Assembly: GCA_030704615.1 (NCBI GenBank)
Contig: CM060733.1
Location: 35,340,001 to 35,404,000 of the forward strand
Direction: 5' to 3'
Source of the DNA: Takakia lepidozioides
Lineage: Eukaryota > Plantae > Bryophyta
DNA length: 64,000 nucleotides
Of the stretch, positions 1-64,000 are shown piece by piece. Within the stretch, counting starts at the first letter, position 1. Each line of letters opens with the position of its first letter. The notes beneath the pieces are model-generated. The model ran no database searches, was not told where the DNA came from, and saw nothing but the letters and a program-made list of their open reading frames with translations. The position numbers and the translations under genes are program-made.

Positions 1-184
1 AGGCCTGTATTCTGCTCCAAGTTGTAAGCTTTGAAAGACAAGGATATTCATGGAATTAGTTGACTATCCAAATTCATTTGTTTTCTTCATGCAACCATGA
101 CACTGAACTGCTCTTTTTACATATTATACATTCACACATGTGCTCTTCTCATACACTGACATCTTGAACTGTTTTGGTCTATGG

Positions 185-2679
185 AATTAGGAAATTACTA
201 CTACAACTGAAGCTGTGGAGGCCGGGACGCTTGCAACCATTATTGACGACATTGATGCAGGGAATTGGGGGGCAGATGAGTATGAAGAGGATACAACATC
301 TAGTGATCCTCTTTCTCTAGATGCCAAACAGGCAATTATTCTGGAAAAGAAACAAGATCTGAATGTAACTTTCAGGTCCCTCCTCATTGAGGATGGAGTT
401 ATGGACATTCCATTGTGTCGCATGATTTCTATGCAGGTTGTTAGGCCCGCCCTTGCCAACGACATCCTAAAGCTTAGAGGAGACTTCTATTCTGGATACC
501 ATCCAGGAGCAGCCGTGTTCTATGTTTCTGTTGAGGGGATTGATGGATCTACTATAGATGTAGGTCCTGATATCATCTCTACATGGGATAGTCATTGGAA
601 AACAGTCAATGATGAGTTTGAGAAGTATCTTGAGTCCAAGCCAAAGTTGCATCATCTTCGGGGGAAGATGTTTCATGTCTGGGATGGGAATCATAGGCTT
701 CAAGCATGGTATCCCTATATCAATGAAGTTCATGGGGCCAACTTGTCAAGACATGTCTGTGTGACAAGTTGGGTGCTCAATGCGGACATTGAAAATCGTG
801 GTTCCCTCAGGTCCATCATGGATGGAGTGAATGTGTGAGTTTCCTTTCTATTCTTCATTTACTTTCATGTTCAATGTTGTCATGTTCTTGCTCAATGGAT
901 GTACATATACACATCTTCTTTCTAATGATCATATTTTATATGTGCAGGGCAACAGAGAGGGCACATGTTACATCCAAATTTGTGCACTTGGTTTGCAAGG
1001 TCAATATGATTGGCCTTACACCTGTCTCTGAATGGAAGAATGTATTGAGGAAAGAGCAATACGACGAATGCAGGAAAGACTTGGTATAACCTGACAGTCC
1101 ATGCAATGACAGAGATTTTGTACAAGGTAACATCATGTCTTAACCAAGTTTCATTCTTTGCATCCATAGACAAGATTCACCTCTGGTTCATGTTATGAAC
1201 TGTTTTGGTTCTTTTGGCAGCATGATATTGTTGAGGCCCAACGCATGGCGGGGGAAGCTTACAAACTTGCTGAGGGGCCAAAGAGTCAAGAGGGCCTTGA
1301 AGATACAATGAGACAGGCTGGATTGAAAGCAAGGGAGCAACACAAGAGTCAGCTTGTGAAGTTGCTTCCTATTGCTGATCCAACCCTTGGAGAGGGGTTT
1401 CTCCAAGAACTTAAACTGCATTGGTCACGTGTAAAGGCAGGATCAGAGGAAATGACCCAAGAGAAAATGGTGAACATTGCTACCGCCCGGGTGGATCCTG
1501 AAGAAAAGGTGGAATGGCTACATATATGGAATGGAGACCAAACACTTCACGACCATAATTTTTTTCCACCCGGGCCTATCAGTGGGCCAACACTTGATCC
1601 TTGGCTGAATAGAAGGACTTTTTGGTGGCAGGTACATATACAATCACTATCTTCTCAATGCAATTAATTCATTTTGTTGATGACACATTAACATAGTTAT
1701 TTAACTGACTGTATTTTCTGGCAGCTCCGCAAGGTTGCCTTGGCTCAGTTTGCCTTGTACACCACTCAGCTTGGCCAATTTCATGTTGCCTTGGAGGAAG
1801 GAGAGAGTGAGAGTCTGGGAGACTACATGGACACATGGAAGATGACTCATTTCAATGAGTTGTTTCATAGAGAGTTCTCATTGCCAAAGGGGCCATTCAG
1901 AGGCAATGATTGGGAACAACAAACAGGTGGTGAGACGGATTTTATTCAGGTACCATCTTTCCATTGCATTGTACATGGATAGTGTATACACCTTGTAAGT
2001 CAAAAATGTCTATGCTTCAAGTATTTTTCTAGTACATTGGGATATACATGTTCAATTGTTGAACAGGTTGCATAAATATTTGTCTCCACAATAACTTTGA
2101 ATGTGTTTCTATTTTAGGTACATGAGATTTGTGCTTGTACCGAGTGATCGACTTAAGGCTGAGCCCAAGTTTCTGATGGCCTGGAAGTTTGGTGCTCAAC
2201 AAGCTTCCATGTACACACCTGCAATTGAGGAAGATTGGGGTGTGGAACACCGGGAAGGGGGGGGTTGGTATTTGGATATGCCCAAGGGTACTATCCCCTA
2301 TGTAGAAATGGGACTTCATAAGGAATGTGTTCGCAGGCAGTCAATGAGTGATGAAGGGGGTATCTCCACTGAAGTCCCTGTTCTTGATCTGGAGCATGCA
2401 GAACAGATTGCCACACAGGCCGCTGACGCTGTAGCCCAAGTGGTCCCTGCCGTTGTGGGTGTACCAAAACGCAAATCACAAAAAAGAAAAGGTGCGGATG
2501 TCAATGCAGGTGTGGCCCCCAATGCAGGTGTGGCTTCTATTGCTGGTCCTATTGGTAGTTCTTCACATCCTTCAAATCAGTTGGTTGTAGTGCCTGCACC
2601 TACTACTCGAGGAAACAAGCCAAAGGCAGGCGAACATCCTTACAGTGCAGTGTCATTTTCTGGTGGTGCACCTAGCATG
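185..2679 (+). pseudogene. ParB-like/DNA-methyltransferase fusion gene, outer copy, 5' part (multi-exon, interrupted by the MULE at 2680)
   Basis: The exon at 215-834 has IPLCRMISMQVVRPAL...MFHVWDGNHRLQAW (ParB/Srx DGxHR motif). Later exons (~948-1126, ~1221-1631, ~1725-1949, ~2118-2679) align in order with the minus-strand copy at 5909-10854, e.g. KSQLVKLLPIADPTLG vs KSKLVKLVAIADPALG and WYLDMPKG vs WYLDMSGG. Introns are GT-AG. The 5' start probably lies before the window. Confidence 0.8.
2671..2679 (+). other. Left 9-bp target-site duplication CCTAGCATG
   Basis: An identical 9-mer lies at 18379-18387. Removing the insert restores the reading frame GGAPSM-YRMKIMPTHF. Confidence 0.92.
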
Positions 2680-2760
2680 GGCTGCTATTTCATGAGCCAT
2701 GAGCCATGAGCGGCATGAGCCATGAGCAGAGTCGTAAGTGTGGAAAAAAACATGAGCAGC
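2680..2760 (+). repeat. Left TIR with tandem CATGAGC motifs
   Basis: ggctgctatttcatgagccatgagccatgagcggcatgagccatgagc, mirrored at 18315-18378. Confidence 0.85.
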
Positions 2761-3138
2761 ACTATTTTCCGGAAATGAGTGTCCGCGGGAATAGGGTTTA
2801 GGGTGCCACAGTCATAGGGGGAGAAGGACCTCCCGATGAAGGAGGTTCGGCAATGTTATTTAGAATTATATATTGAAAGGCAATGTTTCGCGAATGGTAG
2901 GGTGGTACTGCTCTGTACAATGGGGGCCCATTTCAGCCTACCAGCCACTTGCAAAATCCACCCACACTCCCAATCCCAAACGAAATGAGCAATGACGCAT
3001 TCTCGGAACGATGGACACAGAATAGAATAAAAAGAGGGCACAATGAGGTTTTTATTGATCCACATGAATTGCATTTGAAGCACGTCTACTGTGCTGATTG
3101 TGCCATCAAATCTTGAGCCTGTGCCTACTGAATACAAG

Positions 3139-3702
3139 TCACGTTGTCAATGGGACTTCGACTGCTCTCAGAACTAGCTCATGAGTCATGGGGCTCCTCC
3201 ATGTAAAGTCGATTGCAGCCGTTGTACCGCCCCTAGTGATGTTCACCACAATGTCCTGCCCTTCAATCATACCACCATCGAATATGGAAATCTTCACGTT
3301 TTCGTCGTCCACACCAATGCGAATGTCCCCATACAATGGAGAAGAGGAGCGCACTCCTTGAGGAGAATAGGTCTCTCCGATGGAGTCCACCCACGTCCAG
3401 TGGCAGCAGTTCCACCGCAACAGCATAGCAGTGCGCCTTCTTCTGCATGGGTGACCGTCGTAGCTGGGAAAATCGGAATCGAGGATGCGCAGGAGCCACG
3501 GACTCCTCAGACCAAGATCGTCACCCCGCTCGAAGGCGTAGTGGCCTACGATATACTCAAAAGCCACCAATGTTTCCACAATCGAACCAGTATCTTCTCT
3601 GTAATCTGTGTACCAGATAACAATGTCTCCCGATGTGGCCGAATACATTGCATAATCGATGCCTCCAAATGGGCAGTCGTCCCGGTTCCGGAAGCACGGC
3701 AT
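3139..3702 (-). CDS. Orphan MULE cargo protein X1 (187 aa)
   Basis: Intronless ORF with full-length similarity to 4252-4830: DCP..G.DYAM...SGDI..W, RWNCC.WT, YGDIR, DGG.I.G.DIVV, ELVLR..EVP. Confidence 0.75.
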   Translation of the reverse strand: MPCFRNRDDCPFGGIDYAMYSATSGDIVIWYTDYREDTGSIVETLVAFEYIVGHYAFERGDDLGLRSPWLLRILDSDFPSYDGHPCRRRRTAMLLRWNCCHWTWVDSIGETYSPQGVRSSSPLYGDIRIGVDDENVKISIFDGGMIEGQDIVVNITRGGTTAAIDFTWRSPMTHELVLRAVEVPLTT

Positions 3703-4251
3703 CCTTGCAAAGGAGGACCTGAGGACGACTTGGATGCCGATGACCTTGCGGACAGCTACGAAGCCCTTAGATTTTGGAAATGATGCGAAGCGGAAGAGCA
3801 GTCGGCCTCCAATAATGGAGCATCTGGGTCACACGTACCCACCGACGGAGGTGGAACGTGTTCATCACGCTAGCGGTGGATGAACCCATACATCTTTCTC
3901 ATCAACAAGTTATAGTTTGAGATCTGCCACCGAAGTCCATCCCCCCGGATGGAAATTCGGCGCCGCATTTACATCGAAGAGGGGATGGACTTCGTCGTGT
4001 CCAGTGGCTATCGGCCCACCTGGCAGTGACTGCCCATAGTTTGCATGGCAGGGTAGGAAACTGAAACGGCTACATTCATGCAGCAGCCAATCTTCATCGG
4101 TCCAGGATCCTGTAGGGGGGAAATTTAAATGTGCCCTGGAGTGTTTGTGAGGAATTGCAGCGTTAGCTTGAACTTTTTCCAGCCACCGCGCTGCTCCTCC
4201 TCCATCCGGGAGCTGCTGTCATTGAGCGTACTCCGCTACTCTTTTTCAAGG

Positions 4252-4830
4252 ATGTCGTGCCGCCAAAATCCAGCCGACTGCCCTTATCATGGCCACGATT
4301 ATGCTATGTTCAAACCAGAATCAGGAGACATCATTGTCTGGCTCTCTGTTTTCACAAACGCTGCTGGAATCAAGCAAGAGTCTTTGCGCGCAATGGAGTA
4401 TCTGGAGGGCTATTACCGCTTTGAGCGAGGTGAGGGCGAGGGTCAATGCGGTCCGTGGGTCCTGAAAATTGTTGACCTCGATATACCAAGCTGGAAAGGG
4501 ATGCCGGATAGATCAGGCACGGCCTCGCTTTGGCGCTGGAACTGCTGCCAGTGGACCAGGGAGGACGGCACCGGGGAAAACTATATACGTGCAGATCACT
4601 CCGCTCTTCCAGTGTATGGAGACATTCGGCTGAGTTGCGAAGACGAATCGCACGGGCACATGAGGCCCACAGTGACCTTGTCAATGTATGATGGTGGTAT
4701 CATTGATGGACATGACATTGTCGTCGGCTCCAGCAAGGGCAGCAGAATGACCGAATTGCAGTTTACCTCGAGGTGCCGCAGCAGTGATGAGCTTGTTTTG
4801 AGGGGTATCGAAGTTCCGTCGACTTGGTGA
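4252..4830 (+). CDS. Orphan MULE cargo protein X2 (192 aa), paralogue of X1
   Basis: ATG at 4252 (MSCRQNPADCPYHGHDYAMF...) aligns with the X1 start. Both ORFs are open despite nucleotide divergence. Confidence 0.75.
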   Translation: MSCRQNPADCPYHGHDYAMFKPESGDIIVWLSVFTNAAGIKQESLRAMEYLEGYYRFERGEGEGQCGPWVLKIVDLDIPSWKGMPDRSGTASLWRWNCCQWTREDGTGENYIRADHSALPVYGDIRLSCEDESHGHMRPTVTLSMYDGGIIDGHDIVVGSSKGSRMTELQFTSRCRSSDELVLRGIEVPSTW

Positions 4831-5087
4831 AGCCCATGTAGAAGGAGGAAGGGCTTAGTTTTGTCTGCAGTTGGTAAATGTGAGACATCGTGTCCGATCA
4901 ATAAACCCATCGTACCTCACTTCTGTATGATTGTGTTTCATTCTGTTGAATAACTGTCGGAATTGGCCCACTGTTTACAATTTGATGTCTCATTTCTACA
5001 ATGTGTCTGTCCGGATGAATATAGCAGAGTAACCGGTATGTGAGTCATGTGTCAAGAATATACCAGAGTAACGCCATGTCGGACATT

Positions 5088-5770
5088 GAAATGCGGCGCC
5101 GCATTTCCATGTCGGACAAGAAATGCGGTGCATCATTTCCGTCCAGGTACACGAAATACCAACACGGGTCTATAAATTGGTCAGAAAACGAGGTTGGCAT
5201 TGCAAATGCGGCGACGCATTTCCAGCTTGGCAATGGAAACTTCTTTTTGGACAAGGGAATGCGGTGCCGCATTTCCGTACAACACTTCGAAAAGTGTGAC
5301 ATTTCCGACCAGCGCGATGGAATGCGTTACCGCATTTCCGAGAGAGGGTCTGCAAATGGACAAATTGCGATGTCCGTTCTGGAAATGCGGCGCCGCATTT
5401 CCATGTCCGTCATCGATTTTTTTTACAATGGAATGCGGTGCCAATTTTTGCTGATGGGCCTGCAGTTCGAACAACGACCATCCCCAATATGAAATGCGGC
5501 ACCGCATTTTCAATTCCGCCATCTCGACCTCCTTGTTCGACCTCTGTAAGCGTGGTGGCATCCATGCAATGAGCGGGAGAGGCCAAAACTGGCGTGTGGA
5601 CAAAGGAAATTTTGGAAATGCGGCACCGCATTTCCAATTCAGATTACTTTTTACTATGCCAACATTGAAATGGAAAATTTAGTCCCTCCCCTGTTTTGGA
5701 AATGCGGTGCCGCATTTCCAAAAGAGGTTCTTAGAGTTGCCAAAATTTTGGAAATGCGGTGCCCCATTTC
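5088..5770. repeat. Cluster of ~11 GAAATGCGG-YR-CCGCATTTC palindromes
   Basis: Copies near 5088, 5204, 5257, 5320, 5381, 5491, 5615, 5699 and 5751, some imperfect. Confidence 0.9.
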
Positions 5771-5908
5771 TGATTTTGGGAGCGTCGTGGTTTGAGGCGA
5801 TTGTGTGGCTGGAATGCACACTGGAGAGGGGTCACGAATGTCTGGCAGAATTTCCTTTATATACTCTGGAAGAGAATTTACATTTACAGAGACTTCATTA
5901 AAATTCTA

Positions 5909-8900
5909 TTAATCTTGAAAATCATCCGAATCCTCATCCTGTTCTAGACTGTCCTGCTCCGCCTCCACCCCCTCAGTGCCTTTCTCATCTCCAGCGGACT
6001 GCTCGTTGGCCAGGCTTTCGAAAATCCCATCTTCCCCTTGCGGAACTGTCCATCTCACCTCCGTTGGGTCGTCTTCCTCCCTGTCTGCGTCGCTCTCATC
6101 CGCTGAATCACATATGTACTTTCGTACCCGTCTACCTGTCTGAGCTGCTGCCAACTCTTTCCTTATCCTTCTGTCCTCCCTAGCCCTCTCCAAAATCTGC
6201 TCTACTTTACTGGGATTCTCACTTCTTCTAATCGCTGTATTTGCGAGTTTAGCTGCATAACTAGGAAGGGAGTAGTCCCTCACCGGGCTCGTCATGAAGT
6301 CGGCCCTCGCAAAGAACGGGACATTCTTCCTGGCAGGAAGTGTAGGCCCTACATGTTTCGACCCGGACCCTGCAATCCTGCACATGACAATCATCAACGA
6401 GACTAATGAGAACCACAGTCGGGAAATTCGTTTGACATAAATGACCCAGAAGGCTTTGCAAACTTACAATGTTTGCACTCACTCGTATTCCGGGTTCTCC
6501 TCCGCATCAATGTCCACTGTGTCTTCCTCGGACTCCGACGAATCCGAGGAGACTTCCGCTCTGTCGGGAGCCTTAACATTCCGTTGCAGCCCTTCCAGAT
6601 GGGATCCCCACACGGATGAATCCTCCTCGTAGGCAAAGAGGTGCCGGTCGGAAAACCGCCCAGCCCACATTGAGGCACCTGTTACAATGCCATCCACACA
6701 TTACCACATGGCGCTTCAGATGTTGCGAACTACATCCTAACGAGAATTTGCAGAACAGCATAGATCAAGATTCTGCATACCTGTCCCACAGATGAGGTCG
6801 AGCACTGTGCCCTCCACGTCTGTGCATGTCTCCATAATTGTCTGAATGAAGGCAGGGCTCCGAGTCCGTGAGTACCGCAGGGGTTCCGTTGAAGTGAGGC
6901 TATGAGGGAGAAGTTCCTTGGGAACGTTGTTGAACAGAACGTCGTAATCGAGTGGGTCGCAGTTCGGGTCAACCTTTCCTCCCTCCTTCCGGAAAGCAAA
7001 GGTGGAGTTCTCCTTCACAAAGCAGTATGCATCGAACTGCTTCGTCTGCATACACAGGGGGAAAACGATTAGAAACCGAATGCGGCACCGCATTTGAAAA
7101 CACCCAAGCAAATGAATGGACGAGTGCCAGTGTCGTAATCACCTTCTTCCCTTCCGACCGAAGGCCCAGTGTGTTGATGCACGTCCACTTCTTTTTCAGA
7201 ATCGGGACGGCGCTCTTGCGGGTCCACTTCGCAATTCCTGTCTGAGTGTTTTTTCCTCTGCTCGCCAGGACAACCACACAGCCTCTGTCGTCCAACACCA
7301 TGCGGGCAAGCCCGAATCCTTTCTTCCAAAAGTCCTCCGAGTACCTGTTCCAAGATGGCAAAGCTTGCAGTCCTTCCACAGGCTCTCCGTCCGGAATATC
7401 CAAGATGATCATATCGCAAGACCACTCGGTGGCATTTCCGCCCCTCCTACAATCCTTGTCTGCACACACCCTCTCAAAGAACGAGACCATATTCTGAAAT
7501 CCTGGGGTGTCGGAAGGCTCTTCGGCAGTCGCCTTCTTCAGTGCTCTGCCCTTCAGACCCTCCATGGTCTTCATGTATGCCAACTTGGCTGCCCGTCCAT
7601 CCAAAGCCGCCAAGAAACTCTCATTTACACACTGGACTACTGTTTCGGGAGCCACTTTCGGCCTCTTCATTTCCACCGGCTCGAAAGGGTGCCCCCCTGG
7701 GGGGTTGAAGAGTGCCTTCTTTGCCGAGCCAGTTCTCGTGCCTCTCGTGACAACGGTGGGCACAGGGGAGGCAGCCTGCGTTTGGGGGGGTGGGCTGGTT
7801 GCAAAGTCTCCATCGGAGTCCTCTTCCTCACCCTCTTCCTGAACAGGCTGTTTCTGCTTCTTCGTTTTGGCGGGTGTCACAACAGCTGCTCCTTGCTGGC
7901 GAGTCCTCTTCTTCGACCCCTTCTGTTGGGCCTGCACAGCTGCATCCACCGTCTTTTGTGCCATCTCAGCTGCCTTTCTGGATTCTTCCAGAGCAGCAGA
8001 TTCCTTTGCCGACTTTGGCCCAGCAGGGACACGTCTTTCCTTTCTCTTCTCTTCTGCCAAGGCGTGCAGATCTTTCTCAGACTCGTCAACAATACCGCCA
8101 GACATGTCCAGGTACCACGGGCATCCAACGAGATGCGCGGGATGCCATTGTTTCTGCATCTCGGGTGTGTAGACACAGCTTGGGCCCGCCACGGTCCAAG
8201 CCATGAAGAACGGGGGCTCTTGAGCCAGGGCCCCTGTCTGAAGGAGCACGTATTTCATATACCTGCAAGGCAGTCAGCATGCGTGAGCAAAAGTTGAGAC
8301 CAACCTACTCGCAGAGTGCCACCGAAAACATAAAATGCGAATGCGGTGCCGCATTTCCGAGACAAACCTCGTAACCAGGCTTCGCATACAAGGGCAGCTG
8401 TGCTTCACCTGTAAACAATTCGCATTGCAGCTTTCCCCGCTCCCTCCTGATGTGTAAACTCCACGCTCCTTCTTGCTGTCTGTAGCTCTCTGGCGAAAAG
8501 GTTGTCCTTGTACGCACATCTGAAACGTGTCACGTAGTCTTCCAATGTCTGTGTTCCATCCCATTTGACGTACAAGCCGAACGAATTTGTGTGCATTACG
8601 ACTTGCTCCTTCGCATTCGACATTACCTGCGATTCCCAAATGCATTGTCACGTAGCAGTTCAGGGAATTCATTTCAGAAAAGCAAATCTGGGGAAGTACC
8701 TTGAATTACCTGGAACCACCAAGTCATACGGTTGAGCCACACATCCACTGCAGGGTCGGAAACTTCGAGTGGAAAAGACCACATTGTCCTTATGCTCTCG
8801 GATGCATTCCAGATCGACAGCCACCGTGTCTGCCATTTCCGATCCAATGTCAGGAGCTGGAAGAGAGTGGCTATTGCTAGGAAGGAACTTCAGTGCATTG

Positions 8901-10854
8901 AAACCTCACCTTCTCTTTCGCCTCCACACATGCCGTTGAGAGGTGATGCAGTTTCTCCAATTGCATGGTCGGCTGCATGGCCCGAGAATAGTGTTTTGCA
9001 ATCTCGGGGATGAAGTCCTTTCCAAGTGCCGGATCTGCAATTGCCACCAGCTTCACAAGCTTTGACTTGTATTTGGTTCTGGACTTGACACCGGCTTCCT
9101 TCAAGTGCTCAGTCAATGACTGCAACGTTTTGACCTGCCCCTCACTTTCCATGAAGAAGCGTTTGGCATGGGCCAAATCCAGCTTGATGTTTGACTGCCA
9201 ACAAAAACATGCAGAAGCGTTACATTCGATTCATGTGGAAACATTACTGAAAATTGGGGAAGGATGAGCAGAGGGAAATTGGAGGACGACTTACTTCGTA
9301 TATCACCTCCACCATTCCATCCATAGTGAGACGATACCATGTCCGGTCTGTTTTTGCAACGGCTTTCTGAATGAGCTCGGGCTCCAGCATTTCCGCAAAC
9401 ATCTGCGGATCAGTGAGACCAGTTTTCCTCACCCTGTACAGCATGCATGTGCCATGTGGGTATGCACGTACGCATTCTCAGTGACCCTGCAAGGCACACT
9501 CTCCAGTTCAGTACACGGAAGCACGGAAACAAACCAGAATGGAAACCGAAATGCGGCACCGCATTTCGAACGTGCTAGGGAGGGTATGAGTATCTTACGA
9601 GTTGAGGTCCGCCATGGCATTCTTGAGCAGGGAGGAGTCTGCCGCCTTCACCTTGAGGATGACACACTCCACCATGTAATGCCAGCCAATGTGCTTGGCA
9701 TGGTTCTGCTTGATGTACTCCCACCAGGCGAGAAGTCGGTGATTCCCGTCCCACACAAAGAACATTTTACCCGACATATGGCCGAAGTCTGGATCACCCT
9801 TCAGCGTCGCCTCGAATTCGTCGTTGCGAGTGTGCCAGTGGGTATCCCACGTTGACAATTCATCGGCAGTGGGTCCACGAGTTTCGCCGTCCTCATTCTC
9901 AATGGAAACGTAAAACGCTGCCGATCCCAGACGGTACCCTTCTCGAAATGCGAACTTGAGCTTATCCACATCTCCGGGAAGGGCCTGCCTGACGATGGGA
10001 AGGGAGACCATGCGACAGAGTGGGATTCGAAGAGTCCGCTGGAATACCCTGCTGCCCAGAACTCTGCCAATGCTACTGTGTGTCTCCTCCAACATTTTAT
10101 CCGCTGCACTTTTGAAATCCTCCGGAGACATGTCTGTAGGTGCCGGTAGTGGCTGAGCAGCTGGAGCATCCTCAACTGGAGCTGCACTCTGGGGCCTGTC
10201 TGCGGGCAATTCTGCCATTGCAGAGGCCTCCTCCGGGCCTGCTTGCTCATCGGTGGTGAGGTCTTGCTGCGAACGTTGAGCGGCAGCACCCTCCTCCGGT
10301 ACCAAATCGAGATCAACGGTCGATCCCATTGCCTTCGCTGCAGCAGAGTCGGCCCCAACATCTGCAGGCGGGAAATCCTCCAGGAACTGAGCTTCAGCTC
10401 GTGGAAGCGGTTTTGCGGGAGATTGTTCGCCCGTCGCCCTGATTGCCTTCTGCTTCCTCATCCTTGCAGGTGAAGGTGTCTGCTGCAATTGAATCTGTCT
10501 TCTACCCTGCTGCTTCATTCGCGTTGGGGGGGGTGAATCGGCCTGAGCCGGTTCAGAAGCCAGTAGAGGGACGGGCTGCTTCTTCTTCGACTTTGCTGGA
10601 GAAGGGCCCGACCCCTGCTGGCGATTCTCCATGACCGAAGAACGCGAGTCGATCTCTGGGACTTTGAACTTGCCCTTCGAAGACGCGTCTTTGAATCGCA
10701 CAGGGCTAGGCCCGGCAGGAATACCCGCGCTCGGGGATCGGGTGGGTGTACGTGCTGCAGCTAGCTCCTCGGACTCTTCCTGCGGCTCTTCGGATTCCTG
10801 CGATCCCTCCAGCACGTCCACCTTTCCTGTTAGGCATGCAAACATGTTCTGCAT
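5909..10854 (-). CDS. ParB/Srx-like domain + beta-class N6A/N4C DNA methyltransferase-like fusion gene (multi-exon; apparent 2-nt frameshift near 9445)
   Basis: ParB-like part: LRIPLCRMVSLPIVRQAL...FFVWDGNHRLLAW (~9736-9750). MTase motifs in beta order: CDMIILDIPDG (motif IV position, 7389-7400), RMVLDDRGCVVV (cf. RVLKPGG), RSPAFIQTIMETCTDVEGTVLDLICGTG (motifs X/I, ~6781-6870), and after an intron ASMWAGRFSDRHLFAYEED (cf. AA..GR..IG.E.D). GT-AG introns, e.g. 9487-9598. The 5' end is uncertain; there may be an upstream exon at ~10916-11120. Confidence 0.82.
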
Positions 10855-11473
10855 TCAAGTCTCCTAGCATTCAGTCTAAGAATTACAGAAGCAAAATGGG
10901 GGGTTCGGTGCTCGATCAGCTGCGCGCAGCCCGATCGCATGGAGCTCTCACTGGTGGCTGGGTTGCCTGAGTGGCCTGCTGCTCGGAGATGGCAATCTCC
11001 TCCTGTAGACGCATCTGCTTCCTCCCCTTCGGCATTGGCCTACGTCCGAAGTATAATTTCCGGAGCTTGCGACGAGGTCTCCTGTCTGGTGCACGAACTC
11101 CCCCCCTCTCAGGTTCGAGCATAAGAAGAACAGAGAGAGGGAAAAGGGGCAAAGAGTGCAGATGGAAAGGGCGCGAGAGGGGTGACTGAGGAGACACGAC
11201 AAAAGTAGATGAAACGGCGGTGATGCACCACTTGGGTTCGAAAGGGTTGGACGAAAGTGTCTCCTCGTGGAGTTTGCGTCATTACGAAATTCGAATCGTT
11301 GAGGGTACGCCTGCCGTCCGAAAAACAAACATCATTATCCAACGGTCAGGCCGCGCCGCCTCATGCCCCTTCAGTCAGATAGAGTGCCGACATGTGCAGC
11401 AATTCCGTTGCTCCACGTGTTCACATTTCAAGGTATTTCCGTCCCAGCGTCTGATCAGTTGGAGCGAAAATGC

Positions 11474-13492
11474 GAATGCGGCGCCGCATTTCCGTTAAGT
11501 ACCATCACGAAGCTACACATCCGTACTTGTTGGAAGAAAATGCGGCACCGCATTTCCGTCCCACAGCTCCATGTATGAGATTCAAAAGGGAAATGTGGCG
11601 CCGCATTTCCGTTCTGGAATGTCGAAAGGTGCGATTGGGACGGGAATGAGGCACAACATTTCAGTTCCCGTGGTTCATGATTTTCAATGTGAACGGAAAT
11701 GCGGTACCGCATTTCCGTTCCCACTTCACATACGTTAGTTGATGAATGGAAATGCCGTGCCACATTTCCGTTCGGGAAAGTATAGAGGTCTCACCTGGAC
11801 AGATGCGGTGCCGCATTTCCGGTCTGGAAAGTTTGAAGGTCTCACATGGATGGAAATGCGGCAACACATTTCCGTAGCACAGCTCCAGGCCCCATATACA
11901 AAACGGAAATGCGGCGCCGCATTTCCGTTCTAGAATGTCGGAAGGTGCGACTCGACGGAAATGCGGTGCCGCATTTCTGTTCCCGTTGCGCACGATTTTC
12001 AGTCAGAATGGAAATGCGGTACCGCATTTCCGTTCTGTAGAGTATTAACGTCTGACGCTGGCGGAAATGCTGTGCCGCATTTTCGTTCCACAGCTCCATG
12101 CCTCACATACAAAACGGAAATGCGGCGCCGCATTTCCGTTTTGGAATGTCGGAAGGTGCGACTCCGACGGAAATGCGGTACCGCATTTCAGTTCCGATGT
12201 TTCAGGATATTTCATCAGAACGGAAATGCGGTGCCGCATTTCCCTTTTGAATTAATACATTCCGTTCTGGAATGTTGGGAGTGCGACTCGGAAATGCGTG
12301 CGCGCTGCCGCATTTCAGTTCCGATGGTCACACGATTTCAGTCAGAACGGAAATGCGGTAGCAGCATTTCCGTTCTGGAATGTGTAGGTGCGACTCGGAT
12401 GGAAATGCGCTGCCGCATTTCAGTTCCGATGGTTCACGATTTTCAGTCAGAACGGAAATGCGGTACGCGCATTTCCGTTCTGGAATGTTGGTAGGTGCGA
12501 CTCGGATGGAAATACGCTGCCGCATTTCAGTTCAGATGGTTCACGATTTTCAGTCAGAACGGAAATGCGGTGCCGCATTTCCGTTCTGGATAGTATGAAT
12601 GTCTCAAGCGGTCGGAATTGCGCTGTATGAAGCTGTCGGAATCGCACTCGCTCAGCATCAGATACAAATGGAAATGCGGCGCCGCATTTCCGTTCTGGAA
12701 TGTCGGAAAGTGCGACTCGGACGAAATGCGGTGCCGCATTTCTGTTCCGTTGTTCATAAATCTCAATCAGAACGGAAATGCGGTACCGCATTTCCGTTCC
12801 ACCTTCACAACCGTGCTTGTTGATGAAATGCGTACCGCTTTCCGTTCTGGAGAGTAGAATGTCTTTAAGGACGGAAATGTGCTGCAGCATTTCTATCCCT
12901 CAGCTCCATGCATCAGATACAAAATGGAATGCGGCGCCGCATTTCCGTTCTGAATGTCGGAAAGTGCGACTCGGACGGAAATGCGTGCCGCATTTCTTTC
13001 CCGTTGTCATAATTCTCAATCAGAACGGAAATGCGGTACCGCATTTCCGTTCCACCTTCACATACCGTGCTTGCGTGATGCGTACCGCATTTCGTTCCAT
13101 TCACATGTGAATGAAATGCGCCGCATTCCGTTCTGGAGAGTATGAATGTCTTTTAAGGACGGAAATGTGCCGCAGCATTTCTATCCCTCACTCCATGCAT
13201 CAGATACAAATGGAAATGCGGCGCCGCATTTCGTTCTGAAATGTCGGAAAAGTGCGACTCGGACGGAAATGCGGTGCCGCATTCTGTTCCCGTTGTTCAT
13301 AATCTCATCAGAACGGAAATGCGGTCCGCATTTCCGTTCCACCTTCACATACCGTGCTTGCTGGATGGAAATGCGTTACCGCATTTCCGTTCTGGAGAGT
13401 ATAAGGTTTCCCCCGGACGGAAACTCGGTGCCGCATTTCCGTCGCTCTGGTGCATGACCAAGATGCAATACGGAAATGCGGCGCCGTATTTC
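11474..13492. repeat. 53-bp-periodic array of ~38 22-bp palindromes (GGAAATGCGGYRCCGCATTTCC) with ~5 recurring spacer types
   Basis: GAAATG starts at 11590, 11643, 11696, 11749, 11853, 11906, 11958, 12011, 12064, 12117, 12170 and 12223. The array lies between the divergent ParB-MTase and transposase genes. Confidence 0.95.
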
Positions 13493-13921
13493 CGTCCACC
13501 AGCAATCGAAAGAATCACTCGGACGGGAAATCTGGAACCTCAATGGGTTGCATTGTTCCGAAACAACACAATTGCGGCCAGTCTTGATGAGCACAACTTG
13601 GTTGTCTGACCGTTTTAACCAGCAGTCCTGGCACTTGTCAGTGCGAACGTTCCTGTCTGCACCGAGAATACTGCTGGATCCACCCTCAGGAGAAACTGTC
13701 AGGAGATGTTATTTCGTCGCCGAATCGGCCATCATTGTCATACTCACTGGCTATGGAATCAAACCTCCCACCTTCATGCATGTAGCTTGAAACAATACTT
13801 TCCACTTCAATGTGCGACTTCCAATCGTCGATGGACTCCGCAGATCCACTTAGATGGTGCCTGTGAGCCTTGGTCTGTCGCTATACTGAACCTCGCACTT
13901 GCCAACTCCGTGCGGTGTTCG

Positions 13922-16900
13922 ATGGCTCCGAATTCCTACGCTATAGTTTGCTGTCCTCCGCAACTTGGGAGAGCCTGGATCCCAAACGAGGGAGGACTTT
14001 GCAGAGTGACTGAAACTTACCTTTGTTCCAAATTCAAGCTCAAACCGGGCACAGTTTATTTGGAAGAAGAAAGGAAGGATGTTCCTGGACAGGTTGACGA
14101 GACCATTGTCGTGCTAGGTAACGACGGAGGTTGCGGAATCGAATGGCACGTTCCCCCGTCAGACACCATCCTGTACCGAGCTGTGGGAATGCCCATTCCC
14201 TTTCCGAATCAGTCGCTGCCCACACCATCCACAAAGGAGTCCGGAAACCGAGAGGCGGCCACTGCCAACAGAGAGGTATGCAACGATAATCATTCCCGAC
14301 CTGGACCGTCAAGACCCTCCATAGCTTCTCGTGTGGACGTATTCGACATTTCCGACGAGGAAGATGATTGCATTGAGGTACCCATGTCCTCCACACGGTC
14401 GTTCAAATCCGGCATGGACGTCTCTGTAGGTGCTACGCATGTGCCCTCGAGCATAACTCCAACCCGGTCCATTGTGCAGCTCCTACGACAACATCACCTC
14501 GATGGTTCTCGCTCCGAGCTGGCTGCTCTCGACTATGCCAAATTCCCAGTCAGAAAGGTAACTTTTCTGCCTCCCGAAGTCGATGGCAATGTCATCTTCG
14601 AGTTTCCACCTGTTTCTTCGTCAAACAAAGCCTCCGGGATGTTAACAGACATGGATCGAAAGCATGACGGACACCCCTGGTGTGTGACGAAGACCAGTAG
14701 CACGAAAATTGCTGATGGTGTTCGTGTACGATATGTCCTCTGTGCGGGGAAGCTGAGGTGCCTCAATCCCACCTGCTTCCACTTTCTCTCCAAAGGAGGG
14801 CGGAGAAACGAGACGGATTGGACTGGCACAACGCATCATCCATTCATTGTCTCCAGCCAAGCTCCTGCGGGTTCTTTCAAGTGTGCACATTGCAAAGAAC
14901 CACCGACGTGCATGTCCATGTGCAGAGCCAAGCAATATTACGTAATCCATTTGCTCCCGGACTTGACTAGAGCTTGCATACACGTTGGGGTCCACTGCCA
15001 CCCCTTGGCGAGAGGCAACATGCGTGAGGCTGTGCAGGAAGCACACGACATCATAAAAGAGGAGGTGAAATTGAGCCCCGGAGCCAGACCAAAGCAGATT
15101 CAGCTGAAGGCAGCCCACAAGATTGCTCTTGGCAAAATCATGTCTGAAGATGGTTCCGACCGAGAGCCCTTGACCGAAGACGAGATGCGTGACCTCTTGG
15201 AGTCCGTCTCGCACGTTTGTAGTCCGAATGTGCGGAATCACATCGTATCTTGCAAGCAGGAGTTCGGCAGGGGGTCGGACATGTACTCAATCCTGGAGGT
15301 GAAACGAATGACTGGATATGACTACATCCAAGGTAGCAGGTTTCCAGGGCAAGGCAGCGAATCCGATCGTTGTTACATTTTCAAAATGTCGACGTGTGGG
15401 CCTGGGAGTGGAGTCGACTTGGTCACTCGCATGACAACTGGAAACTTGTCGAATGCTTGGGTGATGTTTGATCACATCAAGCGAATTACAAACCATCAGT
15501 GGGTGACTATGGGTGCGCATGTTTATGACTATCACTCCAAGAGGCTCATGACGATTGCAATCTGCGAGATGAAAGGGGAGGACACACAGTCCGAGATGCA
15601 TCTGTGGGAGGGCATAAACGAGCAGATGGCAAGGGCGGGATTGCCAGAGCCCAATTTCAGGGGATTCATGGCAGACAACGCTCAGGCCAACTGGGCAGCG
15701 GTGCGGCGTGTGTACGGTGAGGACCCCAATGTTCCAATGGAGGGGAAAGAGAGATCCTGTGGATTCCATTGGATGCAGAGTCTATCCCACTACACTACCA
15801 AATTTGTTGCTAGCTCATTCCAGGCTGAACACCGTGTCCTTTGTACGGCGTGGAAGGATGCACCCACATTTGATGACGCGGAGGTTAAGTTTGCTATCAT
15901 CGAGGCTTGGTGGAACACGTCAGGTGCAGTGGAGACAACCAATCTGGGAGCATTGCACAGCTGGTTGGGGTGGTGGCATTTTCGGTATCGACAGTTCGGA
16001 CAGTACATGCGGGAGGTAGGCTGCTGTCATTTCGTTCATTTGTCTTTCTGTTACGGACATTTCGATTGGTCCCTCACCATTGTTTGTGTCCTTCTAGGAG
16101 CGGTGCTTGGATTCCGACACGGACATGCCGAACACGAATATGGCAGAATCGGTCCACTCCTCCTGGCGAGCGTCTTCTGCCGCACATCTGGTGGACGTAG
16201 TGACGGCCACAACGGAGGACATCGACAGAGCAATCATGCAGCAAGCCACGTACTACAAGTTCCTGAGCGGCAAACAATGGGGCTTTGGGCCGGACAGGGA
16301 GGAATTGTTGGTACGAACAGCTTCGAGGTCCAAGAATCCAGTGAAATGGGCGACAGCATTGCGAGAGAAGATCAAAGGGACGCCTCTGCACCGCAGAGGT
16401 GAACACCTAGAGGGGGACGTCCGGACTCGCCCTGTCAGGCGGAGGATTGAAGAGGAACCCGGGTGCGAAGAGGATTCCTGGAGATCCGACAGGAACATTC
16501 GGACAGCACCTCGAGGTCCCGTCATGTTGCCGCACAATGTGTCTTCCAGCAGTGGAAGCCCAAGAAATTCCAGATCGCCGTCGCCTTCAACCGGGGATTT
16601 CGTGCAAAAATTCCCACCGCTCCCTTGCCCCAGATTCCGCCCGCTGTTATGCAGTATGGCCAAGCCATTGTGGAGACGACTGTGTCTGCATCACAGTGGA
16701 GAATTGCTCGCACAAAGCCGTCGTTTCGAGGAAGGTGTTCCGCAATTCGTGTGGATACACGGCAACGTTGTTTAGAGATGATAAGGAGGAATCCAGATGG
16801 GGCTGTCCCTGCTCCTACTTTTACAGGAAGATTTGTCCATGCAAAGTTTGCGGAGGCGACAACCACCCAGTTCTGGTTCTGCAGGCACGACATTATGACT

Positions 16901-17527
16901 TGCGTGTATGGAAAGCCCAAGTACGGCATACAAACAATGCCAGAGGCTCCCCCGGTGTGGCCGGTGGAACCAGGCTGCGATCTGAGTCAGGTTGAGGCCG
17001 ACGCCCTTACCGCCGCAGGATTTCGGATGGTGCAGCGCACTGACGTCCCCAGAGAACCATTTCCGCTTCCACAGCCTCCACCACCGACCCCTGTGAGAGC
17101 AAGAACAATGGGACACGACAGCTCTAAGCATCCTACACACCGTTGGGGGAAACCGAAGAGGCGGCGACCTCCCTCAAAAGTGAACGAGACAAGGATGGGG
17201 AATGCACTTCGGATGAACTGTACAATCCAGAGCTCGACAGAAGTGCCCCCACCAGGATTCGGGCGTGTGTATCAGATGGCCACGGCGGGCTCAGCTGTTC
17301 GCAATGAGGTGTACACCATCACCATTTCAGAATTACCCACCTGCAATTGCACCGACTTCCAGATCATGGCGAACAAGGGGGCATCATACTGCCCTTGCAA
17401 GCATTTGTACTACGTGTACCTAAAGAGACTCCGTTGTAATTCCACAACTCATCACTTCATACATGCACCAGGGTTGAGCCCCCAGGAGGTTCACACTCTT
17501 CTGAATATGGATCCAGGGGACCAGTGA
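13922..17527 (+). CDS. MULE-family transposase: GCM/WRKY-like Zn DNA-binding domain, DDE core, Cys-rich domain, SWIM finger
   Basis: DGHPW...CAGKLRCLNPTC...CAHC...C...GVHCHP; WVMFDH; FMADNAQAN; ERSCGFHW (CxxH). Intron 16016-16097 joins in frame to TNMAESVHSSW (catalytic E). SWIM: CNCTDF...CPCKH. One -1 shift in an A-run near 16606-16610. Confidence 0.88.
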
Positions 17528-18274
17528 GCTTGGCTTGCGGTCCCCATACAATGGTACGCCCATCCTTTTCGGATAGTAGAACTGTACTGCTGCCAGTACC
17601 TCAGACTCTGGCCACAGAAAGGTCCGACATATGTCTTGCCTACCAGTAACCTGTTTTGCTCGAACTAAGATATTACTATATCGTTCACTTGTTTCCACGT
17701 GCATGTATTTTTGTATGTTGGAGGGTTCATGTTTTTCTGCTTTCCGAAAACTTGCTTTCCTCATTCGACCTCCGACAAGGAAATGCGGCGCCGCATTTCC
17801 AAGTATCGTCGTAGGTACCTCCAGAGGCGGCCTTCGCCAACACCAAACCGCTCCGAAATTTCGCACGTGCGAACCCTAATGCGGCACCCTATTTCCCAGT
17901 TCAGTTGCAAACCTTTCCCGCCGAATACCCGAAGAAGACAGAATTGTGAAGTACTGCAGACTGTATTGGTGCAGACTCCATTGGTTCAATCGCGGCAAAA
18001 GGGTCAGCTTCATTCCAATGTTAAGGCATGTAAAACCGCGGAATACTCTATACAGGCCAGTATGCGACGTCCTTTTGCAGTGGTATACTGGATTTCCCGT
18101 TGCACGGTCACTTATTTCCATGAGCGGATCTAAAAAACCATGAGCGGACTTGTTACTGACGACATATCTTCGCCGCATTACATGATCTGGAACGTCCAAA
18201 AACGGCAAGGTCAAATAAAAAACTATTATTTTAATACTTGTTTAATCTGCCGCATTTCCAAATTTGGAGGAGTC

Positions 18275-18378
18275 CGCTCATGAAATCCGCGTATCTTAGA
18301 CTTCGGCTCACCGCTCATGCGGCTCATGCGGCTCATGGCTCATGGCTCATGGTTTCTGCTCATGAAATAGTAAACCTC
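18275..18378 (-). repeat. Right TIR with GCTCATG repeats
   Basis: gctcatgcggctcatgcggctcatggctcatggctcatggtttctgctcatgaaatagtaaacctc, then TSD 18379-18387. Confidence 0.85.
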
Positions 18379-19638
18379 CCTAGCATGTATCGCATGAAGA
18401 TCATGCCTACTCATTTCATTGGTATGGTGGAGGCCTCAAGTAACTCTCCTGATGCGACCTTGAAAGAAGCTCATTGGAGTTCTTAAAAAATATGAGTTTC
18501 CCCAACAAACAAACTTGAATGTAAGGAATTCTTCGATGTTTTGATATCCTCATCATCCGGCTATTGACTCCTACATTTTTTCTGTATGTTGTTTGCAGTT
18601 GCCAGGAACTGGGCTAGTGTTTATTGAAATGACAAAGCGTGCATGTGGCTGTGGACATGATCATCGTGGACGCCCAACAGGAATGCCTGTAACGGGCTGT
18701 TTGGATGGTGTCCAGGTTTTCCCTAGAATGCTTTTTGATAAACGGTATTGGGAGTATGCAATTCTCCATTGCTAATGACTTGTTGTCTACAATGGATGCT
18801 TGGGTTTCTTGGCAGGGCTCCGATGATTCCTTTGCATTGGACTCTTTTTTTACTCCAGGGGCAGCTCTATTTCCGTATTATCAAGGAAATATACTGCATC
18901 AATCACCACCCTCTAACAATCAGACATGAAGGTTAAAAATAATCCCTCTTCATATCTCATTGTTTAATGTTTCATCTTCCTACTCTCATACATATTATGA
19001 AACCATCCGGGTGCCTGTTTTTTGTGGAAAATGCCCGTCCTAACAGACCATGTTCTTCCACGCCCATAGTCCTCACCAAGCAAGGAGGCTATTCAAACTG
19101 CGTGAGTCTGGCAAAGTTGTGGACCCCCTTGCAAGACCCTGTTGAGTTGGATGCCATCTACAATCACATTCCAGATGTTGCACGCCCCATGTCACACTCC
19201 TCAACAAGCCTTGAGGGGTGCGCGAGACCGTAGTTACCCGCCTTCATGCACGTGTTGTGTGAGACAGGCTCACCCCTCCTGGCTCCGCATTTGGATCTCA
19301 CTCACAGCTGGCACATGTTTGCATTGGTCTCCATGTTTGTAATTAAAATCTTTGAGCTGATTCATGATCATTAACTGTTATCCGATATCAGATCATCATT
19401 GCTGTTTTTTTCCTGGCAGGTTCTACATTTAGGCTGCCGCGAGGCTGGACGTCACGTATTTGGTCTTGAGGGGGACCAGACGTTTGTATGCAGCACGTCT
19501 TCTGCACTTCAAAATACTCAACCCGTTTTGGTTTCATCTGTGGTAACTCCAACCATTCAACGTCCTGTGAGTTTGTTGGAACCCCCCGCTCCTAAGGTGG
19601 CGCGCAAGCTTGGTCTTCATCTCGGCAGTACTTCCTAG
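18379..19638 (+). pseudogene. ParB-MTase fusion gene, outer copy, 3' (methyltransferase) part, frameshifted
   Basis: Continues as PSMYRMKIMPTHF; VDMIIVDA/PTGMPVTG (~18651-18695, cf. CDMIILDIPDGEPVEG); PAFMHVLCE...LDL/TAGT (~19235-19315); GCREAGRHVFGLEGD (~19431-19476). Confidence 0.75.
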
Positions 19639-20352
19639 TGAGTATGTCTCGCCTCCATTCCCTTTGTTGCAATCTCTATATTATTTGCAAAGCAAACCAT
19701 TCCCATTTGATTTGTTAACATAAGTATACATGTATGTGTGATGCAGTGATGGGATTGTGCGGACCATCTACGATAGTCTACCCCAAAGTCCTCTTTCATC
19801 GTTTTATCTACCTTCGTTGTGGGTTCTATCTCTGATGGACATTATGTTTTTGTAAAATAAAAATGTTTCAGAAGATAGATATATAGATACTGCAAAACCT
19901 ATGTAACAAAGCTCCCTAGCATTGTCAAGCTCCCTAGCATTCCCTTAGCATTGCTCCATTCTAAACTTCAAACTAGACTCCCACCATTGGAAGAGCCCGT
20001 ACCTTCACCATTTGTATCTAACAAGGAGCCGTGCCTCGTCACTTTTTAATTTTTCGACCTTTTTTCTCATGTTGGAAAGCCATAAAAGCAACATGTTGCT
20101 CTCCCATTCCTACACTCACCCATGTGGAATAATAATACAATGAATATGGAATATTCTATATAGAATATTCTTATTCCATCCTTTGATATTTTGACTATGG
20201 ACCCTAAGATTAGATGAATCACAATTTTTATTTTATTTTTGGGTACCCTTATTTAAGTGTTGTGCATATAAAATTGTTCCTATGCATATCTAAAATTTGT
20301 ATGCACGCATACATTCCTCCATATGCATGCATTTGTGTGCGCATATAGTATA

Positions 20353-20830
20353 GGCTACCTCGACTCCGACACTGACATGCCGACAACAAACATGGCCGAA
20401 TCAGTACATTCTTCCTGGCGTGCCTCCTCTGCGGCGCATCTGGTGGACATCCTCACTGCCACAACGGAGGACATTGTCAGGTCAATTATGCAGCAATGCA
20501 GGTACAACGAGTTCTTGAAAGGGAAACAGTGGGGCTTGGGGCCGGACAGGCAGGAAATGCTGATGCAGACTGCCTCCAGATCGAAGAATTCTCGCAAGTG
20601 GGCGACAGCCTTGCGAGAGGGCCTTCGGGGCACGCCATTGCTTCGAAGTGGCCAACACTTGAAAGGAGATGTTCACACCCGTCCAGTGAGACGAAGACTT
20701 GACGAGGCACCTGGCGGAGAAGAGGATTCATGGCGAGCTGACAAGAATATTTGCACGCTCCCTCGTGGTCCCGTGATGTTGCCCGAGGAGGTCTCGTCGA
20801 GCACCGCAAGTCCGATGTCTGAAAAAATGG
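20353..20830 (+). pseudogene. MULE transposase exon-2 fragment
   Basis: LDSDTDMPTTNMAESVHSSWRASSAAHLVD...PRGPVMLP is closely similar to 16098-16530 and starts at a splice acceptor. The SWIM domain and exon 1 are missing. Confidence 0.85.
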
Positions 20831-20879
20831 CACCGAATCTCCAGTTACATGGCCCAAGAACTACCCAACATCTGTGCAA

Positions 20880-21307
20880 TCCCGGGCACCATGTACCGAA
20901 ATTCGACACCACATTTCCAAATTTTGGGCTTACACACCTGCCATGTTGGGACCTATAGCCGCGAAATTCGGCACCATTTTTCGCCGGAGACACCTATTAC
21001 CGCGAAATATGTCGCAGCTTTTTCCGATTGCGGAACCTATTACCGCGAAATTCGGCGCCATTTTTGCAGATGTCGCTCGGAATTCGCATGAGCGGAAGAC
21101 GAAATATCATGAGCACGGCTCTCAAAACTACAATTTGTACTTCAAACAATGAATATTATATTGGGTTTTTTTTACACATTCCATTAACAATAATGTTTTT
21201 TAATGTTTTTTATTTCCAAAATTTGTACTTCTGCTCATGAAAACCGATTGTCTTGCTACTCCGCTCATGCCGCTCATGCCGCTCATGCTCGTGAAATAGC
21301 TAACCTC
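20880..21307 (+). mobile_element. Right terminus of a related (outer or deleted) MULE
   Basis: GCTCATGCC repeats ending GCTCGTGAAATAGCTAACCTC, matching the inner right end GCTCATGAAATAGTAAACCTC; subterminal CGCGAAATTCGGC motifs. Confidence 0.75.
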
Positions 21308-21849
21308 TCCCCGTGTGGTCCCCTGACTGCGTATGAGAAGCTAAGGGAGACCTGCATTGCTCGCAACAAAGAGGTTGAGGCGGAGTTGTTTGGTTCGCAC
21401 CCACTGTGAGTATACTGAGAGGCGGCTCACCCTAGTGTTGTGGCCGCTATCTCGCAGGAGAGCATTCCACCTCAACCGAAGTGCTCAACTGACCCGAATA
21501 CTTTAGTTTGGGGTTGTCAGACATCGCATTGCAGGGGCTTGTCATTAGGGTTTTTTTTTTAAATGTGAGAGGTTTACGGTTTAGCCTGAAATTGCCCGCA
21601 TTCTTGTCTTTAGGGTCTACGAGTTTTCCTAGATTCCCAGTGTTGGGATTGCATTGCTAAGTACACAGAATGATGGTTGTGAGGCGTCGCCTATCTCCAC
21701 ACTATCATGGCGCACCATGAAGAGAGCGGGATTGGTTAATTTCTTCATGGGGCGAGGCTTGCAGGCTTGTTGCTCCGAAACCAAAGCGTGCTTGCCATCG
21801 ACCTCCACTACCCACGGGACCACCCAGACGCAGTGGAAGGCTAGAAACA

Positions 21850-23695
21850 ATGGCCGACGAGGCACGGCAGTACGTAGACGAAGAGGAGGAGGAGGATTTG
21901 TTGTGTGTCCCTGCGGGCGAGCACGCTGGCGATTCTAGCAAAGATGTCCTTCGCCACCCAGCTCCTGCACCCTCGCTTCCCCAGAAACGCCCGTCGCCGG
22001 CAAAATCACCATCTGTAAGCACCTGCTCACTATGACGCCACATCTTCAGCATTTCTATGCATTGACATGCTGAGCATACCCATGAAGGAAGCATGCAAAT
22101 GTATAGAACGTGTCTGAGACTTTCTTAGCATTCCAGGATGTAAATGCACTTCCCACACAGAAGAGGTTGAAAGGTGGAAGCCACAGAAAATCTGGCAGTG
22201 GACGTGGCACAACTTTGAATGCAATCACATTTGGAAAGTTCTCACTTTGGGATTTCACATTGGGGAGATGGCATTGCTGGAGAAATTTTCATGTAGCAAG
22301 GAAGGGATGCCCGAGCATATAGGCAGTGAAACCCCACAATGGGATAGGAAATCAAGCCCTTTTGCTATATCTTCATCGTGTACACAGTTTGGGTTAAAGT
22401 CAAAGGCTCTTACTAAGAGGTTGATACACAGTGATGTTTCTGTTTACAACTAAAATGCAATGTCCATTCAAATGAGTCCATCTACCCACTGATGCAAGAG
22501 TATGCACGCTTTGATACAAGCATGCCAATGGTTTGTGAGGTCTCCCCACTAGGTAGGCTTTGGAATTGGCCATGTAGATTTGGCTCAGCCCCCACTTTTC
22601 AAGTTGGGTAAACAGAAGTATGGGGCACCTGATGAGTCTAAGGGGATGAGGACCTGCTCATAGTAGGATGAGTACAATCAAAGCATTAAAATGGCAAGTG
22701 CACGGCGTTAATTTTTTTTAAGTTGCCATGATTTCATTTGAATGCTTTGATTGACTTTAATGTTTGAATTGGTTTTTATTCTGTGCAGGCCAGGAAGAGG
22801 CGAGCTTCCATCGAAGGCGCTGCAGCTGTGGTGGGCAGTCCATCGGGGCGGGGGTTGTTCAAACAAGTCCCCAGGCGCAGCACGACCACCTCCACGACCT
22901 ATTCCACAGTACCCTCCGTACACACATTACCCACATGCCTACCCCACCCCCGATCAGTATGGCGCTGCGGACCCTTACAACCCGCACATCCAATACAAGC
23001 CCCCTCCAGGTGGTTACCCACAGCAGCCATATGCCCATTCTCCTCCACCTATTCCCCCTTACCTCCCAGACCCACATGCTTACCCGGCATCTACACGTCC
23101 ACCATACGAACCTTTTGGGCCATACGGTGGGCGATACCGTCCCGCCCCCATTCCCCATGGCAACCCCCAGCTGCCCCACCACCTGAGGAGGCAAAGGAAG
23201 ACATCCCTATGACCAAGAAGGAGCGAGCTAATGCTTTGAGGCGGGCGAACATGCGAGCCAGGGCACAGGCAATCCGAAACCATGATGCGCGAGAGGAAGA
23301 TGGACTCCCCCCTCAAGTGCTTCCGGTTGACAAAGCTGGAGAGCCCATTGGACCAGCACACAATACCTGGCATGCAGCCCTGAAAGGCCAGATGTGACGT
23401 TTGTGTGACATGTCAATGCATATTGCAGCGCAGGATGAATCTGTCATTGAAGAAATATACAGGATTCTAAACTCTACATTTGCGTACACGCCACGTGGTC
23501 TTGACTATGAGCACATGAGGAAGACACTTGGCATTGCTTTGAAAACCCAAAGACACGAGATCCATGCACTGTACAAGGCAGGCGAGGGGGGCCTGCGCAT
23601 CTGAAGGAAGCTCATTGGGACAGGCTGGTATCGTATTGGCAGACAGCAGGATTCAGTGCAAAAAGTGCCCTCATGAAGGTTGCAAATTCATCAAT
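21850..23695 (+). pseudogene. CACTA TnpA-like (Ptta/En/Spm) gene, 5' part, with Pro/Tyr-rich low-complexity exon
   Basis: LPVDKAGEPIGPAHNTWHAALKG...HLKEAHWDRLVSYWQTAGFSAKSALMKVAN resembles the W..LV.YW....KS..K.N block of plant Ptta/En/Spm proteins; contains a stop and frameshifts. Confidence 0.6.
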
Positions 23696-24519
23696 CAAGA
23701 AGCCTTCAAAAACAGGACGTGGTGGGAAGGCATCTGTTGAGGCTCGGCTTGTAAGTTCACACACCAGTCTTTTTGCCCTCTTTGCCTTGGCTGATTGTCG
23801 TTTATAATGTCAAACAGGCTAAGTCCTGGCAGAAGAGAGTAGAAAAGATTCTCAAGGACCTGGACCTGGATCCGCAAGTCTTGACCCTGCTGGATAAATC
23901 TGACTTAGAGGCTGTAGTGTCTGAAGCCATGTCTATTGCCATGAGATTGTCTGATGAAAATGAAGTTAGGCAGAGAACTTCCCTGAACTTGTTTCCAGTC
24001 AGTGACATGGGGGTGGACATCTTGGATGACCTCAAGGGTCTAGCCACTCTTGGCACTAGACTGAAATTTAAACTCAGGGCAGGAAGCCTACCTTTGAACA
24101 GCAAACAGAAGCAGAGAGGAAAGGGAGAGTGCAATTGTCCGTTGTGTGGGCAATCTGAAGACAGTATTCATTTTCTGATACACTGTCCGGGGTTCTCTCA
24201 CCAAAGAGACGCTCTCTTCAATTCAATCAAGGGAATTGTGCATGTACCCCTGTTTACCAACTTAGAAAGTCTCGAGGCTGAGCCAAAAGCCGCGGCCCTC
24301 CTGAGGCCTAGTTTTTGGGCAAATCACACCCAGCAGATTGATGCTTGTGTGAAGGGTTTTCTAGAGGATATTTGGAAAACCCGGGTTAATTCTTTATATG
24401 AAGGTAAGTCTTACTACCAACGTCAGCCCCTAACAGAGGTAGGTTATGTTCCTTTTGTTCCCGCTCAAACTGGGCGCGGGGTCAATGGCCACAAGGCTAC
24501 GACAAACAACGTCTTATGA
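23696..24519 (+). mobile_element. 5'-truncated non-LTR retrotransposon (LINE) fragment, C-terminal RT zinc-binding region
   Basis: LKFKLRAGSLPLN...CPLCGQSEDSIHFLIHCP (zf-RVT-like CCHC)...FLEDIWKTR; interrupts the TnpA-like frame. Confidence 0.75.
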
Positions 24520-25720
24520 GTACAATCTATAATGGGGTGTCCATTTCCCCCATTTTACACCATGTTAGGAGGGAAGTACGAAGTGCCACCAGGCTTTGTC
24601 ATTGAATTCTCCAAATTATGTGGAGTGCAATCAGGTTTTTCTTGAAGGGGTGCTGCTTGTGAAGTGAACTAAAGTGTTCATTCACCTTGTCGCAAAGTGC
24701 TTGTAGGCTTTTCTTTAAGGGGGGAGGCAGGTTTCTTGAATTACGCTTCATTTCCCGAGTGCTACTAGCCTTTTCTATTGCAGGGACACCCTACCCAGCG
24801 CATCTTTAAGGGTGGAGGTGTGTCCAAGAGTCACTTCAATAGCGAATCAAATGGACTGTTTTTTGTGGAAGGAGTTTTTTGTGAGTGCTACGTAGTAGTC
24901 ATCTGTAAAATTGGGCGAGGTTGCAATCGTCAAGTACAATGGTAATGTTTCTTACTTGGTCCTGGCAAGTGGTCAGTAATACAGTTTGCCAGACTTCTTG
25001 AAGGAGATAGAGACCCAGTTTTGCAATTTTGTTATGCCTTGGTTACATTTCTGTATTTCTTCCAATTGGGTCTCGCCATGGTCAGAATAGTGGTGCAACT
25101 TCATGTAAGTTGTCCCTCATGTTCATCAAGAAAGGCAAGTAGAATCATATGAAAGTTATATTCGGGGAGTGCGAGGTCTATGTGACGATGTGATTTTCAC
25201 CAGTTGCTGCTTAGACATATTGTGTTGATGTCGTTGCCTGGGAGCTGCTCTCATTCTCTGATTTCAGATTATGTCTACTGGCAGAGTTGTGAAGCTGCAT
25301 GAAATTGTTGCTTTCTGAGTTCTGGAGGCGCAATAATTTGTACTAAGCCATTCCCCAAATGAATGAAACTCATTATTAAGAGCTTATTTGCACTTGATTG
25401 TTTCAACCATGACTTGATGGTGAGGAAACTAGCATGCACTCATGCTTGGGGAATTTCCAATCGGATCTGACATCCAAAGTGGGCTTTAATTTGGACTGTT
25501 TGTATGTAATCAGCTAGGTGAGGTTGGGTTTTTTGGAATGATGGAATTGTGACCTGTTAGTGTGTAGCGGGTGGGGTCCTCATTTTACATACCAATCTGT
25601 AAGTGTGGATAGAGGAGGGTCTGATCAGAGTTGTCGTGCAATGATGATGTCAGGGCAGTATTTGAAACTGCAATAGTGAGTGTGAGTGTGAGTGTTAACA
25701 TGACTTTTTGTGGTCATTAA
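24520..25720 (-). pseudogene. Possible degraded LINE endonuclease fragment
   Basis: Weak minus-strand motifs (PDIII, HIDLAL) with many stops. Confidence 0.25.
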
Positions 25721-26191
25721 CATAGGGTAGTGCTGTGCTGGTGATTACTCTTATGCATTAGCTGCATTTGTCACTCAACTCTCTGTATTACTGCAGACAT
25801 AGTGACTACGTTAGTGGGCGCGGGGATACCAATATTGGTTGCATCCCAATAGTATGTTTGACAAACCTCTGTTCAATCACTGTTGTCCCAGAATGGTATG
25901 TCGCTCGTCATGGCTGACCATGCTAGCATACTGAGCTGGTACATGACAAATGCAGGCACAGGAGCGAGGCCAAAGTCCATCGTTGCATGAAATCCAGGAA
26001 GGTTCAGTAAGCAGAACATTGACCAGCGAGCGGATGGTTGAGATCCACGTGATCATTCTTTCTCCCATTTTTTGTCGATTATTTTGTTCTAGGCATTTTC
26101 CCTACCAGCGGCATGATGTTCTCATGTTGTTCATGGACTTGCGTGGACCTGGCAGGAGGGGACCTCTGGGTATTCAGCAATTGCTCGCAAA

Positions 26192-27330
26192 GTGGAGGAT
26201 ATGGAAAGAGCACAGGGTGCACAACACAAAGATATAATGGATTTGAAGGCTACAATATCACATGTGATGATGTACCAGAAGGCCATGGCTGAGAAATTTG
26301 GGATCAACATTTCCTCACCTGCCTTAGTGGGCTCGTCCATAGCAAACAGCTCGTGCATCGCTGGCCCTTCAGCCTCGAGACGTCTGGAGGACAGGTTTGA
26401 CTTGCCTGGCATGTCACCAGGTAATGTCACTCCAGTTGATGCATTCGAGGATGATGTGCAGGTGGAGCATGTTGGCCCAGGTGGAGGGGAGGACACCCCT
26501 ACCAAGGAACTTACGCATCCTCGTGCAGTTCTGTCACACTGTGCGGTAGTGGAGGCGCCTGCAGAACTCCGGCCTGCTGCTGTCGCGGTGGGGACATCTG
26601 AGACAACCTTGGACATTGACCTTGTTTCCCCGCGGGCAGATATTACCCAGCAACCCACGGTTGTCACTTCCACTCCCAACCTTCAATTCATAAAGAGGAA
26701 TGTTGTGCACACAACAGTGAAGAAGGGCAAGCATTTGCTCATCCTAGATATTAATGGCTTGATGTGTGAGTGCGTCCATGTCGGGAGCGGTAATGCGTTT
26801 GTGGTTCCAAATGGCCTTGAGCACAAATTATGTGGTAGCAAGATGGTCGTTGTAAGGCCTGGTTGCAAAGCTTTTTTGGACAAGTGTTTTGAACACTTTG
26901 AAGTGGCAGCATGGTCTTGTATGCAACCACGTAACTTCCTACCCACAGTGGACTGGCTTTTCCATGGGCACGGTGACCTTGCATTCAAGTGGGATGGGGG
27001 ATATTGTGAGCAGTCCACTAACATGGATGGGAGCCTGCCCATGAAACCACGGTTTTTGAAGAACCCTATCTACAGTGTGGCGGGGCAACTGTGACTGGAA
27101 TCCTGAAACCACTCTTCTTGTTGACGACACACCGCACAAGGGGTCGAACAATCCAGCATACAGCGCAATTTTCCCACTGCCTTGGAGAAGTTGTTCTGTA
27201 GAGGCGCACAATGATAATTTTCTTCTGACCAGCTTATGGCCCTTCTTGGAGGGGGTAGCTAAGGCTCCGAGCATTCCATAATATCTCAAAGGGCAACCCA
27301 CATTTGGGCAACAAGCTATCAGCCCTAGAG
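26192..27330 (+). pseudogene. Coiled-coil + FCP1/NIF (CTD small phosphatase-like HAD) domain in the CACTA
   Basis: KHLLILDINGLM, VVRPGCKAFLDKCFEHFEVAAWS, FKWD...C, and after a frameshift TLLVDDTPHKGSNNP..AIFP. Confidence 0.8.
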
Positions 27331-27809
27331 CCATTCAGCCTCGCCATGTAACATACTTTGTAGTGTGGTACACACTGCCAGACATTAGAGGCATTTTTGT
27401 GTGACTCCCTTGTGCCATTGCCAGCCTCATTTGTGCTTAAGTTGTGGCAGTAATCAATGTTGTGATAGAGTTTGTCAAATTACTGTCGCAATGTGAACTG
27501 TAGGCATTGACAGTTTGGGTGCATCTTATTGTGTTAGTGTAATTTGAGTTCGCAGTGTAGATAATATATATTTTTGGTGCTTGTTGGTTGGTTGTAGGTG
27601 GTTGGCCACAAACGAGGCCCCCCAAGTCAAAGGGCAGCACACCTTCACCCTTTCAGGAAGCCGACACCACTGATCCCTGATTCGCAGAATGGGGTAAGTC
27701 TATGCATCTGCTATTCTCCCCTTCCCTGACTTGGATAGACAAATTGTTATTAGCTCATTGTAGACCTTGTAGACACAATACGTTCCACGATCCGTGTTCC
27801 ATAATTCTC

Positions 27810-28124
27810 ATGCAATCTGCCATGTTTGGGGTGGGATGGCAGTTCGTGGTGGGAGACCATGTCAAGCTCATAGACACTGTTTCGCGATCAACAGCCGGAT
27901 CTGGCCGCATTGCTGGTCTCCAAGGGATGGAGGTGAGTGAAGGGTACCCTGTCGTGCCAGAAGGCTATGTGGCCATCCACATTGATGATGTCCGCATTCC
28001 CAATGCCCCTCTACCATATCACAACAAATCCATGAAGCCTCATCACACTAAGTTGGGAGACACTGTAGGTTACATTACTGTGTGGAGTGACAAACTAGTG
28101 AAGACCTTGCAGACAAAGAGATGA
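27810..28124 (+). CDS. Tnp1/En/Spm-like domain exon
   Basis: GSGRI...PEGYVAIHIDDVRIPNAPLP...LGDTVGYITVW matches the Tnp1/En/Spm pattern. Confidence 0.65.
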   Translation: MQSAMFGVGWQFVVGDHVKLIDTVSRSTAGSGRIAGLQGMEVSEGYPVVPEGYVAIHIDDVRIPNAPLPYHNKSMKPHHTKLGDTVGYITVWSDKLVKTLQTKR

Positions 28125-28539
28125 GGCAGGTCGGCTAGCATTGTGGATTTCATGGGGATTTCCACCTCTGCCTCATCCGGATTTGACAACTACGGTAACT
28201 TATAGTAGTGACAGATTCTCTGAATTGACTGTCCAATTTTGATAGCAATCACATGTTGGATTTCCTCATGCATGTTGTTGCAAACTTATGCCTCATTAAT
28301 GAGCAATGTGGTGGTAGGTGGTATGTCCCCATTGCACACACTATGGTTGGTTATGTTGCTGCTGGGAGAATGTGGTTGATAATGGTGATGCTGGATGGTG
28401 ATGTTGCTGCTATTTGTGCTCTTTCAGAATTACGTCTGTGCCATTCTGTGCCTAACGTCTTGCTGTATACATGATTGTGATGTTGTATGGCATATGCACG
28501 TGGCACCCTATTGGCTGCCTCTGTGGCATATCCACGTGT

Positions 28540-29333
28540 CCGTCCAGAGTCATAACCATGAGTACCGAACCCAATATGATACGTGTATGAGCATATTACA
28601 TTCCGACACGTGACCCCCTAAGGTTCCCTTGCAGTTGGTCCTATGACTCCATATGCAAAACATCCAGTCAAATGTATGTCTACGAAGTAGCATGTGAGGT
28701 TTAGAGGATCGTGCACGTGGCACCACCTGGGACTACAACGTCCTCATGGAATCCCCTGTTCATGGAATATACCGTACTGCGCTAGTCGTAGGTATGACTG
28801 GCAAGAATCCACTGCAGCTCCCGAAAGTCCAGCACGTGGGCACACACGAACGTGGCACGTGGTGTCCCCAGATGCTGCCATGTGTTGACCCCATATTTCC
28901 CCCCATCAAGACATACATGTGACTGCGACGCCCCATCCCACACAGTGACACGTGGCAATGATAGGTCGCACCACGCATTTCTTCTATGACGCAACACGTG
29001 CTGTCGTTTAATTCCCTCGTCCGCTGTCATAGCTGGCAGTCAGGGATGGCGTCGTAGTCTGACACGTGGCATGTTCTGTAGCCACTACGTGTCTGTCTTA
29101 CACCGCGGCTGACATGGACTACACTGTCCGTTCAGTCATTCAGTAATGCCAGCGTGTATGACTACCCCCATAGTTGCTCTGGCGCCACGTCACAGCCAGC
29201 CTGGAGAGTCATATCTGCCATGTCACAACTGACTAGGGCTTTACGTCTTCAGAGTCAGGAAGTCGTAAATGGCTTCCATGACTGCATTTGCAGTCATAAC
29301 ACAGAGACGTAAAAGCCGCAATTTGTTGTATTG
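28540..29333 (+). repeat. CACTA right subterminal repeats and TIR
   Basis: Multiple ATGACT/GTCAT and CACGTG motifs; TIR at 29322-29333. Confidence 0.65.
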
Positions 29334-30776
29334 TTAGCACAAGGACCGGTGGAAGGCAAAGCACCACGGAAGCTCACCCAGGGCGAGATGAATGAGCTCA
29401 GACTGCAGGTGCAGAACATTGCCACAACTACTATAGACAATGTCTATAGTAGAATAGCGGAGCTACAGGAGGATGTAGAAGGCCTGCAGACTCAGGTGGA
29501 TGACCTGAGTTCAAATATTGACAAGAGAGTCTTTGTACCTGAGGAGCAGCTGATGGCTACTTATTTACAGGCCAGAACTCTAATTGTTCAGTCTTCTTCG
29601 CAAGGGGTGCAGGAGATGCCAGTGGTAGAAGGGCTAGTGGTACCAATACCACAACAAGTGACTGTGCAGGTAGCTGACCCTGTTGTTACTACAGCCACAC
29701 CACAGCCTGAGGTATGGGGGGATGCTGCTTTTAACCCACCTAAGACTCCTGCTGCAAGGGAGTACAGTCGGGCTATGATTATGCCCTTCAACCAAATTCC
29801 CATTGTGTTGGATTTGGCTTGGAAGGAATTTAGTCCGCCACAGTCGTTGGCTCATTACTACCAGATCATGCGCATTTGGCTGCCAGTGGCGACTAGGACT
29901 AAGGTTCTTCCGAACAATCGACCCATTGAGGATCATCACTTTGCGAGGTACTGGTCTGAAGCAGGTACCATGTTGAAGGAATTAATTGCCTTCCAAGTTG
30001 TACATGGGTACATTTATACCAAAACCAAGGAGGTATCAAGTATTGTCATGGGCTGTGGATTATACTATGCTGCTTGTTTTCTGGCACGTTATCACATTGA
30101 GCAGCAGAAGATGCAATCGCAATTTTTGAGTTATTCCAGTGGGGATCATTGGGTCTTACCTTCAGTGTCACCTCATATGTACCTATATGATGCAAAAGTT
30201 ATGATGCAGAAGGATTCCCAACTTCGTTCATGGTTTCATTCGACTTGGAATAATTTGACAACACAGAAATTCGGCCCTGAGGATATTTTCTTTAAGGGAC
30301 ATGAGGCATGGAAATACTTGCACTGTTCCCAAGTCATTGGCACACCTCTTACCTATACAGATAAGGAGTTCAGGACGTTCACTAATTTTGCGTGCCAACG
30401 CTTACAACAAGTTGTACAATTTAAACTTCCAGATATGATTGGACAACATTGTATGCCACATAGGATTCCACTTAAAGTTCGGCCGTTAAAACACCTGAGG
30501 GGCGACGAGGATTCTGATACTACTGTTTCTTCAGCGGACTCTTTTGACATGGCAGAAGACTATGCACTTCAGATGGCAGAGAAGAAACGACGGGGATCTC
30601 CTATGCCTGAGAGGTTACCCCGTTATCAGCCAAAGGAGGGTCAGACATTTCCAGGTAGTGCTCAATCATCTCCATCAACCAGTGACAGGATTCGGGCTCG
30701 CACACGGAGTCCTTCACGAGACTCTCACCGTCGGAAGGGTGCTCGCTCACAAAGGTTTGCTAATCCCAAACAGTAA
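29334..30776 (+). CDS. C-terminal part of the retroelement 3' extra ORF (5'-truncated by the CACTA)
   Basis: Open frame highly similar to 47850-49300 (LAQGPVEGKAPRKLTQ...VWG.AAFNPPKTPAAREYSRAM...). Confidence 0.85.
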   Translation, partial: LAQGPVEGKAPRKLTQGEMNELRLQVQNIATTTIDNVYSRIAELQEDVEGLQTQVDDLSSNIDKRVFVPEEQLMATYLQARTLIVQSSSQGVQEMPVVEGLVVPIPQQVTVQVADPVVTTATPQPEVWGDAAFNPPKTPAAREYSRAMIMPFNQIPIVLDLAWKEFSPPQSLAHYYQIMRIWLPVATRTKVLPNNRPIEDHHFARYWSEAGTMLKELIAFQVVHGYIYTKTKEVSSIVMGCGLYYAACFLARYHIEQQKMQSQFLSYSSGDHWVLPSVSPHMYLYDAKVMMQKDSQLRSWFHSTWNNLTTQKFGPEDIFFKGHEAWKYLHCSQVIGTPLTYTDKEFRTFTNFACQRLQQVVQFKLPDMIGQHCMPHRIPLKVRPLKHLRGDEDSDTTVSSADSFDMAEDYALQMAEKKRRGSPMPERLPRYQPKEGQTFPGSAQSSPSTSDRIRARTRSPSRDSHRRKGARSQRFANPKQ

Positions 30777-30815
30777 ACCGTGAGGACATGGCTTTTTGAG
30801 AGGGGGAGGGGTAAA

Positions 30816-31709
30816 TGTTAGAGGGCTGCTTGGGACTTAGACGCTTTTACGGGTTCTGTGGGGTACCCTTAATTTTTGCGCAGACTGAGACCAACATGAG
30901 CCTTAGGGGTGGCAACAGCAGGCTTTAGGGGGGTTACACAGCCCGACACAGCTTTACACAGCCTGTCACAGCCAACACAGCCCAATACAGCCCGCCACAG
31001 CTTCGCACAGCCGACACAGCCCGACACAGCCCGACACAGCCTTACACAACCAGTCACAGCTCGGCACAGCTTGACACAGCCTATCACAGTACATGGGGAA
31101 CAGTTATCATTGGCAAGGAACGACTGTGAGGGAACGACATCTGCAGAAGTAACGTGTTACTTCAGGGATGACGGTTAATTAGTTAGGTGGTTAGAACAAC
31201 TTGCGGGCAGATAAGGAGAGCGGCAACGGAAAGAAGGGACACACTTCATGGGGAGCGTTTCTGGGTCAGGCATGAGAGGAGATCAGGCGGGGAGCAAGAA
31301 GGAGGAAAGATGAACAGTAGATGCTGATTACCTGCAGAGCTGTAGTGAAACTGTAGGGCAGATTAGAGTCACCATGGCATTGGCCTGATACCTGATAAAT
31401 CATAATCTGATACTTATTCGATACAATCACACTGTGTAGAGAGACATGAGTGAAGCTGTGGAATGAATGCATGATTAACTGGAACTTAGTAGATATTGAA
31501 GCAATCTGATGCTTCAGTATACATGGTAAGGTAAATTGATAACATGAAGGCAAGAAGGAATACAAATAGGAAGCACAACCATGATTCACTAGCTGCAGAT
31601 CATGACTGATTGTTCTGAGTGGGCTGAGTGCTTAGAGATATCCAACTCTTCTATCTTGGAGTTTCTACCTCGGATAGCGAAGGGATGGGTGAATAAAAGC
31701 CGCTTGACA
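30816..31709 (+). repeat. 3' LTR of copy A (894 bp)
   Basis: TG...CA ends; collinear with the reverse complement of 46750-47812; internal CACAGCC repeats. Confidence 0.9.
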
Positions 31710-32454
31710 GAAACCTACCAAAAATCATCCGGAGATTCCAGCCTTATAGCAATGGGCCCAGCTCATTTATGCATGACATACCAAAAAATGAGATAGGTGG
31801 GCGATGCACGGATTTGATCCATAATTTCTCTGCCATATATGCATGCAGGTCCCAAATGGGGGCTGAAGGAGTGCGGAGAAGTCCTCGTGACAGTAGAAAA
31901 GGCAGAAGCGGGGGCCATGGTTGCGGCCATGGTAACTCTTGCGCGCACTCGAAATCATGGGCGACATTCCAGTGATTAATACAGTCCCGGTATGAGATAG
32001 CTGATAAGTCTGCTACGTTGCTGTTGAGGGAGGTAGAAACCGACGCTCCGGTGGGAAGCTCGAGTTGGAGTAGGAGACATCACAAAGCACACCGCGATAA
32101 GTGTAGGCTGGTGAAACTCGCACTAAAAGAACCATGGTATAGCTTAAAAGAAGCATAGTGAAGGAAAGGTGCGAGGTGTAGCTAAAGCAGGAGGAGAGGC
32201 GACGGAACCACCTCGTGACAACACCAAGTTCGGTATCAGAATCCATGGCGGCGGCCATGGCTAAAAGTAGAGAACTAGGTAAAGTAGCGGTACGGATAAA
32301 CTGGAAGCTGAAAAAGACAAGGATATTGACAGTTTGGCGGAACCCTATAGAGATAGTCATGGATAAGGGTATAGCTAAGAAGCAACAAAGATTACTGAGG
32401 GAGGGCGGAGCGGCGCTCCGCCCCCATGGTGCAACGTGATACGCGGCGATTATA

Positions 32455-33945
32455 TGTTGTTCAAATGATTTTTGATTGCTTCCAATCTTTGGGAGCGTGT
32501 TCGACATACCTTTTCACATGCTCCTCTCAAGTATGAAGTCAATCAAAATTGATTGAAAGGGTGAACCTGTCGTTCGCTGTTCAAATGATTTTTTATTACT
32601 TTCAAATATTGCGAGTGTGTTGGACATTGTCAGAGGTATGTGTCGAGTATCAGGTCAATCGAAACTGATTGAAAGGGTGAACCCATCATTTGCTCTTCAA
32701 ATGATTTTTGATTGCTTCCAATCTTTGCGAGTGTGTTCGACATACCTTGTCAGAGGTACGTGTAGAGTATCAGGTCAATCAAAATTGATTCAAAGGGTGA
32801 ACCCATCGTTCGCTATTCAAATGATTTTTTATTGCTTCCAATCTTTGCAAGTATGTTGGACATACCTTGTCAGAGGTACCTGTCGAGTATCCGGTAAATC
32901 AAAATTGATTGAAAGGGTGAACCCATTGTTTGATGTTAATTTTTTATTCCTTTCAATCTTTGCAAGTGTGTTGGACATACCTTGTCACATGCTCCTCTCA
33001 AGTACGAAGTCAATCAAAATTGATTAAAAGGGTGAACCCATCGTTCGCTGTTCAATTGATTTTTTATTGCTTTCAAACATTGCGAGTATGTTGGATATAC
33101 CTTATCAAAGGTACGTGTCGAGTATCAGGTCAATCGAAATTGATTGAAAAGGTGAACACATCGTTCGTTAATCAAATGATTTTTTATTACTTTCAAACAT
33201 TGCGAGTGTGTTGGACATACCTTGTTAGAGGTACATGTCAAGTATCAGGTCAATCGAAATTGATTCAAAGGGTAAACCCATGGTTCGCTATTCAAAAGAT
33301 TTTCAATTGCTTTCAATCTTTACGAGTGTGTTGGACATACCTTGTCAGAGGTACGTGTCGAACATCAGGTCAATCGAAATTGATTGGAAGGGTGAATCCA
33401 TCGTTCGCTGATCAAAAGATTCTTGAGTGCTTTCAAACATTGCGAGTGTGTTGGACATACCTTGTTAGAGGTAGGTGTCGAGTATCAGGTCAATCGAAAT
33501 TGATTCAAAGGGTGAACCCATCGTTCGCTGTTCAAATGATTTTTTATTGCTTCCAATCTTTACGAATGTTGGACATACCTCGTCACATGCTCCTCTCAAG
33601 TATGAAGTCAATCAAAATTGATTAAAAGGGTGAACCCATCGTTCGCTGTTCAAATGATTTTTGATTGCTTCCAATCTTTGCAAGTATGTTGGACAAACCT
33701 TGTCACACGCTCCTCACAAGTAGGATGTCAATCAAAATTGATTGAAAAGGTGAACCCATTGTTCGCTGTTCAAATGATTTTTTATTGCTTTCAAACATTA
33801 CGAGTGTGTTGGACATACTTTGTCATGGTACATGTCGAGTATCAGGTCAATCGAAATTGATTCAAAGGGTGAACCTATCATTCGTTGTTCAAATAAATTT
33901 TTATTGCTTCCAATCTTTGCAAGTGTGTTGGACATACCTTGTCCT
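32455..33945. repeat. 120-bp tandem repeat, ~12 copies, two unit variants
   Basis: (c)aggtcaatc recurs at 32651, 32771 and 32891; unit CAATCGAAATTGATTCAAAGGGTGAACCCATCGTTCGC... Confidence 0.95.
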
Positions 33946-34272
33946 ATAGTCTCGCTGTGTTTCTTTTAAGCTTTATTTTGATGCTTTCGGAGCAATCTAC
34001 AATGACCAAATCTCCTTCCACGGTGTCTGGGACCAATACCAACACCAACTAGTGTCCTATGCGGGTGCGAATGCCAGTGATCTTGTGGTCAATGAGAGGC
34101 CCCTGGCTTGCATCTGCCTACTTCGTGGCAAAAATTGACTTTCTTCTTCACTCTCACGACGTGGCGGAGGTGGATCGAGAACAAGTGCTTGGGCTGCATG
34201 CAAATCGGCAACGAGGCCGTCCACATCCGGCAATAGAGCCCCCAAAACACGATGATAACGGTCTGTCCATAA

Positions 34273-36321
34273 TCACCTCCATTGCTCCACAACTGCCTTG
34301 ATGGTACTTTTGAAACTTTCGAACTGCCTCTCGCTGGCCCTGTCCCTAATCATTGTGTCGTTTCGACGATAAGCCGCCTCGTACGCCTCGTTCATTCGAC
34401 GTTGACATATTATAGCATCTTCCAGTTCGGACAACAACAAATGTCTCTCAATCGGTTGTCGGTCATACAATTCGTTCTCCTTCGACACCCATGGAACCTG
34501 TGGGAGCCGGATAAACCTGGACCTTCTCTGACTCCAATGCCCTCCCAGATTGCGGCAAAACTGCTCTCTCTCCCACCAATCGGGAATGCCTCCCGCACGT
34601 ATGGTTATCTCCCAGTTAGATGTGACCCATAAATACTGGGGATCTATGATGTATGTCGGGTTTCCGGCATGTATGCCATGCATCTCTCTGTCAGCATCCC
34701 ATACCAAGTTCTTGCCCCAATGCACACAATTTATAAATGTGAATGGTAGCCCATCCAATGGGAGGTTGTGTCGATTGTATTCAAAACCTATGGGCATCCG
34801 ATCATCCAAGCCCACCAGCTCATAGAAACGGCGATGGATTGGTGTACGGCATTCTGGGCAAGCGCTCATCCGCAAGGCTTGCGGGATAAGGACATGTGAG
34901 ATGGAACATATGTCCACATGATCCAAGCACATGACATCCCTCTGGGTCGTATGGATTCCTACACATCGAACAAACTGTATCATCTGATATCCATGACGGC
35001 AAAACGCGTCGTGATATCTCCTCCCTCTGGGCCGGTTTGACGTGGCTGGTCATCCTTGTTGTGGTGTCCCACTCTTCCTCTATTTCCAATTCCCAGTTTA
35101 TGCTTCTGTTCGACCCCGAAATTCTGTGCTCACATTGATCGAACATAGAATCCACATCTGCCCAATTGGTATACCCGGCAAACACGCTTGATGCGATGGG
35201 GAGATCGTTATACCTTTGTATGTTGGCATAAATGCTATCCACGCAACGGTTCGACATGCGTGCGACACGTTGCAAGCCTGACAGTGCCCGCTCTACCCGT
35301 GCTTCTCTGGAGGCCAAATGGGTTGTCTATTGTACCCAATTCTCCCAATCGCCATTCAATGGGACCCATGCCCGAATCTCCAACGTTTTGGACAAACGCC
35401 ATGTAGTTGCCATGGCAATGTCCCGCTCCTTTGTAACGCAGTCGACATCTGATATCGGATTCATCTCGGATTGAATGACGACCCTCGAGCATTCCCCGGT
35501 TTCCAGTACTGGTTCTTTTCCTTTCCTCTTTTTCTCATCCGCAATTTGCTGTTCCTCAAGCTTGGTTTCATCGGCCACAGGGTCGAGGACGTCCGTAGTT
35601 CCGTGAATGATGAGATCAATACTGCGATCGGGCATCGCAAGCTCCGTGTCCATGTCCATGACGTTTGTTCGATCCTTATTGTGGACAATAATGCCTTCAT
35701 TGTTTGGAGGCATGTCTTGCAATGTAGCTTCCAACTCGGCTATGCGCAGTGTTTGCCAGTCTAGTCGGTCCTATAGGGTCCTGATTCGCTGGTCTCTTTC
35801 GCCAGTTGTTCTTCTAACATTGCAGCCGGTTGTATTCCAAACGTGTCCGGGATGTACTCCAAATCGTATAGCATCATTGCGTTCCTCCTACTAGCAATTT
35901 GCCAATTCATTGGACGCAAGAGTATGACCTCCACGTAAAACATGGATGCCAAGGTGCACGGGATTTGGCCCTTTAAGAGAGGTTGACCTTACAATGTACA
36001 ATGCACCTCATTTGCCTTATGCTGGAAATGCAAGTTCGTGCAAGACCTAGACTCTGCGTAATTGTTTCGGGTTTGCACGACATGCATATCCAAAGGCCAC
36101 AATCGATTGATGTGGTACCACTTCACGAATTTTTTGCATCTCGCCATCGGCCACCTGAACGCTTCCAGAACATCCTCCTGGCCCTCTTCTGCTAGTATAC
36201 GAGGGTCACCATATACTTCCCAATTCAAGTCTTGCCTCGACCCTTTGATTTTCTTAGGGGGTGGTCCATGTTCATTGGGGTCATTTCTTCTATGACGCTT
36301 ATCGTCCTGGCCCTCTGCCAT
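34273..36321 (-). pseudogene. RING-H2 finger protein gene (frameshifted)
   Basis: VCSMCRNPYDPEGCHVLGSCGHMFHLTC, then after a shift ALRMSACPECRTPI. Upstream broken ORFs 35989-36321, 35761-35952, 35327-35734 and 34820-35317 look like one gene. Confidence 0.7.
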
Positions 36322-36659
36322 TTTGCAACAATCGGAACAACACTAAACGAGGTTTACTAATAAGACGTAACTCTAAACCTTTCTCCATAAATGAGTTTGA
36401 GTAGGTGTCAAATAGTTCTTAAAAGCTAATTTTGTAGAATAGAATGATCCTGGAAGCCAGAGGAGGGCCAATGGGAGCATTCTGCAGCGACCTCACAGAA
36501 ATCGCGACAAAAAATACCCCCCCACCCAACCAATGGCCTCCTTCTCCACGTGACTACGTGTCGTGGAATAATGAAATGTCACGCACACAGAAGTTGTGTG
36601 GAGAGGAAGTGAGGGGAGAATGAGCCTCCATTGGCTTATATGCCCCCCCCCCCCCCCCC

Positions 36660-36767
36660 CCCCGCTCCATTTTCCGGAAAAACAAAAAAACTGCGACCGC
36701 CAGAACTGGCGGTCGCTCCAATTTTCGTTAAAAAAAAAAAAATAAGCGACCCCCAGAACTGGCGGTC
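36660..36767. repeat. GCGACCGCC-Nn-GGCGGTCGC hairpin repeats (2 copies)
   Basis: gcgaccgccagaactggcggtcgc. Confidence 0.85.
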
Positions 36768-37373
36768 ACACTGACGGACCTTAGCATACCCTCCTTTTTT
36801 GTAAGGGCCAATCTCTACCACCTTTGCAGTAGAGTTCAGGTAATAAAGACCAGTTGTGCCTTCCCCGCTCGATGACCGTGTTTTCCAAATGACAACCCTA
36901 GTCCGGCGATGTGAATTCTGACTTGCCAAGCAAGCCCAATACTCAACACGCCGCATTAACTCAACTTTGGCGGAGGGCACTAGACCCTCGGTTGTTCTAC
37001 CCTTCCATGTTTTCATTAGCTGCCTCAAATTCCACATGGCGTCTTTCGCCATGCTTTGGATCCACTGATTGAACTTCGGCTTGTCCTTGTCCGCCGTCCA
37101 CTTAACCCCCGCCAAAGCGTTTGTCATTTTCCTCTCTATATTTTGCTGGAAAATCTGAAACCCCTCCCATCCATGCCTGACATAAGCACTCTCCAGACTC
37201 ATCATGTCCCTACCCTTGAAATAATCCACTACCACTTCTTTCACCCTATCCAAGGCATTCGGTCCCGGGTAGTCTGGCTTGTTGACCTAGCTATCTCACT
37301 CGTGGGCACGTTTTCTCTTCCTCCGACCCCCAAACGACCCCACCCCAAAACTTGAATTCACAACCCCCGACAT
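36768..37373 (-). pseudogene. Protein kinase N-terminal part (ends at the Gly-rich loop)
   Basis: VVEIGPYKKGGYAKVRQC resembles subdomain I; truncated exactly at a hairpin repeat. Confidence 0.6.
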
Positions 37374-38024
37374 TGTAGAAACCTTTGCCCACTATAGGGG
37401 ACAAAACCTCATAAAACGGCAATGGACGCGTGTGGATGGTGTCTTCGTAGTTTCTGCAAAACAAACAGGCCACCAGAGATCCCAAAACGGCAAAATAGTG
37501 ATACGATGATTGAACCGTGAACAAGGGTGTAAGACTGACCAATAGAAAACCGACACAACCTCCCCCCCCCCCCCCCCCCTCCTTCTTCAATAATCGCCTT
37601 TGCACCTCCTGTTGGCAGTGCCAAGCGACGAAGTCCGAAAGGTTTTATAGAATGCCAAGGAACCGCACCACGAGAGGGGTAAAAGTGATCAGAAAAGGAG
37701 GGGGGAATGGTTTATATAGGCGCCCACCAGCCACCCCCCCCCCCCCCCCCCCAAATAACATTATGCTTGAAAAGGAGCGACAGGCCAGTGACGCCTCACC
37801 ACGTGTCAGCGCGGCGCGACTGGCCAGTCGCACCTCGCCACGCGCACCCACGTGGGAGAGATCAAGGGTTCAAAACCACCTCCCCCCATCCCATTTGTTT
37901 CGTTTTTCCTGACCCGTGGCATCTCGCCACGTGGTTGGCCCAGGCGCCGCTTTATGATTATTAAAAATAAAAAAAATAAAAAAACGTCACACGGCAGGTA
38001 TCTGGATTTCTAAAAAATAAACAA

Positions 38025-38545
38025 CACGCGACCGCCGCATGACGGTTGCTATATTTATAAAAACAAGAAGAGTGACCGCCACATGGCGGTCGCTGTTTTA
38101 AAAATATATATATTAAATAAGCGACTGTCTACTGACGGTCGCTTAATTCAAGATTCAAAATAAAAATAAGCGACCGTCAAATTGAGCGACCGCCTCCAAA
38201 TGGCGGTCGTTGTATTGTTTATTAACAAAAATAACGACGGCCCCCAAATGGCGGTCGTTGCATTTTTCAAAAATTTACTGAAGAAGCGACCGCCAAACGG
38301 CGGTCGCTTTATTTAAAAATAAAAATAAAAATAAGCAACCGCTGCTAAATGGCGGTCGCTAAATTAAAAAATATATATATAGCAATCGTCACATGGCAGT
38401 CACTGTATTCTTACAAAATATATCAAAGATATAATAATAATAATATAATAAAGTGCAAGCGGCCGCTAATCTGGGCGGTTGCTGCATTATAAACATAATA
38501 AACTTCAACCGACCGCCAATGTAGGCGGTCGCTTATTTTAATTAT
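38025..38545. repeat. Array of GCGACCGCC-N(3-6)-GGCGGTCGC hairpins with A-rich spacers
   Basis: About 10 degenerate copies. Confidence 0.85.
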
Positions 38546-39339
38546 AATAAAATACAAGCGATCAGCGCCACGTCAACTGCGTGAGCGTAGGCTCACGCCA
38601 TGTCATTGTTGTGTGAGCGTACGCTCACACGATCACGCGCCAGGCTCACGCGGTAGCGTCGTTGCAACCTGAAGTGCAGATGGAAATTGAAAAAGAGTAT
38701 ATATCTGATTCAGATTCGGATAATGATGATAATAATGCAGAGAATCTGCAAAGTAAGAAAGATAACTTAAAGCAAATGAAGAAAATGTTGGTCGAGTCTA
38801 CAATTGCCCATGAAATGATGGCCAAAATATTTTATGAGGCAAAATTGAGAAGAGACGCCAGAGTCATTTTTTGGGCGATACATTAGACTCAAAATCAGAA
38901 TAGACTATTTGTAAGTCAAACTTAAGTTTGCCTATAAAAGGATCCATTTGACGGTCCACTCTTTCTAATAAAGCATTGGTCTTCTGAAAATTCCTTACCA
39001 TGATGCCACTATTTCCACCATCTTACCAAACATCCCAAGAGCTTGGTCATGAATTTTTGTTTGCCTTTTACACATAGTGGTATGGAGGATTCAGGGCTGG
39101 ATTCTTCTTTTGATCAATTATTCATAGAATTTGCATTCGTGATGTTCCTTCCTTGATACATCATTGGCCATTTTGTCCAATTTGTATTGCTTGAATAGGT
39201 AATTGAATTTCTTTTTGCAAGCAATGCTTGATCTTGTAAAACTAGGGATGGTAGCTACAATGCGAGCATGTAGCTTCAACCACATATCAATACCTATGAC
39301 ACACCCATATCACACCAGTCCGGAACCAAATAAGTTTGC

Positions 39340-40064
39340 ACCCTATGTACCTCTTTACTTAGTTAATTGGTACTTGTACTCACTTCTTCGTAGTTGCATC
39401 ATTTACTACAATTCTCCTCAAGAGGGCTGGCCCCTCATGGACTCTTGTTTTTGTGGATGGCTTAACGTCCCTATGTACCTCAAGTATGAGGTAGTGATTA
39501 CAGGGACCCATCAACCATCATACTGTCTGCAAGAGGGAGGGCTGGCCCTTCATTAACTCTTATCTTGGTGGATGGCTTATTAATGCCCCTATGTACCTCT
39601 GTACACACTGTACCATTGTACTTGCAGAGAGTATGATGGCTGATTGGTACCTATAATCACGACATCATACTTCCACCATTTAGTAGAATTCTCCTCAAGA
39701 GAGAGTTTCTCTTAAGGAATTTGGAAAACGACACGAGTGGCTACAGAGTCTTACAAAAAATAGACATAAATTCTGGATGAAATTCATCCACCTTTGTACT
39801 TTATCATCCATATTTTGCAAATTTATCCATAATTTATTTTTATCTGGAGAAGTCTGCGATTTCATCCATGAAAAAACAGGGAATTTGCGACAGAATATTC
39901 GATTTTATTTTTTGAGGTCACAATCTGGCGATAAATCGCCAATAAAATAAATGCTGCCTCAAGAGGGCTGGCCACTCTTTGTCTTGGTGGATGGCTTATT
40001 AATGTCCCTATGTACACACAATACCTATGTACTTGGAGATAGTATGATGGCTGATTGGTACCTG
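39340..40064. repeat. Degenerate direct repeats (CAAGAGGGCTGGCC...GGATGGCTTA...CCCTATGTACC)
   Basis: Copies near 39418, 39530 and 39958. Confidence 0.6.
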
Positions 40065-40260
40065 CACTACAACAAAATACGGTAGTGATGACTACATATA
40101 TGACTCCCTCGCATTCATAAACGCGGTATATGACTACATAAATCTAGAGTCATATAAATCGTGTCACTACTATGACTGTAAGTGGTATAGTCATAACTAC
40201 TATACAGTCATATGGACCATGTCATATCCATCGGTGCAAATAAAAGCCCATTTGCAGTTA
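40065..40260 (+). mobile_element. CACTA terminus with ATGACT subterminal repeats (partner end not found)
   Basis: CACTACAACAAAA at 40065, followed by many ATGACT/AGTCAT motifs. Confidence 0.75.
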
Positions 40261-43200
40261 TATATATGTCTATTTTAAATATCAAATTTTGAATTTTGGT
40301 GGTTCAAATTTTGAAATATACGTTGATTGTTGACCGTTGACTGTTGACCCCACACCATCCCACACATTACTAGACAATACAAATTTGAACCTAAGACCTC
40401 CACATACAACATTACTAAATCACTACACACTAACCACCACACCTATTACACATATATACACCACACAAGTGGTTTGATTGTATATAACCATAACAAACTA
40501 GGGCTTCGCGTTGCTCCGCACTACTAGTGACGCCACAATCTGTTATCTATTTCACCTAGCAGGCCGACCCGCACCTGTGAAGAAGACCGAATAGTTTCTG
40601 TACAACTTGCTCAAGAGCAGCATATTTGCGAGGGAGTAATATACTATCCCCTGCCAGAGACCTTTTTGTGTCAGCTTGCTCGCCTTGCACACAAGTTCAG
40701 GGAGCACTTCCCTTCTAATCCTACAACGACCCCAAAAGCTGGTTCGGGAATGAGATCACGACAGTTGACTGCTTTTGCCCTGGCTGCGCTCCGTAGTGGA
40801 TATCACAACCCTATCTTCGGTGTTAAAGACTGCATGCAATGGACGTGCACAGAGGCATGAACGGTAGACTCCACGACTTCATTCTCTTTGGATAGAACTT
40901 GAGTTCCCAAATACGACATTACCGTTCTTCCCCCACGAGAGTACTGGGGGTTGATTTCTTGGAAGTATGTATATCATACGTAATTGTAGTATTGGGTTTG
41001 GAGTACTCAGTATAATTTTCATACGTGAATTAGACATGCAAAGAATACGCAATGGTTTCTCCCCACTTATAATTTTACAAGTTACGGACCAGCTTTCAAG
41101 GGACCAATCTTGCTGGATGATTGTTTCTAGATGGAATACATTGATTTTGGTGTTGGATGAATATCGTTTGTTACTGTTTGCTGCTTTTAGTGTCAAGAGA
41201 AAAAGTAAGTATGGGCAGTTAGTTACTGACACCAACTACACCAACATATGGGCATTTCATAGAATGAGTGACATGTGGATACCAATAACAAAATTAATCT
41301 CTACTATTCTTTGCATGAAAGTAGACAATGGAAGACTGACTCGACGGATTCAAGGCTGTAGACTCAAATTGTATGAATTTGATTGATCCGAAATTGATAG
41401 GATTATAATTATAAGATGGATACCATTGTTTGGAGAACCTTACTCTGAGATGATAAAAGCAGGGCTAAGCATGTACCCCGTAATTGTTAAAAATGTCACA
41501 ATTTTCAAAGACACCTTGTCAATGTGGTCAGTTCCAACCCTTTATTGTGACGAGCTCTCATGAGAGGCTGGTACCCAATACCGACTTGAAGTTGGAGTGT
41601 GCAATGTGCAGTCATCAACCTCCATTTAGCCAAATGTACTCATTCAACTTCCCTTCATGTAACCTTGCCAGTAGCTACAGCACGAGAGAGGGGCACCAAA
41701 AGGAAACAACCATACATGAGTAGTCATCGTGCACGATGTGTCTCCGGTGTCACCATCTTCGCATCTGCACTGTACAATTGACTGCACGCACCCACTTCCA
41801 ACAACACAAGAACATGTACATAATCAAATCAGCTGAACTTAAATGAACTGGGAACTTAAATGTTCCTGTGACAGCAGCTCTTTTGAATAGACTGCTTTGA
41901 ACTACTCCACATTCTTTACTGCTAAGAAAGTAAATGAGGCAAGCCTATATGCTGCCATTTATTACACCAGTGCAAGAGGGACGGAACATAGCTACCGCCA
42001 TGTAGCAATAATACGAATGTTATGTGACCTGCTTTCCCAAGTGGCTTAACCAAACTAGACTGGACATCCAATTCTTCCCGCGTACATACAACAAGCAACT
42101 ACCAACTGTTCTTTCTGCATCTGCAACCCATTCATAATATCCGTCGGAGCTGTATTCTTAATCAGGCTTCGTGCCACATTGTGCTCTAGACCCAAGAACG
42201 TTATATGTCACGGGCATTTGAGGGGTTTGTGATTTTGATTTGTGAAGTACAAAAAGCATTCCAGATCTCTCACCTCAACCGTTTCTTTGAATCAACAAGC
42301 ACAAGTTTTATAAGTTCGGTAGTAAAACTGACTCGTAGCTCAGACCATGGGTCAAACAGGTACGTCACAGCTATGTCCTGTCACTGCAGCCTTATGGATA
42401 TAAACCTTGTAGGTGCCTTAAGTTTAGTGACGTTGCTGGTCCTCAACACGAGTTCAACACTTTTATATCGCAGTGTGTCTAAAAAAGGTCATTCGACTCC
42501 TATTCGACATAACTTATTCCGTTTATTCACCCTATTCTGCGTCGTCGGCCCACAAGGAGTTTCATCTCCTCTTCATCCCTATCGACTCAGCCATTAACTT
42601 GAGCCCATGCAAGTCGGCCATAACCTTAATCCTACCCTTGTCTCTGTCACCACTGATTTTGGTCGGCCTCTTGCCGCCAACCTCTCCTCGGACAAATTCA
42701 GTGGTCAGGAGCTTCCCACTCAGGTTGAGACCTGATTGTGCTGATCGGTGTCTTGAGGAGTTTCTGTTGATGCGGTTCCAGGTCTGGCCCTTGGGGCGTT
42801 GCTGTGTGTAACTATGGAGACCCATGCGTAGAAGCCGGGAGAATTCAAAGAGTGCCGAGGGTCCATTCCCTGCGCCTCTTTCTAATATAATCTGATTAAT
42901 TTATGCAAGCAACCAGCCTAGAACAAAGTTGGAACATGTCATCTTCTACCGAAACCCCTACTAGGGAGTCTCTCCTTCCTGTCTCTGGGCTCTCTCTCTC
43001 TCTCTACCTGTGGCATCCACCCGTGAGCTGTGCTTTCACAAGCCCCGGGATACATATCAAACTGATGGCCTCAATAGGGCCTATCCAATGGTACCAACCA
43101 TTTCTTATCCCTTGCTAAAACACGTATTCATTCCCATGCAAGAAGAACACCATGAATAGTGTACAAGAAATCAAAGGCATAGGGAGAAGACCCCCCTTAA

Positions 43201-45179
43201 AAATATCCGTACCAGGGACCAACAGTCCCTAGCGGGGTCCGTCGTAATATCCAGCGGTTAAAACCGATACCCCGCAACCAATGCTACGTGGCGCGGCGTG
43301 ACCGGTCCGCCGCCGCCGCGGGTCCAGTGGGTAATAGCAGGCTCCGTCGTCTCTGCCGCTCATGTCGTACTTGCACGGGCCCAGCTATGGCGCCTGGTGC
43401 TGCCACGCAGTGTACCAGCAACCCGTACTTTGCTCCAGGGTCAACTCCCCCCATGGGGGAAGGCCGCGTCACCCGTGTTAGATGCGCCTTTCCATGGCGA
43501 TTCTAGGCAACCTCCTTGGTTGATCTTCAGCCTAAAGGCGTCTAAGGCGCCGGCACTTTAGTGCTGGGCTCTGCTTTTTTTTGCAGCTCTCTACAAACTA
43601 GCTTAACCACTTATAAAGCTAGTTAGCACTGCCTCCCATGGTCCTCTATGGCCAGGGGGCTTAGGAACATAGATATGAACTTAATAATATGAAATTTTTT
43701 GCGATAGCTTCGCCGTTTTATGCAATATGGCCGTTGTCACTAAGATAGAAAGGAAAATTTGACAAGAGCTTCGCCACTTCATGCAAGCTCGCCCTCTCCT
43801 TAAATATAATAATGGACATCTACCCTCACTTCCATGACGTAATTGGGTTAGATTCCTAAGGCCCTGTCTCTTGGGGCTCCACACTTGTGCTTTTTACACA
43901 CGTACATAGAGATGCACACACATCCTCTTGGAAGAGCGTTAGTTTTTATAATTTTCTAGAGCAAGCAATGCTATAAGGTCTTTTCTTGGAACAAGCTTGA
44001 ACAACCAAGAGGCTTCAGTCCTTTCAACTAAGATCTTTTATGCTTAAGAGACTGTAGATTGGTCTTAATCAATAGGATTAAGCAGTTTGCAAGGATATGG
44101 CTTCATCCGACGTTCATGGTTTAGCTATCCTTAAAACGATTACTTCGTAATCGTTTCTGAAAGCATACCGAGGGACAACCTCTGTTGCATGTCTTAGGAA
44201 ATGGGCAGTAGTGTTAATAGCCTGTTTTGTGTAAGTCATAAACCAGCGGTTAACAGATACCAAGTGTCGCGCACCTCACTTCGGTAAGCTCCCCTTCAAG
44301 TCATAGTTACTCGCTTTGATGCGCGCGCCTAACTCCCAAACTGGCCGTCAGGCCAACTCGAAGTTTCGGCTGCTCACCGGGATATAACGGTCCCCCTTTA
44401 CTCCTCCACGAGACTCTCTCTCAAATTGGGCCAAGTGAAAATTCCCTTTGGTCGATGGCAGTCCGGAACAGCTCCCCACACCTTGGTTGCTTTCCGGCTC
44501 GCACGCTTACTCACTAGTTTTTTGTGACCAACGGGCTTGCACCGTTCTCGGGGTTACTACTCCCTATATATACTTCTGTGACTGTCCGCGGGGGTTTCAC
44601 AAACAACCATGCCATTTTATGGCGAACCACCACGAAAACCCTCGACTCCCGGTGATGAGTCGCGGTGAGTCTTGGCCCACCCACCACGGTCTCATTGGAC
44701 CGTGACGAGTCCCAAGACTCCCCACGACTCCCACCACAAGGTCTCCGCCCCCATGGTGAGTCCTATGCCACCCCCACTAAGTCCCACTAAGCTACCACCA
44801 CCCCTTGTGGAACCACCCCCACCGCAACCCGGTGTGCAGGGCTCCACCTAATGAGCGCCTCCGCCTCCTTGAGTGCCTTGGGCACTCAAGGCTGCTTCAG
44901 CCCCCGCATATATTGTTGCCACTGCCCCCACCACAGGGGCAGCCCCTCTCGTGTCCCGACCCCGTGCCCTCAAGGCAAAAGGCCGCGACACATTGTCACT
45001 ATGAGTATTTGTATTGCTGTTGTGTATGTGTTGGAAAATAAAAGATGTTGCCCATGTGTATACCAGCCAAAATGTCGGCCAAATGCACTGTCACTTGCTC
45101 ATGTTTGTGTTCGGTGATTTGCTTATGAAATGAAGAACAATTGTGCCATGCTTCCAACTCTGCATTCAATTTTATTTTA

Positions 45180-46362
45180 ATGGAGCGACCGACATCACTG
45201 ACGTCGCATTTGTTTTTTTATTCTTTGTAAATACAGTGAATGCGATGTAATAGCAATCGTCTTTTGTTTCTTCGTAAAATTACTGGTGGTCGCTTTAATT
45301 TCTATTTTTTTTTTAAAAATCCAGCAACCGCCAATACTGGCGGTCGGTTGTTTTTTTAATTTTTTAAAATGGATCGACCGCCATATTTTGCGGTCGTTTT
45401 TTTGGGATTTTTAAATGGAGCGACCGCCAAGGTGGCGGTCGCTTCTACGAGGTGTGCCCTGCGCATGGAACGAGGAGTGAGGCGGGGGGAGGGGGGCATA
45501 TAAGCTCGGACTCATTCTCCCCCCACTTCCATTACAGGTTGTTGCTTGAAGTTTTTTTTTGTTTTTGCTGTAATTATTCCTTTTTAAAATGCAGCAACCG
45601 CCATTACTGGCGGTCGCTTTTATTTTTTTATTTTTGGAAATGGAGCGATCGCCATTACTGGCGATCGTTTTATTTATTTTTAAATGGAGCAACCGCGAAG
45701 GTGCCGGTCGCTTCTACGAGGTCTGTCCTGCGCGTGGAGCGAGGAATAAGAGGGGGGGGGGGGAGGGGGGGGGGGGGGGGGGGGGAGATATATTTTTGGT
45801 ACATGCAGCGACCGCCATTACTAGCGGTCGCTTTTATTTTAATTATTTTGGAAAGGAAGCGACCGCTGTTACGGGCGGTCGCTTTTTTGTTTTTTGGAGG
45901 AAATCGAGCGACCGCCATTAGGGGTGGTCGCCGCTATTGTTGTTTTTTGTAATTGCAGCGACCGCCATTAGTGGTGGACGCTTTTATTTGGTTGGAAATG
46001 GAGCGACCGCCATTAGTGGCGGTCGCTTTTATTTTAATTGTTTTGAAAATGAAGTGACTGCCATTAGTGGCGGTCACTTTTATTTAATTTTTTTGAAAAT
46101 GAAGCAATCGCCATCACTGGCGGTCGCTTTTATGTTTTTAGAGGAAAATCGAGCGACCGCCATTACGGGCGGTTGGAGCGACCGCCGTGACTGGCGGTCG
46201 CTATAATTATTTTAGTTTTATAAATGACGATTTTATTTTCATTTCTTTCGAAATGAAGCGACTGCCATTACTGACGGTCGCTTCAATTCTTATTGTCTCT
46301 GTAAATGTAGCGACCGCCAATGCTGGCGGTCGCTTATTTATTTTATTTTCGGAAAATGGAGC
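45180..46362. repeat. Array of ~20 GCGACCGCC-Nn-GGCGGTCGC hairpins with T-rich spacers
   Basis: e.g. gcgaccgccattagtggcggtcgc; opposite polarity to 38025-38545. Confidence 0.9.
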
Positions 46363-46749
46363 AGAATACCGGAGCGTTGTGAGCTAGCGAGAAAAAAACC
46401 AAGTCCAAAAATCCAGAAAAGACGTTAAGACAACATAACGACGAATGTTTGGCAGTGAAGTTTCAGCATCCGGGTGTTATCTCATATTTTGCTATGAATG
46501 CACGTGAGATAGAGAATTACACTCGCTGGTGGAATGGGGGGACAATATGCGACATGATGAACCTTGACAGAAAATGGGGCAACGATTCGGACAATAGGGT
46601 GATTTTGGAACAAAGAGGAACGGAAGCAGAGTTCCAGGAATGCGATCGCTTGCTTCGTTTCCGGAAAGTGCGTAATAAACTTGCATGGGCACTAGTGTGC
46701 ATCATGGATGTTGTCCACAAGAACGGTGTCCTGCACAACAACTTGTCCC
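46363..46749 (+). pseudogene. Protein kinase middle part (subdomains II-VIb), interrupted by the LTR element
   Basis: ELA.KKTK...ECLAVKFQHPGVI...WWNGGT...VHKNGVLHNNLS; continues after the TSD at 60206. Confidence 0.8.
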
Positions 46750-47812
46750 TGTCGCGCGGCTTTTTCTCACCCATCCCTTCGCTATCCGAGGCGGAAACTC
46801 CAAGATAGAAGAGTTGGAAATCTCTAAGTACTCAGCCCGCGCAGAACAATCAGTCATGACCTACAGCTAGTGTATCATGGGGGTGTTTCCTATTTGTTTC
46901 CCTTTCCGCATTCATCTTAGCTACCTTACCATTGATAATTAAGTATCAGTTTGCTTCATCAATCTATCAGGTTCCTTCAATCTTTCATTCAATCCACAGC
47001 TTCACTCAGATCTCTCTACACAGTGTGATTGTATCGCATAAGTATCAGATTATGATTTATCAGGTATCAGGCCGAAGCCATTATGTCTCTAATCTGCTCT
47101 ACAATATCACTACCGCTTTGCATATAACAAGCATCTACTAATCCTCTTTCCTCCTTCACCGTGCTCTCCATCTTTTGCTTCCGATCTCCGCTCCAGCCTG
47201 ACTAAGAAGTCCTCCTCGAATAATGATCCCCCCAATTCCCCGTTTTTTCCCTTTATCTTCCTATCCGCAGTTCTAACCGTTTCCCTCACTAACCGTCGTC
47301 TGTGAACTAACATGTTCCCTTCGCAGGTGTTGTTTCCCCACAGTCGTTCCCTGTCCTACTCTTCGTTCCCTATGATCGTGACAGCTGTGTCAAGCTGTGA
47401 CTGGCTGTGTGAAACTGTGACGGGCTGTGACGGGCTGTGTCGGGCTGTGTCGGCTGTGTCGGCTGTGTCTGCTGTGACGGGCTGTGACGGGCTGTGTCGG
47501 GCTGTGTCGGCTGTGTTGGCTGTGTTGGCTGTGTCGGCTGTGTCGGCTGTGACTGGCTGTGTTGGCTGTGTAGGCTGTGACTGGCTGTGTGGCTGTGTCG
47601 GCTGTGACTGGCTGTGTGGGCTGTGACTGGCTGTGAGGCTGTGTCGGCTGTGTCGGCTGTGTCGACTGTAACGGGCTGTGTTGGCTGTGTAACCCCCTTC
47701 TACAGTGCGCTGCTGTCACCCCTAAGGCTCCTGTTGGTCTCAGTGTGTGCAAAAATTAAGGGTACCCTACAGATCCCGTATAAGTGTCTAAGTCCCCTAC
47801 AGTCCTCTAACA
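46750..47812 (-). repeat. 3' LTR (1063 bp)
   Basis: Near-identical to 59127-60205; adjacent PPT at 47816-47828 (GAGGGGGAAGGGG on minus). Confidence 0.95.
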
Positions 47813-47849
47813 TTACCCCTTCCCCCTCAAAAAGCCGTGTCCTCACGGT

Positions 47850-50800
47850 TTACTGTTTCCGAGTAGCAAACCTTTGTGAGTGAGCACCTTGTTGACGTTG
47901 AGAGTTTCGTGGTGGACTGTGTGTACGAGCCCGAGGTCTGTCTCTGGTTGACGGAGATGGTTGATCACTACCTTGATAATTGAGGCCCTCTGGAGGCTGA
48001 TATCGAGGTAACCTTTCCGGCATAGGAGACCCCCGTCGCTTCTTTTCTGCCATCTGAATTGCATAGTCTTCTCCCATGTCAAAAGAATTCTGTGAAGAAA
48101 CAGTTGTATCAGAATCCTCATCACCTCTCAGATGTTTTAATTTTCGAACCTTTTGTGGAATCATCTGGGGCATACAATGCTGTCCTACCATGTCTGGAAG
48201 TTTGCATTTTACAACTTGGTGTAACCGCTGAACAGCAAAATTGGTGTAGACACTGAGCTCCTTGTCTGTCCAGGTGAGTGGGGTACCAATTACTGGTGCA
48301 GCGTGCAAGTACTTCCATGCCACATGTCCCTTATAGAAAATGTCATCAAGTCCGAATTTCTGTGTTGACAAATGGTTGCAGGCTGCTTGAAACCATGAAC
48401 GAATTTGAGAATCCTTCTGCATCATAACTTTTGGGTCATATAGGTACATATGAGGTGGCACCGAAGGTAATACCCAATGATCTCCACTGGAGTAACTTTG
48501 AAAGCGTGTTTGCATCTTTTGTTGCTCAATGTGGTAACGTACCAGAAAACAAGCAGCGTAGTATAGCCCGCACCCCATGACAATACTTGCTATCTCCTTG
48601 GTCTTGGTATAAATGAGTCCATGTACAACCTGGAAAGCAACCAATTCCCTCAACATGGTACCTGCCTCGTGCCAGTATTGTGCAAAGTGATGATCTTCAA
48701 TATGTCGATTGTTTGGAAGAACTTTAGTCCTAGTTGCCACTGGCAGCCAAATACGCATGATTTGGTAGTAATGTGCGAATGACTGCGGAGGACTAAATTC
48801 TTTCCAAGCCAAATCCAACATGATGGGAATTTGGTTGAAGGGCATAAGCATAGCCCTGCTGTACTCCCTTGCAGCTGGAGTTTTAGGTGGGTTAAAAGCG
48901 GCATTGCCCCATACCTCCGGCTGTGGTGGCTGTGGTGTGGTTGTAGTAACCACAGGTTCAGCTACTGGTACACTGACCTGTTGTGGTGGTGGTGGTACTG
49001 GCTCCTGTATCATTGGCATCTCCTGCACCTCCTGCGAAGACTGAAAAGCCAAAGTTTTGGCTTGTAAATAAGAAGCCATTAGCTGGTCCTGAGGGATATA
49101 GACTCTTTGGTCGATGTTTGAAGTGAGGTCTTCCACTTGAGTCTGGAGTCCGTCTACATCCTCTTGTAACTCTGCTATCCTACTATAGACATTGTCTATA
49201 GTAGTTGTGGCAATGTTCTGCACCTGCAGCCTGAGCTCATTCATCTCGCTTTGGGTGAGCTTCCGTGGGGCTTTGCCCTCTACTGGCCCTTGTGCTAACC
49301 AGACCTGCATAAGGCTGTTATCCACCAAGCTGCTTGTGGTTCCCCTGAGAGTTTGCTCCTCTCTTAGCTTGTACAATTCCAACTGCTGTTGTAAAGCCTC
49401 CATGCGCTTCGCCTGTGGCTCAACCAATTTCGCATAAGCAGCAAGTAGATTATTGGCTTCCTTCCAAGCCTTGTTACTGACCGCGATTTCATTTCTATTG
49501 GCCACGATGGTTTGTTGCAACTCCACGATGTGTTTCTCTTGATCAGTTTCCTCTGCTTGTATTGCTTGAAAGTATCTTCATGGCGACAGATTGTATTCTT
49601 CATATCGACAATGAGCTTCATTTGCTCAACATTCTCTTCTTCTGCCTTCGTACATTTTTCCGCTTGACTGTTTATTTCTTTTGTTGATTGGTCAAGCATA
49701 GTTGTAAATGTAGCACATTGTATCGCCATCCTGTTATGCACTGTCTGCAACTCCGTATGTAGTGCATTCAGTTCTTGCAACTTGCTTTCATGCTGCACCT
49801 GCATTTGGTATAGCTGTTGCTTATGTGCTTCGTGCAACTGGTCTTGCGCGAGGCCTGCCTCAATCAATTGTTGCTTGGCCAATTGCAAAGCCATTTCTGT
49901 ATTGCCCAAGTCCTGCTTCATCTTGAGAGTGACCTCTTCATCGACCTTGTTTGCACACTCAGTGGCAAGTCGAGCCTCAAACTCCTTCCTGAGTTCCTCT
50001 TTCAAGGCTGTCAATTGGGTAATTGGAACATGGGATTTGACATAAGTCCCCAACAAATTAAGTGTCCTGCCTATGGAACTCATCAGCATTGCCTGTTGAG
50101 GGTCATCATGGTGAGGTTGCTGCTGTTCCTCCTGATCTTCAACAGTATGATGTCTCACTAACCATTCAGGCCATTGTCCCACCGGATTTTCTTCCTGAAC
50201 TACTTCATCTATCACCGGTGCTACAGTGTCATGACCTTCCGCCTGTGGTACCTCCGACACAGGTGTGTGCATTATATGCACCTCAGGATTTCCCTTGGGC
50301 AACTGTTGCACCTCTGGGATTTCTGTCTCCTTGACCAGACCAGAATATTCATAGAGAAGGTCCCCTTTCTCTATTTCTGCCACTATCTGTTCTGTAGTTG
50401 GAATATCTATCCCTTCACTTTCCAAATCAATTATTTCGGGTTGAGCTGCATGGATAACTTGTGACCTTGTGACAAGTCGTTCAAGTGGCTGTGATGGTTG
50501 TGATGCAGAAGTAACTTCCTCCTCCCTCTCTGAAGGTCCTGCTTCCAGTAATAGCATTTGTCTGTGCTGCTGTGCCCCTTCCTGGCCATGAGCTTGGGAA
50601 ACATTATCATGCGGAATCCGTGAAGCCAGTGGATCCGCCACTACAGTCTTTCCCCTTCTCTGCCTCTTAGTCTCGGGTTGTGCTGCTAGTCCACCCTCAC
50701 TGTGTGAAGAGCCTTGCTCTTCCATTGCAGTTGTTTCTGGCTCAAACACTCCCATTTCCTTCCTTTCTTGTGCATTAAGTATGCCAGAATTAAGGATTAT

Positions 50801-51334
50801 TTGAGCAATGATTGGGCCAGACACTATGATAGGAGACTTTGCGGTAGTACCTTGTAATCTTTTCATCTCCTCTACTAGTGCGTTGTACATTATGTCCGCC
50901 CATTGTACCTCTTGTCCCTTCAGGCCTTTGAGTATTTCCTCTGTGAAGGATCTGCTCAAATATTGTTGGTTCTGTTTCAGGGCAATCAGAACGTTCAATA
51001 CCTGGCCTATCTCTTTTAACCCTGGGTACACAGCTTTGGTACAAGCATAACCCTGAGTTTTAAAGAAACTCCCTTCTTGGAATAAGTCCCCTATTTGCAG
51101 TCTTGCCCTGTGTTCCTCCACATGCACCTGACCTGCTGGCAATCGAAACAATTGCTGGAGGTATAGGGGAGTAATCATTAATTCAACTCCCTTCACCGTT
51201 GTTGTTCCTGTCCTTGGCTCAAAGTTCTGCAAAAATTGTAACATGTACTGTCTATGGTGTAGTGTCCAATCTAGGCTTTGCAATCCTTCCAATCTCAGCT
51301 CCTCCAGTATCTTTATCGCCTGTGGGGTAGCCAT
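47850..51334 (-). CDS. 3' extra ORF (~1150 aa if the shift near 49530-49560 is corrected): N-terminal plant-transposon-protein-like domain, coiled coil, conserved globular domain, R/S-rich tail
   Basis: ORFs 49364-52063 and 47850-49526; probable start MATPQAIK at 51334; homologue at 29334-30776. Confidence 0.75.
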
Positions 51335-52089
51335 CGTTTGTTTCTGCAGAATTGTGGTGCTCTTCACCCTGATTTCCTCCATTCCTCTCACTCTCTTCAT
51401 TTTAGACTCACAGAACTGCTTTGGCTGTAACAACTGCAGGAATGCCTGTAGTGCACAAAGCATAAACGTATGGTTGCCGCAGAAAGCTATGGGTAATTTC
51501 TTGTAAGCCTGCGGGGCTTGCAAGCATTGCTCAAGAGAAAAGCTCTGCTCTGTCCTTTCGTGTCTATGCCACTGCGTAAGTAATATTGCGAGCGTATAGT
51601 CTGTTAGTTCCTCCATAGTTTCCAAGTTATAGCATTTATGGCCTGTCCTGTCGAGACGCCCGTTACTCAGAACGACGCCGCCTCTTGCGCTCAATTTCCC
51701 TCCATTTTCTTGATCCTTTCTCTGGTTTTCTATTGGCTGTATCCGCTGTGACTGGATTTTAAATTTTATCTTCTTTAGTGGACTTTCCCTCTTGGATAGT
51801 CCACTAGGATCACACATGTGACAAGAATTCGGCTTTTCTGTACTTGCCGTTCGTTCCGTTTCCCTTTTTCCGTACTCATTAATGGGCCTGGCTTTCATCC
51901 CTTTTGACGGCCGTTCTTGTCTTCTTTCTTTTTGACACCTGTCCTTGCACTTCATTGTCTGCTGTGTGTCGCGCCCTGACCTCCACGTGTCTATTTTTAA
52001 AGTAATTTCCGTTTCCTCTTCCGTCATCCATTTTCCTGAAGTTATTATGTGTCCACTTGTCACTGATTCTATGGATGGTGTAACTTTAG

Positions 52090-52392
52090 TAGGCTGTGTT
52101 GAGCTGTGACAGGCTGTGTCATACTGTGTTACGCTGTGATAGGCTGTGATGCACTGTGGTAAGCTGTGATAGGCTGTGACACGCTGTGGTAGGTTGTTAT
52201 AGGCTGTGTTGCCCGTGCTGGGCTGTGATAGGCTGTGTTGCGCCTTGCTGGGCTGTGATAGGCTGTGTCACGTCGTGATGGGCTGTGGTTGGCTGTGTCA
52301 CGTCGTGATGGGCTGTGATAGGCTGTGTCACGTCGTGATGGGCTGTGGTTGGCTGTGTCACGTCGTGATGGGCTGTGATAGGCTGTGTCACG
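52090..52392. repeat. GGCTGTG-based 10/30-bp tandem repeats at the end of pol
   Basis: ggctgtgtcacgtcgtgatgggctgtgata units; same core as the LTR repeats. Confidence 0.9.
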
Positions 52393-55300
52393 TTTGTTTT
52401 GCCCCCCTGGTCATATATGCTGGGCCTAGCGACAAGTGTTCCATACTCCGTTCGTAACACTGGTGCAGCCCGTGACTGCTCTTGCGGTTCAACATGCAAA
52501 TCATGCTGCAGGGGTTTGTCATGGATACCACTGTACCCCTTCAACTTATTTGCATTGACTCTTCCCAGCATTTCTTTGTTAATGGTTTGTAACATGGCGG
52601 TGTTGTTATCATACATCTTTTGTATGACATAAGGTCCTTTCCACGGTGATTTAAGCTTAGAAGCTTGAATCTTTCCTTTCTTCTGCAACCATAGAACCAA
52701 ATCCCCCGTCTTAAAAGTCTTTAACTTGCCTTCATCAAACTGTTCCTTTCGCTTCATCTGAATTCTGGTCATATTATCAGCTGCATCAGCACGTACTTCT
52801 TCCACATGGTATAATTCATGTTTCCTGACCTTGATGGAGTCTTGCAATTCCATTCTTTTTCCCCACTCCGTTCTCATGGTAGGTAACAGGAATTCCACTG
52901 GAAGTAAGGCTTCCATACCATAAACTAATTGGAATGGTGTATACTTAGTGGTGACTTTATATGAAGTCCTGTATGACCATAAAGCTGTCAGCAGCTTTGT
53001 ATCCCAATCCGTTCTGTTTGCATTGACTATCTTAGCCAAGATAGTACATAGTATTTTGTTGGTAGCCTCTGCCTGCCCATTACCCTGTGGGTAATATGTT
53101 GTACTCTTTCTATGCACAATCATAAACTCTTTAGTCAACAACTCAATGGTCTCATTCATGAAGTGACTTCCTTGATCACTGATAAATTCTAAGGGACAGC
53201 CAAATCGTGTAAGTATGTTCTCGTACAGGAACCTTGCTGTGGACTTGGCTGTGTTGTCCCTCAAAGCTTTAGCTTCCACCCACTTTGTAGTATAATCAGT
53301 GGCTGTAATTATGTACCTGTTTCGTGTATTCTTGGATGGTGGATTAATTGGTCCAACAAAGTCTAGTCCCCATTTCTGAAATGGTTCCGTAGGCATTGTA
53401 GGATGCAAGGCCATCCTTCCAGATCTCTGCAAAGGTCCTAGCCTCTGACATTCATCACACTTCTGACAATACTCGTGTACATCTTTGAACAAAGTAGGCC
53501 ACCAGTATCCTGCGAGTAGTATCTTTCTACTGGTAGTCTCTTCTCCAAAATGACCTCCAGCCACTCCTTTATGAACTTCCTCCAAGACTTTATTTACTTC
53601 ATGGTGGTACAAGCATCGTTTTAGTACTCCATCAGGTCCTAACTTATACATTCTGCTTCCTACCATAGTATAAGGTAAAGCTTTGATAGCAATTCTCTTC
53701 CTCTGCTCCTTACCATAACTAGGTGGGCACTGACCATGAGCAAGGTAGTATCTGATTGGCCACTGCCAATCTAACCATTCATCTGCACTTCCTTGCACCT
53801 CCATTACAAATAAACTCGCATCAGGTAACTGATCGTCCACTCCTGTGGCGGCCTCTCCTGTTGTTAGTCGTGACAAATGATCTGCCACAAGATGCAAACG
53901 GCCAGGCTTGTAAATAACCTCGAACTCAAACTCATGCAAGATTATTAACCACCTCGCTATCCTTCCACTTATCAAAGGTTTGTTCACCAGATATATCAGA
54001 GCCTGGTGATCCACATAAAACATAAACTTTCTTCCCAATAGGTAATGCCTGAATTTCTTGACTGCATAAATCATTGCCAATGCTTCTCTTTCCGTTGTGC
54101 TATAGTTCCTCTCAGCACTGTTCATCAACGGCTAGCATAGTACACAGGTGAATCTATATTCCCTGTAACATTCTGGGCTAACACCGCACCCAACGCTTCT
54201 CCTGATGCATCGCAGTGAACATGAAATACTACATGCCAGTGAGGGTTAATCAGCACAGGTGTAGTTGTTACTGACAGTGTAAGTTCCTCAAACGCCTGTT
54301 GACATTCAGCTGTCCAGGCAAACACTGCATCTTTCTTCAGAAGCTTGCTCAATGGTGCTGCTATTTGTGCATACCTTTTGACAAATCTTCTGTAATAACT
54401 GGTTTGCCCAAGGAATCTTCGTAGACTTTTAACATTCACTGGGGGTGGAGAGGCTTTAATGGACTCTGTCTTCCTGGGATCCACAAGGAGTCCCTTCTTA
54501 CACACAATGTGTCCCAGAAGCACCCCTGAGTTCACACAGAAAGTACACTTCTCTGGATTCAGGCCCAGACCTCTCATCCTGCATCTGGCCAAACATAACT
54601 CCAATTTATGCAAGTGCTCACTCTTAGAGCTGTACACACTGAAATCATCCAAGAATACCTGCATGAAATCATCCAGATACTCATGAAAAGATTCACTTAT
54701 CACTCTCTGAAAGGTCGCTGGTGCATTACAAAGTCCAAAGGGCATGACTTTGTATGCATAAGCCCCCCAGTCTGTGATGAAAGCTGTTTTCCCTTGGTCT
54801 TCTTCTGCCACTTGCACTTGATTATAACCACTGAAGCCATCCATGAATGAGTACATCTCATGGCCTGCCACAGTGTCTAATACTGCTTCTGTGAATGGCA
54901 AAGGGAAAGGATCTTTCTTCGTACAAGCATTCAGCTTCTTATAGTTTACACATACTCTTAGTTTGCCATTCTTCTTGGGAACTATAACAATGGGTGACAA
55001 CCAAGTTGTATACTCTATTGGGTATATAAACTTAGCCTCAGCCAACTTCTTTATCTCTTCTCCAACCTTCTGTGCGTAGTTGGGATTCCTACCTCGCCTG
55101 CTTGATTGGTACTGACCCTGGTTCCAGTTCAATCTTATGCTGACAGACTTCAGGTGGTATCCCTTTTAGATCCTCATAGCTCCAAGCAAATACATCTCTG
55201 TATTTGATGAACAAGCTTTTAGCTTCTTCGAAGAATTCCGGCTCCAAATCAGCTCCTACTTTCACCATTCTCGGTTCCTCCTGAGTTCCCACATTTACTT

Positions 55301-56216
55301 CTCTCACCTGCTCATCAGCTGTGATTGTCCAACCAGTCACCACTTCATCCTTTAAGCTCACAGTGGCTGGTTCTTCTAGGATTTCTATCTCTCCCTCCTT
55401 TTCTTCATAGAAATGTGGTGGGTAACTGCTGGTTTCCTCTTCAATTGGTGTTGCCGACACTACACCACAGCAGATACCTCTTAAACAACTTAGGCTTTCC
55501 AGCCGCATCTCCGCAACCTGCTCCCACTCTGGGTGTGCAGCAAATAGGGTAGCTTCCTGCTCCTCATCCAGTCCTCCTCTCCAGTCATACTCTCTGACTC
55601 CTCGAGGTCTTCTTGTAGCAGGTAATCTACTAGATTTCTTTGTGGTAATTTGTATCTCGTGCATCCCATTATGCACAGTTAGTAACTGAGAATTCCAGTC
55701 ATGGAATACCCTGGCCTATTTCAGCCACGGACGTCCCAATAATAAGGAGTAAGCCTCCATGACTTCATCCATTTTTAATACAGTTACTGTGATCATAAAG
55801 ATCATTTTCTGTATCTGTATCTTAACTCCTCTTATTAATCCCAATGGCTGCACACTTCTTTGATCTGCCATTGTTACTGTAAATGGGGCTGGTTTCATGT
55901 TACTTAGACCAAGCTTCTTCCTTAATTGGTCTGTCATGATATTTACTCCAGAACCACCATCTATCAGTACATCAGTTAGTTCTGTGCTTCCAATTCTCAA
56001 TTGGATTACTGGCATAGAATCATCAAAGTCCATGACTGGTTCTCGTCCTTCCGACTTCACATTATAACTGGTCACCTTGCTGTTCAGGTCTGTGTTTCCT
56101 GTCTCTTGGGCAATTCGATTGATTGCCTGATACAGCCTGTGCCTACAATAAGGTGCCACAGCTAATAGCTGTCCAATGGTAATTTCTGCTTTGGTCTGAC
56201 ATATTACTGCAGCCAA
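52197..56216 (-). CDS. pol: Gypsy pol (protease, RT, RNase H, integrase) with frameshifts and one in-frame stop
   Basis: LIDGGSG; MDGFSGYNQ; MPFGLCNAPATFQR; FLDDF; CDASG; TEREALA; HHCC; WGLDFVG / SDQGSHF / GQAE; WKGPY. TAG at 55716-55718. Confidence 0.95.
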
Positions 56217-56574
56217 AGTCTCTCATTACTTTGCATGTCTGTTCTTCTTTTTTCCTTTCTTCCTCACTCCCTTCTTTTTCTCCATCCGAATCAGAGGAAT
56301 CTGCCACAGGAATATCAGTACTCTTTTGCATTTCCCTTTATAGTATCTGCCACTTCCTTGTGCAGTTCCTTCTCATCTTTCCAAGTCTCTTCATCTTCAA
56401 GCATATCATTGCCACTTCCAGTCTCATCTTCTTCCTCTTCTACTGGAGGTATTAGTTTGGCTTTACTTCTTGTTACTATCATTGTACTTACTTCTGATAC
56501 AACACATGGCCTAACCATGTGAGCTGCCACCACTGGGCCCTCATTCACAGGAGCTCTCATCTCATTCTGGTGTC

Positions 56575-58514
56575 TTATCCAGAATGAACAGGCTGCCTTG
56601 CGATGTCCTGGCTGATTACAATAGTAACATAGCTCTTCACCATTGGGTCCTCGCCCTTGGTCTGTTCTTGGATTATTTCTATAATCCTGATTCCCGGGCT
56701 GGTAATTCCCCTTGGATTACCCTGATAGTTGCCCCTGGAATTTCCTTGGTAATTCCCTCTTGAATTACCTCTCCCTTCCATGCCATTGTTATAACCACCA
56801 GACCTACCATAGTGGTCCTGATCATTGTTTCTTCTTGGCTGGGGCTGCACCTGATGCACCCTTACTTGCCTAGGTTCTCTTGCAGCTGTCCTTCTGTTAT
56901 AGTAACAATTCTCAGTAGAATGGTTATCCATTTTACAGATAGTACAGTGTTCTCCTTCATGTGGCATTCTGTGGTGGTATGGCCTTCATTCTGGCACTTT
57001 GCACACCATACACCCTTCCTCCAATGTGTTGCAGCCTCTGTGGCATACTTCTTCAAGATTTCTTCCAATTTTTTCATAATTATCCCTCTTCAACTTCTTC
57101 TTTCTCTTACTTTCTTTTTAGTTCTTGCTCTTCTTCTTCATCTGACTCATCTCAGAGTCCTCATTCTCTTTTTTCTCTCTCCTGAGCATTCCCAATTGCT
57201 CAATTCTGTTCGCAGTTTCAAATGCCTCCTCCACTGTGTTAGGGGGTAACATATCCACTTTCTTTTGCAACTCTGGTCTTAATCCACTCACAAACCAAGT
57301 CTTCTGTAAACCGGGCGCTGGTACTGCAGCCAGCTTTTTCATCATCAATTCCATCTTGTCCATATACTCTTCAACAGTTTCATGCTTCTTCTGCTTCAGC
57401 TGTTGTAAACTTCCATACACTTCATCCTCAGTTTTACTTGTCCTGAACCTATTTCGAAATGCTGTATTCAAGCCATTCCAGGTTAGGAAATGATTATCAG
57501 GGAATCTTGCATACCATTCACTTGCTTTCTTGATAAGTGAACAAGGAAACAGTCTCATCTTGGCATCATCGCCATTCTCATTGTTCACTATACACATGTG
57601 CTCAAATTGGCTAATGTGTACATCGGGATCCCCTTTTCCTGAATATATTGGAAAGGTGGTTTTGCCCGTGTTGGTTGTAACGCCATCTGTGGCCCTACCT
57701 TCTGCCCACTGACAGGTGCTGGCACCCTTGCTGGTGCTGGTCCCTCTGGACCTGTTGTTTTGTGGTGGATCTTCCACCAAGTGGTGGCCCTTGAGCACTC
57801 CTTGCTTCTGGTCCACGATATTCACAGTATTCCCAGCTTCAGTTGCACTACTTCCCACACTCCCTGTCCCCCCAGAGCCAGATCCAGGCAGCCCGCCTGA
57901 TCCCCCTGAGCCGACACCTTCATTGGCCTGTGATCCAAGTGCTCCACTTGATCCGGTCCAACGGGTTGGGATGTCCTGGTTGTAGTCTCAACCTCAGCTG
58001 TTGGGTCTACTTCTTCATATTGTTCCTCTTCTAATTTCTTCTCTCTGTTTTCATCCTCCAAGTTCTGCCCTTGGGTTTCTTCTTCACTCATGAACTCAAC
58101 TGTAATGTGTGGAGAGAGAGTCTGAACTCTCCGTTGGCTTGCCACATCCTTTTCTCCTTCTTCATCTTTTGCTTCAGAAACTGGAGTTCCTGCTTTTGGT
58201 GTTCCATGCCAACTCTTATCAAAGATTTCTGTCAAGTCTTTTATCCCAAGGATGTATCAGATTTTCACCTCGTGATTGATCTTTCCTGTAGCAATTCCCT
58301 TAATCTTTCTTGCAAAGAAGAAACAGAAGGAGTGGCATCCAACTCTAGTTCTTCCGGTATAGGTGATGCACTCTTTGATCTTGATGGTGTGAGAGGTCCG
58401 GATGATTCCCCTATGTCTATTCCTCTCTCCCAAAGATATGGATAAATTAGCTTTCAGATAGCTTTTCTCTTTTTGCTGAATATCCTGTCGTCTAGCTTCT
58501 CTTTCATCACTCAT
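56575..58514 (-). CDS. gag: Gypsy gag (frameshifted) with three CCHC zinc knuckles
   Basis: FPIYSGKGDP...LFPCSL...ASEWY...LKQKKHETVEEY; CAKCQNEGHTTTEC, CTICKMDNHSTENC, CYYCNQPGHRKAAC. Confidence 0.88.
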
Positions 58515-59105
58515 GTCCCATGTCTTTCATTTCTTTTAATGTGGCAATAACCAAAACTCTCTTCTGTAATATCTCTCGTATATGCCTGGGTTTCTTTCAA
58601 GCTTCAATGCACCCTTGGCTATACTTGAAGTCTCCGTTACCATATATAACCATATGGCAAACAAGTCTGAAAAGCTGTTCTTGGTGTGAGTTTGATCCAC
58701 CAAAATATCCTTTGGAATCCAATTCTTAACCTGTACACGCTCTTCATGCATATGAGTATAACACTTCACCTTTCTTTCTTCCCAGCTTTCAAACTCTACT
58801 CGTTTAATGGATAGCAATGCTATCACATAAACCATGTTTGGTAACCAAACGTGCTCTTCCTCTACAGGGCTACCTGATAATCTTTATCACTCCTTTTCTC
58901 CAGACCACATTCTGGATCAGCATCATGCACTCGTTTAAGAATATTTTCTTTACAACCGTCTGGCAATTCCAAGAACCTTTGAAAGAATCGTTTGGACAAT
59001 CTTTCTTCCTTCGTTCCACAGGGAATTTGATTCACTTCAAATTCTTTAATGGTCCAACCACCATGATCCCACAGATGCCTGTCACATCTGGTTGTTCATG
59101 TCCAG

Positions 59106-59124
59106 GTCCCCAGTATGGTCGCCA
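59106..59124 (-). other. Primer-binding site TGGCGACCATACTGGGGAC (tRNA-Arg-like)
   Basis: 2 nt from the 5' LTR; starts TGG; TGGCGACCA is complementary to the ...TGGTCG-CCA end of plant tRNA-Arg. Confidence 0.7.
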
Positions 59125-59126
59125 AC

Positions 59127-60205
59127 TGTCGCGCGGCTTTTTCTCAACCATCCTTCGCTATCCGAGGCGGAAACTCCAAGATAGAAGAGTTGGAAATCTC
59201 TAAGTACTCAGCCGGCGCAGAACAATCAGTCATGACCTACAGCTAGTGTATCATGGGGGTGGTTCCTATTTGTTTCCCTTTCCGCATTCATCTTAGCTAC
59301 CTTACCCATTGATAATTAAGTATCAGTTTGCTTCAACTATCAGTTTCCTTCACTCTTTCATTCAATCCACAGCTTTCACTCAGATCTCTCTACACAGTGT
59401 GATTGTATCGCATAAGTATCAGATTATGATTTATCAGGTATTCAGGCCGAAGCCATTATGTCTCTAATCTGCTCTCTACAATATCACTACCGCTTTGCAT
59501 ATAAAAAAGCATCTACTAATCCTCTTTCCTCCTTCACCGGTGCTCTCCATTCTTTATTGCTTCCGATCTCCCGCTCCAGCCCTGACCTAAGAAGTCCTCC
59601 TCGAATAATGATCCCCCCCAATTCCACCGTTTTTCCCTTTATCTCCTATCCGCGTTCTAACCGTTTCCCTCACTAACCGTCGTCTGTGGAACTAACATGT
59701 TACCTTCGCAGGTGTTGTTTCCCCACAGTCGTTCCTTGTCCTACTCTTCGTTCCCTATGATCGTGACAGCTGTGTCAAGCTGTGACTGGCTGTGTGAAAC
59801 TGTGACGGGCTGTGACGGGCTGTGTCGGCTGTGTTGCTGTGCCGGGCTGTGTCGGCTGTGTCGGCTGTGTCTGCTGTGACGGGCTGTGAGGGGCTGTGTC
59901 GGCTGTGACGGGCTGTGTCGGGCTGTGTCGGCTGTGTTGGCTGTGTTGGCTGTGTCGGCTGTGTCGGCTGTGACTGGCTGTGTTGGCTGTGTAGGCTGTG
60001 ACTGGCTGTGTGGCTGTGTCGGCTGTGACTGGCTGTGTGGCTGTGTCGGCTGTGTCGACTGTAACGGGCTGTGTTGGCTGTGTAACCCCCTTCTACAGTG
60101 CGCTGCTGTCACCCCTAAGGCTCATGTTGGTCTTAGTGTGTGCAAAAATTAAGGGTACCCTACAGATCCCGTATAAGTGTCTAAGTCCCCTACAGTCCTC
60201 TAACA
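59127..60205 (-). repeat. 5' LTR (1079 bp)
   Basis: Matches 46750-47812; followed by TSD GTCCC. Confidence 0.95.
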
Positions 60206-60385
60206 GTCCCCAACAATATCTTATTGCATTTTCCAGATGGCACCGAGGAGATCAAGATTGGGGTGTGTGATTGGGGCTTAGCCACCCCATTGGGCATACG
60301 CAAAGCCTTGCCGTACCAGTTTGAAAACTAAGACAAGCTGGACCGGGAACTCGCGAAAAGATGGTGGGTGGAAAAAGATATTGCA
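60206..60385 (+). pseudogene. Protein kinase continuation (subdomains VIb-VIII)
   Basis: (LS)PNNILLHFPDGTEEIKIGVCDWGLAT...KRWWV, in frame across the TSD. Confidence 0.85.
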
Positions 60386-62369
60386 TCGGTTTTCAATGCG
60401 AATGTCTTTTTTTCCCCCCCCCAGGACATGACGTCGGAGGCCTTTGCCGTTGGGAAGATAGCGGTACGAATAAATGATGGCGTTCATTATGATCAAAGTA
60501 TGTTCAAAGACCAATTTACGGGAGGTTGTTGACATTCAATGCTACAAAAGTTGTACGACAACAACAAAAATGAGAGAGTCACATTAGCCCATGTAGTATT
60601 TCGGCTCATGGGCAAGCTTTTCAATTGGCCTAAGCCGAAAGACGTATATAGGACGGAGTAAACCATAGTTTCGTAGATATGAGATTTGTGGTGGTACAAT
60701 GGTTCTTTTATGAAGACAGAACTTAATTTTGATCGTGCATGTAATAAATGAACTCTCATTGTAAATACTACATTGCATATGCTCGACCCTGACACATGTC
60801 ATCGCAATATGAATGGTTTGTGTATTGTCTCACTGTTTATATTTGTAATGTTCCAACGTTTTCGGTAGGGTTCTAAGAAAACTATGTATTAGTTCCGTAG
60901 GAGTTAAACAACAAACGTCTCACATCTCAGTCGGATGTGCGACACTACCATGAGAGGCATGGATCGGAAACTAATAGGGGCACATGCGACCTCCGAAGTC
61001 CAAACGTTTGAACTTTGATACTAGGTCCAGCAAATGGTCTACTTGAATGTCTGGAGGTCGCATGTACACCTATTATTTTTTTATCCATGCCACTCATGGT
61101 AATGCCAACATTTGAATGAGATATGGAACGTTTGTTGTCTAACTCGTATATAACCAATATATCATTTTATCAGTACCCTGTCAAAAACATTGAAACATTC
61201 GAAGTTACAAACAATGACACAATACACGGCCGGTTTTGTTGACTTGACCTCTGTGAGGTTCGAGCGTATGCAATTTATTATTTACAACAAAACTTTATTT
61301 ACTCGGGGGGACCGGTGCTGTTGTAGGAGCGCAACTGATGGTGCGAGTTCTTTATTGATTGGAGCTGTCACAACCAATGTCAACAATCATATTTACGGTA
61401 AGGTGTTTCATGCTATTATTGTTCATCTAGCTGAATTCTATAATACTTTTTTTGTTATTCTCATGCCAACAACATCAGGTCCTGTGAGACTGTCATGTTC
61501 AAGCGAATGTATCAGCCATCCCGGCCAGCTTGCAGGCTGCAGGCACGACACACCATAAATTGAATGAATTGGAGATTTTGTGCAAAGTTCCTGGTTTCAT
61601 GTCCGTGGTGGCTGATACGGAATTCGGAATATGGCAGTCCCAGTGGACGTGATGTTGTTGGCATGGGAGTAGCAAAACGATTCCTAAAGAATTCAGCTAC
61701 ATGAGCATCGACAGTATGAAACATCTTGCAGTACATATGATTCTTGAGATTGTTTGCACGGATTATTTGTGTTTGTGCCTTCAAGTGGCCAACATTTCCG
61801 CCATGGTACGGAAGAGGTGCATCGGCCACATTAAACGGTTGATGTGATATCATTTCACAAATGTATCACATGAACCGTTCCATGTGGCATACGGGAGTCT
61901 TCGATGGGTACAAAATCAATGTGGCCTACGAGATCAGCTTCCACCAACAAATATGTGATCATTTATAAGCGCTTGAAGCGACGATTGGCAAGATTAATCA
62001 TCCAGATGTTCAACATGCTGAGGTCTTCTGTAATGTCTCTTGCTTCGTAATGAGGTACTTCTCCAACTCTTATTTTCCCAACGTTGACATTCTCCATCTA
62101 GAACATATCCACACATGCGTATATAAATACTTAAAAAACCAAATGACCATCAAAACTGGAAGTTGCGGACGAGGCTTATAAAAATGGAGACGGTCATTTG
62201 CCTATTTAAGGATTTCTGCTCACATATGTGTATGTGTTCCAGGTGGAGAACATCAACATATTGGATAAAGTGGACATGGAGAAGCACCCCATTACGAAGC
62301 ATGAGACACTACAAAAAGAGCTTCAAAGGGCATACCATGTAACAGGTCCCAGTATAATCAAAGACGAAA

Positions 62370-62750
62370 CCCCATTCATTCAATGGGCGATTGAATGGTT
62401 GCCCATCCAAATGATTTTCGTTTGCTTTCAATCTTTGCCACTCTGTTCAACATACCATGTATCAGGTCCCGGACTAATATGAGATCAATCGAAATTCATT
62501 CGATGGCTCAACGGATGGTTGGCCATCGAAATGATTTTAGTTCAGTTTGAGACTTGGCCACTATGTTCAATGTGCCATATAAGAGGCCCCAGAGTAATAT
62601 GAGATCAATCGAAATTCATTCAATAGGCCAACGGATGGTTGCCCATCCAAATAATTTTCGTTCGCTTTGAGACTTGGCCAGTGTGTTCAATGTACCCTCT
62701 GATACGTCCCAGTGTAATATGAGATCAATTGAAATTTGTTCAATAAGCCA
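62370..62750. repeat. 120-bp tandem repeat, ~3 copies, related to 32455-33945
   Basis: gagatcaat at 62481, 62601 and 62721; shares CAATCGAAATT.ATT and CAAATGATTTT blocks. Confidence 0.85.
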
Positions 62751-64000
62751 ATGAGGTGTTCACTTGTCATCTGTTTTTTGTTCAATGCGAAGAAAAAAAA
62801 ATCCTGCAATGCGTGCATGGCTATTGCACCCATTGAACGGATGTGGTTGAAGCCCCTCTTTTTCCCCCATGTGCTTGAACATGTACGGAGACACATTAGA
62901 CGAATAAATCATTTGCCTCCTCATCGACGCGCCCACCCCTCAAACCATTCCAGAATTTAAATTCATTTTAAGCCAATAAATAGGTTTGCACTGCCTTTCA
63001 TTGGGGATTTCTGGCACGTATCGATTTTGTTTTTGGCTCAATTTTGTTCTGCGGCTTCAAGCATCCCACCGCTACTCCCCCGCCAAAATTTGGACCAATA
63101 AAAAATGCCCCAAAAAAAAGTGTTCTCTTTGCTTACTATTGCAGAACTCTCTATGAAGAGTGCATGAAATAAAACACAAATCAAGTTTGGAGTGCAAAGC
63201 AGGGAAGAAACTGTGGTTTTCGGTCCAAATATATTATGTTTGCTCCCAAATTTGGCACGCACGTTGCATATGGAGTCATTACATGCCCCATTCAAAATGG
63301 AATGAATTTTTTTTTTGTGAGCACGCGAAACACAATCCAACAGGTCCCAGAGTAATAGCAAATCCAACGGAATATATTAAATGGGTGAATGGAAGTACGC
63401 CCAAGCAGCCCATCAATGCAAGGATCCTCGAGCCACTACCTCCTGGGAGCTTGGCACATACCGGTCCCTCGCCCTTGGCCTTCTTTTTATGCTGAAGAAA
63501 CCCGCACGGTGCTCCAGGCGTTTGCTAGTCCATACGTATAAGGGATGTTTCTCATGATCACACTTTGTCTTATCTCGCCCGCTAACACACTCGTCATGCA
63601 TCACAAAGAAGCGTTTGCTACATCTGCCCACCATGTTCTCGATGGTGCAAGCAACAACACAGTACTTAGATGGCCCGGCCAGCCCGAGCTCTACAGTGTT
63701 GATGGAGGCCCGTGGATAAATGAGTATGAGAAGTTCTATGTTGGGGATTGCCTGACTGCTGCTCTGCACAGGGGCATGTGCGATGACTCTGGCACCCAAA
63801 TCTGCACATCTAATCCCTATTTTGTGAGGGCCCAATTATGGACCAGGCACACCAAGAGGCCCCATGGCAAACATGATTTTCTTCTTTCAGGTTTGAGAGT
63901 GATGCTTGGAGCAAAACCTGAGCTGACAATACCCGTTGTAGGGAGTAGCCAGCCAGTGCCCAAAAACAGCTTCAGTACGAGTACGACAACATTCGAGAGG

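Follow-up and report, generated by a model that had tools for sequence, protein, structure and literature searches.

The closest described relatives of the gene studied here are accessory genes of algal transposons that combine a ParB-like domain with a methyltransferase (MTase). The Sola1-1_Ec32 accessory gene of Ectocarpus encodes a protein of 1,104 aa with ParB-like and N4C/N6A MTase domains, which is proposed, in the available text of the report, to bind and modify its own element (PMC12477816). The present gene lies in the window, the whole 64,000-nucleotide stretch of Takakia lepidozioides DNA that was analysed. It resembles the Ectocarpus gene in being DNA transposon cargo on the strand opposite to the transposase and in encoding a ParB and MTase fusion, but it belongs to a Mutator element of a land plant and not to a Sola1 element of a brown alga, and the two are likened by description only. 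The available text predicts an active enzyme for the algal protein and mentions neither the catalytic motif nor palindromes. Algal sequences did not surface in the homolog searches, in which the sources of 10 of the 150 listed ParB matches were checked.

The Plavaka genes PAG2/PAG3 of Bostrychia and other red algae include a ParB-like domain, a PF01555 methylase and inverted-repeat arrays beside the ParB gene, and homologs are reported on Chondrus Mutator elements (bioRxiv 10.1101/2025.02.11.637652, in its accessible part). The window element shares the ParB-like domain, the PF01555 methylase and the tandem inverted-repeat arrays; unlike in the window protein, the two domains are described there in separate genes of EnSpm/Plavaka elements, where ParB is joined to a 2OG-oxygenase and the methylase to SET. 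In Arabidopsis, the VANC protein of VANDAL elements binds short motifs that stand in arrays between the genes and inside the introns of the Mutator element that encodes it (PMC5735166, available text). As here, a Mutator-like element carries an accessory protein and family-specific motifs tandemly repeated in non-coding DNA, but the VANC targets are 8-9 bp non-palindromic motifs whereas those described below are 20-bp palindromes, the available text does not report VANC as ParB- or MTase-like, and anti-silencing is demonstrated for VANC while it is inferred here.

Among MTases, CcrM, M.BceJIV, M1.MboII, M.RsrI, M.PvuII, rotifer N4CMT and Marchantia DN4MT1 share the fold and the motif order with the window family, for which a dimer is tentatively predicted. 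These enzymes carry D/S-P-P-Y and the motif X His, but the window family has neither; its non-canonical motif contrasts with the TSPPY of Marchantia DN4MT1 (bioRxiv 2021.02.12.428880), with which kinship was considered. METTL14 also keeps the MTase fold without catalytic residues, but, according to the accessible part of PMC8287941, it has lost the catalytic Asp too and has an active partner. The MTase domains of DIRS1 retrotransposons are transposon-borne like the window family, but they belong to a PCIF1-derived structural group and have no ParB in the available account (PMC4738411). No description of the land-plant family or of its motif was found in the literature, and subscription papers, Repbase, Iyer et al. 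2011 or bioRxiv supplements may contain one. ParB-methylase transposon cargo is already reported in algae and assumed active there; the literature searched yielded no catalytically altered Mutator lineage of land plants.

The Mutator-like element and its accessory gene

The accessory gene is the cargo of a young and abundant Mutator-type element, with the following features:

2680..18378, no strand: inner Mutator-like element, 15.7 kb (sequence read directly)
13619..17527, plus strand: MULE-type DDE transposase with a C-terminal SWIM finger and one intron (ESM Atlas, SWIM match)
5909..10826, minus strand: accessory gene (GT-AG model; 5' end putative)
10826-9599, 9486-9295, 9194-8910, 8829-8710, 8626-8409, 8262-7143, 7045-6781, 6678-6483, 6377-5909, minus strand: accessory-gene exons
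9601..10104, minus strand: ParB/Sulfiredoxin-fold (ParB/Srx) domain (AF2 pLDDT 93.6; fold search)
11473..13492, no strand: main palindrome array (GAAATGCGGYRCCGCATTTC, 20 bp), which separates the divergent genes
5088..5770, no strand: another cluster, of 10 palindromes, lying downstream of the accessory gene
7077..9567, no strand: single palindromes in three introns (7077, 8338, 9548)
3952 and 17780, no strand: further single palindrome copies
191..2679, plus strand: outer decayed accessory copy of another subfamily, 5' part (ParB domain 45% identical)
18388..19640, plus strand: outer copy, 3' part with MTase remnants

The element is flanked by a 9-bp target duplication (2671-2679 and 18379-18387) and ends in imperfect inverted repeats with the shared core CTATTTCATGAGC and short subterminal CATGAGC repeats. 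The defining features of a MULE are all present, namely a DDE transposase, the 9-bp duplication and terminal inverted repeats, the last being short and imperfect. The transposase falls in an ESM Atlas cluster labelled PF10551 MULE (0.94; 61% of members in that cluster), and its D, D, CxxH, E pattern, read by eye, is what we take to be the MULE signature. The SWIM finger, matched at E 0.036, below the Pfam cut-off, is the sole Pfam result for this protein; a KDZ/Zisupton assignment, which it suggested, was dropped for MULE on the Atlas PF10551 label and the 9-bp duplication. The transposase frame of the window copy is broken between the 16098 and 16451 frames. A divergent transposase stands beside the accessory gene in 6 of 66 loci, which represent three distinct elements. 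Abundance is judged from 41,310 contig pieces, mostly at least 95% identical, in run X1, which may be the source of the studied DNA itself. The extra ORFs at 3139-3828 and 4129-4830 have no match in Pfam, PHROGs, NCBIfam or the 66 loci.

The accessory-gene model is open over 1,362 codons (~1,360 aa), save one copy-specific 2-bp insertion at ~9445, upstream of the MTase domain, which is absent from most of the family and had been overlooked in the sequence-only reading. The protein is built of a low-complexity N-terminus, the ParB/Srx domain, a central region, a linker, the MTase-fold domain and an acidic tail. A contig from run X9, a run that is guessed to be RNA, shows two of the gene's introns joined. 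Contigs joining the MTase introns were not found, and one X10 contig reads unspliced into intron 7046-7142; the MTase introns lie at the same places in locus L001.

Pfam found nothing in the accessory-gene exons of the window. The fold search placed the N-terminal domain in the ParB/Srx superfamily, to which the best 10 of 13 matches belong, the best being PadC at a middling Z of 7.7 (rmsd 2.8, 95 aligned). In agreement with these matches, the ParB-N fold carries a Box I Arg, a GxxR and a terminal Asn, seen in the window as VR at 9993, DGNHR at 9750-9736 and the terminal Asn, and these positions are conserved in the family (R39 83/100, G120 102/116, N121 113/116, R123 94/115, N168 72/85). The adjacent ParA gene of canonical ParABS systems has no counterpart among the ORFs of the element. 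The nucleotide preference of ParB-type domains is unpredictable from sequence (PMC12704722), and in a phage ParB-dioxygenase pair the NTP residues are dispensable (PMC13229309). A word-based search with the ParB exon gave no match among longer proteins, pattern scans for a ParB relative gave none in viral contigs or prokaryotic genomes, and phage sequences searched with tblastn yielded nothing for ParB and, for motif X-I, weak similarity to adenine MTases (E 4e-3 to 6e-2); from these sequence comparisons, a phage origin of the family is at most plausible. The ParB/Srx fusion, inside a Mutator-like element with its own palindrome arrays, is the context that best explains the MTase-fold domain, and it had been omitted from the earlier reading.

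The window contains 45 palindromes (0 expected), 44 of them inside the element, and none of these 44 overlaps coding sequence, though this makes up 58% of the element. In the main array 19 of 28 spacings are 51-53 bp. Relatives bear subfamily-specific palindromes: among loci of at least 5 kb, related 20-bp palindromes beat all 20 shuffles in 22 of 45 and show no excess in 23, with cores that were chosen after seeing the data and with many loci that are repeat assemblies of one site. The core type follows the ParB tree with 1 change; because kin share labels, the tree is no proof of co-evolution.

Motif IV and the cofactor pocket of the MTase-fold domain

The MTase-fold domain is described by four stretches:

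7389..7400, minus strand: motif IV, DIPD, of family pattern D-hydrophobic-P-x (profile, contigs, census)
7347..7358, minus strand: PSWN, with the Trp aligned with the Trp of CcrM HWD (family profile alignment)
6781..6880, minus strand: motif X, altered from HPTQKP to YSRTRSP, and motif I, VLDLICGTG (profile, alignment)
6620..6661, minus strand: motif II, GRFSDRHLFAYEED, acid kept (alignment)

The sequence-only reading had reported DIPD as the catalytic tetrapeptide and IV...X-I as the motif order; the former is encoded at 7400-7389 of the minus strand, and the order IV...X-I-II is found spread across two GT-AG introns. This permuted order, with motif IV before X-I-II, is that of beta-class enzymes, and the match to PF01555 (E 5e-5 to 9e-6) stays just below the Pfam cut-off; phmmer with the two MTase exons against PDB gave chance matches or none. 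In the family profile motif IV is aligned with CcrM DPPY, and in an AF2 model of a Riccia homolog its Asp ends strand 24-30 of a beta-class fold, which places the motif on the catalytic strand.

The odd motif is real and not decay, and all branches of the family share it, whether from liverworts, from ferns or from moss-like plants. The census of motif IV comprises 92 domain matches, of which 78 span the motif and 54 are left at 90% identity. Its loci and long proteins came up by way of the ParB domain, which frees this portion of the sample from bias by the motif. Canonical D/N/S-P-P-Y/F/W occurs in 0 of the 78 homologous motifs. In the 54 non-redundant rows position 1 is Asp in 41, position 2 is never Pro, position 3 is Pro in 37, and position 4 takes 11 different residues, mostly E, S and T. 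The base-stacking aromatic, noted as missing in the window copy, is absent family-wide: position 4 is aromatic in 2 of 78 motifs, one being a real DVPF of a single fern protein (P0122) and the other a misaligned decayed row. DIPD is the family consensus, and substitutions reaching 1% are absent across 7350-7450 in 682 + 119 contig pieces, where runs X1 and X3 count as one sample and may be the source of the studied DNA. The PSWN Trp is kept in 50 of 52 non-redundant rows. In the outer copy, which the tree puts with L005/L006/L024, motif IV at ~18669 is interrupted where Asp meets Cys: one base is missing there when the copy is compared with two relatives of its clade (DCPV, DCPM), so that it is better read as DCPT than as the DAPT proposed earlier. 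Neither of the conditions that the sequence-only reading had named as refuting it, canonical motifs in most intact homologs and a motif away from strand 4, is borne out. The broader suggestion, a pseudo-enzyme or altered enzyme retained in diverged subfamilies, therefore stands, and it holds for Riccia and Adiantum as well as for many moss-like loci.

The SAM-binding half, initially described as intact, is so only in part. The stretches of motifs I and II are encoded as read (TVLDLICGT at 6808-6782, GRFSDRHLFAYEED in the next exon), 18 of 21 rows keep the motif I Asp and 22 of 24 the acid of motif II, but the motif X His and Thr are kept in 0 of 23 rows of an alignment read by eye, and alignment A6 has no conserved residue for the motif III Asp. 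The motif X Lys/Arg is kept in 22 of 23 rows, and motif I differs between clades (DLICGTG, DWNASTG, DFAGGWG). In the available account of rotifer N4CMT, the fourth residue of motif IV stacks the target base (as modelled there), the third-position Pro packs the cofactor, position 2 gives only its main-chain carbonyl, and His253 and Asp88 bind the cofactor (PMC10406627). METTL14, without the aromatic and without D/N, is described as inactive (PMC8287941, accessible part).

The AF2 model represents the Riccia homolog and not the window copy, with a mean pLDDT of 63 and values below 50 over residues 200-226 (motifs I-II), which makes it unreliable at the cofactor pocket. Its fold matches M.BceJIV at Z 10.9 (rmsd 4.1, 175 aligned), and bacterial beta-class enzymes score Z 10.1-10.9 against 7.4-8.4 for METTL3/METTL14 and MTA1/MTA9 chains. 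A homodimer model of the Riccia domain scores 0.37, against 0.01 for the best control, a pass that may be memory of the beta-class dimers already solved; its runs agree in at least 50% of contacts with pLDDT of at least 66. At this mark 21 of 30 solved pairs pass and no single chain does (0 of 23).

Over 68 codons compared with a contig of a diverged subfamily, 16 changes in the MTase domain are synonymous and 9 are non-synonymous. The pN/pS is thus 0.17, and it rises to 0.35 when each of the 10 unlisted differences is counted as non-synonymous; judged from these codons, the domain is under purifying selection. The observed/expected CpG at codon boundaries is 0.70-0.81 in the element genes, while the dead outer copy has 0.39 and six further ORF sets from the window have 0.20-0.54; a value for L001, computed in a wrong frame, is excluded. 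The contrast is at most an indirect sign of lost 5mC, confounded by element age and possibly by horizontal arrival.

Possible functions of the accessory protein

Established for this family are the fold, the losses of the aromatic and of the motif X His/Thr, selection, the ParB/Srx fusion, the linkage to a transposase and the non-coding arrays that differ between subfamilies. Loss of catalysis is favoured because the stacking aromatic and the motif X His/Thr are lost family-wide, and the protein probably performs no amino-methyl transfer. It is predicted with good confidence to bind its cognate palindrome. We give an even chance to the explanation in which the pseudo-methyltransferase serves a self-recognition clamp as its dimer or DNA-binding module, the clamp likely protecting the element against silencing. 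The ParB-fused protein would load on the element's own palindromes, its NTP-binding N-domain would gate loading or spreading, and the MTase fold would close the dimer, like the C-terminal domain of bacterial ParB, so that the element is kept unsilenced. By analogy, VANC-like protection from host 5mC silencing is a tentative outcome, with slightly less than an even chance. Against a dead domain, the catalytic Asp is kept in 41 of 54 rows, although a pure scaffold would not need it and METTL14 has lost its own, and one fern protein has DVPF. SAM binding may persist, since the Pro at position 3 and the Trp are retained, as are the Asp of motif I and the acid of motif II. The dispensable NTP residues of the phage pair also count against this explanation. 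The palindrome binder could also, by analogy, be the transposase instead of the accessory protein; the AtMu1 transposase alone is reported to demethylate its own termini (bioRxiv 10.64898/2026.08.24.746577, available text).

An active enzyme with a remodelled pocket, which we consider doubtful, would be delivered by ParB to the palindromes and write 4mC, 6mA or another mark on their CG-rich cores, blocking or replacing host 5mC, with a stacking residue supplied by another loop (e.g. the conserved PxWN Trp) or by a partner subunit. Members from liverworts, ferns and moss-like plants alike conserve Asp1, Pro3, the Trp, the motif I Asp, the motif X Lys/Arg and the acid of motif II, and position 2 of motif IV supplies only a main-chain carbonyl in the available rotifer account (PMC10406627); the accessible report on algal ParB-MTase cargo predicts activity (PMC12477816), and Marchantia shows that 4mC writers exist in the plant group (bioRxiv 2021.02.12.428880). 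The high CpG retention fits an active enzyme too. However, position 4 is unconstrained, with 11 residues in 54 rows, the family lacks the motif X His/Thr and the motif III Asp, its motif I differs from clade to clade, and we know of no characterised active amino-MTase without the aromatic. A bacterial-style, NTP-gated ParB clamp on the element's own parS-like palindromes, with the D-h-P-x domain as an active enzyme of new chemistry marking or shielding the CG-rich cores, is unlikely; if true, liverworts, mosses and ferns would have in common a conserved anti-silencing system by which the element marks itself.

Purely mechanical binding of the palindromes, pairing the ends, condensing the 15-kb element or assembling a transpososome with no role in silencing, is quite improbable. 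ParB proteins do clamp and spread on DNA from parS sites (PMC12704722), the element is long with short, imperfect terminal repeats, and spacings of 51-53 bp equal five helical turns, but they may be just the tandem-repeat unit, the palindromes lie in introns and promoters and not at the ends, like VANC targets, and CpG retention is high over the whole element.

Slightly less probable still is a scaffold or reader of the METTL14 type, a dead domain that would redirect the host modification machinery, either by teaming up with a host enzyme or by recognising a methylated base. The fold matches do include METTL3/METTL14 and MTA1/MTA9 chains (Z 7.4-8.4), and beta-class enzymes split labour between subunits, but the bacterial enzymes score higher (Z 10.1-10.9), the homodimer model passes (0.37 against 0.01, possibly as memory of solved dimers), the element encodes no active partner, and the lost aromatic speaks against a pocket for a flipped base. 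Simple decay of the motif in the window copy, which the upstream 2-bp insertion and the broken transposase frame might suggest, has a negligible probability and is refuted by the invariance of DIPD in the contigs at the 1% level and by the census (0/78 canonical), with a pN/pS of 0.17-0.35 also against it.

The algal transposon papers assume self-methylation by the ParB-methylase cargo, and the land-plant lineage is under selection without the canonical motif. Because the protein is kept under selection while the canonical motif is discarded, the conserved function may be binding or clamping and not methylation. The family gives a testable pair, a protein from a young, abundant and probably transcribed family and a predicted 20-bp target that varies between subfamilies. 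If binding and anti-silencing hold, prokaryotic parts would here have been assembled independently into a second system like VANC, and possibly into a eukaryotic ParB clamp.

Accessory gene and its protein

The window is eukaryotic, as the minus-strand gene under study is interrupted by GT-AG introns. This accessory gene belongs to a Mutator-like element (the inner element) and its product joins an N-terminal ParB/Srx domain to a C-terminal methyltransferase (MTase) fold.

2680-18378: inner element, 15.7 kb, flanked by a 9-bp duplication, its inverted ends short and imperfect
10826-9599, 9486-9295, 9194-8910, 8829-8710, 8626-8409, minus strand: accessory gene exons, GT-AG model
8262-7143, 7045-6781, 6678-6483, 6377-5909, minus strand: remaining exons, same model
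7400-7389, minus strand: DIPD, motif IV, read from the sequence

The exon model gives 1,362 open codons with a single break, a 2-bp insertion at about 9445, which is missing in about 3,100 of 3,650 summed depth in sequencing run X1 and in both covering contigs of run X4, from a different study. Two introns are joined in a contig of run X9 (the RNA nature of this run is a guess), and the predicted MTase-domain introns have the same positions in the intact metagenomic relative L001. The N-terminal domain has a confident fold (pLDDT 93.6), is ParB/Sulfiredoxin in the best 10 of 13 VIA rows (PadC, Z 7.7; KorB, 7.5) and retains the Box I Arg, GNHR and the terminal Asn.

Motif IV and the cofactor half

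The sequence-only reading had placed DIPD where beta-class amino-MTases carry DPPY, and both the family profile and structural modelling bear this out. The MTase exon groups with PF01555 clusters (0.93, ESM Atlas), and the profile aligns with CcrM (E 1.3e-4) so that D-I-P-x matches DPPY, PxWN matches HWD and GGREKC matches HPTQKP. In the AF2 model of the Riccia homolog P0154 (mean pLDDT 63; 80-89 near the motif, below 50 at 200-226), strand 24-30 terminates on the motif IV Asp, which keeps the motif on the catalytic strand. The best structural matches of this model are beta-class enzymes: M.BceJIV (Z 10.9, rmsd 4.1, 175 aligned residues), M1.MboII (10.7), M.RsrI (10.6), M.PvuII (10.5) and CcrM (10.1).

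Homologs came from a ParB-anchored protein search (504 proteins, 150 of them listed; sources checked for 10, Riccia sorocarpa and Adiantum included), a ParB-anchored search of metagenomes (66 loci) and two MTase-anchored searches, which added 26 and 31 proteins. They suggest that the host is a non-seed land plant. Among 92 domain hits, 14 lack motif coverage, and none of the other 78 has a canonical motif IV, which excludes decay of one copy as the origin of DIPD. In the 54 non-redundant rows, a few of them decayed and misaligned, position 1 is Asp in 41, position 2 is hydrophobic or Cys in 53 and never Pro, position 3 is Pro in 37, and position 4 is E, S, T, G, D or R in 49. P0122, from Adiantum nelumboides, reads DVPF and is the sole homolog with a real aromatic residue at position 4. 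The family's contigs contain no substitution at 1% or more over 7350-7450. Of 35 bases spanning the motif, a diverged subfamily contig has only 2 changed, and reaching DPPY would take more. Compared with this contig, the 25 differences available out of 35 yield a pN/pS of 0.17, and the worst case gives 0.35. The outer copy, a decayed gene of another subfamily, has lost one base at motif IV; since its clade relatives have DCPV and DCPM, DCPT is a better reading than the DAPT suggested earlier. The non-canonical catalytic motif is real and family-wide.

The SAM-binding half, described earlier as intact, is so only in part. An alignment read by eye has the motif I Asp in 18 of 21 rows, although motif I differs between clades, and an acid at motif II in 22 of 24. 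At motif X, Lys/Arg is present in 22 of 23 rows but the His and Thr in none of 23. Motif III shows no conserved Asp. In N4CMT the cofactor is packed by the third Pro and bound by His253 and Asp88, and the fourth motif IV residue is modelled as stacking the target base (PMC10406627). By these roles, the amino-binding Asp and part of the cofactor contacts survive in the family; the stacking residue and other contacts are gone.

Inner element, palindromes and neighbouring repeats

The inner element encodes a MULE transposase divergent to the accessory gene and sits inside the dead copy of another subfamily. The divergent gene pair is seen again in 6 of the 66 loci (three elements in all); most of the 66 are short or decayed. 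Codon-boundary CpG reaches 0.70-0.81 of expectation in inner-element genes, against 0.39 for the outer copy and 0.20-0.54 for six further ORF sets, a contrast that is confounded by age.

A 20-bp palindrome has 45 copies in the window, where chance predicts 0; 44 lie inside the inner element, none in its coding 58% and three within accessory-gene introns. In 22 of 45 loci of at least 5 kb, relatives of this palindrome with other arms are more numerous than in any of 20 shuffles, in a test whose cores were picked post hoc and whose loci are partly redundant. Subfamily palindromes (loci L005, L006, L009, L010, L031, L055 and L057) have differing 6-bp arms and a common CG-rich 8-bp core, CGGCGCCG or CGCCGGCG, which is heavily deaminated. 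A single branch of the ParB tree separates the core types, a split that relatedness alone could produce. In the palindrome of the window, whose main array is at 11473-13492, 14 of the 45 copies retain the central CpG, and 40 and 38 of 45 the two flanking CpGs, as if the half-sites were constrained and the centre free; tandem amplification could also give this pattern. In L005/L024 a 51-bp tandem repeat adjoins the transposase.

Several other features accompany these. Within the inner element, two divergent paralogous ORFs (3139-3828, minus; 4129-4830, plus; 43% identical) flank a palindrome at 3952; they are CpG-rich like the other inner-element genes, match no family and are absent from the 66 loci. 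At 20272-21297 a related transposase fragment (76% identical over 127 aa) is followed by palindrome-like words and an end like the inner element's right end, and is probably a third nested relative. A Ty3/Gypsy retrotransposon (46749-60211; LTRs 93.5% identical) has long extra ORFs 3' of its integrase (49364-52267 and 47850-49577), the last with a second copy at 29313-30776. The ORF at 26117-27094, in repeat-rich surroundings, has a NIF-like phosphatase domain (PF03031, E 1.7e-5) and is possibly cargo of another element. A tandem repeat of about 120-bp units occurs at 32449-33943 and 62374-62743, one copy being diverged.

Possible function and known relatives

We infer that the accessory protein binds palindromes, uses NTP, lacks catalysis and counters silencing. 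Most likely it would act as a dimer that recognises the palindromes of the inner element; the MTase fold would make the dimer contact, and possibly a DNA contact, in the role of ParB's C-terminal domain (compare PMC12704722). A homodimer model of the MTase domain scores 0.37 against 0.01 for the best control, which may reflect solved beta-class dimers already known to the predictor. The ParB domain would use NTP to control loading or spreading, and the bound protein would protect the element from host silencing, as VANC is described to do for VANDAL elements (PMC5735166). An active enzyme whose pocket has been rebuilt is the main rival; the kept motif IV Asp favours it and the lost stacking residue does not. 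A scaffold or reader role, or a mechanical one in transposition, is less likely.

ParB-MTase cargo is already a known kind of architecture. Ectocarpus Sola1-1_Ec32 carries ParB and N4C/N6A-MTase cargo opposite its transposase, like the transposon cargo of this land-plant family, and similar proteins from green and red algae are cited (PMC12477816). In Plavaka elements of red algae, accessory genes for ParB and a methylase adjoin inverted-repeat arrays (bioRxiv 10.1101/2025.02.11.637652), and DIRS1 carries inactive MTase domains (PMC4738411). Other related work is PMC8287941, bioRxiv 2021.02.12.428880, bioRxiv 10.64898/2026.08.24.746577 and PMC13229309. No description of a land-plant Mutator family with ParB-MTase, or of the altered motif, was found in the literature searched, and what appears to be new is a land-plant lineage whose catalytic motif is altered and whose palindromes differ between subfamilies.
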